A stretch of 64,000 nt of DNA from Acidobacteriota bacterium (GTDB lineage: Bacteria > Acidobacteriota > Thermoanaerobaculia > UBA5066). This document shows, in pieces, positions 1-64,000 of the stretch (its first letter is position 1; each line of letters opens with the position of its first letter). A program made the translations under genes and the position numbers. The DNA lies in the NCBI GenBank assembly GCA_016716715.1, contig JADJVE010000019.1, positions 27,083 through 91,082 on the forward strand, given 5' to 3'. Under the pieces are notes generated by a model, which worked only from the letters and a program-made list of their open reading frames with translations, did not search any database and had not been told where the DNA came from.

Positions 1-765
1 CGTCCCGACGGGGAGGGGATTTCCCGTCGCGTTGAAGACGCCGAACGTTTTCGTGTCGAGGCACTTCACGATCCAGGTGCCGAGGTCGCGCACGTCGATG
101 AACTGGACGAAGTCGGACGGCTTGTTCGGCGCGAGGACCTCGCCGCCCCTCGCGACGCGGACGGGCCAGTACGTGAAGCGGTCCGTCAGGTCGTTCGGGC
201 CGACGATGAGGCCCGGGCGGACGTTCGTGACGCGGCCCGGCATCGCGGCCTCGGCGGCGCGCTCGCAGGCGGCCTTGAGGGGCCCGTAGTTCCCTTCCGT
301 GATCTTGTCGGCGTTCGGGTCCTTGAGCTCGCCGACCGGGCCGCTCTCGTCCACGCCCGGCTTGCTGAGGTCGGAGAAGACCGAGATGGACGAGATGAAG
401 ACGTACTGCTTCGATTTCGAGAGGAGGCCGGCCGACGCGGCGACCTGTTTCGGGAAGTAGCCCGACGTGTCCACGACGGCGTCCCAGGCGCGGCCTTCGA
501 GGGACTTCAGGTCGCCGTTGCGGTCCCCCTGCAGATGCTCCAGCTCCGGGAACCAGTCCGGGTGGGACTTGCCCCGGTTGAAGAGAGTGATCTTCCAGCC
601 GCTCTTCTTGGCGGCCTCGACGACCTCGGGGCCGAGAAAGCGCGTCCCGCCGAGGATGAGGAGCGTCTTCGGTTCCGCCCCTGAAAGCAGGCGGCTCGTC
701 CCCAGGGCGGAGGCTGCGGCGGCTGCGGCGGCTGTCTTCAGCAGGTCGCGTCGTGTCTGTGTCAA
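1..765 (-). CDS. NAD(P)-binding NmrA-like/epimerase-family oxidoreductase with twin-arginine (Tat) signal peptide. Partial: the C-terminus continues past the window start.
   Basis: Own translation of the minus strand. TTG start at 765..763 overlaps the rfbA stop (TTGA). The N-terminus [22 protein letters not shown] is a Tat-type signal. It is followed by a Rossmann motif [14 protein letters not shown] and an NmrA/SDR-like body. Not in the ORF track because the ORF has no stop inside the window. Confidence 0.55.
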
Positions 766-1637
766 GGTCGTCCCTCCTCGAGCATGCGAAGGAGATACGC
801 ACCGTACTCGTTCTTGTTCATCCGGGCGGCGAGCCGGGCGACGTCTTCCGACGAGATCCATCCGGCGTTCCAGGCGATCTCCTCCGGGCAGGCGACCTTG
901 AGCCCCTGCCGGGCCTCGATGGCCTGGATGAAGTTCGAGGCCTGGAGGAGCGCCTCGTGCGTGCCGGTGTCGAGCCACGCCATCCCGCGCCCGAGGATCT
1001 CGACGTGGAGGTCGCCGGTCGCGAGGTACGCGCGGTTCACGTCCGTGATCTCGAGCTCGCCGCGCGGGGAGGGCTTCAGGTTCGCGGCCACGTCGAGGAC
1101 GCGGTTGTCGTAGAAGTAGAGACCCGTGACGGCGTAGTTCGACCGCGGCGCAGGCGGCTTCTCCTCGAGGCCGACGGCGCGGCCCTTCGCGTCGAACTCG
1201 ACGACGCCGTAGCGCTGCGGGTCGAGGACGCGGTACGCGAAGACGGTCGCGCCCGCGGCGCGGCCCGCGGCGCGCTGGAGCATCTCGGGCAGGCCGTGGC
1301 CGTAGAAGAGGTTGTCGCCGAGCGCGAGGGCGACGCCGTCCTCGCCGACGAAGTCCCTCCCGATCAGGAACGCCTGCGCGAGGCCCTCGGGCTTCGGCTG
1401 CGCCGCGTAGGAGATCCGGATCCCGAACTGCGAGCCGTCGCCGAGGAGGCGCACGAAGGAAGCCTGGTCTTCGGGGGTCGTGATCACGAGGACGTCCCGC
1501 AGCCCCGCGAGCATGAGCGTCGAGAGGGGGTAATAGACCATCGGCTTGTCGTAGACGGGGCAGAGCTGCTTGGAGAGGCCGATGGTGAGGGGATACAGCC
1601 GCGTGCCGGAGCCGCCGGCGAGGATGATTCCCTTCAC
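762..1637 (-). CDS. rfbA: glucose-1-phosphate thymidylyltransferase
   Basis: [17 protein letters not shown]...[12 protein letters not shown]...EKP motifs typical of RmlA. GTG start at 1637 overlaps the rfbB stop (GTGA). Confidence 0.9.
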
Positions 1638-2733
1638 GCGGGAACTCCGAGGCCGATGCGCGCCCGCGCGTCCTGGCCGGTCTGAACCGCGGCGCACCAT
1701 TCCGGGTTGTCCACGTACCACCGCACCGTCCGAAGAAGACCTTCTTCGAATGAGTAAGAGGGCTCCACCCGAGGTCCGTGCGTATCTTGCTGGCGTCGAT
1801 CGCGTAGCGGCGGTCGTGCCCCGGCCGATCCTTGACGAACGTCTTCAAATCCCCGTATCCCCTCTTACCCTTCAAAGAACTCTTCTCCGAAATCTTCCGG
1901 TTCTCTACGAACGGAACGGTCTGCTCGAGCGCCGCACAGAGAGCGTCGACGATCTGCAGGTTCGTCCGCTCGTTGCCGCCGCCGATGTTGTACTTGCTCC
2001 CCGGCGCCGCCTTCTGGAGCACGAGCAGGATGCCGCGGCAGTGGTCCTCGACGTGCAGCCAGTCGCGGACGTTGCCGCCGTCGCCGTAGATCGGGAGCGG
2101 CTTGCCCTCGAGCGCGTTCAGGATCATGAGAGGGATGAGCTTCTCGGGGAACTGATTCGGCCCGTAGTTGTTCGAGCAGTTCGTGAGGAGCGTCGGGAGG
2201 CGGTACGTCTCGTGCCACGCACGGACGAGGTGGTCCGCGGCCGCCTTGGACGCGGCGTACGGCGAGTTCGGGGCGTACGGCGTCTCTTCCGAGAAGAGGC
2301 CCGTCGGCCCGAGCGTTCCGTAGACCTCGTCCGTCGAGACGTGAAGGAAACGGAAGGCCTCGCGCGCGGCCGGCGGGAGCGCCGCCGTGTGCGCCCGCGA
2401 CGCCTCGAGGAGGACGTACGTCCCCGTGACGTTCGTGTGGATGAAGGCGCCCGGGCCGTCGATCGAGCGGTCGACGTGCGTCTCGGCCGCGAAGTTCAGG
2501 ACGGCGCGGGGGCGGTGCTTTTCGAAGACGGCCTTCATGGCCGCGGCGTCCGCGATGTCGGCCTCGACGAAGGCGAAGCGGGGGTCTCTCTCGCAGTCGG
2601 CGAGGCTGGCCCGGTGCCCGGAGTACGTCAGCTTGTCGACGACGACCACGGGGCCGGAGGTTTCCTTCAGGGCGAGGCGGACGAAGTTCGAGCCGATGAA
2701 ACCGGCTCCGCCGGTGACGAGTATCGAGTCCAT
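1634..2733 (-). CDS. rfbB: dTDP-glucose 4,6-dehydratase carrying a single-base frameshift near 1750-1762 (sequencing error or pseudogene)
   Basis: N-terminus [19 protein letters not shown], a [15 protein letters not shown] active-site region and [16 protein letters not shown]. After ...DLGWSP the frame is lost and resumes one base over as [21 protein letters not shown], ending at TGA 1636..1634. One G/C of a homopolymer appears to be missing. Carries an approximately 39-nt in-frame AT-rich repeat copy (1861..1900, [16 protein letters not shown]). This frame is absent from the supplied ORF track. Confidence 0.8.
1861..1900 (+). repeat. AT-rich mini-repeat copy (in-frame insertion in rfbB)
   Basis: CCTCTTACCCTTCAAAGAACTCTTCTCCGAAATCTTCCGG. 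About 13 extra residues relative to typical RfbB. Confidence 0.5.
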
Positions 2734-2836
2734 ACGGCCCGGAGGATATCGGACTCGGCCCGCGCCCGCGAAGAGCCTCGGCGCTGAGCTAGACTTCGGG
2801 CGCCCGGGGTGTGGTCCCGACACGGAAGGAGAACGC

Positions 2837-3646
2837 ATGAAGAAGTCCGTGCTTGCGATTCTGGCCGGCGCCGTCCTTGCGGCCGCGCCCGCTTTCGCCC
2901 AGTTCGAGGGCGAGCTGTCGATGAAGATGACGATGCGGGAAGGCAGCGGGACGGGGCGGGCCTACGTCTCGGCCGCCGGGACCCGCTCGGAGCTGGACAT
3001 CCAGACGGCCCAGGCGCCGTTCAGGATGACGACGCTCATGAAGGCGTCGAATCCCGACGTCATGTACATGATCAACGACGAGCAGAAGGCCTACGCCGAG
3101 GTCGACCTCAAGAAGATCAAGGAACAGGCCGCGAAGTACCGCGACAAGTCGAAGGAAACCTGGTCCGTCAAGAAGCTCGGGAAAGAGACGATCAACGGGT
3201 ACTCCTGCGACCACGCCTTCGTCACGAAGGCCGAGGACGCGAAGACCGAGCAGGAGCTCTGGACCTCGAAGGACGTCTCGGGTCTGAGCTACGAGTCCAT
3301 GCGCGGCCTCATGCGCCGCGGCAACGAGAGCGACGACGGGATGATGAAGGCCCTGCGCGACGCGGGCATCGACGGGTTCGTCGTGAAGAGGATCATGCGC
3401 GAGAAGGGCAACCCGGCGCCGGTCGCCACGATGGAGCTCACGAAAGTCGAGAGGAAGTCGCTCAAGAGCGCGCTGTTCGAGATCCCGTCCGGCTACACGA
3501 AGAAGGAAGGGATGATGGGCGCCGCGAGCGTCATGGCGCCCCCCGGCGCCGGCGGCGACGAGATGCGCAAGGCGATGGAGGGCCTCTCGCCCGAGCAGCA
3601 GAAGCAGATCCAGGAGATGATGAAGAGGCAGCAGCCGGCCAAGTAG
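2837..3646 (+). CDS. secreted hypothetical protein, DUF4412-like
   Basis: ATG preceded by GGAAGGAG. Signal peptide [21 protein letters not shown]. Lys/Glu-rich mature region with a [12 protein letters not shown] motif. Confidence 0.6.
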
Positions 3647-4219
3647 CTACTTCTTCTTCTGAACGGCCGGGAGAAGCGCGCTGAAGCCCGCGGCGCTCTT
3701 CGCGGAGTCGAAGGAGAGCTTCACGCGGTCGCCGGTGGGCGCGGCGCGGCCTGCCATCCCCGGGTTGAACCCGTGCGCGCCCCACGAGAAGCTCTGCGGG
3801 GCGCTCGCGATCTCGCCCTTGTGGTCCTTGTGGGTGCTCTCGCCCTCGACCCTCTTGATGTGTGTGTCGATGGCTTGCGCGGTGTCGAGCTTGACGGCTG
3901 CCTGGTCGATCTTGACGAAGTCCTTCTGGCCCTCGCCCGCTTTCCGCGCCGTGGAGACGGGCGGCGCCTGCGACGGGAAGCCGCGCGCCTCGGCGGGCGT
4001 CTTGCCCTTGAGGACGCCGCCCTGGAGGAACAGGAACTCGGCGGCGTTGCCGAATCCCTTGTAGTCGATCTTGACGTCGTACTTGCCCGCCGGCAGGACC
4101 GAGCCGTCGCCGAGCTTGACGGCCTGCGGCAGCGTGACGAACGTCATGTACGCGTCGACGGCCGCGGGCGCCGAGGCGGCCGCGGCGAGAAGGACGGCGG
4201 CAGCGAGAGTCGCCTTCAT
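3647..4219 (-). CDS. secreted hypothetical protein
   Basis: C-terminal part of track ORF 3647..6385. The real start is MKATLAAAVLLAAAASAPAAVDA (signal peptide) at 4219. Converges on the previous gene. Confidence 0.5.
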   Translation of the reverse strand: MKATLAAAVLLAAAASAPAAVDAYMTFVTLPQAVKLGDGSVLPAGKYDVKIDYKGFGNAAEFLFLQGGVLKGKTPAEARGFPSQAPPVSTARKAGEGQKDFVKIDQAAVKLDTAQAIDTHIKRVEGESTHKDHKGEIASAPQSFSWGAHGFNPGMAGRAAPTGDRVKLSFDSAKSAAGFSALLPAVQKKK

Positions 4220-4246
4220 AATGAGTTTCCTCTTGAGACTGATTCT

Positions 4247-7200
4247 ATGACCATCCTCCTCACCGCGTGTTTTTTCGTGTCGGGCGCCGCAGGGCTCGCG
4301 TACGAGGTTCTGTGGTCGCGGCACCTCGCGCTCCTGTTCGGCGCGAACGCGGAGGCGGTCGGGCTCGTCCTCGCGGTCTTCATGAGCGGCCTCGGCCTCG
4401 GGAGCCGCGCGTTCGGGGGCCTCGCGGACCGGACACGCGCGCCCCTGCGGCTCTACGCAGCCCTGGAAGCGGGTATCGGAGTCTTCGCGCTCGCCACGGG
4501 GCCGCTCCTCGCGGCCGTCGCGCGGGCGTTCCCGGCCCTCGCGGCCGCGCTCGGCGGGGGGCCGGCTGCGACCGCTTCGGCCAAGGCGTTCCTCGCGGCA
4601 CTCGTGCTCTTCCCGCCCGCGTTCCTCATGGGCGGCACGCTGCCCGCCCTCGCGCGGGCGCTCGCCCGCGAGGCGGCGCGGGCGCCGCGCGTCGTGTCGC
4701 TTCTCTACGCGGTCAACCTCCTGGGAGCCGTCTCTGGCGCCGCGCTCACGGGTTTCTGGGCCGTCGAGAACGCGGGCCTCGCCGCGACGATGGGGGGCGC
4801 GGCGGCGGCTGATTTCGCGGTTGCGGCCGTCGCGTTCGTCGCCGCATCGCGCCTCCTCGCGCCGCCGCCCGTGGACGCGGCGCTCTCCGCGCCGGATCCG
4901 CTCTCCTTGCTCGCGCGCGCCGCCCTCTTCGCGGGACTCTTCGCCTCCGGCGCCGTCTTCATGCTCGACGAGGTCGTCTTCACGCGGCTCCTGTCGCTCG
5001 CCTTCGGCGTGTCGTCGTACTCGTTCACACTCGTCCTCGTCCTCTGCCTCCTCGGGCTCGGGATCGGCGGTTTCGCGGCTTCGGCGCGCTCCGCGCGCGG
5101 GCCCGTGACGCTCGCGGCGTTCGGGCGCGTCCAGCTCGCGTCGGCGGCCTTCGCCGGCGCCGCGATGGCGGCCGTGCCTCTCGTGTCGCGCACGATTCTC
5201 CTCGCGCGACAGGTGCCGGGGCTCGGCTTCGGAGCCTCGCTCGGCCTCAAGGCGGCACTCGCCGCGGCGCTCCTCCTGCCTCTCGCGGCCGTGGCCGGCG
5301 CGGGCATGCCTCTGCTTCTCGCGTTCGTCGCGGGGCGGCCCGGCGGCGTCGGGACGTCCGTCGGGCGCGCTTCGCTCGTGAACACGGCCGGGACGCTCGC
5401 GGGCAGCCTCGCGACGGGGTTCTTCCTCGTGTCCGCCTTCGGCTCGCAGACGACGCTGCGCCTCGGCGCGCTCGCGAGTCTCGGCGCCGGCCTTCTGGCC
5501 CTCGCCGCCGCGCGCGGGCGCCCCGGCGCCGCGGCCGTTTCGGCGGCGGGCGCGCTCGCGCTCGGCGTGCTCCTCGTCCCGCGCTGGCCGGACTGGGTCT
5601 TCCTGAGGTCCGACACCTATCCGCGCACGCCGCCGGCGGCGACGCGGCTCGAGTTCGAACAGCGCCGCCGCGTCGCGAACGTCGAGCGCCTGTTCTTCGA
5701 AGAGGGCCGCAACGCGACGGTTGCCGTCCTGCAGGGGCCCCGCACCCGGACGCTGGTCTCGAACGGCCACCCCGAGGCGTCGGACGTGGGCGACATGGGG
5801 ACGCAGGTCGGCGTCGCGATCATCCCGCTCGTGCTCCATCCCGCGCCGCGCGACGTCCTCGTCGTCGGCTTCGCGTCGGGAGTCACGGCGGACGCGGCCG
5901 CGCGCGCGCCCGGCGTGGAGCGCGTGGACGTGGCGGAGCTCGAGACGGCGATGTTCCGGGCCGCGGCCCGCTTCGGACACGTGAACAACGGCGTTCTCGC
6001 GAACCCCAGGGTCCGGCTGCATCCCGTGGACGCGCGCAGCCTGATCGCTGCCGGCGGCGGCCGGTGGGACGTCGTCCTGTCCGAGCCGTCGAATCTCTGG
6101 CGCGCGGGCGTCTCGAACCTCTTCACGGCCGACTTCTACGCGTCCGCGCGGGGCGCGCTCAAGAAAGGCGGCATCTTCGCGCAGTGGCTCCAGCTCTACG
6201 GCCTGCGCTGGGAGACGCTGCGGACCGTCTTCGCGACGCTCGTCCGCTCGTTCCCGCACACGGAGGTCTGGTGGGTGGACGGCGGAGACGTCGTCCTCCT
6301 CGGGGCCGAGTCGCCGATCGTGGCGTCGCGCGCGAAGGCCGAAGCGGTCCTCGCCGGGACGTACCGGGACGACCTGCGCCGGCATCTCGGGACGGCCGAG
6401 CCGGCGGGCTTCTGGGCGCGGTACCTCCTCGGCCGCGACGACCTCGAAGCGCTCGTCGCGGGCGTCGGGAGGATCAACACGGACGACCGGCCCGTCGTCG
6501 AGTTCGACGCGCCCCGCGACCTCTATCAGCCGGGCGAGGACAACGCCGCGCGTTTGCTGGAGGAGAAGATCGCGCGCGGGCGCTTCTCACCGCCGCTCTC
6601 GGGACCGCCGCCGACGCGGGCGGAGACGTGGGCGGGCCTCGCGGGGATGTACGGCGTGCTCGGCCGCCCGGCCCTCGCCCGGGGCGCCGCGCTGCGCGCG
6701 TTCGAGGACGAGCCGCTCGGGACGTACGCCCTCCGGGCCGCGCGCTTCGCGCTTCAGGACGGGGCCGTTGCCGACGCGGAAGCGGATCTCGAGCGCGCGC
6801 GCGCCGCCGGCGTCGAACCGGCGAAGGCGTCGGACGTGGAGGGACGGATCCGGGCCGCGCAGGGGCGCATCGAGGAGGCCGTGGCGGCCTTCGCGCGCGC
6901 GGACACCGAGGGAGCGCCCGGTCTCGAGCGCCTGGCGCTGCTGGCGATCTACGGCGACGAGACGGACGCGCTGGAACAGGCGGACCGCCTCCTCGCGGCG
7001 CGCGCGCGGGGCGCTCTTGCGCCCGGCGACGCGGCGCGGGCGGCGGAGGACCTCGGGCGGGCGGCGCGGACGCCGGACGTCGCGGCGCGCGCGCTCGATG
7101 CGCTCGAGCGCCGGATCGGAAGCGACGCGGGCGTGCCGCGCATCCCGGTGCTGAAGGCGCGGGCGGCGCTCCTCGTGACGGCGGGACGGCCCGCCGAGGC

Positions 7201-7357
7201 GCTCCGCGCGTGCCTCGCGGCCGAGGCCCTCTCCGCTCTCGACCTCGACCTCATGGCGACGCGCGCCAGGGCGCTGCGTGCTCTCGGGCGCGACGCGGAG
7301 GCCGAGCGCGCCGAGCGCGAGCGGGCGCGTTGGGCGGGCGAGCCGCCCCCGCGCTGA
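4247..7357 (+). CDS. fused membrane/spermidine-synthase-like (polyamine aminopropyltransferase family) protein with a C-terminal TPR-like Ala/Arg-rich region
   Basis: N-terminal polytopic region (MTILLTACFFVSGAAGLAYEVLWSRHL...). A central spermidine-synthase-like fold (VLVVGFASGVTADAAARAPGVERVDVAELE...DVVLSEPSNLW). C-terminal repetitive helical region. Confidence 0.6.
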   Translation: MTILLTACFFVSGAAGLAYEVLWSRHLALLFGANAEAVGLVLAVFMSGLGLGSRAFGGLADRTRAPLRLYAALEAGIGVFALATGPLLAAVARAFPALAAALGGGPAATASAKAFLAALVLFPPAFLMGGTLPALARALAREAARAPRVVSLLYAVNLLGAVSGAALTGFWAVENAGLAATMGGAAAADFAVAAVAFVAASRLLAPPPVDAALSAPDPLSLLARAALFAGLFASGAVFMLDEVVFTRLLSLAFGVSSYSFTLVLVLCLLGLGIGGFAASARSARGPVTLAAFGRVQLASAAFAGAAMAAVPLVSRTILLARQVPGLGFGASLGLKAALAAALLLPLAAVAGAGMPLLLAFVAGRPGGVGTSVGRASLVNTAGTLAGSLATGFFLVSAFGSQTTLRLGALASLGAGLLALAAARGRPGAAAVSAAGALALGVLLVPRWPDWVFLRSDTYPRTPPAATRLEFEQRRRVANVERLFFEEGRNATVAVLQGPRTRTLVSNGHPEASDVGDMGTQVGVAIIPLVLHPAPRDVLVVGFASGVTADAAARAPGVERVDVAELETAMFRAAARFGHVNNGVLANPRVRLHPVDARSLIAAGGGRWDVVLSEPSNLWRAGVSNLFTADFYASARGALKKGGIFAQWLQLYGLRWETLRTVFATLVRSFPHTEVWWVDGGDVVLLGAESPIVASRAKAEAVLAGTYRDDLRRHLGTAEPAGFWARYLLGRDDLEALVAGVGRINTDDRPVVEFDAPRDLYQPGEDNAARLLEEKIARGRFSPPLSGPPPTRAETWAGLAGMYGVLGRPALARGAALRAFEDEPLGTYALRAARFALQDGAVADAEADLERARAAGVEPAKASDVEGRIRAAQGRIEEAVAAFARADTEGAPGLERLALLAIYGDETDALEQADRLLAARARGALAPGDAARAAEDLGRAARTPDVAARALDALERRIGSDAGVPRIPVLKARAALLVTAGRPAEALRACLAAEALSALDLDLMATRARALRALGRDAEAERAERERARWAGEPPPR

Positions 7358-7370
7358 TCAGGCCGCGTGG

Positions 7371-9224
7371 TCAGGCGGCGGCTTCGCGGTCCTTGAGCTG
7401 GAGCGCGTACAGGCGGGCGTAGAGCCCGCCCTTCTCGAGCAGCTCGGCATGCGTGCCGGACTCCTTCACCTCGCCGTGCGAGAGGACGAGGATCCGGTCG
7501 GCGCGCACGATCGTCGAGAGGCGGTGGGCGACGACGAGCGACGTGCGGCCCGCGAGGACGCGCTGCACGGCCCGCTCGATCGTCTTCTCCGTCTCCGGGT
7601 CGACCGAGGACGTCGCCTCGTCGAGGATCAGGATGCGCGGGTCTCGGGCGAGCGCGCGCGCGAACGAGACGAGCTGCTTTTCGCCGACCGAGAGGCCGCC
7701 GCCGCGCTCCGTGAGCTTCGCGTCGAGCCCGCCCGGGATCCGCGCGAGGAGCGGCCCGAGCCCGACCTCGCGGCAGGCCTCCTCGATCCGCGCGCGCGGC
7801 ATGTCGGGGTCGAAGAAAGAGACGTTTTCCGCGATCGTGCCCGTGAAGAGGAAGGTGTCCTGCAGGACGATTCCGAAGTGCTCGCGCAGCCGCACGGGGT
7901 GGTAGCGGCGGACGTCCTCGCCGTCGACGAGGACGCGGCCCGAGGTCACGTCGTAGAAGCGCAGCAGGACGTTCAGGATCGTGGACTTGCCGGCGCCCGT
8001 CGCGCCGACGAGCGCGACCGTCTGGCCCGGCGGCACGTGGAACGAGACGCCCTTGAGGATCTCCTCGCCCGCTTTATAGGAGAACCGCACGTCCTCGAAC
8101 GCGATCTCGCCGCGCAGCGGCCCGGCCGGGACGACGGGGTTTGCCGGGGCGGTGATCGCGGGCTGGGCGTCGAGAAGCTGGAAGATCCGCTCGGACGACG
8201 CCATCGCGGCCTGCAGGATGTTGTATTTCTCCGAGAGGTCCATGAGCGGCCGGTAGAAACGCTTGCTGTACTGGAGGAACGCGACGACGGCGCCGATCGT
8301 CATGTGCCCGCGCAGCACCTGCCAGCCGCCGTACCAGACGATGGAGGCCATGCCGAGCGCCGAGAGGAAGTCGAGCGCGGGGTAGAAGACCGAGTAGTAG
8401 AAGATCGACTCGATGTTCGCGACGCGGTGCGCGTCGTTGACCTCGGCGAACGCCTTCGCGGCGACGCGCTCGCGGCGGAAGAGCTGGACGATCGCGATTC
8501 CGGAGATGTGCTCCTGCAGGAACGCGTTCACGCGCGCGATCTTCACGCGCACGTCGCGGTAGGTGTCGCGCGCGCCCTTGCGGAACCAGTTCGTGACCCA
8601 GAGCATCGGGAGCAGGATCCCGAACGTGATCGCGGCGAGCGACGGATCGAGCGCGAAGAGGATGCCGACGATCCCGGCGAGCACGACGACGTCGCCGAGC
8701 AGCGCGACGAAGCCGGACGTGAAGAGCTCGTTCAGGGCGTCGACGTCCGTCGTGAGGCGCGTCATGAGCCGCCCGACGGGAGTCCGGTCGAAGACGGCGA
8801 CGTCCGCGCGCTGGAGGTGGCCGAAGATCCGCGTCCGGAGGTCGTACATGACGCCCTGGCCCATCGTGGACGTCCACCAGACCATGACCATCATGAGGAC
8901 GAACGCGAGGAGCGCCGTCGCGATGGAGAGGGCCGCGATCCACTCGATGCCGTGGCCGCCCGCGAGGTCGATCCCGAAGACGGCGAAGAAGCGGTCGACG
9001 CCCTTTGCGGCGGGCCCGGCGCCCGTGCGCTCGCGCGTGAGCACGAGGTCGATGGCGGCGGCCGTCAGGAGCGGGCCCGCGAGCTGCGCGAGGGACTCGA
9101 GGAGGAGCACCGCGAGCGAGCCCGCCGCGTAGGCACGGTACGGCTTCGCGAGGCCGAAGAGCCGGCGCAGGAGGCGCGGCTCGACGGCCTTCCCGAGGAC
9201 CTCTTCCTCGTGGTGGTCGGCCAT
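7371..9224 (-). CDS. ABC transporter permease/ATP-binding protein (exporter half-transporter, MsbA-like)
   Basis: Six-TM region followed by Walker A GATGAGKST, an LSVGEKQ signature and Walker B ILILDEATSSVD. Start MADHHEEEV at 9224 overlaps the upstream gene's stop. Confidence 0.85.
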   Translation of the reverse strand: MADHHEEEVLGKAVEPRLLRRLFGLAKPYRAYAAGSLAVLLLESLAQLAGPLLTAAAIDLVLTRERTGAGPAAKGVDRFFAVFGIDLAGGHGIEWIAALSIATALLAFVLMMVMVWWTSTMGQGVMYDLRTRIFGHLQRADVAVFDRTPVGRLMTRLTTDVDALNELFTSGFVALLGDVVVLAGIVGILFALDPSLAAITFGILLPMLWVTNWFRKGARDTYRDVRVKIARVNAFLQEHISGIAIVQLFRRERVAAKAFAEVNDAHRVANIESIFYYSVFYPALDFLSALGMASIVWYGGWQVLRGHMTIGAVVAFLQYSKRFYRPLMDLSEKYNILQAAMASSERIFQLLDAQPAITAPANPVVPAGPLRGEIAFEDVRFSYKAGEEILKGVSFHVPPGQTVALVGATGAGKSTILNVLLRFYDVTSGRVLVDGEDVRRYHPVRLREHFGIVLQDTFLFTGTIAENVSFFDPDMPRARIEEACREVGLGPLLARIPGGLDAKLTERGGGLSVGEKQLVSFARALARDPRILILDEATSSVDPETEKTIERAVQRVLAGRTSLVVAHRLSTIVRADRILVLSHGEVKESGTHAELLEKGGLYARLYALQLKDREAAA

Positions 9225-10951
9225 CAGGCGGCCTCCATCTCTTCGGCGAGGCGCTGGCGCTCGGCGATGGCGGCGTAGACGCCGCCCTTCGCGAGCAGCT
9301 CGTCGTGCGTGCCGGTCTCGGCGACCCGGCCGTGGTCGAGGACGACGAGGAAGTCCGCGTTGCGGAGCGTGGACAGGCGGTGCGAGACGAGAAAGACGGT
9401 TCTTCCCCCCGCGGCGGCGCGGAGGCCCTGGAGGATGCGAGCTTCCGTCTCCGTGTCGACGGAGGAGAGCGCGTCGTCGAGGACGAGGATCGGCGCATCC
9501 GACAGAAGCGCGCGCGCGAGCGCCGTGCGCTGCTTCTGGCCGCCCGAGAGCGTGATCCCGCGCTCGCCCACGATCGTGTCGAGGCCCTTCGGGAAGCGCG
9601 CGACGTCGGGCGCGAGGCCGGCTGCGAGGACGGCGGCCTCGACCTCGGAGCGCGAGGCGTCCGGCCTGGCGAACGCGACGTTCGAGGCGAGCGTGTCGGA
9701 GAAAAGGAACGTCTCCTGCGGGACGACGGCGATGCTCTTCCTGACGAGCGGGAGCGGCTCTTTCGAGAGGTCGCGCCCGCCGATGAAGACCGATCCCGCG
9801 GGCGGGTCGTCCACGCGCAGGAGGAGGTTCAGGAGCGTCGACTTGCCCGAGCCCGTGCGGCCGACGATCGCGACCGTGCTCCCCGCGGGAACGCGGAATG
9901 AGACGTCCTCGAGGACCGGCCGTTCGGCGTAGCTCCACGTGAGGTGCCGGAATTCCACGTCGCCCGCCAGCGGCGCACCGCCCTCGGCCTCCTCGGGAAG
10001 CGGAGCCGCCTCCCAGACGTCCATCATCCGGTTCCACGAGGCCGTACCGCGCTGCCAGAGGTTCACGACCCAGCCGAGCGCGATCGCGGGCCAGATGAGC
10101 TCCATCATGTAGAGGTTGAACTCGACGTAGCGTGCGACCGAGAGCTTGCCCGCGAGGATGAAGCGGCCGCCTGCCCACAGCGTGAGCGCGAAGCCGAGGC
10201 CGACGAGGAACTGCAGGAGCGGGAAGAACAGCGCGTTCAGCCGCGCGAGGCCGAGGTTGCGGCGCCGGAACTCGCGGTTGTTCGCGTCGAACCGCGCCGC
10301 CTCGCGCTCCTCGCGTGCGAACGCGCGCACCAGCCGCTGGCCCGTGAAGTTCTCCTGCGCCTCCGCGGAGATCTCGCTGAAGAACTCCTGGATCTTCGTG
10401 AAGCGCTTGTGCGTCGCCTGGCCCATGACCTTCGTCGCGATCGCGATCACCGGAAAGACGGCGAGCGCCACGCCCGTGAGCGCGGGCGACACCTGGAACA
10501 TGAGGACGAGCGACACCGTTCCGACGAGGAGCGTGTTGCCGGCCTGCATGATCCCGGGGCCGAGCAGCATCCGCACGGCCGAGAGGTCGTTGACGGCGCG
10601 GCTCATGAGGTCGCCGACGCGGTTCCGGCGGTACCAGACGGGCGGCAGGCGCAGAAGGTGCGCGAAGAGGTCCTGCCGCATCTCGTACTCGATGTCGCGC
10701 GAGGCGCCGATCAGGAGGCGGCGCGTCAGGAAGAGGGCGATCGCGTCGCCGACGGCGAGGAGGACGATGTACGCGGAGAGGCGGAAGAGGCGTTCCGACG
10801 TGACGCCGGTGCCCAGCTCCTCGATGGCGCGGCGGACGAGGCCCGGCATCGCGAGAAACAGGCCCGTCGAAGCGAGCATCGTCCCGAAGCCGGCGAGGTA
10901 CACCCCGGGCCGGCGGCGGAAATACGCGAGGAAACGGGGGAGGTCTCTCAT
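9224..10951 (-). CDS. ABC transporter permease/ATP-binding protein (partner half-transporter)
   Basis: Start MRDLPRFLAYFRRRPGVYLAG at 10951. Walker A GRTGSGKST, signature LSGGQKQR, Walker B LVLDDALSSVD. The upstream portion of the track ORF is antisense shadow. Confidence 0.85.
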   Translation of the reverse strand: MRDLPRFLAYFRRRPGVYLAGFGTMLASTGLFLAMPGLVRRAIEELGTGVTSERLFRLSAYIVLLAVGDAIALFLTRRLLIGASRDIEYEMRQDLFAHLLRLPPVWYRRNRVGDLMSRAVNDLSAVRMLLGPGIMQAGNTLLVGTVSLVLMFQVSPALTGVALAVFPVIAIATKVMGQATHKRFTKIQEFFSEISAEAQENFTGQRLVRAFAREEREAARFDANNREFRRRNLGLARLNALFFPLLQFLVGLGFALTLWAGGRFILAGKLSVARYVEFNLYMMELIWPAIALGWVVNLWQRGTASWNRMMDVWEAAPLPEEAEGGAPLAGDVEFRHLTWSYAERPVLEDVSFRVPAGSTVAIVGRTGSGKSTLLNLLLRVDDPPAGSVFIGGRDLSKEPLPLVRKSIAVVPQETFLFSDTLASNVAFARPDASRSEVEAAVLAAGLAPDVARFPKGLDTIVGERGITLSGGQKQRTALARALLSDAPILVLDDALSSVDTETEARILQGLRAAAGGRTVFLVSHRLSTLRNADFLVVLDHGRVAETGTHDELLAKGGVYAAIAERQRLAEEMEAA

Positions 10952-11009
10952 CCGGGAAAGAGAAGGCCGCGCAGCGCGCGGCCCGTTCTCCAGGTGCGAA
11001 TATACAGGA
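10952..11009. promoter_or_regulatory. divergent intergenic region between the ABC exporter operon and copA, containing an inverted repeat GCCGCGC-AGC-GCGCGGC
   Basis: A 58-nt gap between divergent starts. The dyad is visible by eye. Its function is not established. Confidence 0.25.
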
Positions 11010-11285
11010 ATGGAGCACGTCGATCCCGTCTGCGGCATGAAGGTCGATCCCGCCCGCGCCGCGGCGACGGTGCACTGGGGCGACAGGGACTGGTACTTCT
11101 GCGCGAAGAGCTGCGCGGAGAAATTCAGAAGAGACCCGGAAAGATTTTCTTTGAAAGTGAAGAGTGAAGAGTCGTTTGAGCCCATGACGTTTCCAGCAGG
11201 CATGGGCCTGCCGAGCCTGACGTTGCCCGCCGCGTCACCCGCGCCGATGGCCTCGCCGGCGCCTGCTGCCCTCTTCACCTTCTAA
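11010..11285 (+). CDS. copA: YHS/TRASH-type metal-binding domain, the N-terminal fragment of the copper ATPase, terminated by a TAA inside a repeat copy
   Basis: [46 protein letters not shown] is a YHS-domain signature. The frame ends at a TAA within CCTTCTAAGAAATC (11283..11285). Confidence 0.6.
11137..11172 (-). repeat. AT-rich mini-repeat copy (reverse orientation, inside the copA YHS fragment)
   Basis: CCGGAAAGATTTTCTTTGAAAGTGAAGAGTGAAGAG. Confidence 0.4.
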
Positions 11286-11316
11286 GAAATCTTCTCTTTC
11301 TTCTTCTTCCTCGAAG
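11271..11316 (+). repeat. AT-rich mini-repeat copy carrying an in-frame TAA that splits copA
   Basis: CTCTTCACCTTCTAAGAAATCTTCTCTTTCTTCTTCTTCCTCGAAG. Its length is 3n+1, consistent with the +1 frame change between the two copA parts. Confidence 0.55.
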
Positions 11317-11328
11317 TGGATCTGCCCG

Positions 11329-13431
11329 ATGGACCCCGAGGTGGTGTCGGACGTGCCGGCCGCGTGTCCGATCTGCGGGATGGCGCTGGAGCCGGCCGTC
11401 GCGACGGGAAATGAGGGAAATCCCGAGCTGGACGACATGGCGAAGCGTTTTCGCGTCGCGCTGGGGCTGACACTTCCGCTGTTTTTCTTCGAAATGAGCG
11501 CGATGGCCGGGCTGCGGCTCTTCGAAGGCGTCCCGCCGCGCCTCAACCTGCTCGTCCAGCTGGCCCTCGCAACCCCGGTCGTCCTCTGGTGCGGGAAGCC
11601 GTTCTTCGAGCGCGCCTGGCTTTCTCTGAAGACGCGGAACTTCAACATGTTCACGCTCATTGGCCTCGGGACCGGCGCGGCATACCTGTACAGCCTGGTC
11701 CGGACGGCGCAGGCCTTCTTACCCATTCAAAGAAATTCTTCTCTTCCTCTTCATTCCCCGGTTCATGACGTCTACTTCGAGGCCGCGGCCGGCATCGTCA
11801 CGCTCGTCCTCCTCGGGCAGGTCCTCGAGCTCCGCGCCCGCGCGAAAACCTCCGGGGCGATCCGCGAGCTGCTCGGCCTCGCGCCGGACACGGCGCGCGT
11901 CGTGCGGAAGGGCGCCGAGGTCGACGTCCCGCTCGACGAGGTCATGAAGGGCGACGTCCTGCGCGTGCGTCCCGGCGAGCGCGTGCCCGTGGACGGCGCC
12001 GTGACCGAGGGCGCGAGCGCCGTCGACGAGTCGATGCTCTCGGGCGAGCCGATGCCCGTCGAAGTGGGGCCCGGCGCGAAGGTGACGGGAGGGACGCTCA
12101 ACGGCACGGGCAGTTTCCTCATGCGCGCCGAGCGCGTGGGGGCCGACACCGTACTCGCGCGAATCGTCGCGCTCGTGGGCGAGGCGCAGCGCAGCCGCGC
12201 CCCCGTTCAGCGCCTCGCGGACCGCGTCGCGGGGATCTTCGTGCCCGCGGTCGTGGCGGCCGCGGCGGTCACGGCGCTCGCCTGGGGTATCTTCGGCCCC
12301 GAGCCGCGCCTTCCGCACGCGCTCGTGAACGCCGTCGCGGTCCTCATCATCGCGTGTCCGTGCGCCCTCGGTCTCGCGACGCCGATGTCCGTCATGGTCG
12401 GCATCGGCCGCGGCGCGAAGACGGGCGTCCTCTTCCGCGACGCGGCGGCGCTCGAGACGCTCGGGCAGTGCGACACGATGGTCCTCGACAAGACGGGGAC
12501 GCTCACGGAGGGGAAGCCGAAGATCGTGGAGACCCGCGCCTTCGGCGCATTCGATGAAAGTGAATTGCTGCGGCTGGCCGCTTCGCTGGAGCGCGCGAGC
12601 GAGCACCCCCTCGCGGCGGCCGTCACCGGGGCAGCCGAGGCCGCGGGCCTGACTCTTTCACCTTCAAAGGAATTCTCTTCTCTCCCAGGCAAGGGCATCC
12701 AGGGCAAGGTGGACGAACGCCACGTCCAGCTCGGTTCCCTTTCACTATTCGAAGAAGATCTTCAGCGGCGTTTCCCTCGCGAGATGCTGGAGGCAGCAGA
12801 CGAATGGAGGCGAAAGGCGGCCACGGTCCTCTTCGTCGCAGTCGACGGCCAGCCCGCGGGCTTCCTCGCCGCGGCCGACCCGCTCAAGGTTTCTGCGAAA
12901 GCCGCGATTACCGACCTGAAGGCGCTGGGTCTCCGCGTCGTCATGCTCACCGGCGACGCCGAGGCGACGGCTCGCGCCGTCGCTGCCGAGGCGGGAATCG
13001 AGGAGGTCGTGGCGGGCGTCCTGCCGGCCGGCAAGGCCGACGCCGTCGCGCGCCTGAAGGCGTCCGGCGCGCGCGTGGCGATGGCGGGAGACGGCGTGAA
13101 CGACGCGCCCGCGCTCGCGGGCGCGGACGTCGGGATCGCCATGGGGACCGGGTCGGACGTGGCAATCGAGAGCTCGTCGGCGACCCTCGTGGGCGGCGAC
13201 GTCGCCGCGCTCCCGAGGGCCGTGCGGCTCTCTCGCGCGACGCTCCGCAACATCCGGCAGAACCTGTTCTTCGCGTTCGTCTACAACGTCGTCGGCGTCC
13301 CCGTGGCCGCGGGCGTTCTCTACCCGGCCTTCGGCCTCCTCCTGTCGCCCGTACTCGCGAGCGCCGCGATGACGTTCAGCTCGCTCTCGGTCGTGGGAAA
13401 CGCGCTGCGCCTGCGGAGCGTCCGCCTCTAG
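11329..13431 (+). CDS. copA: copper-translocating P-type ATPase (core, 700 aa)
   Basis: [10 protein letters not shown] metal-binding motif. TM CPC motif [20 protein letters not shown] phosphorylation site, MLTGD, and a [11 protein letters not shown] hinge. The frame continues upstream of the ATG as KWICPM, so the gene was once fused to the YHS fragment. Confidence 0.85.
11714..11758 (+). repeat. AT-rich mini-repeat copy inside copA (in frame)
   Basis: CCTTCTTACCCATTCAAAGAAATTCTTCTCTTCCTCTTCATTCCCC. Confidence 0.45.
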
Positions 13432-13499
13432 ACGCCTGATTCCGGCGCATCATGGCCGCCGGCCCCCGGCCGAGCCGAAGCTGAACCCGGGGGTGTCCC

Positions 13500-14054
13500 A
13501 TGTCCATGACCCAGGCCGCGCTGCTGGTCGCCCTCTTCGCCCTCGTCGTAGGCGGCGTCGTGCTGCTGCGCACGTGGTGGGCGTGGAGGCAGAGACGCCT
13601 CATCACGTGCCCGGAAAACGAGCAGCCCGCGGCCGTGCGCGTGAGTGCGCTCGGCGCCGCGGCCGGCTCGCTGGCCGGACACCCGCACCTCAAGCTCTCG
13701 GAGTGCTCGCGCTGGCCCGAGAAGAAGGACTGCGGGCAGGAGTGCCTCCGCCAGATCGAGAGGGGGCCGGGCGAGTGCCTCGTGCGGACTCTCGTGGCGC
13801 GCTGGTACGAGGACAAGGGCTGTGTCTGCTGTGGCAAGCCGATTCACGACGTGGCGTGGGCGGACCAGCGTCCGGGTCTGCGCGCTCCGGACGGCGCATT
13901 CCTGGCATGGCCGGACGTGCCGCCCGAGGCGCTGCCCGAGCTCTTCAAGACGCACGCGCCGGTCTGCTGGAATTGCCTCGTCGTGCAGAAGGTCGCGCGC
14001 GATCACCCGGACGACGTGACGGTCCGCCCGCCGCGGGAGCAGCTGTACAGCTAG
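13500..14054 (+). CDS. membrane-anchored cysteine-rich hypothetical protein
   Basis: N-terminal TM helix (AALLVALFALVVGGVVLL) followed by about 10 Cys, including CVCCGKPIH and CWNC. Sits immediately downstream of copA. Confidence 0.5.
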   Translation: MSMTQAALLVALFALVVGGVVLLRTWWAWRQRRLITCPENEQPAAVRVSALGAAAGSLAGHPHLKLSECSRWPEKKDCGQECLRQIERGPGECLVRTLVARWYEDKGCVCCGKPIHDVAWADQRPGLRAPDGAFLAWPDVPPEALPELFKTHAPVCWNCLVVQKVARDHPDDVTVRPPREQLYS

Positions 14055-14117
14055 CCGGCCGGAAATTCCCTGCGAAATCCCGAGGACTTCCGCGTCCCCG
14101 GGCCCCACGTTTCGGTC

Positions 14118-14921
14118 ATGGGAGCCGTCCGCAAGCCGAACTTCGAGCTCTCGAAGTGGTACTTCGACGCGGTGGGGGATGACGGCGAGGTCTTCATCGG
14201 CTATCGCGCGAACCTGCGCTGGAGGCGGCTCGCGGTCTCGTACGCCGCGGCCCTGACCGGCGGGGCTCACGAGACGCGGACTGCGTCGATCATGAGGTCC
14301 GAACAGGAGCCGGTCCTGCGAACGGGCTCCCTCGCGTGGGCGGCGCCGGCGCTCGACATCGAGGGGACGTGGACTGCGGACGCGCCTGCGCTCCTTCGGA
14401 CGCTCTACGACTGCCCCGACGGGTCGGTCGTCTGGGCCTGCCTCTTCCCGCGCGCGCGGGCCGGCGTACGGATCGGTTCGCGCGAGATCCGCGGTTTCGG
14501 CTACGCCGAGCGCCTCGAGATGACGCTGCCGCCCTGGAGGCTGCCGCTCGAGACGCTGCGATGGGGGCGGTTCCTGTCTCCGGACCGGTTCGTCGTCTGG
14601 ATCGACTGGCAGGCGCCGGAACGCTCGCGCACGTGGGTGTTCGTGGACGGGATCGAAGCGCGGGAAGCGGGGGTTTCGGACGAAGAGATTTCTTTTGAAG
14701 GGGGAAGAATTCGGCTCCCTTCGGCGAGCCGGTTGTCGCTGCGCGCCGGCCGCGTCTCCGACCTTCTAAGAGATCTTCCTCTTTCTCTCCTTCTTCGTCT
14801 CTTTCGTCGCGCGCGCGCCGTCCACGAGACCAAGTGGCGGACGCGGGGCGTTCTCGAATGCTTCGGCGCGCCGGCCGTCGAGGGCTGGGCGATTCACGAA
14901 GTCGTGAGGTTCAGGACATGA
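14118..14921 (+). CDS. CrtC-like (hydroxyneurosporene synthase / carotenoid hydratase family) protein
   Basis: N-terminal SKWYFDAVGDDGEVFIGY resembles the CrtC family motif. Carries two AT-rich repeat copies near the C-terminus. Confidence 0.45.
   Translation: MGAVRKPNFELSKWYFDAVGDDGEVFIGYRANLRWRRLAVSYAAALTGGAHETRTASIMRSEQEPVLRTGSLAWAAPALDIEGTWTADAPALLRTLYDCPDGSVVWACLFPRARAGVRIGSREIRGFGYAERLEMTLPPWRLPLETLRWGRFLSPDRFVVWIDWQAPERSRTWVFVDGIEAREAGVSDEEISFEGGRIRLPSASRLSLRAGRVSDLLRDLPLSLLLRLFRRARAVHETKWRTRGVLECFGAPAVEGWAIHEVVRFRT
14761..14806 (+). repeat. AT-rich mini-repeat copy inside the CrtC-like gene
   Basis: ACCTTCTAAGAGATCTTCCTCTTTCTCTCCTTCTTCGTCTCTTTCG. Confidence 0.45.
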
Positions 14922-16837
14922 ACGAGCGTGCCGGGAAGGTCCTCTACGGTTCTCTCTTCGCCATCGTCCTCCCCGCCCTCCTCGTCCTCTGGGCGCGCGC
15001 GGCGGCGCCGAACGTGAGCCTGCCCGCCGTGGAGTCGCCGCTCGGCTGGGCCGCGGCGGCGGTGGGGCTCGCGCTCGTCCTCTGGGCGACGGCGGCCCTC
15101 GCGCTCTGGGGGCGCGGGCTCCCGATGAACGCGTACCCGCCGCCGGTCTTCGTCTCGCGCGGCCCGTACGCGCTCGTCGCCCATCCGATCTACCTCGGCT
15201 TCGTCGTCGCGTGCGCGGGCTGCGCGACAGGCGCGGGCTCGGCCGCGGGATTGTGGCTGGTGACTCCCGCGGCCGCCCTCGGCTCGGCGGCGCTCGTCCT
15301 CGGCTACGAAGCGCCCGACCTCGACGCGCGCTTCGGCAAGCGGCCGCGCCCTCTCCTCGGCCTGCCCGGCTGGGGCGGGGCGCGCCCGTCTCCGGCGGAC
15401 CGGCTCTCGGCGTTCGCTCTCGTCCTCCTGCCGTGGCTCGTCCTGTACGAGGCGGTGCAGGCGCTCGGCGTCGCGCCGGACGCGGTCGTGCTCCTCCTGC
15501 GCGGCGAGACCGCGTGGCCGGTGTGGGAGAGCACGGAGCTCGTCTACGCCTCGACGTACCTGTTCGTCGCGCTCGCGCCGCTCGCGGCAGCGACGCGCAC
15601 CGACCTCCGCCGCTTCATGGTGCGGGGATGGGCGGCGACGGCCCTGATCGTGTTCCTGTGGCTCGTTCTGCCGGTCGCGGCGCCGCCGCGGCCGTTCGAG
15701 CCGCAGGGACCGCTCGGCGCGCTCCTCGCGCTGGAGCGGCGCTTCGACTCGCCGGCCTGCGCGTTCCCGTCCTTCCACGTCGCGTGGGCGCTGCTCGCGG
15801 CGCCGGTCTGGGCGCGGCGGTTCGGGCGGGCAGGGGCGCTCGCGTGGGGTTGGGCCGCTGCGATCACCCTCAGCTGTGTCACGACCGGGATGCACACGGT
15901 GGCCGACGTCGCGGGCGGGATCGCCGCTGCGTTCCTCGTGTTCCGCCTGCCGGCCGTGTGGGAAGCGCTCCGAAGCGGCGCCGAACGCCTTGCAAACTCC
16001 TGGCGCGAGTGGAACTTCGGCTCGGTGCGCGTCATCAACCACGGCGGCTGGGCGGCGCTGGGGACGCTCGCCGGCGTCGGCCTCGCCGCGTCTCTCGCCG
16101 GGGAGGGCGCCGTGCCTGCCGTCCTGCTCGTCGCGTGCGCGGGTCTGGTCGGCGCGGGCCTCTGGGCGCAGTTCATCGAGGGCTCGCCGCGCCTCCTCCG
16201 GCCCTACGGGTATTACGGCGGCGTCCTCGGCGTCGTCCTCGGTTGCCTCGCGGCGCGCCTGACGCTCGGCGCCGACGCGTGGCTGCTCCTCGGAGCGTTC
16301 GCCGTCGCCGCCCCGTGGATCCAGGCGGCGGGGCGCGTGCGCTGCCTCGTGCAGGGCTGCTGCCACGGCGCGCCCGCATCGCCGGAGGTCGGGATCCGGT
16401 ACCTGCACGCGCGCTCGCGCGTCTGCCGCCTGTCCGATCTCGGCGGCGTCCCGCTGCACCCGACGCCGCTCTACTCGATCCTCTGGAACGTCGTGCCGGC
16501 GCTGCTCGGCGCGCGGCTCTGGGCGGCGCGCGCGCCGCTGCCCGTGATCGTCGGCGTGTACCTGCTTCTGACGGGGCTCGGCCGGTTCGTCGAAGAGTCC
16601 CGGCGCGGCGAGCCGCAGACGCCGGTTTTCGCGCGCCTGCGCCTCTACCAGTGGATCGCCGCGGGCACCGCCGCGGCAGGCGCCGTCGCCACGTGCATGG
16701 CTTCGACGGTCCCGACGCCCGCGCCGGATCCCTCGGCGGCCGCGTTCGCGGCGGGCGTGGCGTTCGCCGCGGCGACATGGTTCGCCCTCGGCGTCGACTT
16801 TCCGCGCTCGAACCGCCGCTTCGCGCGGCTGGTCTAG
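14918..16837 (+). CDS. polytopic membrane protein with a PAP2-phosphatase-like segment and an Lgt-like segment
   Basis: Start MNERAGKVLYGSLFAIVLPAL overlaps the previous stop (ATGA). The PSFHVAWALLAA motif is PAP2-like. GYYGGVLGVVLG...CLVQGCCHG is reminiscent of prolipoprotein diacylglyceryl transferase. Confidence 0.5.
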   Translation: MNERAGKVLYGSLFAIVLPALLVLWARAAAPNVSLPAVESPLGWAAAAVGLALVLWATAALALWGRGLPMNAYPPPVFVSRGPYALVAHPIYLGFVVACAGCATGAGSAAGLWLVTPAAALGSAALVLGYEAPDLDARFGKRPRPLLGLPGWGGARPSPADRLSAFALVLLPWLVLYEAVQALGVAPDAVVLLLRGETAWPVWESTELVYASTYLFVALAPLAAATRTDLRRFMVRGWAATALIVFLWLVLPVAAPPRPFEPQGPLGALLALERRFDSPACAFPSFHVAWALLAAPVWARRFGRAGALAWGWAAAITLSCVTTGMHTVADVAGGIAAAFLVFRLPAVWEALRSGAERLANSWREWNFGSVRVINHGGWAALGTLAGVGLAASLAGEGAVPAVLLVACAGLVGAGLWAQFIEGSPRLLRPYGYYGGVLGVVLGCLAARLTLGADAWLLLGAFAVAAPWIQAAGRVRCLVQGCCHGAPASPEVGIRYLHARSRVCRLSDLGGVPLHPTPLYSILWNVVPALLGARLWAARAPLPVIVGVYLLLTGLGRFVEESRRGEPQTPVFARLRLYQWIAAGTAAAGAVATCMASTVPTPAPDPSAAAFAAGVAFAAATWFALGVDFPRSNRRFARLV

Positions 16838-16856
16838 CGGCGGGAAGCGGGTCTTT

Positions 16857-17192
16857 TCAGCGCCCCTCGACCCCGAGCCAGCCGCGCGTGCCGTAGTCCG
16901 CGAGCAGGTTGACGAACAGGATGAGGAGCATGAAGAGGCCGGAGAAGATCACGGCGGGGATGAGCCGCGAGTTCTCCTTCACGTGCATGAAGTAGAGGAC
17001 GACGAGCGTCGCCTTCGCGATCGCGATCGCGAGCGCGACGGCGTTGTTCGCCCAGCCGAGGTCGACGTACGCCGCTCCGACCGTGGCCGCCGTGCCGACC
17101 ATGAGCGCGGCGAAGACGAGGAAGTACGTCGAGAGAGGCATCACGTGCGGGGCGTGAGCGGACGAGGCAGCGGAAGTCTCGGGATGCGCCAT
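16857..17192 (-). CDS. cytochrome c oxidase subunit IV (caa3-type small subunit)
   Basis: About 111 aa with two TM helices (PLSTYFLVFAALMVGTAATV... and LVVLYFMHVKE). Last gene of the cox operon. Its start overlaps the ctaE stop. Confidence 0.65.
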   Translation of the reverse strand: MAHPETSAASSAHAPHVMPLSTYFLVFAALMVGTAATVGAAYVDLGWANNAVALAIAIAKATLVVLYFMHVKENSRLIPAVIFSGLFMLLILFVNLLADYGTRGWLGVEGR

Positions 17193-17837
17193 CAGTGGTG
17201 CCGTCCGATGAGGTAGAGGAGCGGGAACAGGAAGATCCAGACGAGGTCCACGAAGTGCCAGTAGAGGCCGAAGCCCTCGAGGAAGTTGTGGTTCCGGGGC
17301 GTCCAGGCGCCGCGGAGGGCGGGCCGGAGCATGAAGGCGAGGATCGCGGCGCCGATGACCATGTGGAGGGCGTGGAGGCCCGTCATCCCGAAGTAGAGGC
17401 TGAAGAAGAGCTGCGCGTGCGGCGCGTCGGGCCCCTCGAAGTGGAAGGACGGGCCGGGCACGTGGTGGTGGGTGAACTTGTCGGCGTACTCGACCGCCTT
17501 CACGGCGAGGAACGTCGAGCCGAGGAGGAGCGTTCCGAGGAGCATCGCGAACGTCGTCTTCGGCTTGCCGGTCTGCCCGCCGCGCACGGCGAGCGCCATC
17601 GTGAGCGAGCTCCCGATGAGGACGGCCGTGTTGAACGCGCCGAGCCGGATGTCGAGCGAGTGGCTCGCGGCGCGAAACGCCTCGGGGTAGAGCGAGCGGT
17701 AGAGGCTGTACGCCGCGAAGAGCCCGCCGAAGAAGAGGATCTCCGTGACGAGGAACGTCCACATCCCGAGGGTCGCGGACTCCTTCTGCTGCTCGTAGCT
17801 GTCGAAGTGGTGGGCGAGGTCGGAGGGGCCGTGCGCG

Positions 17838-17848
<11 letters not shown>
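17192..17848 (-). CDS. ctaE: cytochrome c oxidase subunit III
   Basis: HHFDSYEQQ...[18 protein letters not shown]...HALHMVIG...[18 protein letters not shown] start at 17848. Confidence 0.9.
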
Positions 17849-19482
<1,634 letters not shown>

Positions 19483-19486
<4 letters not shown>

Positions 19487-20463
19487 TTCCGGGCCTCCGC
19501 GGCGCCGTCTGCCGCCTTGAGCGTCTTCACGTAGTTCACGAGCTGGATCAGCTCCTCCTCGGTGACCTGGCCCTTGAAGGTCGGCATGACGGGCTGGTAG
19601 CCCTGCACGATCTTCGCGGCCGGATTCAGGATGGACTCGCGCACGTAGTTCTCGTCCGCCGCCACTTTCGTGCCGTCCTGGAGCGTGACCTGCGTGCCGA
19701 ACAGGCCGTTCAGGATCGGCGCGCGGGCCGAGCTGTCCGGGCGGTGGCAGGTGTTGCAGGCCTTCGCGACGAAGAGCTGCTCGCCCGAGGCGGCGGCCGG
19801 CTGCGCGCCACCGGCGGGCTCGCCCGCGAGCCACGCCTCGTACGCGCGCGGCTCCATCACGACGATCTTGCCGACCATCTTCGAGTGCTCGACGCCGCAG
19901 TACTGGCCGCAGAAGAGGTGGAACTCGCCCGTCTTCGTCGCCTTGAACCAGTACGTCGTGTAGCGCGAGGGAAGGACGTCCACGTGGATGCGGAAGGCGG
20001 GCACGAAGAAATCGTGGATGACGTCCTCGGAGATCATGCGGAGCTGGACGGCCTGCCCGAGCGGGACGTGCAGCTCGTTGATCTCGCGGCGGCCGTTCGG
20101 ATGCTGGATCTTCCACATCCACTGGCGGCCCGTGACCCAGTACTGCGCGGCGCCGGCCGGGGGACGGTTCTGGTCGAAGAAGACCTTCGTGCCCCACCCG
20201 AACAGGATGAGGAGGAGGCCGAGCGGGATCACGGACCAGATCAGCTCGAGGATCTGCGACTTCGGGTTCGTCTCGTAGACGTCCTCGCCGACCTCGCCCT
20301 CGTGCTTGCGGCGGTACTTGACCATGAAGACGAGGACGAGCACCGCGATGAGCGTCGAGAAGACGACGAGCCCGCCGAGGGCGAACAGCATGAGGTGGTC
20401 GACCGAGCGCGCGATGTCGGAGCCCTGCACGGGGAAGAGCGGGGAGTCCGGGATGTTCGGCAT
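19483..20463 (-). CDS. ctaC: cytochrome c oxidase subunit II with a fused C-terminal cytochrome c domain (caa3-type)
   Basis: Start [12 protein letters not shown]. CuA site [13 protein letters not shown]...[14 protein letters not shown]-terminal CNTCH heme c motif. Confidence 0.9.
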
Positions 20464-21293
20464 CAGGCCGCTCCCGTCCGGCGCTTCTCGCGCTTGAGCA
20501 GGATGAGGACGAGCCCGGCGACGGCGGCGATCGTGAGGACGGCGCCGCCGCGCAGGAAGTTGCGCACGGTGGCGGTGTAGCGGCCCACCTTCGGGTCGTA
20601 GTGGTAGCAGAGGAGGAGGAGCTGGTCGACGACGCTGCCGAGCTTCTCCTCGGACGCCTCGATGAGGCCGAGGCGGAGGTCCTTCGCCGGGTATTCGATG
20701 CCGAAGAAGTAGCGCGCGATGCGGCCCTGGGGCGTCAGAACGAGGACGCCGGTCGCGTGCGCGAACTGCTTCTGCTCGGCGTCCCACACGTACCGGAAGC
20801 CGACGGCCTTCGTGAGCGCGTCGACGGACGCCTTGTCGCCCGTGAGGAAGTGCCAGCCCTCCGCGCCGCCCTTGCGGCCGTACTGGCGCATGACCGGACC
20901 CTTCTTCACCGACGCCATCTCCGACGTCTCGCGCGGGTCGAAGCTGACGGAGAGGACGTCGAATTCGGTTCCGACGCTCATGCGCAGCGCGCGCAGGCTG
21001 CGCACGAGGCCGTCGGTCGTCATCCCGCAGAGCATCGGGCAGTCGAAGTAGACGAGGGAGAGGACGACGGGCTTCTTCCCGAGGTAGTCGCGCAGGTGGA
21101 CGGTCTTGCCCGCCTCGTCGCGGAACGCGAGATCCAGCGGTACGAGGTCGCCGATCTTCTGGTCGAAGCCGATGTCCTTCACGGGCGGAGCCGGCAGCGG
21201 CGCCTCGGCGGGCGGCGCGCCCGGCGCGGTCGCGCGGAGCTCGCCGGAGAAAGCGAGTGCGAACGCAAGCGCGAACGATGCGGAACGGATCAC
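20463..21293 (-). CDS. SCO1/SenC family copper chaperone (cytochrome oxidase assembly)
   Basis: GTG start preceded by GGAGGTG. Signal/TM segment. Thioredoxin-like body with [10 protein letters not shown]. Confidence 0.8.
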
Positions 21294-21685
21294 TTCTTCA
21301 CCTCCGGCGCGGGCGGCGGCGCCGTGCGGGGCGGGAAGCCCTTCGCGGCGACGATCTCGAGCGCGCGGTCGGCGGGAACGCGGGCGTGCGTGCGGGCCGG
21401 GTCGGCCCAGGCCCAGCTCGAGAGAACGGCGTCCTCCCGGGCGCGGAGGATCTTCAGGTCCTTCTCCGGGTCGTCCTGCAGGAGCACTCCGGCCGGCAGG
21501 CTCCTGACGCGCGCCTCGGCGAGGACGGGAGGCGGCGGGTCCTGGGCGACGAGGCGCTTCTTCTGCCAGATGGCCACGCCCCACATGAGCACGAAGGCCG
21601 CGGCCGTCACGGCGAGCAGCACGATGGCGGACAGGGCGACGGCCTTGAAGTTCAGCTCGGAGTCGACGCCGCGGTTCTCAGCCAT
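21290..21685 (-). CDS. hypothetical membrane protein of the ACIII-cox cluster
   Basis: Start MAENRGVDSELNFKAVALSAIVLLAV. One TM helix. Overlaps its neighbours at both ends. Confidence 0.45.
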   Translation of the reverse strand: MAENRGVDSELNFKAVALSAIVLLAVTAAAFVLMWGVAIWQKKRLVAQDPPPPVLAEARVRSLPAGVLLQDDPEKDLKILRAREDAVLSSWAWADPARTHARVPADRALEIVAAKGFPPRTAPPPAPEVKK

Positions 21686-22892
21686 GGGCGTGGACCTCCA
21701 TCGCGGCCGGCAGGGCCGGGTCGTTGACGGGGAGGAGCGGGCGCTTTGCAAGCTCGCGCGCGAAAGCCGCGAGCCAGAGACCGAAGAGGGCGGCGGGCAG
21801 CGCGGCGTCCAGCCAGTGGATCGAAAGGCCCTGAGGGTGCCAGGCGGGCGCGACGAGCCAGAACAGGTCGACGCCGCGCATGAAGAGGAGGAGACCGGCG
21901 ATCACGGAGAGCCGGCCGAGGTGCTTCTTGAAGTTCGCCGAGAGGAGGAACACGAACGGCACGACGAACTGGAAGAGCGCGAGCGCGAGCGAGACGGCCA
22001 TCCAGCCGCCCGTCACGCGGGCCTTGTAGAACGTGATCTCCTCGGGGAGGTCGCCCGACCAGATGATGATGAGCTGGGAGACGGAGAAGTACGCCCAGAG
22101 CATCGTGAACGCGAAGAGCAGCTTGCCCCAGTCGTGCACGTGCCGCTGCTGGACGGCGGCGCGGAACGGCTCGCGCCTGGCGAGGAAGAGCGCGACGAGG
22201 AGCGTGAAGGCCATCCCCGAGATCGCCTGTCCGCCGACGACGTAGATCCCGTAGATCGCCGAGAACCAGTGCGGGTCGGTCGACATGAGGAGGTCGATCG
22301 ACGCGACCGAGATCAGGAGGCAGTAGATCGCGAGCGCGGGCGCCGCGACGAGCTGCATCCGGCGCTCGAGGCCGGCGGCGGGAGCGTCGTCCTGCTTCTT
22401 CGAGAGGCGGGAGAGGGCGAACGCGAAGGCCGTCCAGACGGCGAAGCAGAGCGCGAGCCTGAGGATCACCCCCGTGGGGTTCATGTACGCGGCGCGGTGG
22501 TGGAGGATCTCGTCCGTCGCGACGCGCGCCGGGTCGGCCCACGGGTAGACGTGGCGCAGGCCGAAGAGGAGCGGCACCGCGAAGAGGGCGACGAGCGGCA
22601 GCGTGCGCGACGAGGCCTCGAGGATGCGGCGGATGACGAGACCCCAGGCGCCGCCCGTCATGTGGTGGAGAGCCTCGATGGCGAGAGAGCCGAGCGTCAC
22701 GCCGAGGACGAAGCAGAAGGCGACGAGGTACGAACGGTAGAACTGTACCGGGTTCGCGACGAAGCCGGCGGCGGAGGCGACGGCGAAGACGGCACCGACG
22801 ACGAGGGCGATCCGGCCGACGCGCGCGAGATCGGCGGCGGGCGGCGCCCAGTCGGCCGCGCGAAGAGCCTTTTGCGGGTGAGCTTCAGTCAT
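21678..22892 (-). CDS. actF: alternative complex III subunit ActF (NrfD-like membrane subunit)
   Basis: 404-aa polytopic protein that follows actE in the canonical actABCDEF order. Confidence 0.7.
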   Translation of the reverse strand: MTEAHPQKALRAADWAPPAADLARVGRIALVVGAVFAVASAAGFVANPVQFYRSYLVAFCFVLGVTLGSLAIEALHHMTGGAWGLVIRRILEASSRTLPLVALFAVPLLFGLRHVYPWADPARVATDEILHHRAAYMNPTGVILRLALCFAVWTAFAFALSRLSKKQDDAPAAGLERRMQLVAAPALAIYCLLISVASIDLLMSTDPHWFSAIYGIYVVGGQAISGMAFTLLVALFLARREPFRAAVQQRHVHDWGKLLFAFTMLWAYFSVSQLIIIWSGDLPEEITFYKARVTGGWMAVSLALALFQFVVPFVFLLSANFKKHLGRLSVIAGLLLFMRGVDLFWLVAPAWHPQGLSIHWLDAALPAALFGLWLAAFARELAKRPLLPVNDPALPAAMEVHAHG

Positions 22893-23557
22893 CGGGTTTC
22901 GCTGCTTTCGGAGGAAGATTTCTTTGAAGGTGAATGGGGCGAAGGGGCCGTCGGAGCTTCGCCTGCCGCCTGATGCGCGGCCGCCTCCCCGCTCTTACCT
23001 TCTAAGAAATCTCCATCTTCTTTCGTCAGGAATTCCTTCGGCATGTTCTGTGAAGCCTGCAGTGTTTTCACCCAGGCCACCACCGCCCAGCGGTCTTCCG
23101 GCGTGATCTGGGACGCGTAGCTCGACATCTGGCCGAAGCCGTTCGTCATGACGTCGTAGAAGTAGCCCGCGCGCTCGTTGCGGAGGCGGTCGACGTGGAA
23201 CGTGCTCGGGTTCTTGAAGCCGCGCGCGACGATCATGCCCTGCCCGTCGCCCGTCCGGCCGTGGCACGGCGAGCAGAAGATGTTGAAGCGCTCCTGCCCG
23301 CGGAGGAGGAGCGTCTTCGTGACGGGGACGGGGAGGTCGAGGACGAACTTGCCGTCCTCGCCGACGCCGCGGTAGAGCGCCGCGTCGGCGCGCAAGAACC
23401 CGCGTGCGACGACGCCTTCCGGGAGCGGCCGGGCCGAGCTGTGGTCCGCGAAGAACGGAGACTCGCGCAGCGGCTTCGTCTTTGCCTGGTTGTGCATGTC
23501 GTCGCGGCAGCCGCCGAGCGCGAGAGCGAGAAGAGGGAGAAGGAGCGCGCGGCGCAT
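22889..23557 (-). CDS. actE: alternative complex III subunit ActE (monoheme cytochrome c lipoprotein)
   Basis: Start MRRALLLPLLALALGGC (lipobox) and a single CSPCHG heme motif. The C-terminal tail carries two in-frame AT-rich repeat copies (FLTKEDGDFLEGKSGE...SPSKKSSSESSETR). Confidence 0.75.
   Translation of the reverse strand: MRRALLLPLLALALGGCRDDMHNQAKTKPLRESPFFADHSSARPLPEGVVARGFLRADAALYRGVGEDGKFVLDLPVPVTKTLLLRGQERFNIFCSPCHGRTGDGQGMIVARGFKNPSTFHVDRLRNERAGYFYDVMTNGFGQMSSYASQITPEDRWAVVAWVKTLQASQNMPKEFLTKEDGDFLEGKSGEAAAHQAAGEAPTAPSPHSPSKKSSSESSETR
22983..23030 (+). repeat. AT-rich mini-repeat copy in the actE tail
   Basis: CTCTTACCTTCTAAGAAATCTCCATCTTCTTTCGTCAGGAATTCCTTC. A second copy in reverse orientation lies at 22906-22938. 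Confidence 0.5.
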
Positions 23558-24167
23558 CAGTCCTCCACGTCCTGCACGTGGACGCCGCCGAGCGTCTCCA
23601 TGAACCGGAACGTGTCGCCCGCGCGGAACTTCGGGTCGCGCGCGAGGATCATGAGGAAGTACTTGTCGCGCGACGCGAGCTGGAAGCGGTCCACGCCGAA
23701 GACCGGGTGGTAGGGCATCGGGAGGCCGTTCAGGACGAGCATCCCGAGGACCGCCGAGATCCCCGCGACGAGGATCGTGCACTCGAACGTGATCGGGATG
23801 AACGCGATCCAGCTGTTCGGCGGCCGGCCGCCGATGTTGAGCGGGTACGCGATTCCCGCCGCCCAGTACTGAAGGAAGAAGCCGCCGAGGCCGCCGACGA
23901 TGCCGCCGATCAGGACGAGGAGCGGCACGCGGGACGGGCCGTGGCCGATCGCGTCGTTCAGCTCCTCGATCGGGTAAGGCGTGTAGGCCTCCATCACGAC
24001 GTAGCCCTCCGCGCGCGCGCGGTGCACGGCCTGGACGAGGGCGGGCGAGCCCGCGAACTCGGCGATGACGCCGTAGAGGTGGGGCGGCAGCTCCCCGCCT
24101 CCCTCGCGCGGTCCGGGCTTGCCGACGCCGGGGGCGACGTGGCGCGGGAAGAAGCGGCGGAAGAGGC

Positions 24168-24172
<5 letters not shown>
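23557..24172 (-). CDS. actD: alternative complex III subunit ActD (DUF3341-like membrane protein)
   Basis: GTG start overlaps the actC stop (GTGA). AEFAGSPALVQAVHRAR...YPIEELNDAIG... matches the ActD family. Confidence 0.7.
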
Positions 24173-28482
<4,310 letters not shown>

Positions 28483-28486
<4 letters not shown>

Positions 28487-29139
28487 CGGTGGCACGTGCT
28501 GCAGTTCGTGAGCGCGTAGGCGGAGCGGATGCCGTACTCCTTCTTGAGGGCGGCCCCGAGGGCGGCCTGGTCGTTGGCCTTCCACGTGAGGTCGAAAATC
28601 TTGTCCTTCGGGCGGAGGTTCTTCTCCGGGTTGCGGTGGCATTCGAGACACCACTCCATCTGGAGCGAGGGATGCTGGTACGTCAGGCGCATCTTGTCCA
28701 CGCGGCCGTGGCACGAGACGCAGCCGATGCCCTTGTTCACGTGGATCGAGTGGTCGAAGTAGACGAAGTCCGGGAGGTCGTAGACCTTCGCCCAGTTCAG
28801 CGGCCGGCCCGTCCGGTAGCTCTCGCGCACCGACGCGAGCATCGGGCTGTCGTTCCAGACGAGCTTGTGGCAGTTCATGCACGTCGCGGTCGGCGGGATG
28901 CCGGCCGAAGCGCTCTTCTCGACGGACGTGTGGCAGTAGCGGCAGTCGATCCCGAGGCCGGCCACGTGGTGCTCGTGGCCGAAGGGGATCGGCTGCTTGA
29001 TCGTCACGCCCTGGTTCGTGTTGTAGGCGGAACGGTTCAGGACCGACGCGGCCCAGGCGACGCCGGCAAGGACGAACACCGCTCCCCAGATGGAGAGCCG
29101 CGCGATTGCATTCGTGGATCGATTGAAGATCTGCGGCAT
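28483..29139 (-). CDS. actA: alternative complex III subunit ActA (pentaheme cytochrome c)
   Basis: Start MPQIFNRST with an N-terminal TM helix. Five CxxCH motifs (CRYCH, CMNCH, CVSCH, CLECH, CSTCH). Confidence 0.85.
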
Positions 29140-29252
29140 GACTCTGTGTTTCTTTTTGCCGGGCCCCGCCGGCCGGGAAGGCCGGGAATTTACCAGATCG
29201 CGCCTGAGAGTGAGTTGCCGTACCCCGTCGACGGGCGCGCCTAGAATCAATC

Positions 29253-30965
29253 GTGCCGTCGTCTCCGACACGCGCGCGTCTCGCGGCCCCGTTCGCCGTT
29301 TTCGCGCTCGTCTTCGCATTGCGCGGGGCCGCGCTCGCCTCGCTCCTCGCGACGCCGCTCTCCTCGTGGCACCTCTGGACGGAGACGGACGAACACGCCT
29401 ACGTCGAATGGTCGGCGCGCCTCGCGGCCGGGAACTGGGCCGACGTGCCGGCCTACCGCGCGTACTTCAACTGGCAGAGGGAGTACGGTCCGCCGGAAAC
29501 CTGGGAGCGCTGGTACCAGAAGAACGCCTACTACGCCGGGCCGCTCTACCCCTACGGCCTCGCGGTGCTCCGAAAGCTCTTCGGATCGCCGTTTTTGCCC
29601 GCGCGGCTGCTTCAGCTGCTGCTCGCGTGTCTCGCTTCGGCTGCCCTTGCTGCGGCGGTCCAGAGACTCGGAGAAGATTTTCTCAGAAGGGGTAAGAGGG
29701 GAGAAGAGCCGGGTGACGGCGGCCCTTCGCGTGCGGCCGGTTGGTGCGCGGTGGGGGCGGGGGTCCTCTACGGCGCCTACGGACCCCTCGTCTTCCACGA
29801 CTTCTTCCTCTACCGCGACGGCCCCGTCGCGCACCTGTCCACGCTGCTCGTCGCGCTGCCGATGTTCCTCGGCGGCGGCGCCGCGTTCGGACTGGGTCTC
29901 CTCGGCGGCGCGGCCGTCCTCATGAAACAAACGGTCCTGCCCCTCGCCCTCTTCTCTCTTTATTGTCTTTCTTCCCATTCACCTTCTAAGAACTCTTCCG
30001 GCGGCGCGCAGCGCCGCCGCAGAGTCTTTCTCTTCGGTCTCCTCGGTCTCTCTCTCCCCCTCGGCGTCCTCGCGGTGCGAAACATTTCCGCCGGCGTGCC
30101 GCCGCTGACCTTCGACACGCGGCAGGCGATCGGCATCGTGTGGGGAAACGGATTCGGAGCCGACGCGACGACGAACCCCCCGCCCGGCATGAAGGAGATC
30201 CTCGAGGAGGCCGGCGGCTCCACGTCGAAGACCGCGAGGCTCGTCCTCTCGGGCTACAGAGAGCAGCCGCTCGAGCTGCCGAAGCTGTTCCTGAAGAAGT
30301 TCGCGACGTTCTTCAACCGGTTTGAGGTGCCCGACAACGCGAACTGGTACTTCTTCCGGGAGCGCCTGAAGATTCTGAGAGTGCTCCCGGTCTTTCCATG
30401 CCTGCTCGGCATCGGGGGAGTCGGGATTTGCGCGGCGCTGACGCGCCGCGTTCTTCGAAAGGATGAATTCGCCCTCGCGCTCGTCGGGGTCCTTGCGCCT
30501 CTCGCGGCGTGCCTCCTCGTCCAGACGACGTCCCGCTACCGGGTGGGTGCGATCGGGCCGCTGGCCCTCGGCGCCGGCCTCTTTCTTCTCTTCACACTCG
30601 AAGAAATTCGTGCTCGCCGCTGGCGCGCCGTGAGCCTCCTGGCTGGAGCGGCGGCCGTGCTGTCTCTCGTCGCTCTCCTGCCCTCCACGATCTACGACGC
30701 CCGCCACCGTTTTTCCGACACGCTCGTGTACGCGACGCTCGCCGAGGCCGAGCTCGGCCCCGAGGCCGCGGCCGAGGAGATCCGGCGGTACGTGGAGGAG
30801 GGCGGCGACGACCGTGCGTACGACACCGCGGTCCGGGCGTTCCGGTACTGGGTCCGGACGGGAGAGCGCGCGCACGCGCTCGTCGAGCCCTCGGGAATGG
30901 CGCCGCCCGAGCGCCGCCTGAGGGAATTCCCGAAGACGAGCCGGGACGCGCTCTTCGCCCGCTAG
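29253..30965 (+). CDS. polytopic membrane protein, possibly a glycosyltransferase-39/ArnT-like hypothetical
   Basis: GTG start. At least 10 predicted TM segments. Carries three AT-rich repeat copies (29671-29710, 29948-30000, 30582-30612). Confidence 0.45.
   Translation: MPSSPTRARLAAPFAVFALVFALRGAALASLLATPLSSWHLWTETDEHAYVEWSARLAAGNWADVPAYRAYFNWQREYGPPETWERWYQKNAYYAGPLYPYGLAVLRKLFGSPFLPARLLQLLLACLASAALAAAVQRLGEDFLRRGKRGEEPGDGGPSRAAGWCAVGAGVLYGAYGPLVFHDFFLYRDGPVAHLSTLLVALPMFLGGGAAFGLGLLGGAAVLMKQTVLPLALFSLYCLSSHSPSKNSSGGAQRRRRVFLFGLLGLSLPLGVLAVRNISAGVPPLTFDTRQAIGIVWGNGFGADATTNPPPGMKEILEEAGGSTSKTARLVLSGYREQPLELPKLFLKKFATFFNRFEVPDNANWYFFRERLKILRVLPVFPCLLGIGGVGICAALTRRVLRKDEFALALVGVLAPLAACLLVQTTSRYRVGAIGPLALGAGLFLLFTLEEIRARRWRAVSLLAGAAAVLSLVALLPSTIYDARHRFSDTLVYATLAEAELGPEAAAEEIRRYVEEGGDDRAYDTAVRAFRYWVRTGERAHALVEPSGMAPPERRLREFPKTSRDALFAR
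29948..30000 (+). repeat. AT-rich mini-repeat copy inside the membrane protein gene
   Basis: CCTCTTCTCTCTTTATTGTCTTTCTTCCCATTCACCTTCTAAGAACTCTTCCG. Confidence 0.45.
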
Positions 30966-31381
30966 GTTGCGCCCAGCGGGCGCGCGGCTTTCGGCGGGGG
31001 CGGCGCCGCACGCTTCTCGTCGCGCAGGTGGTGGTAGGCGAGGATCGGGTGCCGCAGCAGCATGCGCGGCCCCGCGAAGCGCATCACCTCCTGCATGAGG
31101 TCGCGCTTGGCGCGCGTGTAGCAGTGGATCGGGCACTTCTTGCACGTGGGCTTCTCTTCGCCGTACGGGCACTTCAGCAGGCGGTAGCTCGCGTAGTCGA
31201 GCAGGGAATCGCACCCCGCGCAGAGCCCGCCGTAGCGCACGCGGACGTGCAGCGGATGCGCCTCGCACCAGATGTGGAGCATGGCCTCGATCGTCCGCTG
31301 CTCGCGGCGGAGGCGGGGCGTCGTGAGGAGGACGCTCTGGAATTCGCCGGGGACTTCGCTCACGGGGAGATCCTGTCTCAC
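30962..31381 (-). CDS. nitrous-oxide-stimulated promoter family protein (YgbA-like)
   Basis: REQRTIEAMLHIWCEAHP...LCAGCDSLLDYASYRLLKCPYGEEKPTCKKCPIHCY matches the YgbA family Cys pattern. Confidence 0.65.
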   Translation of the reverse strand: MRQDLPVSEVPGEFQSVLLTTPRLRREQRTIEAMLHIWCEAHPLHVRVRYGGLCAGCDSLLDYASYRLLKCPYGEEKPTCKKCPIHCYTRAKRDLMQEVMRFAGPRMLLRHPILAYHHLRDEKRAAPPPPKAARPLGAT

Positions 31382-31454
31382 CTCGCCAATCTGCGTCTTT
31401 CATGCACCTGCATCAAGAGCCCTGCATGACGCGCGTCATACGGAAGGGGTGAAA

Positions 31455-32786
31455 TCAGGTCCGGAAGAGCCCCGTGTCGAGGTGCTGCATCAGGATGTCC
31501 GGCCCTTCGAGCCCGACGCTCATCCGGATCAGGCCCGGCGTGATGCCGCGGGCGAGGCGGTCCGCCTCGGGGACGACCGCGTGCGTCATCGTCGCGGGCT
31601 GCTCCACGTAGGTGATCGCGCCGCCGAGGCTCACGGCCAGCTCCATCGGGACGTCCTTGCGGGCGAGGTAGTTCATCAGCTTTTCGCCGGCCGCCGCGCC
31701 GCCCTTCACCTCGAACGAGATGAGCGAGCCGCCGTCGCGCATCTGCTTCTCGACGATGTCCTTCTGCGGGAAGTCGTGGAAACCGGGGTACGTCACGTGC
31801 GCGACCTTCGGGTGCGTGCGCAGGAACGCGGCGATCGTGGCGGCGCCGTCGCTCTGTGCCTTCTGGCGGACGGCGAGGGACTGCACCGTCATCGAGTTCA
31901 GCCACGAGTCGAAGGGGGAGGGAGTCGCGCCGAGGTCCTTGTACCAGGGGAAGAGGTCGGTTTTCAGGTACCGGAACGGCCCGAGGAGGGCGCCGCCGAT
32001 GGACGCCGAGTGGCCGTTGATGAACTTCGTCAGCGAGTGGACGACGAAATCCGCGCCCAGCCGGAACGGCTGCTGGAGCCACGGCGAGCAGAACGTGTTG
32101 TCGACGACGAGGGGGATGCCGCGCGCCTCGGTGAGGCGCGAGATGGCCTCGATGTCGCAGATCCGGAGCGTCGGGTTCTCGGGCGACTCGAGGAACACGG
32201 CCGCGATGTTCGGGTGCATCTCGAGCGTCTTTGCGACCTCGGCCACGCTGCCCGTGTCGCAGAAGACGGCCTCGACGCCGTACTTCGACATGTTGCGCAG
32301 CAGGCTGTCCGTGCAGCCGTAGATGTTGCCGGCGAGGATCGCGTCGCCGGCCTTGAGGAGCGAGAGGACGAGCGTCGAGATGGCCCCCATTCCCGACCCG
32401 AAGATGAGGCAGCCGATCGTCGGCTCCGTCTCGTCGGCCGCGAGCGCCTTTTCGATGACGTGCTGCGCCTCGAGACGGAAGAGCACGCGCTCGAGGTACT
32501 CGGACGTGGGGTTGCCGAGGCGCGTGTAGATGCGCGCGTACGGCCGCTCGCCGCCCTTGGACATTCCGAGGAAGCGGTCGGCACCGTCCTTGACGTCGCG
32601 GAAGGCGAACGTCGAGCGCTGGTGGATGGCCGGCAGGCCCGTGCCCGCCGCGAGCGCGCGGAACAGGCCCTCGTCCATCTGGTGCACGTCGTCGCGCACC
32701 CAGCGGGTCTTGCGGTCGATCCACCAGTCCCAGAAGGAATAGCGCGCGGCGCCGTGCAGGACGGGGGAAGCGGTGGGGGTGCTCAT
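31455..32786 (-). CDS. PLP-dependent methionine gamma-lyase / Cys-Met metabolism family enzyme
   Basis: Cys/Met-metabolism PLP fold: GSGMGAIS..., LVVDNTFCSP, and HSLTKFINGHSASIGG with the PLP lysine. Confidence 0.8.
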   Translation of the reverse strand: MSTPTASPVLHGAARYSFWDWWIDRKTRWVRDDVHQMDEGLFRALAAGTGLPAIHQRSTFAFRDVKDGADRFLGMSKGGERPYARIYTRLGNPTSEYLERVLFRLEAQHVIEKALAADETEPTIGCLIFGSGMGAISTLVLSLLKAGDAILAGNIYGCTDSLLRNMSKYGVEAVFCDTGSVAEVAKTLEMHPNIAAVFLESPENPTLRICDIEAISRLTEARGIPLVVDNTFCSPWLQQPFRLGADFVVHSLTKFINGHSASIGGALLGPFRYLKTDLFPWYKDLGATPSPFDSWLNSMTVQSLAVRQKAQSDGAATIAAFLRTHPKVAHVTYPGFHDFPQKDIVEKQMRDGGSLISFEVKGGAAAGEKLMNYLARKDVPMELAVSLGGAITYVEQPATMTHAVVPEADRLARGITPGLIRMSVGLEGPDILMQHLDTGLFRT

Positions 32787-32856
32787 ACCCCCGAATTTAG
32801 ACCTCGCGGCGCGCCGGGGCTAGAATGGTCCACGTTCGAAGGCCCAAGGAGTGCCC

Positions 32857-33180
32857 GTGGCCGAGCCCAATCCTCGGACAGAGCAGCGTCGGAGCCCCCG
32901 CAGCGACGTGCGGATTCCGGTCGCTCTGCGCCATGAAGGGGAAAGGTTCAAAGGCACGACACTCGTCGTGAACACCCACGGCGCGCTCGTGGGCTCCCAC
33001 CGCAACGTCCCGATGGGCGACATGTTCGAGCTGGAGAACGTGCGGACCCGCGTCTTCTGCCATTGCCGCGTCGTGTTCCACGGCGGGCTCGCCGCCGACG
33101 GCTTCTTCCGCCTCGGCGTCGAGATGCTCGAGGCGCATCCCGCGGTGTGGGGCGCCGACTACTCTCCGGCCGCGTCCTGA
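32857..33180 (+). CDS. PilZ domain protein
   Basis: RRSPRSDVRIP...NTHGALVG resembles the RxxxR...D/NxSxxG c-di-GMP-binding motifs. AAGGAG sits 6 nt upstream of the second GTG. Confidence 0.5.
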   Translation: MAEPNPRTEQRRSPRSDVRIPVALRHEGERFKGTTLVVNTHGALVGSHRNVPMGDMFELENVRTRVFCHCRVVFHGGLAADGFFRLGVEMLEAHPAVWGADYSPAAS

Positions 33181-34271
33181 CCGGTCAGCTTCGCGGCGGC
33201 GGCGCGCGTCTCGGAGTCCTCTTCCCTCTTCCCCTCTTCGCGCAGCGACTTCAGGCTGAGCCCTCCCGCGAGGAGGAAGGCGAGGCCGAGGAGCGTGATC
33301 GGGACGAACGAGAGGGCGTGTGAGACGAGGGCGAACGCGCCGGCCGTGTCCTTGCCGACGCCGTAGAAGCCCGTCAGCGCATAGGCGACCGCCGTGTGGT
33401 AGCCGCCCACGCCGCCCGGCGTCGGGATCGCGAGGCCGAGGATCGCCCACGCGATGACGAAGAACGAGACCGGGTAGGGGAGCGCGAGGTCGAAGGCGAG
33501 AAGCGTCATCCAGACCTGGGTGGCGATGAGACCCCAGAGCGCGAGGGACGCGGCCGCGACGACGGCGACGTCCTTCGCGGTGCCGAGGGCGCCGAGTCCG
33601 TCGAGGAACGACAGCAGGATCGCCTCGATGCGCGCGCCGATCTTTTCGGGCAGCGGGCGGAGGAACGGCTTGACGAAGCGGTCCGTGCGCTCGGGCTTCG
33701 CGGCGAGCAGGCCCAGGACGGCGAGGCCGGCGAGCGTGCCCACGCCGAAGAGGAGCGCAAATTGGCGCAGCGTCGCGAACCGGCCTGCCGCCTCGCCGCC
33801 CATGTTCTGCGGCGCCCAGCCGACCGCGTAGACGACGAAGAGGAACACGCACGTCACGAGGTCGATGAGCCGCTCGAGTGCGATCGACGCGAGGCAGGGC
33901 GCGACGGGAAGCCCGGCGCGGCGCGCGAGGGCGACCGGGCGGACGATCTCGCCGGCGCGGGCGGGGAGCAGCGTCGACGCGGCGAAGCCGATCGACGTCG
34001 CCGAGTTGAGGTCGTACGCCGAGGGGCGCCCGGCCTTCCTGAGGAGCAGCCCCCAGCGCCACGAACGGAAGAGGGGCGTCGCGAAGAGGCCGCACGCCGT
34101 CGCGGCGGCGAGCCAGCCCACGTGCGCGCCCCGGATCGCCTTCCCCACGGCGGCGAAGTCGAGCGTCCGGAGAAAGAGCACGAGGAGGACGGCGGCGAGG
34201 CCGAGCGACACCGCCACCCGCACCGCCTTGCCGCCCTTTTCGGAGGAGCTCACCGCCGGATCGTAGCCCAC
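33159..34271 (-). CDS. flippase-like / lysylphosphatidylglycerol-synthase-TM-region (UPF0104) family membrane protein
   Basis: 370 aa, about 8 TM segments, PTPGGVGGYHTAVAYAL motif. Confidence 0.6.
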   Translation of the reverse strand: MGYDPAVSSSEKGGKAVRVAVSLGLAAVLLVLFLRTLDFAAVGKAIRGAHVGWLAAATACGLFATPLFRSWRWGLLLRKAGRPSAYDLNSATSIGFAASTLLPARAGEIVRPVALARRAGLPVAPCLASIALERLIDLVTCVFLFVVYAVGWAPQNMGGEAAGRFATLRQFALLFGVGTLAGLAVLGLLAAKPERTDRFVKPFLRPLPEKIGARIEAILLSFLDGLGALGTAKDVAVVAAASLALWGLIATQVWMTLLAFDLALPYPVSFFVIAWAILGLAIPTPGGVGGYHTAVAYALTGFYGVGKDTAGAFALVSHALSFVPITLLGLAFLLAGGLSLKSLREEGKREEDSETRAAAAKLTGQDAAGE

Positions 34272-34291
34272 ACCTGCGGTACGCTTGCGGC

Positions 34292-35263
34292 GTGCGCGAC
34301 GTGCCGGTCTTCACCGATCCCGTCTTTCTCGAGCACGACACCGGCCCGTACCACCCCGAGAACGCGCGCCGGCTCGAGGCCACGATTCACGCGCTGCGCC
34401 AGGAGGGCCGCCGGTTCGAGTCCCCGCCCGACCCCGAGCGCACGCTGAAGGCGCTCGAGCGCGTTCACGAGCCCGCCTACATCGCGCGCCTGAAGGCCGC
34501 GTGCGACGCGGCGCCGGCGGGCGGCACGGCGCCGTTTTCGCTGTTCGACTGCCCGGACAACCCGATCTCGGCCGCCACGTTCGGGGCCGCGTACCGCGCG
34601 GCGGGGCTCGTCCTCGCGGCCGTGGACGCGGTCCTGGAAAAGAGAGCGCCGGCCGTCTTCGTGGCCGCCCGGCCGCCCGGCCACCACGCGCTCGCCGCGC
34701 AGGCCATGGGCTTCTGTTTCTTCAACACGATCGCCGTCGCGGCGCGCGACCTCGTCGAGCACTCGGGCGCGACGCGCGTTCTCGTGGCCGACTTCGACGT
34801 CCACCACGGGAACGGGACGCAGCAGATTTTCTGGGAGGACGGGCGCGTCGCCTATCTCTCGGTCCACCGGTACCCGTTCTACCCGGGCACGGGCGCCGCG
34901 GACGAGCAGGGGGCGGGCAAGGGGCGGGGCGCGATCGTGAACGTGCCGCAGCGGGCCGGTGCGGGGGACGGAGCCTACGCGGGCGGCTTCTCGGCGGCCC
35001 TCGAGACGCTCGCGGAGAGGTTCAAGCCGGAGTTCGTCCTGATCTCGGCCGGCTTCGACGCCCACGCGGGGGACCCGCTCGGGGGGATGAGCGTCACGAC
35101 GGCGGGTTTTTCCTGGATGACGCGGTCCCTGGAGGAGGTCGCCGAGACCTGGGCCGGCGGGCGGATCGTGTCCGTTCTCGAGGGCGGGTACGACGAGCAG
35201 GCCCTGGGCGAGTCGGCGGTCGCGCACGTGCGCGTTCTCGACCGGACGGGCGGCCTGCCATAG
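34292..35263 (+). CDS. histone deacetylase family protein (AcuC/HDAC-like)
   Basis: PPGHHA, FCFFNT, DFDVHHGNGTQ, and SAGFDAHAGDPLGG motifs. GTG start. Confidence 0.8.
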   Translation: MRDVPVFTDPVFLEHDTGPYHPENARRLEATIHALRQEGRRFESPPDPERTLKALERVHEPAYIARLKAACDAAPAGGTAPFSLFDCPDNPISAATFGAAYRAAGLVLAAVDAVLEKRAPAVFVAARPPGHHALAAQAMGFCFFNTIAVAARDLVEHSGATRVLVADFDVHHGNGTQQIFWEDGRVAYLSVHRYPFYPGTGAADEQGAGKGRGAIVNVPQRAGAGDGAYAGGFSAALETLAERFKPEFVLISAGFDAHAGDPLGGMSVTTAGFSWMTRSLEEVAETWAGGRIVSVLEGGYDEQALGESAVAHVRVLDRTGGLP

Positions 35264-35287
35264 CGGGCCCACGCGTAAATGGCTCAT

Positions 35288-35316
35288 TTGACAGAGCCTT
35301 TCGTGCCCGTTAGACT
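35288..35316 (+). promoter_or_regulatory. sigma-70-like promoter (TTGACA, 17-nt spacer, TAGACT) for the Ig-like repeat gene
   Basis: Seen directly in the relatively AT-rich 130-nt intergenic region upstream of ATG 35395, which itself has GGAGG 6 nt upstream. Confidence 0.4.
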
Positions 35317-35394
35317 CAATACGCGTCAATCTCTCTTCATGATTTGGTGTCCGAGCGCGCCTTGGTATTTCTTCTCGACGCACGGAGGCTCGTG

Positions 35395-37081
35395 ATGATT
35401 CGGAAGGCCCTGATCCTCTCGGCAACCGTCGCGGCTGCGGCCCTGCTCGCAGCGCCCCCTGCGGACGCCCGCAGCGCGGAAGTCCGCCGCGCCCTCGGGT
35501 GCCCCTCGCAAACGCTGGGATCCGTGGATGTTCCGGTCGACGGAGCGACGGTCAGCGGTTACGTGGTCGTCAAGGGATATGCGCTGGACGGCAACCTGGT
35601 GTCCAACGTCGATGTCTACGTTGACGGCACCGACGACGCGAACCGCGTCACGACGGCCGGCGGCGCGAACATCAACCTGCCCCGCCCCGACATCCTCCAG
35701 GCCTTCCCGCAGTACGCCGGCACGCCGGGCCAGAACCCCGGGTGGCTGGCGTCCTTCAAGGCGTCCAACTACTCGAACGGGTCGCACACGATCTACGTCG
35801 GGATCACGGACACGTCCGGCTGCACGTACTTCCTCGCGCCCAAGGCGATCAAGATCGACAACGCGAAGAACCAGGCGCCGTTCGGAAACATGGACTTCCC
35901 GCTCCCGAACAGCTCCGTGTCCGCCAACGGCGTCCTCACGGTCGTGGGCTGGGCGCTCGACGACCGCAAGGTCGACCACGTCGACGTTCTCGTCGACGGG
36001 CTTCTCGAGCGGCAGGCCGTCACGGGCGTCTACCGTGCCGACGTCGCCGCGAACTTCCCGGACAATCCGGCCGCGATCGTCGCGGGCTTCATCCTGAACG
36101 TCGACTCCACGCGTTACCCGAACGGCGTCCACACGGTCAGCGTCCGCGCCGTCGACGACCAGGGCCAGCAGGGCTTCCTCGGGACGTCGCGCGTGCAGGT
36201 TTTCAACAACGCCCCGAACACCGGCCCCTTCGGCGAGGTCGAATTCCCGCTCCTGAACGCAAACTGGTTCGGGAACTGCTTCCCGGTGTCGCCGGGCGGC
36301 CCGTCCGGCGGCCCGACGGACATCGTCGACCCGCGCATCCTCATGTTCGTCAACGGCTGGGCCCTCGAGGCCTCGCTCGAGAACACGGGCGGCGTCTCGG
36401 AAGTGCGCGTCGCGCTGGACGGCGTGCCGATCAAGAACTCGCGCGTGAACTGCCACCGCGAATTTCTCCTCGCGAACGCCCTGATCGACTGCTACGGGTA
36501 CTACCGTCCCGACATCGAGGTCTTGTATCCGGGCTTCGCGCAGGCGCCGAACGTCGGCTTCCAGTTCTTCGTCGACGCCGGCTACCTCCTCACGCAGAAG
36601 GGCTTCCGGGAGGGAGCGCACATCCTCCAGGTGTCGGCCGTCGACAAGCGGAACACCGCCGTCCTTCTGAAGGAAGTTCCGATCACGATGGAGTGCGCGA
36701 CGGGCCAGCTCGACCCGCCGCCGCTCGGCACCATCGACGATCCGACGAACTACAAGTTCATCGGCGGCGTGTTCCCGGTCATCGGCTGGGCGCTCGACCT
36801 CGACGTCGTCGTGAAGGTCCGCATCCTGATCGATGGCGTGGCGCAGGTCGACGCGGTCACGGGCGTGGACCGGGCCGACTACGGCTACGCGAGCCCGGAC
36901 GTCGCGGCCTCGTACCCGTTCTACCCGCAGCGCGCGAACGCGCTTCCGCTTCTACCTCGACACGACGAAGATCTCGAACTCCGAGCACGACCTCCTCATC
37001 GAGGTCACGGACGCGCGGGGCAACGTGCGCTCGGCCGGCACGCGCCGCTTCATCGTGGACAACAACACGCTCGTCCGCTAA
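35395..37081 (+). CDS. secreted protein with four tandem Ig-like/beta-sandwich repeats, with a frameshift near 36935-36950
   Basis: Signal peptide MIRKALILSATVAAAALLAAPPADA. Four repeats of about 100 aa (P(F)G..DFP...V.GWALD...V..V.V.VDG....V.G..RAD). The last repeat finishes in the +1 frame (...RFRFYLDTTKISNSEHDLLIEVTDARGNVRSAGTRRFIVDNNTLVR*, track ORF 36833..37081). Confidence 0.55.
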
Positions 37082-37108
37082 GAACTTCTTCCTGGAAGGT
37101 AAGAGAAC
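37081..37108 (-). repeat. AT-rich mini-repeat copy (intergenic, reverse orientation)
   Basis: AGAACTTCTTCCTGGAAGGTAAGAGAACGG. Its reverse complement is CCGTTCTCTTACCTTCCAGGAAGAAGTTCT. Confidence 0.45.
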
Positions 37109-37110
37109 GG

Positions 37111-37140
37111 GGGCCCGGCGGTTGCCGGGCCTCTTCGTTT
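37111..37140 (+). terminator. rho-independent terminator-like hairpin after the Ig-like gene
   Basis: GGGCCCGGC-GGTT-GCCGGGCCT stem-loop followed by CTTCGTTT. Confidence 0.45.
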
Positions 37141-37156
37141 ATCCTCGCCGCTCGCC

Positions 37157-37663
37157 ATGCAGCCCGCCCAGAAGAAGTTCCTGATCCGGTTCGCGCTCTT
37201 CCTCGTGGGGCTCTACGCTCTCGTCGCGATTCAGCCCGTCAACGACGCCGTCGTGGTGCCGTTCACCGGGTTCCTCGTGAAGGTGTCGGCGGGGATCCTC
37301 CGCGCGGTCGGGGAGCCGGTCGTCACGCGCGGCACGGTGATCCAGTCGGCGCTCTTCGCCGTGGACGTCAAGAACGGCTGCAACGGAATCGAGGCGGCGC
37401 TCCTGCTCCTCGCCGCGATGCTCGCGTTCCCGGCTTCGGCGAAGGCGCGCGCTGCGGGCATCGCGACGGGCCTTCTCGCGATCCAGGTCGTGAACCTCTT
37501 CCGGATCGTGTCGCTGTTCTGGCTCGGCGCGCACCGGCGCGACGTGTTCGACCTGTTCCACGCGGCGATCTGGCAGACGCTGCTCATCCTGCTCGCGGTC
37601 GGGATCTTCCTCGTGTGGGGCCGGAAGCTCCGCGGCGGAGAGGGCGCTGAAGCTCGCGCTTAG
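37157..37663 (+). CDS. short exosortase/archaeosortase-family protein (168 aa)
   Basis: Polytopic. VKNGCNGIEAALLLLAA with the conserved Cys-Asn, and LGAHRRDVFDLFHAAIW with the conserved Arg, match the exosortase core. Confidence 0.45.
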   Translation: MQPAQKKFLIRFALFLVGLYALVAIQPVNDAVVVPFTGFLVKVSAGILRAVGEPVVTRGTVIQSALFAVDVKNGCNGIEAALLLLAAMLAFPASAKARAAGIATGLLAIQVVNLFRIVSLFWLGAHRRDVFDLFHAAIWQTLLILLAVGIFLVWGRKLRGGEGAEARA

Positions 37664-37670
37664 GGCCGCC

Positions 37671-38222
37671 TTGGGTTTCGCGCTCGGGCTCGGCCTCTGG
37701 CACGCCGGGACGCCCGCCTACGACCGCCTGCTCGTCGGGTTCGCCGAGCCTGTCGTGCGCCTGCTCGAGCGGCCGGCCGCGACGCGCCTCTACGCGGAGG
37801 GAACGCGCGTCGTGATCGACCGGGCCGACTTCACGTCCAGATCCGACCGGCCCGCGCTTCCGGCGGACGACCTCACGTTCGACGTCATCATCCTGCTGAC
37901 GCTCGCCGCCGCGACGCCCGGCCTCTTCCAGGACGACGCGATGAAGGGGCTCGGGATCTCGCTTCTCGTGCTCTTCGCCCTGCACGTCGCGGCGCTCGTC
38001 GCCGCCGTCGAGTCGTTCTACGCGATGAAGCTCGGCGCCTGGAGCACGGCGACCTACGGGCCCTTCGCGCGGAACTTCTGGGCCACCGCGTCGCACTTCT
38101 GGCGCCTCGCGGGCTGCTTCGCGGCGCCGTTCGTCCTCTGGTGGCTGCTGATCCGGCCCGCGGGCGCGCCGGAGTCTGGGCGAGTGCGGAAGAAGAGCCG
38201 GTGGAGAAGGCGCGAGAGATGA
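37671..38222 (+). CDS. hypothetical membrane protein downstream of the exosortase-like gene
   Basis: TTG start, 183 aa, 3-4 TM segments. No recognisable motif. Confidence 0.35.
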   Translation: MGFALGLGLWHAGTPAYDRLLVGFAEPVVRLLERPAATRLYAEGTRVVIDRADFTSRSDRPALPADDLTFDVIILLTLAAATPGLFQDDAMKGLGISLLVLFALHVAALVAAVESFYAMKLGAWSTATYGPFARNFWATASHFWRLAGCFAAPFVLWWLLIRPAGAPESGRVRKKSRWRRRER

Positions 38223-38238
38223 CAGCCGGCGAGGGCCG

Positions 38239-38499
38239 CTAGCGATAGACGTCGCGCCGATGGCCGACCTTCACGATCCAGACGACGAGCTCGCGGTCCG
38301 CGATCGAATAGAGGATTCGATAGCGCCCCTGGCGCACCCGGTAGCGGTCTTCGTAGCCAGCGAGCTTTTCGCTCCCGGGCGGACGAGGGTCTCTGGCCAG
38401 CGACGCGATCCTCGTGGCGCTACGCTCCCGGTCCTTTCGGGGGAGAGCCTCGAGCTCCTTCGCCGCGCTTTCCTTGAGGAAGATCCTATAAGAGCCCAC
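38239..38499 (-). CDS. type II toxin, RelE/ParE family
   Basis: 86 aa. ...YRVRQGRYRILYSIADRELVVWIVKVGHRRDVY is the RelE/ParE C-terminal signature. Overlaps the antitoxin by 14 nt. Confidence 0.8.
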   Translation of the reverse strand: MGSYRIFLKESAAKELEALPRKDRERSATRIASLARDPRPPGSEKLAGYEDRYRVRQGRYRILYSIADRELVVWIVKVGHRRDVYR

Positions 38500-38713
38500 G
38501 GCGCTTGAGGTCGCGAACGACCGCCTCGAACGGGATGGCTTTCTCCTTGCGGCGTTCGTCGAAAGCCTCGAGGTCCTCTGCGTCCTCGGAGAGTGCGAGC
38601 CGGACCGATTCGTTCACGACGTCCGAGATCGTCCTCTCGGACGCAGCGGCCTTCAACCGGAGGGCCTTGTGCACGGCAGGCTCGAAGTAGACGGTGGCGC
38701 GCTTCGCACCCAT
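38486..38713 (-). CDS. type II antitoxin (ribbon-helix-helix/CopG-like)
   Basis: 75 aa. N-terminal KRATVYFEPAVHKALRLKAAASERTISDVVNESVRLAL is an RHH fold. Confidence 0.75.
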   Translation of the reverse strand: MGAKRATVYFEPAVHKALRLKAAASERTISDVVNESVRLALSEDAEDLEAFDERRKEKAIPFEAVVRDLKRRGLL

Positions 38714-38724
38714 GGCCGAAGGTT

Positions 38725-38756
38725 AACGCTAAAACGTCATGACGTCAAAACGCTCA
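38725..38756. promoter_or_regulatory. palindromic operator-like element ACGTCATGACGT flanked by AAAACG repeats, just upstream of the toxin-antitoxin (TA) operon
   Basis: A perfect 12-nt palindrome at 38734..38745, 21 nt upstream of the antitoxin start. A likely RHH autoregulation site. Confidence 0.35.
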
Positions 38757-38761
38757 CGGGC

Positions 38762-40305
38762 TCGTTCCGTCAGGGCTTGACCGGACCCTTGATGTCGGAC
38801 TTCTTCGCGAGCTGCATCTGCTCGTGGGCCGTCGCGAGCTTCTCGGCGTCGGGGAAAAGGGTGAGCGCCTTCTTGAGCTGGACGTCGTTCTCGAGGCTGG
38901 CGCGGTAACCCGCGTCGCGCCCGAATTTCGCCGTCAGCATCTCCTCGCGGATCGCGTGGTCGACGACGAGGGGATCCTTCTCCTCGGCGTAGATCGCCTT
39001 GGAGCCCTCGCGGGGACCGTCGGGTGCTTCGCGAGGTAGTCGACGGCGAACTCGAAGAAGGGCCGCGCGCGTAGAGCGTCGTCGCGAAGCGCTGAGGGGG
39101 CGCCTTCACGAGGACGTCGGGCGTGATGCCGCCGCCGCCGTAGACCGTCCGGCCCGCCGTCGGTCTTGAAGGAGTCCTTCTTCTGGAGGCGCGTCGCGGG
39201 CGGGGTCTCGTCGGCGTCGCCGCCCTCCTCGTCCTCGGGCGCCAGGTACTCGAGGACGTCCTTTGTAGTCGCGCTGGATGCAGCGGCCGGAGGGGGTGTA
39301 GTACTTCGCCGAGGTGAGCGCCAGGCCGGCGCCGTCGGGGAGGGTGAAGACCGACTGGACGAGTCCCTTGCCCCAGGAAGTCTGGCCCACGATGAGCCCG
39401 CGGTCGTGGTCCTGGATGGCCCCGGCGACGATCTCCGAGGCGGAGGCCGACCCCTTGTTGACGAGGACGACGAGCGGGATGCGGGCCTGGTTGTTCTTGC
39501 CGGGCGCGGCGAAGCTCTGCTCCGAGCGGCGTTCCGGCCGCGGGTCATGACGACCTCTCGTTGCGCGAAAGGAAGAAGTCCGACACGGCGATCGCCTGGT
39601 CGAGCAGGCCGCCCGGGTTTCCGCGCAGGTCGAACACGAGCTTCTTCATCCCCTGCTTCTCGAGCCTGTCCCAGTCCCCGGCCACCTCGGGCGCCGACGT
39701 GTGGGTGAAGTCCTTCAGGCGGATGTAGCCGACCTCGGGCTCGAGCATGAAGGCATAGGAGACGGAGTTCGTCGGGATCTCGGCGCGGGTGACCGTCATC
39801 TGGAGGGGCTCGGTGAGGCCCGGCCGGACGATGGTGATGTTGACCTTCGTGCCCTTCGGGCCCTTGAGCTTCTTGACGACCGCGTCGACGGGGAGGTCGT
39901 CGATTGATTGGCCTTCGACCTTGTCGATGACGTCGCCCGCGCGGATGCCGAGGCGGTCGGCCGGCGAGCCCTCGACCGGCGTGATGACCGTGACCTTCCC
40001 GTTGCGCTTGCTGATGATGATTCCGAGCCCGTAGAACGACCCGCGCTGCTTCTCCTGCATCGACGCTGTATTCCTCGGGCTCGAGGAAGTTCGTGTGCGG
40101 GTCGAGCGTGGAGAGCATCCCCTGGATCGACGAGTAGACGAGCTTGTCGGCGGCCACGTCGTCGGCGTACCAGGCGCGTGCCGTGGCGAGCAGGTCGGAG
40201 TACTCCTTGAACCGGGCTCGAGGCGTCCGAGCCGGCGAACAGCGCCCCCCGCGGCGCTGCCGAGGACGGTGACGGCGAGGAGGAACGGGACGGCGGCGGC
40301 TTCAC
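38762..40305 (-). pseudogene. ctpA: C-terminal processing (tail-specific, S41) peptidase ctpA disrupted by at least five frameshifts
   Basis: Recognisable segments lie in different frames: signal peptide AAAVPFLLAVTVLGSAAGG; FKEYSDLLATARAWYADDVAADKLVYSSIQGMLSTLDPHTNFLEPEEY; PDZ segment GLGIIISKRNGKVTVITPVEGSPADRLGIRAGDVI...FDLRGNPGG; [41 protein letters not shown]; and C-terminus ...KGPVKP*. Several joins sit at homopolymers (AA, CCCCCC). Confidence 0.7.
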
Positions 40306-40479
40306 CCCGGGAGGGGAGGACGGTTGGAAGGCATGGTCACGGAGGCCTTAACCTTACACGGTGAAGGGTTCCTCCCGGACGCAATGAGACTAGCACGCGG
40401 GGCGGTCCGCCGCCTTGAGGGGCTTCGACAGGGGCGAGGACGCGGCGGACCATCGGCCGGCGGAGGAGCACGCAGGATC

Positions 40480-40902
40480 ATGGGAAACCTCGGAATGCCG
40501 GAGATGATCTTCATCCTCGTTCTGGCGCTGCTTCTGTTCGGCCCCAAGAAGCTCCCCGAGATCGGAAAGCAGGTCGGCAAGGCGCTCGGCGAGTTCAAGC
40601 GCGCCTCGAACGACCTCAAGCGCACGATCGAGGACGAGATGGAGAAGGCGACGCTCCGAGGGGGCGCGGAAGACCGAGGATCGGCCGGGCCGAAGACCGA
40701 GGGAGGCCGCCCCCGGCGCTCGCCGCCCGGCCGACGGGACGATCTTCCCGCCCGTCCGAGACGACGAAGACGCTGCCGCGCCGTGCCGACTCCCTTGGAC
40801 GCGACGCCTCGGAGGAGCACGACGACGACCTGCCCCGGATGTCCTTCCTCGAGCACCTCGAGGAGCTTCGCGCCCGGCTTTTCGCCTCCGCCCTCGCCAT
40901 AG
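40480..40902 (+). CDS. tatA: twin-arginine translocase TatA/E (3' end uncertain)
   Basis: MGNLGMPEMIFILVLALLLFGPKKLPEIGKQVGKALGEFKRA is a TatA TM helix plus amphipathic helix. The frame runs on to 40902, overlapping tatC. The true stop may be hidden by an indel. Confidence 0.65.
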   Translation: MGNLGMPEMIFILVLALLLFGPKKLPEIGKQVGKALGEFKRASNDLKRTIEDEMEKATLRGGAEDRGSAGPKTEGGRPRRSPPGRRDDLPARPRRRRRCRAVPTPLDATPRRSTTTTCPGCPSSSTSRSFAPGFSPPPSP

Positions 40903-41573
40903 CCGTCGGCTTCTTCCTCTGCTGGTGGAAGGCGAAGGAGATCTTCCACTGGCTCTCCGTTCCCATCCTGGACGCGCTTCCGGCCGGTGACAAGAAGCTG
41001 GTCTTCACCGAGCTGACCGAGCCGTTCATGATCTACATCAACGTCGCCCTCCTCGCGGGCGTGTTCGTCGCGAGCCCGGTGCTCCTCTACCAGGTGTGGC
41101 TCTTCGTGGCTCCCGGGCTCTACAAGCACGAACGGCGCTGGGTGTGGCCGTTCGTCGTGGTGTCGGCGCTCTTCTTCGTGACGGGCGGCTATTTCGGCTA
41201 CGCCGTCGGCTTTCCGATGGTCGCGAAGTTCCTGGTCCAGACGGGCGAGGACTTCCTGCCGATGATCAAGATTGACGACTACCTCGATTTCACATCGAAG
41301 ATTCTCCTCGGCATGGGGCTCGTCTTCGAGACGCCGATCCTCGTCTTCTTCCTGGCGCGGATGGGCGTCGTCACCGAGCGGTGGCTGCTCGCGAAGTTCC
41401 GCTACGCCGTCCTCGTCATCTTCATCATCTCGGCGCTGATCACGCCGACGCCCGACATCCCGACCCAGTGCGCGTTCGCGCTCCCGATGTGCGCGCTCTA
41501 CCTCCTCGGTGTCGGCATGGCGTGGGTCTTCAAGAAACGCGACCCGAAGGCCGCGTCGAAGACGGAATCCTGA
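40839..41573 (+). CDS. tatC: twin-arginine translocase subunit TatC
   Basis: MSFLEHLEELRARL, then six TM segments with FTEPF and GLVFETP motifs. Confidence 0.85.
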   Translation: MSFLEHLEELRARLFASALAIAVGFFLCWWKAKEIFHWLSVPILDALPAGDKKLVFTELTEPFMIYINVALLAGVFVASPVLLYQVWLFVAPGLYKHERRWVWPFVVVSALFFVTGGYFGYAVGFPMVAKFLVQTGEDFLPMIKIDDYLDFTSKILLGMGLVFETPILVFFLARMGVVTERWLLAKFRYAVLVIFIISALITPTPDIPTQCAFALPMCALYLLGVGMAWVFKKRDPKAASKTES

Positions 41574-41596
41574 CGAGACTCATTCGCTGAGGTATC

Positions 41597-42982
41597 GTGC
41601 GCGCGGTGCGTGAGAAGCTGACCAGGGTCTTCAAGGCCTTCACGTACCGGGACTTCCGCCTCTTTGTGGGCGGGCTCTCGTTCACGTCGAGCATCGGGAC
41701 GTGGATGCAGTCGGTCGCCCAGGCGCTGCTCCTGACGATCTCGGGAAACCCGCAATACCTCGCCTGGGCCGACGCTCTTCAGCAGGCGCCGTTCCTCGCC
41801 CTCTCGCTCGTCGGCGGCGTTCTCGCCGACCGGATGGACCGCCGGCGGATCCTCCTCCTCTCGCAGGTCGTCCAGCTTTCCTCGGCGTTCCTGCTCGCGT
41901 TCCTCGTTTACACGAATCACGTCGAGATCTGGATGATCCTCGCCCTGTCGCTGATTGTCGGCGTCGCGATGTCCTTCGGAGGTCCGGCCTACCAGGCGCT
42001 CGTCCCGACGCTGGTCGACCGGGAGGACGTCCCGAATGCGGTCGCCCTGAACTCGATCCAGTTCAACCTCGCCCGCGTCATCGGCCCGGTCCTCGCGGGT
42101 GCGGCGTTCGCGACCCTCGGCGCGGCGGCGTGCTTCGGGCTGAACGGCCTCTCGTTCTTTGCCGTCATCCTCGCGCTCCTCGCTCTCAGGCGCGGGGCGC
42201 CGACCGGAACGGCCAGCGGCAGCGTGATGGAGAACCTGAAGGCGGGCCTCGCAGCCGCGCACGCGGACCGCGCCCTTCGCGGCCTCATCGCCCTTTCCTT
42301 CATCGGCAGCATCTGCGCGTTCCCACTCCTCACGTTCCTGCCCGTCTTCGCGAAGGACGTCTTCAAGGGCGACGTCAAGGTCCTGAGCTATTTTCTCGCC
42401 GTCTTCGGTCTCGGGGCGGTGGTCGGCGCGGTCGGCACGGCAGGCTTCGGACACGTCAAGCGTCGCGGCGCCGTGGCGGTCGCGATGCAGATGACGCTCG
42501 GCGCCCTCATGATCGGGTTCGCCCTCTCGCGAACGAAGTGGCTCTCGTTCGGCCTGCTCTTTTTCGCGGGCGCGGCGCTCATGATCGTCTTCGCGATGTT
42601 CATGACGCTCGTCCAGACGAACGTGGACGACGCGCTGCGCGGCCGGGTCGTGAGCGTCTACTCGCTCGCGTTCCGCGGGGCGATGCCGCTCGGCAGCGTC
42701 ATCGCGGGCTTCCTCGTCGGCATCATGCCGACGCCCTGGGTTCTCGCGGGGAACGGGCTTCTGCTCATGCTGGTCGGGGCGACCGTGTTCCTCCGGAACC
42801 ATCCCAAGTGTTCCGAACCTCTGAGCCGTCCCCCTAGGGCCACGTCCGCCAGTCGGTCGTCTCCATCTCGAGGGCGACGGCGCGCTTGCCGCGCCGCATG
42901 TTCAGGAACACGCGCTTCGGCACCCAGATCGGCGCGACGTCGGCGCGCACCTGCGGGAGCGGCTCGAACGTGGCGCGGATGA
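41597..42982 (+). CDS. MFS transporter (3' end probably near 42830, with read-through into the antisense of the next gene)
   Basis: 12-TM MFS topology with DRMDRRRILLLSQ and LNGLSFF motifs. The C-terminal 50 aa are Arg/Pro/Ser-rich shadow sequence. Confidence 0.65.
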   Translation: MRAVREKLTRVFKAFTYRDFRLFVGGLSFTSSIGTWMQSVAQALLLTISGNPQYLAWADALQQAPFLALSLVGGVLADRMDRRRILLLSQVVQLSSAFLLAFLVYTNHVEIWMILALSLIVGVAMSFGGPAYQALVPTLVDREDVPNAVALNSIQFNLARVIGPVLAGAAFATLGAAACFGLNGLSFFAVILALLALRRGAPTGTASGSVMENLKAGLAAAHADRALRGLIALSFIGSICAFPLLTFLPVFAKDVFKGDVKVLSYFLAVFGLGAVVGAVGTAGFGHVKRRGAVAVAMQMTLGALMIGFALSRTKWLSFGLLFFAGAALMIVFAMFMTLVQTNVDDALRGRVVSVYSLAFRGAMPLGSVIAGFLVGIMPTPWVLAGNGLLLMLVGATVFLRNHPKCSEPLSRPPRATSASRSSPSRGRRRACRAACSGTRASAPRSARRRRAPAGAARTWRG

Positions 42983-43559
42983 AGGCGATGTCCAGGATGC
43001 GCGGGTCGACCGTCGTCTTGACCTCGAGGTAGGCGGCCGTCTTGGTCTTCGGGTCGAAGAAGAGGACGGCGTCGTCCAGCGGGCGGCCGAGGCCGCGGCC
43101 GTGCATGCGCACGAGGCCCGGGTGGTCGGCTTCGGGGGGGAGGACCTCGGCGTTCTTGGCCCACTCGGCGACGCGCTCGGGGGAGAGGCGCGCGTAGTAC
43201 TGCATGAGGTCCTGCGCGATCTCCGAGAGGCGCTCCTCCTCGGTGCCCGTCGTCGGGGCGTAGACCCGCGCCCGGGGGTCGTTCTCGGCGAACGGCGTCG
43301 GCTCGGCAGGCTTGTCGAACTTGACCGTCTTCTTGACGAGGCCGCCGTCGGGCCCGAGGTGGACGTCCTCGACCTTCAACATCCGGATCGTCCCGTCCAC
43401 CTTCATCTCGGTCTTGAGGCGCCACTGGTAGTTCGAGAGGCGCTCGCGCTCGCGCCGGAGGCCCGGTCCGACGTCCAGCTTGGACGGCGTGGGGTCTTGC
43501 GCGGCGAGGGGCAACGCGATCAGAGTGGCGAGGAAGAATACGGAGGTCCGGAACCGCAT
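42834..43559 (-). CDS. secreted hypothetical protein
   Basis: Start MRFRTSVFFLATLIALPLAAQ (signal peptide). 241 aa. Confidence 0.5.
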   Translation of the reverse strand: MRFRTSVFFLATLIALPLAAQDPTPSKLDVGPGLRRERERLSNYQWRLKTEMKVDGTIRMLKVEDVHLGPDGGLVKKTVKFDKPAEPTPFAENDPRARVYAPTTGTEEERLSEIAQDLMQYYARLSPERVAEWAKNAEVLPPEADHPGLVRMHGRGLGRPLDDAVLFFDPKTKTAAYLEVKTTVDPRILDIAFIRATFEPLPQVRADVAPIWVPKRVFLNMRRGKRAVALEMETTDWRTWP

Positions 43560-43596
43560 CACGCGGGCATGGTGCCACACCTCCGACGGGGGACCC

Positions 43597-44715
43597 ATGA
43601 GGTTCGAGACGCTGGCGGTTCACGCGGGACGGAAACAGGAAGCGGGGACGGGCTCCGTCGCGCCTCCGATCTATCTCTCGACGACGTTCGAGCGCGGCGA
43701 GACGGGCGTCCCGCTGGGCGGCCACACGTACATCCGCGAGTCGAATCCCATGCAGACGCTCCTCGAGGACGCCCTCGCGCCCCTCGAGGGCGGCGAAGCC
43801 GCGCTCGTCCTCGGCTCGGGGATGGCGGCCGGGGTCGCCGTGTTCCAGGCGCTCCCGCGCGGCGCGCACGTCCTCCTCCCGGACGACGCGTACTACGGCT
43901 GGCGCGAGGTCGGGGAGGAGTTCTTTCCGGCGTGGGGTCTCACCGCCTCGTTCTGCGCGATGGACGACCTCGCGGCGGTCGCGAAGGCGATCCGGCCGGA
44001 GACGAAGCTGGTCCTCGTGGAGTCGCCGTCCAACCCCCTCATGAAGGTGGCCGATCTCGAGGCGATCGCGGCGCTCGCGAAAAAGGCGGGAGCGTTCACG
44101 CTCGTCGACAACACGTTCGCGACGCCCGCGCTGCAGCGGCCGCTCGACCTCGGGGCCGACGTCGCGCTCCACTCCGCGACGAAGTACTTCGGCGGCCACA
44201 GCGACGTGCAGGGGGGCGCGCTCGTCTTCCGCCGGAAGGACGACGTCTTCGCGAAGGTCGCGCACGTGCGGCATCTCCTCGGCGCGGTGCTCGCGCCGTT
44301 CAACGCCTGGCTCGTCCTGCGCGGGCTGCGCTCCCTTGCCGTGCGGATGAACGCGCACAGCGCGAACGCCCTCGCGGTCGCGCGCGCCCTCGAGGCGCAC
44401 CCGAGGGTCGCGCGCGTGAACTACCCGGGCCTCGCGTCCCACCCCGGCCACGCCGTTGCGGCGAAGCAGATGTCGGGCTTCGGCGGGATGCTGTCCTTCC
44501 ACGTGAAGGGCGGGCGTGACGCCGCGATCGCCGCCGCCGGACGCGTGAGGCTCTTCGTCCGCGCGACGTCGCTGGGCTGCGTCGAAAGCCTCCTCGAGCA
44601 CCGCGCGACGAGCGAGGGGCCGGCGTCGACGACGCCGCAGGACCTCCTGCGCGTCTCCGTCGGCCTCGAGCATCCCGACGACCTGATCGCGGACCTGAAT
44701 CAGGCGCTCGGCTGA
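43597..44715 (+). CDS. cystathionine gamma-synthase/beta-lyase family PLP enzyme (trans-sulfuration)
   Basis: MRFETLAVHAG..., LVDNTFATP, and HSATKYFGGHSDVQGG with the PLP lysine. Confidence 0.8.
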   Translation: MRFETLAVHAGRKQEAGTGSVAPPIYLSTTFERGETGVPLGGHTYIRESNPMQTLLEDALAPLEGGEAALVLGSGMAAGVAVFQALPRGAHVLLPDDAYYGWREVGEEFFPAWGLTASFCAMDDLAAVAKAIRPETKLVLVESPSNPLMKVADLEAIAALAKKAGAFTLVDNTFATPALQRPLDLGADVALHSATKYFGGHSDVQGGALVFRRKDDVFAKVAHVRHLLGAVLAPFNAWLVLRGLRSLAVRMNAHSANALAVARALEAHPRVARVNYPGLASHPGHAVAAKQMSGFGGMLSFHVKGGRDAAIAAAGRVRLFVRATSLGCVESLLEHRATSEGPASTTPQDLLRVSVGLEHPDDLIADLNQALG

Positions 44716-45251
44716 ATCGGAGGGAGCTCCGCGAACATCGCCGCCAGTGCGTCCTGAACGCGGCGCGGCGCCCCGGCGGCGCGCTCGCGCGCGTCGCGCC
44801 TGAGCCGGGAGCCGTCCGGGCCAAGGAGCAGAAGCCGGGCGTCGATGAGGTCGATCGGGCCTCCCGCGTCGACCTTCAGGAGCACCAGGTCCGGCGCATC
44901 CACGACCGGAATCGACTCGCCTCCGAGTGAGAGCGTCAAGCGCCTGGAGAGCACGTCGTCGAGCCAGCGTTCGCGCCCGACGACGAGGTCGACGTCCGGC
45001 TCGGGTTCGCGGCGCAGCCGAACGACTCCGAGAAGGGGGTCGTCCGGATCACCGCGATGGATCGTCACGCCGATTCCCTTGACGGCGAACCCGTCCCACG
45101 ACTCCTTTCGAAGAAATCCCGGATCCGTTCCGAGAAGGTCGGCGTCGCGCGTGGCGCGCAGGACACCATGCGCCGCGAGCGCAAGGCCCCCTATCAGCGC
45201 GACCGGCGCACGCGCGGCGGCCGCGTCCACGACTTCCTTGAGGAGGGTCAT
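44700..45251 (-). CDS. nucleotidyltransferase-fold protein (AbiEii/MNT-like)
   Basis: VALIGGLALAAHGVLRATRDADLLG fits the GG(S/T)AL...R.T.D.D minimal NTase motif. Its start overlaps the stop of the upstream small ORF (ATGA). Confidence 0.45.
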   Translation of the reverse strand: MTLLKEVVDAAAARAPVALIGGLALAAHGVLRATRDADLLGTDPGFLRKESWDGFAVKGIGVTIHRGDPDDPLLGVVRLRREPEPDVDLVVGRERWLDDVLSRRLTLSLGGESIPVVDAPDLVLLKVDAGGPIDLIDARLLLLGPDGSRLRRDARERAAGAPRRVQDALAAMFAELPPIQPSA

Positions 45252-45481
45252 CAGCGTGGCTGACTCATCACGCGCGAGGGGCGGCGCCCCGCGTGCGTCG
45301 CGAGCCGCAGCCGTTCGCCGGCTTCGTAGCGGGAAACGACCGGCGAGAGCGTGCGCAGGTGCATTTCGAAGAGCTCGCGGCCGAGGGCCAGCGCCTGGCG
45401 GACCCGCTCGTCTGGAGTCTCCTTGAAGTGCTTGGAAACCTCTGCGGAGAGATCGCGTCGGAACGGCGTCTGTGTCGCCAT
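45251..45481 (-). CDS. small hypothetical protein (76 aa), a possible antitoxin/regulator partner of the NTase
   Basis: MATQTPFRRDLSAEVSKHFKETPDERVRQALALGRELFEMHL... Translationally coupled to the NTase. Confidence 0.35.
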   Translation of the reverse strand: MATQTPFRRDLSAEVSKHFKETPDERVRQALALGRELFEMHLRTLSPVVSRYEAGERLRLATHAGRRPSRVMSQPR

Positions 45482-45502
45482 GGCCCATCTTAACGTCCGC
45501 GC

Positions 45503-47992
45503 TTGCCGGATGGGCCGGCGCCGTGCACCATGGACGCCCCCGTGCCCGCTTTCCGCGTCGACGACAAGCTCTTCCACAAGTTCAACCCGGACCTGGGGCC
45601 GGGGCGTGTCGAGCAGGTCGACGGTAGGAGGATCGTCGTCTGGTTCCCGGCGGCCGACACGCGCCTGACGCTCGCGGCCGACGACAACGCCCTGCGTCCG
45701 ATGCCGCTGCGCGAGGGGCAGAAGGCGCGCCTCGAGGGCGAGGAGGGGCCGGTCGTCGTGGACGAGGTCGGCGCCGGGACCTCGCGCCTCGCGGACGGTC
45801 GAGTGGTGACCTCCACGCTGCTCTGGCCGCTCGCGGCGCCGGACGACCCCGTCGACCGCCTGGGCGCGCTCCAGACCGACCGGGCGGCCGCGTTTCGCAA
45901 CCGCGTGGACGGCCTCCTCCTCTCCGAGATCCGCCAGGCCCGCGGCCTCGGCTCGTTCCTCGGCGGGCGGATCGCGATCTTTCCGCACCAGCTCCACGTT
46001 GCCGAGCGCGCCGCGGCGAGCGACCCCGTGCGCTGGCTTCTCGCGGACGAGGTCGGCCTCGGAAAGACGATCGAGGCGTGCCTCATCCTCTCGCGCCTCC
46101 TGCGCGCGGACCGCGCCGACCGCGCGCTGGTCGTCGCGCCCTCCACGCTCACGGTCCAGTGGCTCGGCGAGCTTTATCGCAAGTTTCACCAGACGTTCGT
46201 CCTCCTCGACCGCAGACGCCGGGAAGACGTCGCCAAGGAGCACGGCGAGGGGTTCAACCCGTTCGAGGCGCACCGCCATGCGATCGTCGCGCTCGAAGAC
46301 CTCTCGGGGGAGCCCGGCCTCGCCGAAAAGGCCGGGGCCGCCGGGTTCGACCTTCTCGTCGTCGACGAGGCCCACCGCCTCGAGCGCGCGCGCGGCGAGG
46401 CCGGAAGCGACGCGTACCTGGCCGTCGCGCCGCTGACGCGCGCGGCAAAACACGTTCTTCTCCTCTCGGCGACGCCGCTCGAGGCCGACGCGCACGGGTT
46501 CTTCCGCCTCCTCGAGCTCCTCCGTCCCGACGCGTACACGAGCGAGGAAGCGTTCCTCGCCTCCCTCGAAAAGGAGGAGCCTCTGCCGCCCTGCACGAGC
46601 GCGACGCGGCGCGTGGACATCGGCGGCCTCATGCCGCGCGTCCCGCTGCCCGTCGACCTCGATCGATCGCCCGCGGCCGAAGGGCTGACGGGCGACGACG
46701 CGGCGGACGCGGACGACCCGCGCGTGGCGTGGCTCGCGGGAGAGGACGCGGCGTGGCGCGCGGAGGGCTCGGCCAAGACCCTCGTCTTCGTCCACGAGCG
46801 CGCGACACTCTCGGCGCTCAAGGCACGGCTGGAATCGGCCACGCGCAAGCGGGTCGCGATCTTCCACGAGGAGCTGACGCCCGAGCGCGGCGACGTCGAA
46901 GTGGCCGAGTTCCGGCGCGCGGACGGCCCGTCGATTCTCATCTCGACGGAAGCGGGCGGCGAGGGCCGCAACTTCGAGTTCTGCCGGCGCCTCATCCTCT
47001 TCGACCTGCCCGCGGACCCGGCTGCGGTCGAGCAGCGCATCGGCCGCCTCGACCGCATCAACCGGACGGCGCCCGTCGAGATCGTCTACTTCCGGCCTCC
47101 GGGCGGTTTCGGACGCGAGCTCGCGACGCTGTACGAGCGCATCGGGCTCTTCACGTCGCCGCTCGGCGGCCTCGAGCGCTCCCTCGCCGGTGTGGAGGCG
47201 GGGATCACGCGGGCGCGGCGGCTCGGAAAGCCGCTGCCGGTCGAGGATCTGGCGGCGGAAGTCGCCCGCGCGGCGGAGGCGCGGCAGAAGGCCGTCCATC
47301 ACCACCTGCACCGGGACGGCTTCTCGCCCGAGAAGGCGGCCGGAATCCTCGCGCGCGTCCCGGCGGACCTCGACGCGCGCACGGAGCGTTTCGTCCTCGA
47401 GGCCGCGGACCTCTTCGGGTTCGAGACCGCCGAGCGCTCGGGCCGGCGGACGTGGTACCTCGAGTTCGGCGCGGATGCGCTCGTCGAGCACCTGCCCGGC
47501 GTCTCCGGAGGCTCGCGATGGCTCGGCACGTTCGACCGGGACGAAGCCGTCGAGAAGGAAGACCTCGACTTCTTCGCGTCGGGCCACGCGCTCGTCGAGG
47601 GAATCTTCCGCGAGCTCGAGGACGGGCCGCGGGGGCGCGTCGCGCTCCTGTCGCTCGAGAAGACCGGCGTCTCGACGGCGGGCCTCCTCTTCGCGCTGCG
47701 GCAGGGAGCGTCCCCGGAATTCGTCGCGACGTCGCTCGACGGGCGCGAGCAGCCGGCGTGGGCCGAGCTCCTTCTGTCACGGCGGACCGAGACGCGCGGG
47801 ATCCGCCCGGAGGACTGGACGGCGCTCCTCGCGCGGGCGTCGCGCTCGGGCCGGGCGCCGGACTGGCCGGGCCTCGTCCGCCGCGCCGCGAAGAAGGTCC
47901 TCGCGTCGCGCCCCGGTCGCCGGCTCGAGGCCGTCGCGGCGTTTCCGGCTGACGCGCTGATCGGGAACCTTCGCGCATCCCCGGGGTCATAG
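45503..47992 (+). CDS. rapA: RNA polymerase-associated SNF2-family ATPase RapA (HepA)
   Basis: N-terminal FHKFNPDLGPGRV domain. LLADEVGLGKTIEA (motif I), DLLVVDEAHRL (motif II), LLLSATP, and C-terminal helicase motifs ILISTEAGGEGRNF. Confidence 0.8.
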   Translation: MPDGPAPCTMDAPVPAFRVDDKLFHKFNPDLGPGRVEQVDGRRIVVWFPAADTRLTLAADDNALRPMPLREGQKARLEGEEGPVVVDEVGAGTSRLADGRVVTSTLLWPLAAPDDPVDRLGALQTDRAAAFRNRVDGLLLSEIRQARGLGSFLGGRIAIFPHQLHVAERAAASDPVRWLLADEVGLGKTIEACLILSRLLRADRADRALVVAPSTLTVQWLGELYRKFHQTFVLLDRRRREDVAKEHGEGFNPFEAHRHAIVALEDLSGEPGLAEKAGAAGFDLLVVDEAHRLERARGEAGSDAYLAVAPLTRAAKHVLLLSATPLEADAHGFFRLLELLRPDAYTSEEAFLASLEKEEPLPPCTSATRRVDIGGLMPRVPLPVDLDRSPAAEGLTGDDAADADDPRVAWLAGEDAAWRAEGSAKTLVFVHERATLSALKARLESATRKRVAIFHEELTPERGDVEVAEFRRADGPSILISTEAGGEGRNFEFCRRLILFDLPADPAAVEQRIGRLDRINRTAPVEIVYFRPPGGFGRELATLYERIGLFTSPLGGLERSLAGVEAGITRARRLGKPLPVEDLAAEVARAAEARQKAVHHHLHRDGFSPEKAAGILARVPADLDARTERFVLEAADLFGFETAERSGRRTWYLEFGADALVEHLPGVSGGSRWLGTFDRDEAVEKEDLDFFASGHALVEGIFRELEDGPRGRVALLSLEKTGVSTAGLLFALRQGASPEFVATSLDGREQPAWAELLLSRRTETRGIRPEDWTALLARASRSGRAPDWPGLVRRAAKKVLASRPGRRLEAVAAFPADALIGNLRASPGS

Positions 47993-48008
47993 ACTCTCCG
48001 GAGACGCC

Positions 48009-51000
48009 ATGAAAAACGCCCGACGAATCGCCCTCTTCGCCGCCGCCGCGCTCTTCGCCGCCGGGTCCGCCCGGATGGCGCTCACCTTCGCCGGGGCCCG
48101 CGTCACGGGCCCGGCCACGTGGAAGGACGTGGACCGGCTCGTCTCCGAGCAGAAATTCGAGGAGGCGGCCGCCGCGGCCGGGAAGATTCGCGAGGCGGCG
48201 CGCGCCGCGGGCGACGAGACGGACGAGGCGAAGGCCCTCGTCCGCGAGGTCCAGCTCCGGACCGCGCTTCACGGCTACGAGACTTCGGTCCGGTTCCTGA
48301 AGGACCAGCCGTGGCCGAAGGGCCTCCTGCAGAGGACGACGCTGCGCCTCTTCTACGCGCAGTCCCTCGTGACGTACGCCCAGGCCTACGGGTGGGAGAT
48401 CGGCAAGCGCGAGAAGGTTTCCTCGACTGGCGCCGTCGACCTCAAGGCGTGGACGCGGGACGAGATCCAGGCCGAGGCCGTGCGGGCGTACGTCGAGGTC
48501 TGGAAGGACCGCGAGGCGCTCGGGCGCGTGCCGGTGAACGCCGTCGCCGACTTCGTCGAGCCGAACAACTACCCGAAGGAGATCCGCGGCACGCTGCGCG
48601 ACGCCGCGTCGTACCTCTTCGCGGCCCTCCTCGCCGACACGTCCGGCTGGCGGCCCGAGCAGTCGAACGGCGTCTTCTCGCTCGACGCGAGGCTCCTGAT
48701 CGCCGGTGACGCCGGGGTGTCGAGGCTCGTGAAGCTCGACGACCCTGCCGTCCACCCGCTCCTGAAGCTCGGCGCCGTCCTCGACGACCTCGAGGCCTGG
48801 CACGCGCGCGCGGGCGAGAAGGAGGCCGCGCTCGAGGCGCGCCTCGAGCGCCTGCGCCAGCTGGACGCGGCGCTGACGGACGCGGGAGATCGCGCCGCCA
48901 TCCGGAAGGACCTCGCCTCGAAGCTCCCGGCGTACGCGGCCGTCCCCTGGTTCTCGATGGGAAAGGCCCAGCTCGCCGACTTCACGCGCGCCGAGGAAAA
49001 GCCCGGCAACCTCGTCAGGGCGCGGGCGCTCGCGCTCGAGGCGATCGCCGCCTGGCCGAAGTCGCTCGGGGCCGACCGCGCCCGCTCGATCGTCGGGCAG
49101 ATCGAGGCGCCCGACTGGTCGATGGCCGCGATGGCGGCGGACGGTCCGGGGAGGCGCTCGATCGAAGTCACGCACCGGAACCTCCCGGTCCTCTTCTTCC
49201 GCGCCTACGCGGTCGACCTCGAGGCCCGGATCGGCCGGGCGAAGGACTACAACCTCATGCCGCAGGGTCCGGAGGTCGACGCGCTCGTCGCGAGGGAAAA
49301 GCCGGTCGCGTCCTTCGAGTCGGCGCTTCCCGCCACGACCGACTTCAAATCGCATCGCACGTTCGTGACGCCGCCGGCCCTCGGGCGCGGCCTGCACGTC
49401 GTCGTCGCATCGGCCGATCCCGGGTTCGCGCCCGACAAGGGTCCGCTCCGCGCGGTCGGGATGATCGAGACGGACCTCGTCCTCACGGTTCGCCAGACGG
49501 ACACGAACGCCGTCGAGGCGCGGGTGTTGACGGGAACGACCGGCCGCCCCGCGGCCGGGGCGACGGTGTCGCTGTACCTCTACGACTGGCAGAAGGGGCA
49601 TCGCCGCATCGCCGAGGCCACGGCCGGGAGGGAGGGGCTCGCCGTCTTCGAGCCGACTCCCGAGCGCAGCGGCAAGCCGCTCTTCCTCTTCGCGAGGCGC
49701 GGCGAGGACGTCGCGCTGGATGCCGCGTCCTTCTCGATGTGGGCGCGCGGGCAGTCCGGCGAGACGTCCTCCGCGCTCGTTTACACCGACCGGAGCATCT
49801 ACCGGCCGCTCCAGAAAGTGCTCTGGAAGGCGATCCTCTACCGCGGCCGTCCCGACCAGGCGCGTTTCCAGGTGGCGCCGGCGTCGACCGTCTCGATCAC
49901 TCTCGTCGACGCGAACGGGCAGGCCGTCGAGTCGAAGGCCGTCACGACGAACGCCTACGGCTCCGCGGCCGGGGAGTTCGCGCTCCCGGCCGGGCGCGCG
50001 CTCGGCGCGTGGAGCGTGCGCTGCGACTGGGGCGGCGCCGCTTCGATCCGCGTCGAGGAGTACAAGCGGCCGACGTTCGAGGCGACGCTCGAGGAAGCGA
50101 AGGACGCTCTGCGCCTGAACAGGCCCGCGACGTTCCGGGGGGAGGCGCGCTACTACTTCGGCCTTCCCGTCGCGAGCGGAAACGTCGCCTGGCGCGTCAC
50201 GCGCGAGACAGAGTACCCGTGGTGGTGGTGGTGGGGATGGATGGGGCGCGGGCGCTCCGCCGGCGCGGAGACCGTCGCGACGGGCAACGCCGCGCTTGGC
50301 GCGGACGGAAGGTTCGCGGTCACGTTCACCCCGAAGGCGGACGAACGGCAGTCGAAGGAAATCACGTACCGCTACCGCGTCTCGGCGGACGTCACGGACG
50401 AGGGCGGCGAAACGCGCTCGGCCGACCGCTCCTTCCGCCTCGGGTTCGTGAGCGTGAAAGCGAGAGTGGAGAGAGAGAAGAATTTCTTCTTAGAAAGTAA
50501 GAAGGGAGAAGGCGCAGCGAAGATCGTCAGGACCGATCTCGATGGAGCGCCGCGTCCGGGCAAGGGGACCTGGCGGCTGCTGCGGCTCGTGTCGCCCGAG
50601 AAGCCGGTCCTCCCGGCCGAATTACCTTCAAAGAAATCCGAAAACGCCGTTGCACTTGGCGAGAAGGCCGCAGCAGGCGGCGTGTCGACCCCCGGCGACC
50701 TGCTTCGCCCCCGCTGGGCGACGTCGTACTCCGTCGACGAATGGCTGCACTCCTGGAAGGACGGGGCCGAACAGTCCTCCGGCGACCTGACGCACGACGC
50801 GAAGGGCGAGGCGAAGGTCGACCTGCCCGCCTTGTCCGAAGGCGCCTACCGCCTGCGCTACTCGACCGTCGACGACTTCGGTGCGAAGTACGAGACGGCG
50901 CAGGACTTCCTCGTCGCCGGCGGAAAGTCCGCCCCGGCGCTGCCCGTCGTCCTCCTCGCCGAGTCGTCCTCGGTGAGGGTCGGCGGCGTCGCTCGCTTCC

Positions 51001-54000
51001 TCGTTGCATCCGGCCTTCGCGATCAGACGCTCTTCCTCGATGTCGCGCGCGCTGGAAGGCTGATCGAGCGCCGCATCCTCAAGGCCGGGAGCGACGCCGT
51101 GCTCATCGAAAGGGCGATCACGGAGGAGGACCGCGGCGGGCTCGGTGTGACGCTGACCGCCGTGCGCGATCACCAGTTTCTCCAGCAGACGCAGAGCGTT
51201 TTCGTGCCGTGGGAAGACCGGGAGCTGAAGGTCTCCTTCGCCACCTTCCGCGACCGCCTGCGCCCCGGCCAGACCGAGACGTGGCGCGTAACGGTGAAGG
51301 GCGCGACGCCCGCGCACCCGCTCAAGGAGACGGCCGAGCTCCTCGCCTACATGTACGACCGGAGCCTCGACTCCTTCGTCCCGCACCGGCCCGTGAGCCC
51401 GCTCGCGCTCCTGCCGAATCGCGCGACGCCGCTCGTGGTCCGCGCGACGCTCGGTCCGGCGCCCCAGCTCTGGCTCACGAGCAGCGGCTTCCCGTCGCCT
51501 CCGTCCGGCCCGTACCTCGTCGGAGACCGGCTCAAGTTCGAGAGCGGCTACGGAATCGGCGGCCCTGGCGTGAGGAGCCGCGGGATGGGCGGCGCCTACA
51601 ACCAGGTGAGACCCGCCTCGGCGCCGATGGCGATGAAGTCGGCCATGGCGAGGGAGGAGGGGGCGGCCAACGCGGTCGCCGAAGGCAAGCTCGCCGATTC
51701 GAAGAACGGGCGAGACGAGGAGGTCGATTCACTTTCGAAGAAGAAGGACGGCGATAAGGCGCGCGCGGACGCTGCAGGCGAAGGCACGGGTCTTCGCAGC
51801 AACTTCTCCGAAACCGCTTTCTGGCAGCCGCAGCTCCTGACGGGGCCGGACGGCTCGGCGTCCATCGAATTCACCGTGCCGGACTCCGTCACGTCGTGGA
51901 AGGTCTTCGTCCACGCGGTCACGAAGGACCTGCGCGGCGGGTCCGTGGACGCCGAGACGAAGACCGTCAAGGACCTCATGGTCCGGCCGTACGTCCCGCG
52001 CTTCCTGCGCGAAGGCGACAAGGCGGAGATCAAGGTCGTCGTGAACAACGCGTCGGGGAAACCGCTGAGCGGCACGCTGGCGTTCGAGATCACGGATCCG
52101 GCGACGGGGAAGAGCCTCCTCGCGGCATTCGGGCTCGAAGGTGGCGCGTCGAAGGCATTCACGGCGCCCGCGGGCGGCGGGACGAACCTGACGTTCCCCG
52201 TGACGGCGCCGAAGGGACTGACGACCGTCGCCTTCAAGGCGGTCGCGACGGCGGGCGACCTGTCGGACGGCGAGGTCCGCCCGGTGCCGGTGCTGCCCGG
52301 CCGGATGCACCTCGTCCAGTCGCGCTTCGTCACGCTCAAGAACAAGGACAAGAAGACGCTGCGCTTCGACGACCTCGCGAAAAACGACGATCCGAGCCTC
52401 GTCAACGAGCAGATGGTCGTCACCGTGGACGCGCAGCTCTTCTACACGGTCCTCCAGGCGCTGCCGTACCTCGTGAACTACCCGTACGAGTGCACGGAGC
52501 AGACGCTGAACCGCTTCCTCTCGACGGGCATCGTCTCGAGCGTTTACAAGGACTACCCGGCCGTCGCGAAGATGGCCGCGGAGATGTCGAAGCGGACGAC
52601 GCCTCTCGAGTCCTGGGACGCGGCCGATCCAAATCGAAAAATGGCTCTTGAAGAGACGCCGTGGCTCGTGACGGCAAAGGGCGGCCGCACCGACCTCGAC
52701 ACGATCAACGTCCTCGACCCGCGCGTCGCGCAGGCGAACCGGGAGTCGTCACTCGCGCGGCTGAGGAAGGCGCAGACCTCGATCGGAGCGTTCCCGTGGT
52801 TCCCGGGCGGCCCGCCGTCGCCTTACATGACCCTCTACATCCTCCACGGCTTCGCGAAGGCGCTCGAGTTCGGGGTGGACGTTCCGAAGGACGTGACACA
52901 GCGCGCGTGGGGCTACGTCGCGCAGCACTACCGGAGCGAATGGCGTGCCTGCATGGCGGACAACCGCTGCTGGGAGTACATCACTCTCCTGAACTACGTC
53001 CTGTCGACGTACCCGGACGTCTCGTGGAGCGGCGGCGCCTTCACGGACGCCGAGCGCAAGGAGATGCTCGACTTCTCGTTCAAGCACTGGAGGCACCACG
53101 CCCCGTACCTCAAGGGCTATCTCTCGCTGACGCTCAAGCGCATGGGCCGACCGGCGGATGCGAAGCTCGTGTGGGACTCGGTCATGGACTCGGCGAAGTC
53201 GAACGAGGAGCAGGGGACGTTCTGGGCGCCCGAGGACCGGTCGTGGCTCTGGTACAACGACACGATCGAGACCCACGCGTTTGCACTGCGGACGGTCCTC
53301 GAGCTGGACCCTACGAGCGCGAAGAAGGACGGCCTCGTCCAGTGGCTGCTCATCAACAAGAAGCTCAACCAGTGGAAGTCCACGCGCGCGACGGCCGAGG
53401 TCATCTACTCGCTCGTCCACTACCTGAAGAAGGAAGGCGCGCTCGGCGTCCCCGAGGACGCGACCGTGACCGTCGGCGTCCAGAAGGTGACGTTCGCGTT
53501 CGACCCCGAGAAGTACACGGGGAAAAACAATCGGATCGTGATCCCCGGCGAGAAGGTCGACCCCAAGACCACGTCCACCGTCGTCGTCGAGAAGGAAGGC
53601 AAGGGCTTCGTCTTCGCCTCGGCCGCCTGGCACTTCTCGACGGAGAAGCTTCCCGCCGAGGACCGCGGAGACTTTTTTCAGGTCTCGCGGAAGTTCTTCC
53701 GGCGGGAGAACACGGGGAAGGAGTTCACGCTGACTCCGCTCGCCGAGGGCGCCGTCATCCGGCCCGGCGACCAGATCGAGGTGCAGATCTCGCTGCGGAC
53801 GAAGCACGACGCCGAGTACGTTCACCTGCGCGACCCGCGGGCGGCCGGCCTCGAGCCCGAGAACGTCCTTTCGAAGTGGAAGTGGGACCTCGGGATCGCG
53901 TGGTACGAGGAGACTCGCGACTCGGCGACGAACTTCTTCTTCGAGCGCCTGCCCGTCGGCGAGTACACGTTCAAGTACCGCCTGCGCGCGAACATGGCCG

Positions 54001-54107
54001 GAACGTTCCGGGTCGGGCCCGCGACGGTCCAGTCCATGTACGCGCCCGAATTCAACGCCTACTCGGCGGGCACGGTCCTCAAGGTGGCGGGAGGATCGCC
54101 TCCATGA
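48009..54107 (+). CDS. alpha-2-macroglobulin family protein (bacterial A2M, thioester-containing)
   Basis: 2032 aa. Signal peptide. MG domains. Thioester motif YPYECTEQ at about 52490. Carries several AT-rich repeat copies (50469-50511, 50624-50648, 51722-51748). Confidence 0.9.
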   Translation: MKNARRIALFAAAALFAAGSARMALTFAGARVTGPATWKDVDRLVSEQKFEEAAAAAGKIREAARAAGDETDEAKALVREVQLRTALHGYETSVRFLKDQPWPKGLLQRTTLRLFYAQSLVTYAQAYGWEIGKREKVSSTGAVDLKAWTRDEIQAEAVRAYVEVWKDREALGRVPVNAVADFVEPNNYPKEIRGTLRDAASYLFAALLADTSGWRPEQSNGVFSLDARLLIAGDAGVSRLVKLDDPAVHPLLKLGAVLDDLEAWHARAGEKEAALEARLERLRQLDAALTDAGDRAAIRKDLASKLPAYAAVPWFSMGKAQLADFTRAEEKPGNLVRARALALEAIAAWPKSLGADRARSIVGQIEAPDWSMAAMAADGPGRRSIEVTHRNLPVLFFRAYAVDLEARIGRAKDYNLMPQGPEVDALVAREKPVASFESALPATTDFKSHRTFVTPPALGRGLHVVVASADPGFAPDKGPLRAVGMIETDLVLTVRQTDTNAVEARVLTGTTGRPAAGATVSLYLYDWQKGHRRIAEATAGREGLAVFEPTPERSGKPLFLFARRGEDVALDAASFSMWARGQSGETSSALVYTDRSIYRPLQKVLWKAILYRGRPDQARFQVAPASTVSITLVDANGQAVESKAVTTNAYGSAAGEFALPAGRALGAWSVRCDWGGAASIRVEEYKRPTFEATLEEAKDALRLNRPATFRGEARYYFGLPVASGNVAWRVTRETEYPWWWWWGWMGRGRSAGAETVATGNAALGADGRFAVTFTPKADERQSKEITYRYRVSADVTDEGGETRSADRSFRLGFVSVKARVEREKNFFLESKKGEGAAKIVRTDLDGAPRPGKGTWRLLRLVSPEKPVLPAELPSKKSENAVALGEKAAAGGVSTPGDLLRPRWATSYSVDEWLHSWKDGAEQSSGDLTHDAKGEAKVDLPALSEGAYRLRYSTVDDFGAKYETAQDFLVAGGKSAPALPVVLLAESSSVRVGGVARFLVASGLRDQTLFLDVARAGRLIERRILKAGSDAVLIERAITEEDRGGLGVTLTAVRDHQFLQQTQSVFVPWEDRELKVSFATFRDRLRPGQTETWRVTVKGATPAHPLKETAELLAYMYDRSLDSFVPHRPVSPLALLPNRATPLVVRATLGPAPQLWLTSSGFPSPPSGPYLVGDRLKFESGYGIGGPGVRSRGMGGAYNQVRPASAPMAMKSAMAREEGAANAVAEGKLADSKNGRDEEVDSLSKKKDGDKARADAAGEGTGLRSNFSETAFWQPQLLTGPDGSASIEFTVPDSVTSWKVFVHAVTKDLRGGSVDAETKTVKDLMVRPYVPRFLREGDKAEIKVVVNNASGKPLSGTLAFEITDPATGKSLLAAFGLEGGASKAFTAPAGGGTNLTFPVTAPKGLTTVAFKAVATAGDLSDGEVRPVPVLPGRMHLVQSRFVTLKNKDKKTLRFDDLAKNDDPSLVNEQMVVTVDAQLFYTVLQALPYLVNYPYECTEQTLNRFLSTGIVSSVYKDYPAVAKMAAEMSKRTTPLESWDAADPNRKMALEETPWLVTAKGGRTDLDTINVLDPRVAQANRESSLARLRKAQTSIGAFPWFPGGPPSPYMTLYILHGFAKALEFGVDVPKDVTQRAWGYVAQHYRSEWRACMADNRCWEYITLLNYVLSTYPDVSWSGGAFTDAERKEMLDFSFKHWRHHAPYLKGYLSLTLKRMGRPADAKLVWDSVMDSAKSNEEQGTFWAPEDRSWLWYNDTIETHAFALRTVLELDPTSAKKDGLVQWLLINKKLNQWKSTRATAEVIYSLVHYLKKEGALGVPEDATVTVGVQKVTFAFDPEKYTGKNNRIVIPGEKVDPKTTSTVVVEKEGKGFVFASAAWHFSTEKLPAEDRGDFFQVSRKFFRRENTGKEFTLTPLAEGAVIRPGDQIEVQISLRTKHDAEYVHLRDPRAAGLEPENVLSKWKWDLGIAWYEETRDSATNFFFERLPVGEYTFKYRLRANMAGTFRVGPATVQSMYAPEFNAYSAGTVLKVAGGSPP
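50469..50511 (-). repeat. AT-rich mini-repeat copy (reverse orientation) inside the A2M gene
   Basis: GAGAGAGAAGAATTTCTTCTTAGAAAGTAAGAAGGGAGAAGG. Confidence 0.45.
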
Positions 54108-54564
54108 ACCGGGTGCCCTCGATGGGGTGGTCGTTGTACGGAGGGATGTCCGTGAAGCCCAGCGAAAGGTATAGAGCCTGGGCGGCCGTCATCGAAGGCA
54201 GAGTATCGAGGCGGACGGCGCGATAGCCGATCGCGCGGGCCTCGGCCATCAGGGCCTCGACGAGCCGCCGGCCGAGGCCCGTCCCGCGAAAGGCGGGCTT
54301 CACCCAGAGCCTCTTCATTTCGCAGATCTCTTTTCCGATGTTCCTCAGAGCGATGCAGCCTGCCGGTTCGTCGCCCGCGAACGCGAGCAGGAGCCGGCCA
54401 TCCGGAGGCGCGTACGCGCCCGGCAGGCCCGCCAGCTCCTCGTCGAAGTTCTGGAAGCAGAGCGAGAACCCGAGCGACTTCTGGTACTCCTCGAAGAGAG
54501 CGCGCGCCGTTGCGACGTCGGCTGCGCCGTCAGCGATTCTGATGAGAGTGGGCACGGTGTTCAT
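54079..54564 (-). CDS. GNAT family N-acetyltransferase
   Basis: Start MNTVPTLIRIADG. ...GCIALRN...LWVKPAFRGTGLGRRLVEAL is a GNAT acetyl-CoA binding motif. Confidence 0.75.
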   Translation of the reverse strand: MNTVPTLIRIADGAADVATARALFEEYQKSLGFSLCFQNFDEELAGLPGAYAPPDGRLLLAFAGDEPAGCIALRNIGKEICEMKRLWVKPAFRGTGLGRRLVEALMAEARAIGYRAVRLDTLPSMTAAQALYLSLGFTDIPPYNDHPIEGTRFMEAILPPP

Positions 54565-54751
54565 CTCTTTTCCTCTCGAAGCTCTGCACGGCCAGCGCAA
54601 GACCGTCCCGGTCGATCGCCTCGAGGGCGTCGATCTCGGCTGCAGCAAGGCCCGCGGCGGCGGCGCGGCCGCGCGGATCCGCGAGGAAGAGCGCACGCTC
54701 GGCCTCGTTCGTGTAGAGGCGGGCAAGGTAGCCCTCGAAGCCGGGGCTCAC
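54530..54751 (-). CDS. small protein (73 aa) translationally coupled to DUF692, a possible minimal MNIO partner (RRE/DUF2063-N-like) or precursor
   Basis: GTG start overlaps the DUF692 stop (GTGA). MSPGFEGYLARLYTNEAERALFLADPRGRAAAAGLAAAEIDALEAID is a helical, leader-like sequence. Overlaps the GNAT start by 35 nt. Confidence 0.4.
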   Translation of the reverse strand: MSPGFEGYLARLYTNEAERALFLADPRGRAAAAGLAAAEIDALEAIDRDGLALAVQSFERKRDEHRAHSHQNR

Positions 54752-55617
54752 GCGGCGGCCTCCGCTCGGCGAGCCCGGCCCTTTGCGAGTGAGGTTCTCG
54801 CTCGGGCGAGCTCGTCGAGGATTTCTTTGAAAGGGGGAAAGGCTCCGTCGCGCTCGAGGATCACCGTGAGTGGCTGCGGCGCCAGCTCGCCGACCCTCTC
54901 GAGGAGATCGAAGACCGCGTCGGGGGTCGCGTGGAGGTGATCGTCGAGGATCCTGCTCACACCCGCCCTGCCCGGCACCCCGATGCGCCGCCCGCCAGCG
55001 AGATGAACGGCCCTCACCCGGTTGCTCGGGACCACTCGAAGAAATCTCTCTTCCTCTTCCTCTCCTCCGAACCCAAAGTTCTTCGCGTTCGCGTGGAGGT
55101 TGTGCAGGTCGAGGAGGAGATCCGTGTCGCAGGCCTCGAGGACCTCCGCGACGAACGTTGCTTCGTCGCGGTCGCTGCCGGGCGGGTCGATCAGCGTCGC
55201 GACGTTCTCGAGGAGCGGCGCGCTGCCGACGACGGCGCGGGCGCGCGCGACGTTGCGCCCCGTCCCCTCGATCGTGGCCGCGCAGCGCGGCGGGGCCGCG
55301 AGGTGGCCGATCTCGATTCCGCCGCCGCGCACGAACGCGAGGTGCTCCGACCAGAACACGGGCTGTGCGAGGTCGAAAACGCGCGCGAACGCGTCGAGGC
55401 GCCTCGGGTCGACGGGCGCCGAGGAGGCGAGGCCGAGCGACACGCCGTGAAGGACGACCGGCACGTACGCGCCGAGCGTCCGGAGGGCGCGGACCTCGCG
55501 CGCCGGGCTCTTCATCCAGTCTTCGGCGATCACCTCGACGACGTCCAGCCGGTCCGCCGCCGCGAGGATGCGGTCGGCGATCGCGGGCCGCCAGCCGAGC
55601 CCGACGCGGTCCTTCAC
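54748..55617 (-). CDS. DUF692 family multinuclear non-heme iron oxidase (MNIO, MbnB/TglH-like)
   Basis: TIM-barrel xylose-isomerase-like motifs: GLGWRPAI, WSEHLAF, LLENVATL, LLLDLHNLHANAKNFGF, and VHLAGG. Confidence 0.8.
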   Translation of the reverse strand: MKDRVGLGWRPAIADRILAAADRLDVVEVIAEDWMKSPAREVRALRTLGAYVPVVLHGVSLGLASSAPVDPRRLDAFARVFDLAQPVFWSEHLAFVRGGGIEIGHLAAPPRCAATIEGTGRNVARARAVVGSAPLLENVATLIDPPGSDRDEATFVAEVLEACDTDLLLDLHNLHANAKNFGFGGEEEEERFLRVVPSNRVRAVHLAGGRRIGVPGRAGVSRILDDHLHATPDAVFDLLERVGELAPQPLTVILERDGAFPPFKEILDELARARTSLAKGRARRAEAAA

Positions 55618-55618
55618 G

Positions 55619-56485
55619 TCAGCCCCCGCACCCGCCGCAGCCGCCGCCGCACCCGCCGCCTCCGCACGACGAGCCGCACGAGGATCCGCAGGACGAGCCT
55701 GAGATGCCGCCGTCCGAAGACGAGGCCTTCGGGTACAGCTTCTTCAGGTACCCGAAGTCGCCCGCCGGGAGGAGACCGACGCCGAACACCGCGGCGAGGA
55801 GTGCGACCTCGGCGCTCGCGGCGTGCGCACGAAGGGACGGCGCGCGGTGCCGGAGGCCGGAGAAGAGCGTCCTCAGGTCCGCGACGAGGCGGTCGCCCCT
55901 CGCCGTTCGGCGGGGGAAGGCGGCGACGACGAGCGCGAAGGCCGCGAGGAGCGACAGGATGATCAGAAAACCGACGTTTCGCCGCCCGCGCGAGATCGCC
56001 TGCGCCCAGCGCACGCCGGAGACTCCCCAGAGAACGACGAGCCCGACGACGAACGCGCGGATCCGGGCCGCGTTCTCTCCGGGGCCCGGCAGGAGGCGGA
56101 GGTCCTCGAGGGAGGTCCGGATCGGCTCGGTGGCCGCGCCGAGCGCGCGGTCCGTGAACACCGAGGCCGCCTCGCCGAAGGAGCGGAACTTCTCGAGCAG
56201 AGCCGTCTCGAGCGGATTCTTCGCCCGCGCGTCCTTTTTCGTCTGCAACGTCGTGCCGTCGGGGACGAGGAGGCCGCGGTCGACGAGCGTGACGCTCGCG
56301 ACGCGGAGGGCTTCGTTCGGGCCGCCCCGAAGGTACGCGATCAGGTACGGGTCCGTGAGCGAGACGTGTGCGGGCCCCTCATCCTCGGAGCTCTTCCTCA
56401 GGTGCGCGACGACGAAGACAGTCGCTGCCGCGAGTGCGGCGTAGAACAGCAGGAACTGCGGGCCGGCGAGGTCGAACGGGTTCAT
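55619..56485 (-). CDS. TIGR04222-like membrane protein with a Cys/Gly-rich C-terminal tail (candidate MNIO substrate)
   Basis: Start MNPFDLAGPQFLLFYAALAAATVFV. 3-4 TM segments. C-terminus ...[41 protein letters not shown]. Confidence 0.6.
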   Translation of the reverse strand: MNPFDLAGPQFLLFYAALAAATVFVVAHLRKSSEDEGPAHVSLTDPYLIAYLRGGPNEALRVASVTLVDRGLLVPDGTTLQTKKDARAKNPLETALLEKFRSFGEAASVFTDRALGAATEPIRTSLEDLRLLPGPGENAARIRAFVVGLVVLWGVSGVRWAQAISRGRRNVGFLIILSLLAAFALVVAAFPRRTARGDRLVADLRTLFSGLRHRAPSLRAHAASAEVALLAAVFGVGLLPAGDFGYLKKLYPKASSSDGGISGSSCGSSCGSSCGGGGCGGGCGGCGG

Positions 56486-57204
56486 GGCATCCGCCGGGCG
56501 CGCTCGCGCAGAAGAGCGGCGAGCGCCGGGAGCCGGGAGAGGATGCGCGCCGCCTCGCCCGGGGCGAGGGGGCGCCGCTCGCGCACGGCGGAGAGGCTCT
56601 CGACGAGCGCGGGCCATCCGTCGCCGGGCAGGGCGGAGGCAACCTGGCGCAATGCCTCTTTCGGCGAGGGAACGGGTTGGCCTTCGAGCGACAGGAGAGA
56701 CGCGGCGGCGGCGCGGAGCGGGCCCGTGAAGTTCGCGACCGAGCGCCCGGCCTCGTCGTCGCTCCCGCCGTGCAGAGCCCAGGCTTCGCGGAGGCGCAGC
56801 ACGAGGTTCAGGAGCGACTGCGAAAGGCGCCGGCGCAACGCATCCTCCGGGATTCTCAGAGCCGCAAAGGGGTCGCTGCCGAAGAGGACGCGGCGGCGCC
56901 GCGCGATGTCCGCGAACTTGACCGCGAAGGCTTCGGCGGCCTCGGCGATCTCACTCTCCAGGAGAAACATGACCTCGAGCCGGGCCGCCGCCTGCGCGAG
57001 ACGCAAGGCGCCGCGCATGTCCTCGACGCCTTTCTCCGGAAGCGCCTTCAGGACGAGCACCAGGTTGACGTCCGATTCGGGCCGGAGCGCTCCCTCCGCC
57101 GCGCTGCCGAAGAGGACGGCCGAGGACAGATCGCCGCCGAGGCTCGTGCGGGCGGCAGCGAGAAACGCGTCGAGGGCGCGGGCGGTCGGCTCGGGCAGTT
57201 CCAT
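56482..57204 (-). CDS. nucleotidyltransferase (polymerase-beta-like / ANT-like) domain protein
   Basis: Start MELPEPTARALDAFL. AVLFGSAAEGALRPESDVNLVLVL is the GS...D.D NTase motif. Its stop overlaps the downstream start (ATGA). Confidence 0.65.
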   Translation of the reverse strand: MELPEPTARALDAFLAAARTSLGGDLSSAVLFGSAAEGALRPESDVNLVLVLKALPEKGVEDMRGALRLAQAAARLEVMFLLESEIAEAAEAFAVKFADIARRRRVLFGSDPFAALRIPEDALRRRLSQSLLNLVLRLREAWALHGGSDDEAGRSVANFTGPLRAAAASLLSLEGQPVPSPKEALRQVASALPGDGWPALVESLSAVRERRPLAPGEAARILSRLPALAALLRERARRMP

Positions 57205-57227
57205 GGCGAGATCCTCGTTTTGCCGTG

Positions 57228-59240
57228 TTAAGACGATGTGGAGGTGCGCGAGCGCGCCTTGGCGAGCAGCCGCTCCCGGAAGAGGCCCGGCGGGATCTGG
57301 CCCTCGGACAGGAACTCCTCGTGGAAGCGCTTCTCCGAGAAGCCCGGTCCCTCGATCCGGCGGCACTCCTCGCGCAGCGCGAGGATTTCGGCTTTCCCGA
57401 GGTAGTACGTGATGGCCTGCGTCGGCCACTTGGAGTACCGGAAGGCGGCCTTCTTCATCCCGTCCACGGCGGCGCGCTCGGAGGCGCTCGGGTTCGCCTT
57501 CGGGTCGGTCGAGACGGGGCCCTGCACGAAGCGCACGTTTCGCGCGAGGTACGTCACGGCTTCGTCGAACGTCATGAAGCCGCAGTGAAGACCCGTGTCC
57601 ACCACGACGCGCGCGTCGCGCAGGAGCTGGTTCTGGAGCTGGATGAGGCGCTCCTCGGGCGTGTAGAAGCCTTCCGGGAAGCCGTCGCGCGGCTCGCCGA
57701 TCAGCTGCTCGGTGTAGAGGGCCCAGCCCTCGGAGGACAGCGCGTCCTCCCACATCGACGCGGAATCCTCGACACCGCCGGGCAGCAGCCAGCGGATCAC
57801 GGGAATCGACGCCGAGCGCGCGCGCGTGAACTGGTAGTACCAGTCGTGGCCGGGGAAACCCTCGTGGGCGGCCGTGGACGCGATCGCGGGCCGGTTGTGG
57901 TCGCGCAGCGCGGCGAGGTCGTTCCCCGTCGGCGTGACGTAGAACTGCCCGACGCCGCCCTTCTTGAACTGGGGCGCCGGGTAGTACGCGGCGTCGATCG
58001 AGTCGCGCAGGGGCGGCGGCGTGAAGAGGACGTCCAGCCGGTAGTCGGCCGGCAGGTCGAACATGCCCGTCTTCCGCCCGTACGCCACGAGGCGCTGGCA
58101 CGTGTCCCGGTAGGACGCGAGCATCTCCGCGTCGGTCTTCGGGATCTCGTCCTCCAGCTTCGAAACGACGGCGGGCAGGGACGGGTCGGACCAGCCGCGC
58201 GAGATCGCGATGCGGCGCGCGAGAGCCGTCATCTCGGCGAGGGTCGCGGCGACGGCGGTCTTGCCGCGCGCGTGCAGCTCGCGCGGCGTCGCGGAGATTC
58301 CCAGGTTGTTCTTCAGCGCCCAGGTGTATTCGATCTCGCCGGCCGCGTAGCGATCGCGGTCGAAGGCGGGCTTCAGCGTCTTGCCGTCGGGCTGGATGTA
58401 GAGGTCGACGAGGCCCTTTCGGAAGTCGCGAAAGGCGGCGCCGGCGGCTGCGGACGCCGAGAGGAGAGCCGCGCGGCCCGCGTCGTCGAGGGCGGAGCCG
58501 GCTTCTTTCGCGCGCTCCGGGAGCGTCTTCTCGAAGTAGGCAGCCGTCGACGCGGCCGCCTCGACCGACACGGCGATGAGGCGCCGGTCGGGGATCGCGT
58601 CGCCGGAGGCGCCGCGCCGGACGTTCGCGAGAGCCACTTTCAGGTACGCGGGCACGGCGGCGGTGCGAGAGGCGATCGCGGCCCACTCCGCTTTCGTTCC
58701 GCGCGCGGAGCCCGCGCCCGGCTCCATTCCCTGGAGCGTCCACTCGATCCCGCGCAGCGGCTCCTCGAGGAAGACGTCGAGCGCCTTCTCGTGGATCCGG
58801 CGTTCGAGGTTGTGGATCAGGAAGGCGAGCTGGGACTTCATCACGGCCGCGTCGATGCGGTCGGATTCCGGGAGCTTCTTCCGGTCGATCTTCGCGAGGC
58901 GCGCTTCGAAACCGCGAAACTCGTCGCGCTCGGCGAGGAGCGCGGCGGGGGAGTAGTCGCGCAGCTTTCCGTCCAGCGCGGCGTAGGCCGGGTCGAGTCC
59001 GGAGGCGCCGAGGTACGTCGCGACGACGGGAAAGCGGCTCAGGAATGCACGGACGTAATCCTCTTCGAGCGCCGCGAAGACCGAGGCTTTTTGCTTCGGA
59101 GATTTCGGAGAAGAAGAGGAGGGGGATTTCTGCGAATGCGCGGGCAGGGCCAGCGCGGCGAGTAACGCCAGGGCCGCGACGGTTGCCGGGTGCGCGACGC
59201 GGGTGAATGCGGGGATCCGCCCTCTTACCCTTCTAAGCAA
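57228..59240 (-). CDS. DUF885 family protein (secreted, peptidase-like)
   Basis: TTG start supplied by a repeat copy (MLRRVRGRIPAFTRVAHPATVAALALLAALALPAHS signal peptide), with GGGAGG upstream. HEGFPGHDWYYQ and other DUF885 motifs. Confidence 0.65.
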   Translation of the reverse strand: MLRRVRGRIPAFTRVAHPATVAALALLAALALPAHSQKSPSSSSPKSPKQKASVFAALEEDYVRAFLSRFPVVATYLGASGLDPAYAALDGKLRDYSPAALLAERDEFRGFEARLAKIDRKKLPESDRIDAAVMKSQLAFLIHNLERRIHEKALDVFLEEPLRGIEWTLQGMEPGAGSARGTKAEWAAIASRTAAVPAYLKVALANVRRGASGDAIPDRRLIAVSVEAAASTAAYFEKTLPERAKEAGSALDDAGRAALLSASAAAGAAFRDFRKGLVDLYIQPDGKTLKPAFDRDRYAAGEIEYTWALKNNLGISATPRELHARGKTAVAATLAEMTALARRIAISRGWSDPSLPAVVSKLEDEIPKTDAEMLASYRDTCQRLVAYGRKTGMFDLPADYRLDVLFTPPPLRDSIDAAYYPAPQFKKGGVGQFYVTPTGNDLAALRDHNRPAIASTAAHEGFPGHDWYYQFTRARSASIPVIRWLLPGGVEDSASMWEDALSSEGWALYTEQLIGEPRDGFPEGFYTPEERLIQLQNQLLRDARVVVDTGLHCGFMTFDEAVTYLARNVRFVQGPVSTDPKANPSASERAAVDGMKKAAFRYSKWPTQAITYYLGKAEILALREECRRIEGPGFSEKRFHEEFLSEGQIPPGLFRERLLAKARSRTSTSS

Positions 59241-59250
59241 TTTCCAGAAC
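59219..59250 (+). repeat. AT-rich mini-repeat copy forming the 5' end (TTG start) of the DUF885 gene
   Basis: GCCCTCTTACCCTTCTAAGCAATTTCCAGAAC. Confidence 0.45.
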
Positions 59251-59269
59251 CTCCCGTCCTGTCTCTGCG

Positions 59270-60307
59270 CTAGTTGGAACGGGGATTCTCTCTCAACCGC
59301 CCGAGGAAGAATGCCAGCCCAACGGCCCCCGCCGCGAGCGTCGTGAGCAGGTGCAGGAGGCCGCCGAGGACGGCGCCTGTCGCGAGCGGCAGCCCGTCCA
59401 GCGCCGCGGCCGCCGCGAAGCCGGATTCGTACGGGCCGAACGTGCCCGCGGGCGACGGGATCACCGCGGCCGTCGTGATGGACGCGAGGAGCGCGACGGC
59501 AAGCGTCGCGGGGTGGAGGGGCAGGCCGAGGCCCTTCGCGGTCACGAAGAGCGCGGCGAGATGGAGCGCGAGGAATGCGATCGCGGCGAGCGCCGCCCCG
59601 AGGTAACGGTTGGGGGCGCGCCGCGCCACGGCGAGGCCCTCGAGGATCTCCTCGGCGATCGCGCGCCGCTTTCCGCCCTCCGGCAGGCGCGGGGCGAGCC
59701 ACGCGACGAGGCGGCCGGAGACGGCGGGCAGAACGAGAAGAAGTCCGGCCCCGCCGACACACACCGCAGCGGCCGCGGCGCCGAGGACGGGCGTGCCACG
59801 CGCGACGAGCAGCCACGCCGCGCCCGCGACACCCGTGAGGAGGAGCGTCGCCGTGTCGAGGAGCTTCACGAGGGCGAAGACCGCCGCCGATCGCGCCCAC
59901 GTGGTCCCGAGGACGGAGCGCAGCGCGGCCCATGTCCCGACCTCGCCGGTCCGGAAGGGCATCACCTGCAGGAGAAAAGTCGTCGCCCCCGACACGGACC
60001 ACGCGCGGCCGAACGGCACCTCAGCGCCGCGCGGCAGCAGCAGGTTCAGCCGCAGCGCGCGGGGGGCGAAGGCGAGGACGTTGAGCAGGAACCCGAGCGC
60101 GACGAGCCACGGGTTCGCGGAAGAGAGTCGGGAGAAAAGGTCTGCTGAAGAGCGCGTGAACGCCACGGCGGCCAGCACGAGCAGCGCCGTCAAGAGAAGG
60201 AGAGAAAAGAGTTTCTTAGAAAGGGTAAGAGGGGCGGAGCCGGGGCGCGGCCCCTCCGCGCCCGGTTGCGGCGGCGCGTGTCCCGCGGCGGGCATCCGTA
60301 CATTCAC
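59270..60307 (-). CDS. flippase-like (UPF0104 / lysyl-PG-synthase TM region) membrane protein
   Basis: 345 aa, about 8 TM segments. Alternative start at ATG 60295 (MPAAG...), 9 nt downstream of an AAGGTG contributed by a repeat copy. Confidence 0.6.
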   Translation of the reverse strand: MNVRMPAAGHAPPQPGAEGPRPGSAPLTLSKKLFSLLLLTALLVLAAVAFTRSSADLFSRLSSANPWLVALGFLLNVLAFAPRALRLNLLLPRGAEVPFGRAWSVSGATTFLLQVMPFRTGEVGTWAALRSVLGTTWARSAAVFALVKLLDTATLLLTGVAGAAWLLVARGTPVLGAAAAAVCVGGAGLLLVLPAVSGRLVAWLAPRLPEGGKRRAIAEEILEGLAVARRAPNRYLGAALAAIAFLALHLAALFVTAKGLGLPLHPATLAVALLASITTAAVIPSPAGTFGPYESGFAAAAALDGLPLATGAVLGGLLHLLTTLAAGAVGLAFFLGRLRENPRSN

Positions 60308-60340
60308 CTTCTAAGAAATCCGAATCCGAAATCCGAAATA
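60298..60340 (+). repeat. AT-rich mini-repeat copy followed by a 3x tandem heptamer (CCGAAAT / GGATTTC), in the 5' leader of the flippase-like gene
   Basis: CGTACATTCACCTTCTAAGAAATCCGAATCCGAAATCCGAAATA. A further reverse-orientation copy lies at 60183-60228. Confidence 0.5.
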
Positions 60341-60341
60341 T

Positions 60342-61298
60342 TCATCCCCTGTCCCCCTCGCCTGTATTCCGCTTTCTCTTCTCCACGACGAGCTCCTCGA
60401 GGAGCGCGCGGTTGATGGAGATGAGGTCGGCGAGGAGGCCCGACAGGAAGCACACGACCGCGGCGACGAAGAGCACGGCCGCGAGGAGGAGCGACTGGAT
60501 GTGGCCCGCGGGGTTCTGGGCCGTTGCGACGAACCACGCGTACCGTCCGACGAGCGCGAGCCCGGCGAGGCCGAGCAGGGCCGCAAATCCGAAGAAGACC
60601 GGCAGTGGCTTGTAGAGCGCCGTGATCCGGAGGATGTTCGCGCCCTGCACGAGGACGTAGTTCGACGTCCGCCGGATCAGGCGCGACGGCCGCACGGGGG
60701 CGTTCGTCCGGACGGGGACGGACGCGACGGCCATCTCCTTGTTGCCCGCCTGGATGAGCGTCTCGATCGTGTACGTCATCCGCGAAAAGACGTTCAGATG
60801 CATCGCGGCCTCGCGCGTGAGCGCGCGGAACCCGGACGTCGCGTCGGGCACGTCGGTGCCGGAGACCCGCCGGACCACCCATGAGCCGAGCCGCTGAGTC
60901 AGACGCTTGCCGGGCGAGAAGTCCGGCTTCGTCGCGACGCCGCGGTCGCCGACCACGATCTCGGCCTCGCCTCTCAGGATCGGGGCGACGAGGGCCGCGA
61001 CGTCCGCCGCGGCGTACTGGCGGTCGGCGTCCGTCGAGACGATTACGTCCGCTCCGGCGCGGAGAGAGGCGTCCAGGCCGGCCCGCCACGCGAAGGCGAG
61101 GCCGCGGTGGATCGGGAGGCGCACCACGTGGTCGGCTCCCGCCCTCCGCGCGGCCTCCGCGGTGCCGTCGGTCGACCCGTCGTCCACGACGAGCGTCTCG
61201 ACGGCGTCGAATCCCTCGAGCCGCTTTGGCAGCTCCGCGAGGGCGGCGGCGATCTGCTCCGCCTCGTCCCAGGCCGGGATCTGGATGACGAGCTTCAT
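60342..61298 (-). CDS. family 2 glycosyltransferase (polyprenol-phosphate glycosyltransferase-like)
   Basis: MKLVIQIPAWDEAEQI..., VVDDGSTDGT, STDADRQY, and a C-terminal TM helix. Confidence 0.85.
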   Translation of the reverse strand: MKLVIQIPAWDEAEQIAAALAELPKRLEGFDAVETLVVDDGSTDGTAEAARRAGADHVVRLPIHRGLAFAWRAGLDASLRAGADVIVSTDADRQYAAADVAALVAPILRGEAEIVVGDRGVATKPDFSPGKRLTQRLGSWVVRRVSGTDVPDATSGFRALTREAAMHLNVFSRMTYTIETLIQAGNKEMAVASVPVRTNAPVRPSRLIRRTSNYVLVQGANILRITALYKPLPVFFGFAALLGLAGLALVGRYAWFVATAQNPAGHIQSLLLAAVLFVAAVVCFLSGLLADLISINRALLEELVVEKRKRNTGEGDRG

Positions 61299-61333
61299 GG
61301 CGTGGACTCAGAAGGTTAGCAGGGGGCCGTGAT

Positions 61334-61624
61334 ATGACATCACGTGTATCAGGAGGTCTCGATATGAGCTTTCCAGACGAAGAAGAGAAAGAGCCCGATT
61401 TCTCGGACGTCGTGAGCGGCAGCTCCTCGACGGCCGGCGCGCCCGCCGGCGAGACCGTGACCCGGACGTACACCGTGGTCGCGGGCGACAGCCTCTCGAA
61501 GATCGCGAAGAAGATCTACGGCGACGCGAACCGCTGGAAGGAGATCTGGGAAGCGAACAAGGACAAGGTCAAGAACCCGGATCTCATCCACCCCGGCCAG
61601 GAACTGAAGATCCCTGGCGCCTGA
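61334..61624 (+). CDS. LysM peptidoglycan-binding domain protein
   Basis: YTVVAGDSLSKIAKKIYGDANRWKEIWEANKDKVKNPDLIHPGQELKIP is a canonical LysM. Confidence 0.75.
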   Translation: MTSRVSGGLDMSFPDEEEKEPDFSDVVSGSSSTAGAPAGETVTRTYTVVAGDSLSKIAKKIYGDANRWKEIWEANKDKVKNPDLIHPGQELKIPGA

Positions 61625-61639
61625 GAGAAGGAGAAGACG

Positions 61640-62104
61640 ATGAAGAACCGTTTCGCCCTGCCGGTGCTCGTCCTCGCGGCGGCCGTCTCGCTTGCCGCCT
61701 GCGGAAAGAAGGAGCCCCCGCCGCCGCCCCCGACGCCGATTCCGGTCGCGACCGCCGTCCCGACGCCGGTTCCGTTCAAGGTCGTGTCCGTCGACCTCGG
61801 CAAGTCCATCGGCGACGACAAGAAGATCAAGGACGCCGCGACGACGTTCGGACCGAAGGACACGATCCATGCCGTCGTGGCGACCGAAGGCGTCGCCCCG
61901 AAGGTCGCGCTCAAGGCGCGCTGGACGTACGGCGCGAAGGGCACGCTCGTGAACGAGGAAGGACGCGATATCTCTTCGACCGGCCCGGCCGCCACCGAGT
62001 TCCACATCGCGAAGCCGTCGGGCTGGCCCGTCGGGAAGTACAAGGTGGAAGTCTCGGCCGACGGCGCCGTCGCCGCGACGAAGGACTTCGAGGTCAAGAA
62101 GTAG
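61640..62104 (+). CDS. lipoprotein, hypothetical
   Basis: MKNRFALPVLVLAAAVSLAACG lipobox. A Pro-rich linker followed by a beta-rich domain. Confidence 0.6.
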   Translation: MKNRFALPVLVLAAAVSLAACGKKEPPPPPPTPIPVATAVPTPVPFKVVSVDLGKSIGDDKKIKDAATTFGPKDTIHAVVATEGVAPKVALKARWTYGAKGTLVNEEGRDISSTGPAATEFHIAKPSGWPVGKYKVEVSADGAVAATKDFEVKK

Positions 62105-62114
62105 CCTCGGTCCG

Positions 62115-62801
62115 GTGAGGACCCTCTCTCCCGCAACGTTACTCGTCCTCGCGCTCGCCGCATTGCCGGCGAGCGCAGAGGACGGCCCCCCGAAGGAAGA
62201 CCGCGCGTTTCGCGCGCCGGACCTCGTCGAGCTCGTGACGCTCGACCCGACGATCCGCCTCGACGTGCGCTACGCGACGAAGAACAACGAGTTCGGCCGG
62301 CCCTTCTATTCGGAGGCGCGTGCCTTTCTCCAGCGCCCGGCCGCCGAGGCGCTTGCGCGGGTCCAGCGCGCTCTCAAGGCGAAGGGTTACGGCCTTCTCG
62401 TCTTCGACGGCTACCGTCCGTGGTCCGTCACGAAGCAGTTCTGGGACCTGACGCCGGCCGACAAGAAGGTCTTCGTCGCGAACCCGAAGAACGGCTCGCG
62501 TCACAACCGCGGCGGGGCGGTCGACCTCACTCTCGTCGACCTTGCGACAGGGAAGGAAGCCGACATGGGCGGCGCCTACGACGAGATGACGGAGCGCTCG
62601 TACGTGACGTACGACAAGGGCCCGAAGGAGGCGCTCCAGCGCCGCGACCTCCTCCGGGGAGCGATGGAGACGGAGGGCTTCTTCGTCTACCCCTTCGAGT
62701 GGTGGCACTTCGACTGGAAGGACTTCCGCGAGTACGCGGTGCTCGACATCCCCTTCGGGTCGCTGAAGCAGCCCGCGCCCGCGCCGGCCTCCGTGCGCTG
62801 A
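62115..62801 (+). CDS. D-Ala-D-Ala dipeptidase (VanX family, peptidase M15D)
   Basis: LVFDGYRPWSVTKQFWDL, SRHNRGGAVDLTL, and FEWWHFDWKD are the VanX zinc-site motifs. GTG start. Confidence 0.8.
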   Translation: MRTLSPATLLVLALAALPASAEDGPPKEDRAFRAPDLVELVTLDPTIRLDVRYATKNNEFGRPFYSEARAFLQRPAAEALARVQRALKAKGYGLLVFDGYRPWSVTKQFWDLTPADKKVFVANPKNGSRHNRGGAVDLTLVDLATGKEADMGGAYDEMTERSYVTYDKGPKEALQRRDLLRGAMETEGFFVYPFEWWHFDWKDFREYAVLDIPFGSLKQPAPAPASVR

Positions 62802-62803
62802 CG

Positions 62804-63331
62804 ATGGCCTCGCTCCGGCACCGGTTCCTGATGAGGTTCGTGAACCTCTACCCGCCGTTGCTCGGGGCCGGAATCCGGGTGACCTACCCGAAGGACGATC
62901 CGTACACGATCGTCGTGCGGATGAAGCTCCACTGGTGGAACAGGAATCTCTTCGGGACGCACTTCGGAGGGTCGCTCTACGCGATGTGCGACCCGTTCTT
63001 TGTCTTCATCGTGATGAAGAACCTCGGCCCCGGATACCTCGTGTGGGACAAGGCGGTGCAGATCGAATTCCTGAGGCCGGGCCGCGGACGCGTGACCGGG
63101 CGCTATCACGTCCCGCCCGAGGAGGTCGCGCGCGTGAAGGCGCTGGCCGACGGGGGGGAGAAGGTCGAGCCGGTCTACGTCGGCGAGATCGTGGCGGACG
63201 ACGGGACGCTCGTCGCGCGCGTCACGAAGCGGCTCTGGGTGAGGAAGAAGACGGCCTTGTCGGCGCCCGGTCAGTCGTCGGCCGCTGCACCGGAGAACAC
63301 GGCGCCGCCGCGTGCCGCCCAGAAGCCGTAG
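62804..63331 (+). CDS. DUF4442-like (hot-dog/thioesterase-fold) protein (3' end uncertain)
   Basis: MASLRHRFLMRFVNLYPPLLGAGIRV...LHWWNRNLFGTHFGGSLYAMCDPFFVFIV. The tail after about 63250 is likely read-through. Confidence 0.55.
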   Translation: MASLRHRFLMRFVNLYPPLLGAGIRVTYPKDDPYTIVVRMKLHWWNRNLFGTHFGGSLYAMCDPFFVFIVMKNLGPGYLVWDKAVQIEFLRPGRGRVTGRYHVPPEEVARVKALADGGEKVEPVYVGEIVADDGTLVARVTKRLWVRKKTALSAPGQSSAAAPENTAPPRAAQKP

Positions 63332-64000
63332 GCGGCGATCGCGAGGACGACCGCGAGGCAGAAGAGCCCGTACCCCGCGAACCAGCGGGACAGGTCGGGC
63401 GTGATCGGCGCGCCCGAAAGGAGCTGGAAGACTCCCATGCCGACCGCGAGGCCGAGGAGGCCGGCGCGGAAGAGAAGAAGAACGAAGACCGTCGCGCAGA
63501 GGGCGCCCCCCGGCATCTCGAAGAGGGGATTCTCGCGGCCCGCGAACGCCACGAAGAGGACGAGCCACGGCACGGCGGCGGCGAGCGCGGCCTTGCGGAA
63601 CACGAGTCGTCCCAGGAAGAGCGAGGCGATGACGAAGAAGAGGCGGACCAGGCCGTCCGCGGCCGCGAAGAGGACGTGGGCCGCGATGCCGGGCAGCCCG
63701 GACAGGGCCATCGAGCTGACCGGCATCGGCGTCTGGCCGGGGGCCGCGAAGAGCGCGGGCGGGAGGTTCTCGACGCTCACGACGAGGCCGACGAACAGGC
63801 CCGCGAGGACGCCCCAGAGATGGTCGCGCCCGACGAGGGGGTCGCGCAGCCTGCCGGAGAGGAGCCGGGTCCACGAGACCAGGAGTTCGGGGTAACGTCG
63901 CCGGAAGTACGGCTCCAGGGCGAGATACACGACGCCGACGATGAGCCCCGCGGGAAGACTGTCGCCAAGACTCTCCCAGAACGCGCGGTCGAAGGCGCCC
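63271..64000 (-). CDS. membrane protein, C-terminal portion (the gene continues beyond the window end)
   Basis: ORF 63271..63930 extends without a start to the window edge. LALEPYFRRRYPELLVSW followed by several TM segments. Confidence 0.45.
   Translation of the reverse strand, partial: GAFDRAFWESLGDSLPAGLIVGVVYLALEPYFRRRYPELLVSWTRLLSGRLRDPLVGRDHLWGVLAGLFVGLVVSVENLPPALFAAPGQTPMPVSSMALSGLPGIAAHVLFAAADGLVRLFFVIASLFLGRLVFRKAALAAAVPWLVLFVAFAGRENPLFEMPGGALCATVFVLLLFRAGLLGLAVGMGVFQLLSGAPITPDLSRWFAGYGLFCLAVVLAIAAYGFWAARGGAVFSGAAADD

Follow-up and report, generated by a model that had tools for sequence, protein, structure and literature searches.

Two neighbouring genes on the minus strand of this acidobacterial contig begin within or just behind copies of the same short repeat, which raises the question of whether the repeat supplies their translation-initiation signals and what kind of sequence it is. 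The preliminary description held that it does supply them and that the copies, if mobile, could carry such signals to genes. Within the window, i.e., the whole 64,000-nt stretch of DNA that was analysed, the two junctions contain the following features, with the individual repeat copies called boxes A, B and C.

57228–59240, minus strand: DUF885-family gene, 670 aa, with a signal peptide (Pfam PF05960, E=5.5e-89)
59108–59146, plus strand: degenerate inverted partner of box C, core 59128–59136 (purine tract and GATTTCTGCGAATG)
59213–59259, minus strand: box C and DUF885 start region (profile match 59259–59213; orthologue N-termini; orthologous DNA)
59270–60295, minus strand: flippase-like (LPG_synthase_TM) gene (Pfam PF03706, E=6e-25; gene calls in L001–L005)
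60188–60236, plus strand: box B, inverted partner of box A, core 60213–60221 (profile match)
60293–60321, minus strand: box A and flippase-like start region (profile match 60341–60291, E=7e-6)
60315–60339, minus strand: imperfect heptamer array on the outer flank of box A (Tandem Repeats Finder)
60342–61298, minus strand: family 2 glycosyltransferase gene, GT2 (Pfam PF00535; exact protein on a public contig)

The mini-repeat is a box of about 25–40 nt, a purine tract followed by GATTTCTTAGAAGGTGAAGAGGG, present in about 19 copies in the 64-kb window. The most overrepresented 9-mer of the window is TTCTTAGAA (6 seen versus 0.07 expected), while CTTACCCTTCTAAG, with up to three mismatches allowed, has 5 matches against 0.94 expected, a count reached in 0 of 100 shuffles. 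A profile built from the box copies finds 18 matches in the window at E<0.01 and, in 608 kb of related DNA, 200 matches of at least 8 bits versus 2 in reversed-sequence decoys. With this enrichment over shuffles, the 9-mer excess and profile matches far above decoys, the small repeat of the preliminary description is confirmed. Each copy represents one arm in a lineage-specific family of paired boxes found in the Thermoanaerobaculia (Acidobacteriota). A genome scan with the box matched mostly Thermoanaerobaculia/Acidobacteriota MAGs, with G+C above 0.6 in 63 of the 120 new loci, and the family is apparently both abundant in Thermoanaerobaculia genomes and undescribed so far.

A single box is asymmetric, with a loose purine tract, a well-conserved block GATTTCTTAGAAGGT(G/A)A and then a G-rich inner flank. 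The conserved block is centred on the dyad TTCTnAGAA. The dyad is limited to the 9–11-nt core, and the flanks are purine rich on one strand. The core is degenerate (TTCTTAGAA, TTCTTTGAA, TTCTTCGAA and others), and density is about one box per 3–5 kb. The Rfam 15 covariance models gave no match in the window at the gathering score and none at E<=1 in 58900–60500. A sigma-70 search with −35/−10 hexamers over 58800–61500 returned no promoter-like site, and a search for intrinsic terminators (GC hairpin plus T run) found three terminator-like sites, near the chance number, none of them at boxes.

Boxes come in facing pairs. Pairs classified by orientation comprise 54 convergent, 2 divergent and 7 tandem examples, and the 210 strong boxes defined by weight matrix have a convergent partner in 163 cases, a divergent one in 7 and a tandem one in 18. 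Facing arms mostly lie 75–160 nt apart, within a range of 53–330 nt. The sequence between the arms is locus specific; an all-against-all BLAST of 54 interiors gave matches confined to orthologous loci, and alignment of six window pairs showed no interior conservation. Helical (10.5-nt) phasing, which a looping protein could be expected to impose, is absent from the arm spacing (p=0.37); this counts against a DNA–protein reading.

Boxes are mainly intergenic (about 60% are noncoding, against a 10–20% noncoding background) and also occur in the linkers, tails and N-termini of coding sequences. Called genes contain 42 of 114 boxes, with the gene calls beyond seven loci being crude ones made for this analysis. 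Independent gene calls place pairs within the alpha-2-macroglobulin-like (A2M) gene, MbnB and the flippase-like gene. The other pairs and boxes of the window are as follows.

1720–1906: pair 1746 (+)/1875 (−), divergent intergenic region
11125–11310: pair 11151 (+)/11284 (−), YHS-HMBD linker of a CopA-type ATPase
11730 and 12667, both minus strand: single boxes in the same CopA-type ATPase gene
22900–23030: best-scoring pair of the window, core centres 22924 (+) and 23004 (−), ActE C-terminal tail
50465–50660: pair 50491 (+)/50631 (−), inside the 2032-aa A2M-like gene
Further core centres: 14695(+)/14768(−), 29684(+)/29988(−), 30601(−), 37093(+), 45111(−), 51738(−), 54827(+)

The ActE cytochrome c gene that carries the best-scoring pair (22889–23557, minus strand) belongs to an alternative complex III operon. 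Its pair is present in orthologues L126 and L127 and absent in L128 and L129, and in the ActE tail of L127 a box overlies native DFLRKED codons. The pair in the A2M-like gene is retained in five other genomes.

At the DUF885 gene, the start codon lies inside box C, whose core TGCTTAGAA occupies 59239–59231. The TTG at 59240–59238 is the sole in-frame ATG, GTG or TTG from −120 to +250 of the box; it is preceded by GGGAGG at 59255–59250 with a 9-nt spacer, and the N-terminus M-L-R-R-V-R-G-R is encoded by the box. The preliminary description was right on the TTG start, the upstream GGGAGG and the box-encoded MLRRVRG. That description had also named its own refuting case, a conserved native start upstream that is unrelated to the repeat. 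Comparison of orthologous 5′ regions did not turn up such a start, because ATGs upstream of the box occur in only a few orthologues and are absent from the window. In DUF885 orthologues of 70–92% identity, the same box codon starts the protein as TTG, GTG or ATG, giving N-termini such as MLRRVRGR, LLRRV and VLRRV. In more distant orthologues an ATG is formed within the same box (TTCGAATGGG), giving MGK/MGS... The Pfam domain begins at residue 72 of a protein with more than 1000 homologues.

The inverted partner of box C lies inside the DUF885 gene and was absent from the earlier list of copies. It is detected by weight-matrix matches centred at 59108 and 59132 and by a weak profile match at 59112–59137. 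Read antisense, it encodes A-H-S-Q-K-S-P-S-S-S-S-P-K, which forms the C-terminal part of the signal peptide together with a Ser/Pro linker. Among the full-length orthologues listed, nearly all with at least 69% identity retain AHSQKS(P/S)SS, whereas it is missing from those of 57–65% identity. On this layout, the pair encodes both the charged n-region of the signal peptide (LRRVRGR) and its c-region and linker (AHSQKSPSSSS), and the predicted start, with GGGAGG ahead of it, was made within the box by a TTT-to-TTG change.

The junction between the GT2 and flippase-like genes has the same architecture. The GT2 stop codon, TGA, is at 60344–60342, with the heptamer array 2 nt away. The gap ahead of the flippase-like gene does hold a repeat copy, box A, which reads GGAT-TTCTTAGAA (core 60317–60309) followed by AAGGTG at 60310–60305. 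The candidate starts are a GTG at +10 and an ATG at +22, and a separate gene call picks the ATG. AAGGTG stands exactly 9 nt before this ATG at 60295–60293, as first noted. The 34-nt gap given previously holds when counted from the GT2 stop to the in-frame GTG (60307–60305) inside the box, and the distance to the ATG is 46 nt. The threefold CCGAAAT tandem was slightly idealised; an array is present, and Tandem Repeats Finder assigns it period 7, 3.7 copies and 89% matches with indels. On the coding strand it reads GGATTTC, GGATTC (6 nt) and GGATTTC plus a partial unit, the last unit being the GGATTTC of box A itself. The number of units varies among orthologues L001, L002, L004 and L005, and single TTCGGAT flanks occur on other boxes. 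The array reflects replication slippage of the GGATTTC outer flank of the box.

Box B, which was also missing from the earlier list, faces box A at 96 nt core to core. It lies within the N-terminal coding sequence of the flippase-like gene, where its antisense reading is A-P-L-T-L-S-K-K-L-F-S-L, and the LPG_synthase_TM match starts at residue 36, just past it. The AAGGTG-bearing box is kept in four other genomes (L002, L004 and L005 among them), the box B partner is found in the same three named loci, and the L002 gene call begins at the box-internal GTG. At this junction AAGGTG, or the GTG within it, would act as the SD sequence or the start for the ATG at 60295, and the A/U-rich core would provide an unstructured landing stretch in an mRNA of 70% G+C.

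A third gene falls into the same pattern. In L002 and L004, thrS has a GTG or ATG start 6 nt past the AAGAGGGG of a box. A purine-rich match to the anti-SD 5–10 nt before the start of a conserved protein was found at DUF885, at the flippase-like gene and at thrS. The proposal that boxes supply start and SD signals is thus borne out by the same-codon starts of DUF885, the conserved flippase box and the thrS start in relatives. Sequence and comparison together identify the box at both junctions as a long-standing predicted ribosome-binding site and start codon, co-opted as a translation-initiation region. Only about a tenth of boxes are located at a start codon, so initiation is a secondary use of the box.

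Pairs are shared between orthologous loci in the A2M, MbnB, flippase-like and DUF885 genes, and copies are fixed at orthologous sites across 70–90% protein identity. At the CopA site 12667, box presence varies among orthologues about 84–90% identical with length unchanged, and gain and loss among orthologues resemble in-place patch substitution or ragged indels. The codons that boxes bring (TTA, AGT, AAT, TCT and AAA) are rare for this genome yet kept. These comparisons show that the boxes are old and vertically inherited, and that they evolve in place by patch substitution and small indels. The best explanation, at a probability of roughly 0.5, is that they form lineage-specific pairs evolving in place, co-opted as initiation regions and acting as putative recognition sites of a factor. 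Our best guess for the primary role is that each box is a putative recognition site for a sequence-specific factor reading either strand independently; the factor would most simply be a DNA-binding protein working on two facing sites. On this view the boxes would not form RNA hairpins by base pairing, nor would they be transposon ends.

An element that works at the RNA level is the strongest competitor, though we consider it unlikely. The arms of the transcript would pair, purine arm 5′ and pyrimidine arm 3′ whichever strand is transcribed, in a long-range stem that hides the SD sequence and start until ribosomes completing the upstream gene open it (translational coupling); alternatively, the stem would be an RNase III, stability or processing site. 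The convergent-only layout equals a 5′-purine/3′-pyrimidine order on both strands, and family-wide minimum-free-energy folds pair the cores together in 84% of cases, with a mean z of −2.1. The fold of 60345–60185 pairs the box A segment UUUCUUAGAAGGUGA with box B and encloses the AUG. By inspection of the sequence, the pyrimidine arm CACCUUCU is similar to the anti-SD and the purine arm to an SD, and upstream stops lie 17–24 nt ahead of each box core, about 30 nt before the DUF885 TTG and 34–46 nt before the flippase starts. However, arm-to-arm covariation at variable positions is absent, and the two arms of a pair resemble each other no more than arms drawn at random do. Shuffled sequences fold about as stably as the two junction loci (z = −0.7 and −0.25), arms upstream and downstream with respect to transcription cannot be told apart, and there is no Rfam match. 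Mere pairing does not need a strongly conserved specific core, and many pairs lie mid-gene or in divergent spacers, where coupling would be senseless. The purine/pyrimidine strand asymmetry of the flanks fits an RNA-level element and is left unexplained by a DNA-site model.

Mobility was the other part of the original proposal. Boxes could be the terminal inverted repeats of small MITE- or REP-like nonautonomous elements that settle near gene ends and carry start, SD and stop signals. The format is typical of MITEs: about 110–260 nt with the arms, inverted arms, high copy number and a mainly intergenic location near stop codons, and terminal inverted repeats on a short element are what the 54 convergent pairs versus 2 divergent ones amount to. 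ActE tails and CopA linkers are 35–40 aa longer where a pair is present, and in several genes reverse-complement arms supply a C-terminal LFTF and TAA stop. Against this, the interiors of nonorthologous copies have nothing in common, the outer flanks are variable purine tracts with no sharp ends, boxes occur within coding sequence with no length change, and copies are fixed at orthologous sites. Comparison of filled (window, L126) and empty (L129) ActE sites shows ragged ends and no target duplication. No transposase-sized pair was seen in about 600 kb; four convergent box pairs lie 0.45–4 kb apart there, of which L072 was inspected and has an ordinary RNase R-like gene between its boxes. Fixed orthologous copies, unlike interiors, ragged ends and the absence of target-site duplications thus speak against mobile elements bringing the signals in, and we regard this explanation as improbable. 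Given no arm covariation, shared interiors, target duplications or, in the roughly 600 kb covered, transposase-sized pairs, the initiation role is supported and mobility is not.

Known dispersed elements mark the same boundary. The Correia elements of Neisseria and the palindromic elements of Rickettsia likewise have inverted arms, small size and high copy number and, like the boxes, can give expression signals, stops and in-frame peptide segments, but in those families interiors are conserved, ends defined, target sites duplicated and insertions polymorphic, and the boxes showed none of this. The REP/BIME and REPIN sequences of Enterobacteria and Pseudomonas are also short and clade specific, with hundreds of copies, and often form inverted doublets close behind stops that are able to form hairpins. 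The REP unit, however, is itself a 20–40-nt palindrome, whereas the box has only its 9–11-nt dyad; REPIN spacing and spacers are fixed, whereas box pairs lie 53–330 nt apart around unique interiors; and REPs are extragenic, whereas more than a third of boxes are in called coding sequence. Neither the self-folding palindromic unit nor the extragenic location of REPs/REPINs was found in the boxes. No RAYT (Y1 transposase) gene was seen in the fetched loci. Mycobacterial MIRUs, too, are repeats between operon genes that carry the initiation signals of the downstream gene, but they are direct tandem units of 46–101 nt whose small ORFs overlap the flanking stop and start codons, whereas boxes are inverted pairs that leave the upstream stop without overlap.

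A drive like that of uptake signals, in which preferential uptake or recombination of the box would let it accumulate by substitution as with the USS/DUS of Pasteurellaceae and Neisseriaceae, is very unlikely. It accords with the indel-free placement of boxes in coding sequence, where they occupy tolerant linkers and loops in either orientation, with presence polymorphic by substitution between close relatives, and with a clade-specific motif at about one per 3–5 kb. The USS/DUS are likewise clade specific; they build up through substitution within genes and between them, in either orientation and sometimes as inverted pairs. They have an exact short core and are mostly coding, however, whereas the box core is degenerate rather than an exact 9–12-mer and most boxes (about 60%) are noncoding. 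Inverted USS/DUS copies lie side by side and function as terminators, and strict convergent pairing at 50–300 nt is not a prediction of uptake models. The near-invariant core, density of about one per kb and coding majority that define USS/DUS were not found in the boxes.

Least probable are invertons, in which a master invertase would cross over at the inverted boxes and so flip the segments between them, also inside genes: inverted repeats of shared consensus around unique segments of 50–300 nt are the anatomy of known invertible promoters and intragenic invertons, but interior orientation is identical in every orthologue compared, with no flipped alleles, simulated inversion gives stop codons in 3 of 5 intragenic pairs, and recombination alone leaves the convergent-only rule unexplained. 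To our knowledge, the density of boxes, hundreds per genome, is also far above known inverton counts.

REPs, MITEs, uptake sequences and invertons all fail to account for the combination of strict facing pairs, unique interiors, no arm covariation and indel-free overlay on coding sequence. This combination therefore points to a putative sequence-specific factor in a soil and sediment lineage that is widespread but uncultured. More speculatively, the boxes may form a genome-wide oriented paired-site system, maintained or actively written into genes and spacers of this acidobacterial class. The writing might come from a drive that acts on the specific sequence, for example biased uptake or recombination; alternatively, a chromosome-organising or domesticated-transposase protein might need two facing sites. 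If true, this tentative picture would provide a bacterial counterpart of "convergent-site" rules, with new starts, SD sequences, signal-peptide ends, linkers and stops as a side effect.

For annotation, boxes have a systematic effect on where genes in these MAGs start and end and on their N-terminal extensions. The pyrimidine-rich arms are poor in stop codons and so invite overlong ORFs, the purine arms carry TTG or GTG starts, and a box-internal TAA ends some ORFs. For the lineage itself, the family is a case of a dispersed repeat turned into gene parts, including a ribosome-binding site, a start codon, both ends of a signal peptide, linkers and C-terminal tails, which were then retained over long evolutionary time.

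The mini-repeat (box), a stretch of about 25-40 nt such as GATTTCTTAGAAGGTGA, is genuine and present in many copies. With up to three mismatches allowed, a 14-mer taken from it matches the window five times (0.94 expected), and TTCTTAGAA is the window's most over-represented 9-mer (6 occurrences vs 0.07 expected). A profile made from 17 copies aligned by eye finds 18 window matches at E<0.01. Over 608 kb of high-G+C loci including the window, it recovers 200 boxes scoring 8 bits or more, compared with 2 in reversed-sequence decoys. In the consensus, a loose purine tract precedes GATTTCTTAGAAGGTGAAGAGGG, and most of the information lies in GATTTCTTAGAAGGT-A.

The family appears to be concentrated in one bacterial group. 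Homologues of the DUF885 protein at 57-92% identity come from metagenome-assembled genomes (MAGs) named Thermoanaerobaculia or Acidobacteriota by their sources. A motif scan for GATTTCTTWGAAGGTRA, taking one genome per species, returned at least 120 stretches. Among the 120 matches listed, 63 have G+C >0.6, most of them from Thermoanaerobaculia or Acidobacteriota MAGs, and the remaining listed matches are single, in low-G+C genomes, and in line with chance. Box-bearing sequences include near-complete MAG contigs such as CAVRAY010000001.1 (3.88 Mb), CAWCSP010000004.1 (3.67 Mb) and JBGASW010000001.1 (1.38 Mb). The 120 matches in viral contigs are all single and nearly all low in G+C, with two high-G+C contigs carrying one box each; phage carriage was rejected on the isolation of these matches. 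Literature searches found nothing on the motif or on repeats in Thermoanaerobaculia, and the family is apparently undescribed.

Three consecutive genes on the minus strand of the window (70% G+C) have a box at each of their two junctions.

Features of the two junctions (genes from Pfam and open reading frames, other features from the sequence)
60342-61298, minus strand: family 2 glycosyltransferase (GT2)
60344-60342, minus strand: GT2 stop codon TGA
3' of the GT2 stop, last base 60315, minus strand: heptamer stretch ATTTC-GGATTTC-GGATTC-GGATTTC
60317-60309, minus strand: core TTCTTAGAA in the GT2/flippase gap
60310-60305, minus strand: AAGGTG, 9 bases 5' of the ATG
60295-60293, minus strand: ATG of the flippase-like gene
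59270-60295, minus strand: flippase-like LPG_synthase_TM protein
59272-59270, minus strand: flippase-like stop codon TAG
59255-59250, minus strand: GGGAGG upstream of DUF885, 9 bases from the TTG
59240-59238, minus strand: DUF885 start TTG, with CTTAGAAGGGTAAGAGGGCGG directly after
57228-59240, minus strand: DUF885 protein

The preliminary description placed a box in a 34-nt gap, with AAGGTG 9 nt before an ATG. This reading holds when the gap is counted to the GTG at 60307-60305, which lies within AAGGTG and in frame with the ATG; counted to the ATG, the gap is 46 nt. A tandem of three CCGAAAT copies had also been described. The array is present (60315-60339), but Tandem Repeats Finder gives 3.7 copies with indels instead of exactly three. 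Unit number varies among five genomes, and a single TTCGGAT unit forms the outer flank of many other boxes; the array thus arose from this flank by slippage. At the second junction, the sequence agrees that the TTG inside the box, preceded by GGGAGG, is the sole plausible DUF885 start: it is the only ATG, GTG or TTG in frame from -120 to +250 nt around the box. It is followed by a typical signal peptide, and the Pfam domain begins at residue 72.

DUF885 orthologues at 70-92% identity open with ATG, TTG or GTG at one shared codon, and their N-termini (MLRRVRGR, MLRRVNERF, LLRRVIGR or VLRRVNDTF) are all encoded by the box. In orthologous DNA, the box reads GGGAGGTTCTGGAAATTGCTTAGAAGGGT in the window and related locus L004, and GGGAGGGTCTGCAAAGTGCTTCGAAGGGT in L002. 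In L005 it reads GATTTCTTCGAATGGGAAAGG, and an ATG arising within the box opens the frame (MGKATR...), in agreement with the 70% identity class, whose proteins begin MGSGGR... and MEMG.... A few orthologues have an additional upstream ATG (MPLQDGRFWKLLRRV), absent from the window. In the outgroup, at 57-65% identity, the signal peptides are unrelated. A conserved native upstream start unrelated to the repeat, which would have counted against the earlier proposal, was looked for among the DUF885 orthologues and not found. The flippase-like box, GGATTTCTT(A/G)GAAGGTGA, is conserved in L002, L004 and L005. The ATG behind it is conserved in L004 and L005, the gene call in L002 begins at the GTG of the box, and an independent public gene call on the window sequence uses the ATG. 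For thrS in relatives, the start lies 6 nt 3' of the AAGAGGGG within a box.

These orthologous starts indicate that boxes supply Shine-Dalgarno sequences and start codons, as first suggested, and that this use is conserved. In loci with independent gene calls, box-located starts occur in three genes (thrS, flippase-like and DUF885) among about 10 distinct box sites, far above the 1-2% that we estimate for chance. Starts at boxes are recurrent, but for only about one-tenth of boxes does a gene begin in the next 45 nt downstream; initiation is therefore a recurrent exaptation and not the main role.

The more general property is that boxes face each other. Pairs up to 450 nt apart are convergent in 54 cases, divergent in 2 and tandem in 7, and a weight matrix finds a convergent partner for 163 of the 210 strong boxes (divergent for 7, tandem for 18). 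Paired cores lie between 53 and about 330 nt apart, most often 76-81 nt, and no 10.5-nt (helical) or 3-nt (codon) periodicity was found in this spacing. Both junctions follow this arrangement. Box A at 60313 faces a partner at 60217 that falls within the coding region of the flippase-like gene and specifies APLTLSKKLFSL. For box C at 59235, the facing copy at 59132 is degenerate; it encodes AHSQKSPSSSS, a motif retained by nearly every full-length DUF885 orthologue listed with 69% identity or more. Both arms of this second pair are coding, and thus the DUF885 signal peptide consists of an arm (n-region), an interior (hydrophobic core) and an arm (c-region and linker). At L037 (~6440) and L100 (~3900), a variant box, GTTATATTCT(A/C)AGAAATATAAT, is roughly palindromic over about 20 nt and pairs, as the right-hand member, with a normal box immediately 5' of a gene; this variant could be a true operator sharing a TTCTnAGAA core.

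On balance, the sequence comparisons favor each box being a recognition site that has an orientation, is constrained independently of its partner and works as one of two facing copies, an inferred primary function for the family. An RNA stem formed by the two arms is possible, given low-complexity purine and pyrimidine tracts able to pair in several registers. In the flippase-like fold, boxes A and B pair around the AUG, and family-wide, core-core pairing appears in 84% of minimum-free-energy structures (mean z -2.1), as expected of any inverted repeat. At the flippase-like and DUF885 loci, folding is no stronger than in shuffled sequence (z = -0.7 and -0.25). Arms within a pair are no more alike than shuffled arms at the outer flanks (0.29 vs 0.34), inner flanks (0.47 vs 0.48) or core (0.92 vs 0.91). 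Arm-arm covariation is absent, and when pairs are oriented by their inferred transcription, no difference emerges between the upstream and the downstream arm.

Other readings fare less well. The preliminary description raised the prospect of mobility, which the comparisons do not bear out given unlike interiors, variable ends and fixed orthologous positions. Interiors resemble each other only between orthologous pairs, which rejects a classical MITE with a conserved inside, and the purine tracts at the outer ends vary. In about 600 kb, four box pairs 0.45-4 kb apart give no hint of a transposase; between the boxes of the one pair inspected (L072) lies an ordinary RNase R-like gene. Recoding invertons were rejected, as simulated inversion of the interiors yields stop codons and breaks 3 of 5 genes. 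An intrinsic terminator was rejected on the location of boxes inside operons and genes, the rarity of convergent gene pairs as a context, the missing T run and the lack of any terminator pattern on the boxes. A sigma-70 promoter does not fit either: -35/-10 hexamers need more room than the conserved block offers, the T at -7 is absent and the scan places no such promoter on the boxes, and we know of no sigma-54 or ECF promoter or operator consensus that fits the box. A known RNA family was also rejected (no Rfam match), as was a tRNA-related element, since the window contains no tRNA genes. The combination of strict convergent pairing, unique interiors, lack of covariation and coding overlay is apparently common to no known repeat class.

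Pairs occupy matching positions in several genomes at the alpha-2-macroglobulin-like (A2M-like; six genomes), MbnB-family, flippase-like and DUF885 genes, and at the two junctions the boxes are ancient fixtures. Elsewhere, orthologous comparison indicates that box turnover happens in place. For example, both the window and L126 have a pair in the cytochrome c (ActE) tail. In L127 the left arm of the pair is laid over native D-F-L-R-K-E-D codons, L128 has purine and pyrimidine flanks only and L129 lacks the tail. At CopA site 12667, the segment is box-coded in the window and orthologues P0247 and P0252, and is LTAATEFKAS, of equal length, in P0242. In the clade with the pair, the CopA YHS-HMBD linker has about 40 additional residues. 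Intragenic boxes bring in codons rare in this genome (e.g., TTA, AGT, AAT, TCT and AAA). In the A2M alignment, invariant wobble positions number 6/19 in arms vs 7/37 in the interior by our count, only modestly higher; persistent use of rare A/T-ending codons is claimed here, strong synonymous-site constraint is not. No sequence match to the A2M-like segment around the pair was found among solved structures (PDB) for an insertion test.

The window's CopA-type ATPase is split (11010-11340): a YHS-domain frame (11010-11286) stops at a TAA in a box, the HMBD and ATPase part lies in a different frame, and its W-I-C-P residues fall 5' of the first ATG there (11329). In close orthologues the two parts are fused in one protein of 784-823 aa, and the split is a frameshift in the repeat interior, either real or an assembly error. 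The ThrRS and A2M-like genes of L004 (894-2809 and 15140-21240) are each called in two pieces, the latter broken at the box pair, probably through long-read assembly indels. The window's A2M-like gene (48009-54107, plus strand; 2032 aa) holds at least three boxes, and its orthologues have MG2, A2M and bMG10 domains. Alternative complex III genes (16857-25409, minus strand) encode ActB-like Fe-S/molybdopterin, NrfD-type ActC, ActD, ActE and ActF proteins; SCO1 and cytochrome oxidase genes come next, in synteny with L126-L129. Directly 3' of DUF885 (54748-57204, minus strand), an MbnB/TglH/ChrH (DUF692) family gene and three small or unannotated neighbors, possibly a peptide-modification cluster, are conserved in L002 and L004, with a weak box pair at 54827/55048.

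By our own crude gene finder (80% coding), which makes context percentages approximate, about 60% of boxes are non-coding vs about 20% in the background. Every intergenic type hosts boxes, convergent gene pairs least often, and many boxes start 11-53 nt past a co-directional stop codon. Reverse-complement arms terminate some frames with L-F-T-F-TAA. Two ComEA-like helix-hairpin-helix genes (L018 ~495 and L043 ~7670) terminate in or traverse a box: one stops at ...ILFTF-TAA within it, and the other runs on into a poly-serine tail from the pyrimidine tract. These cases illustrate the reshaping of C-termini by boxes.
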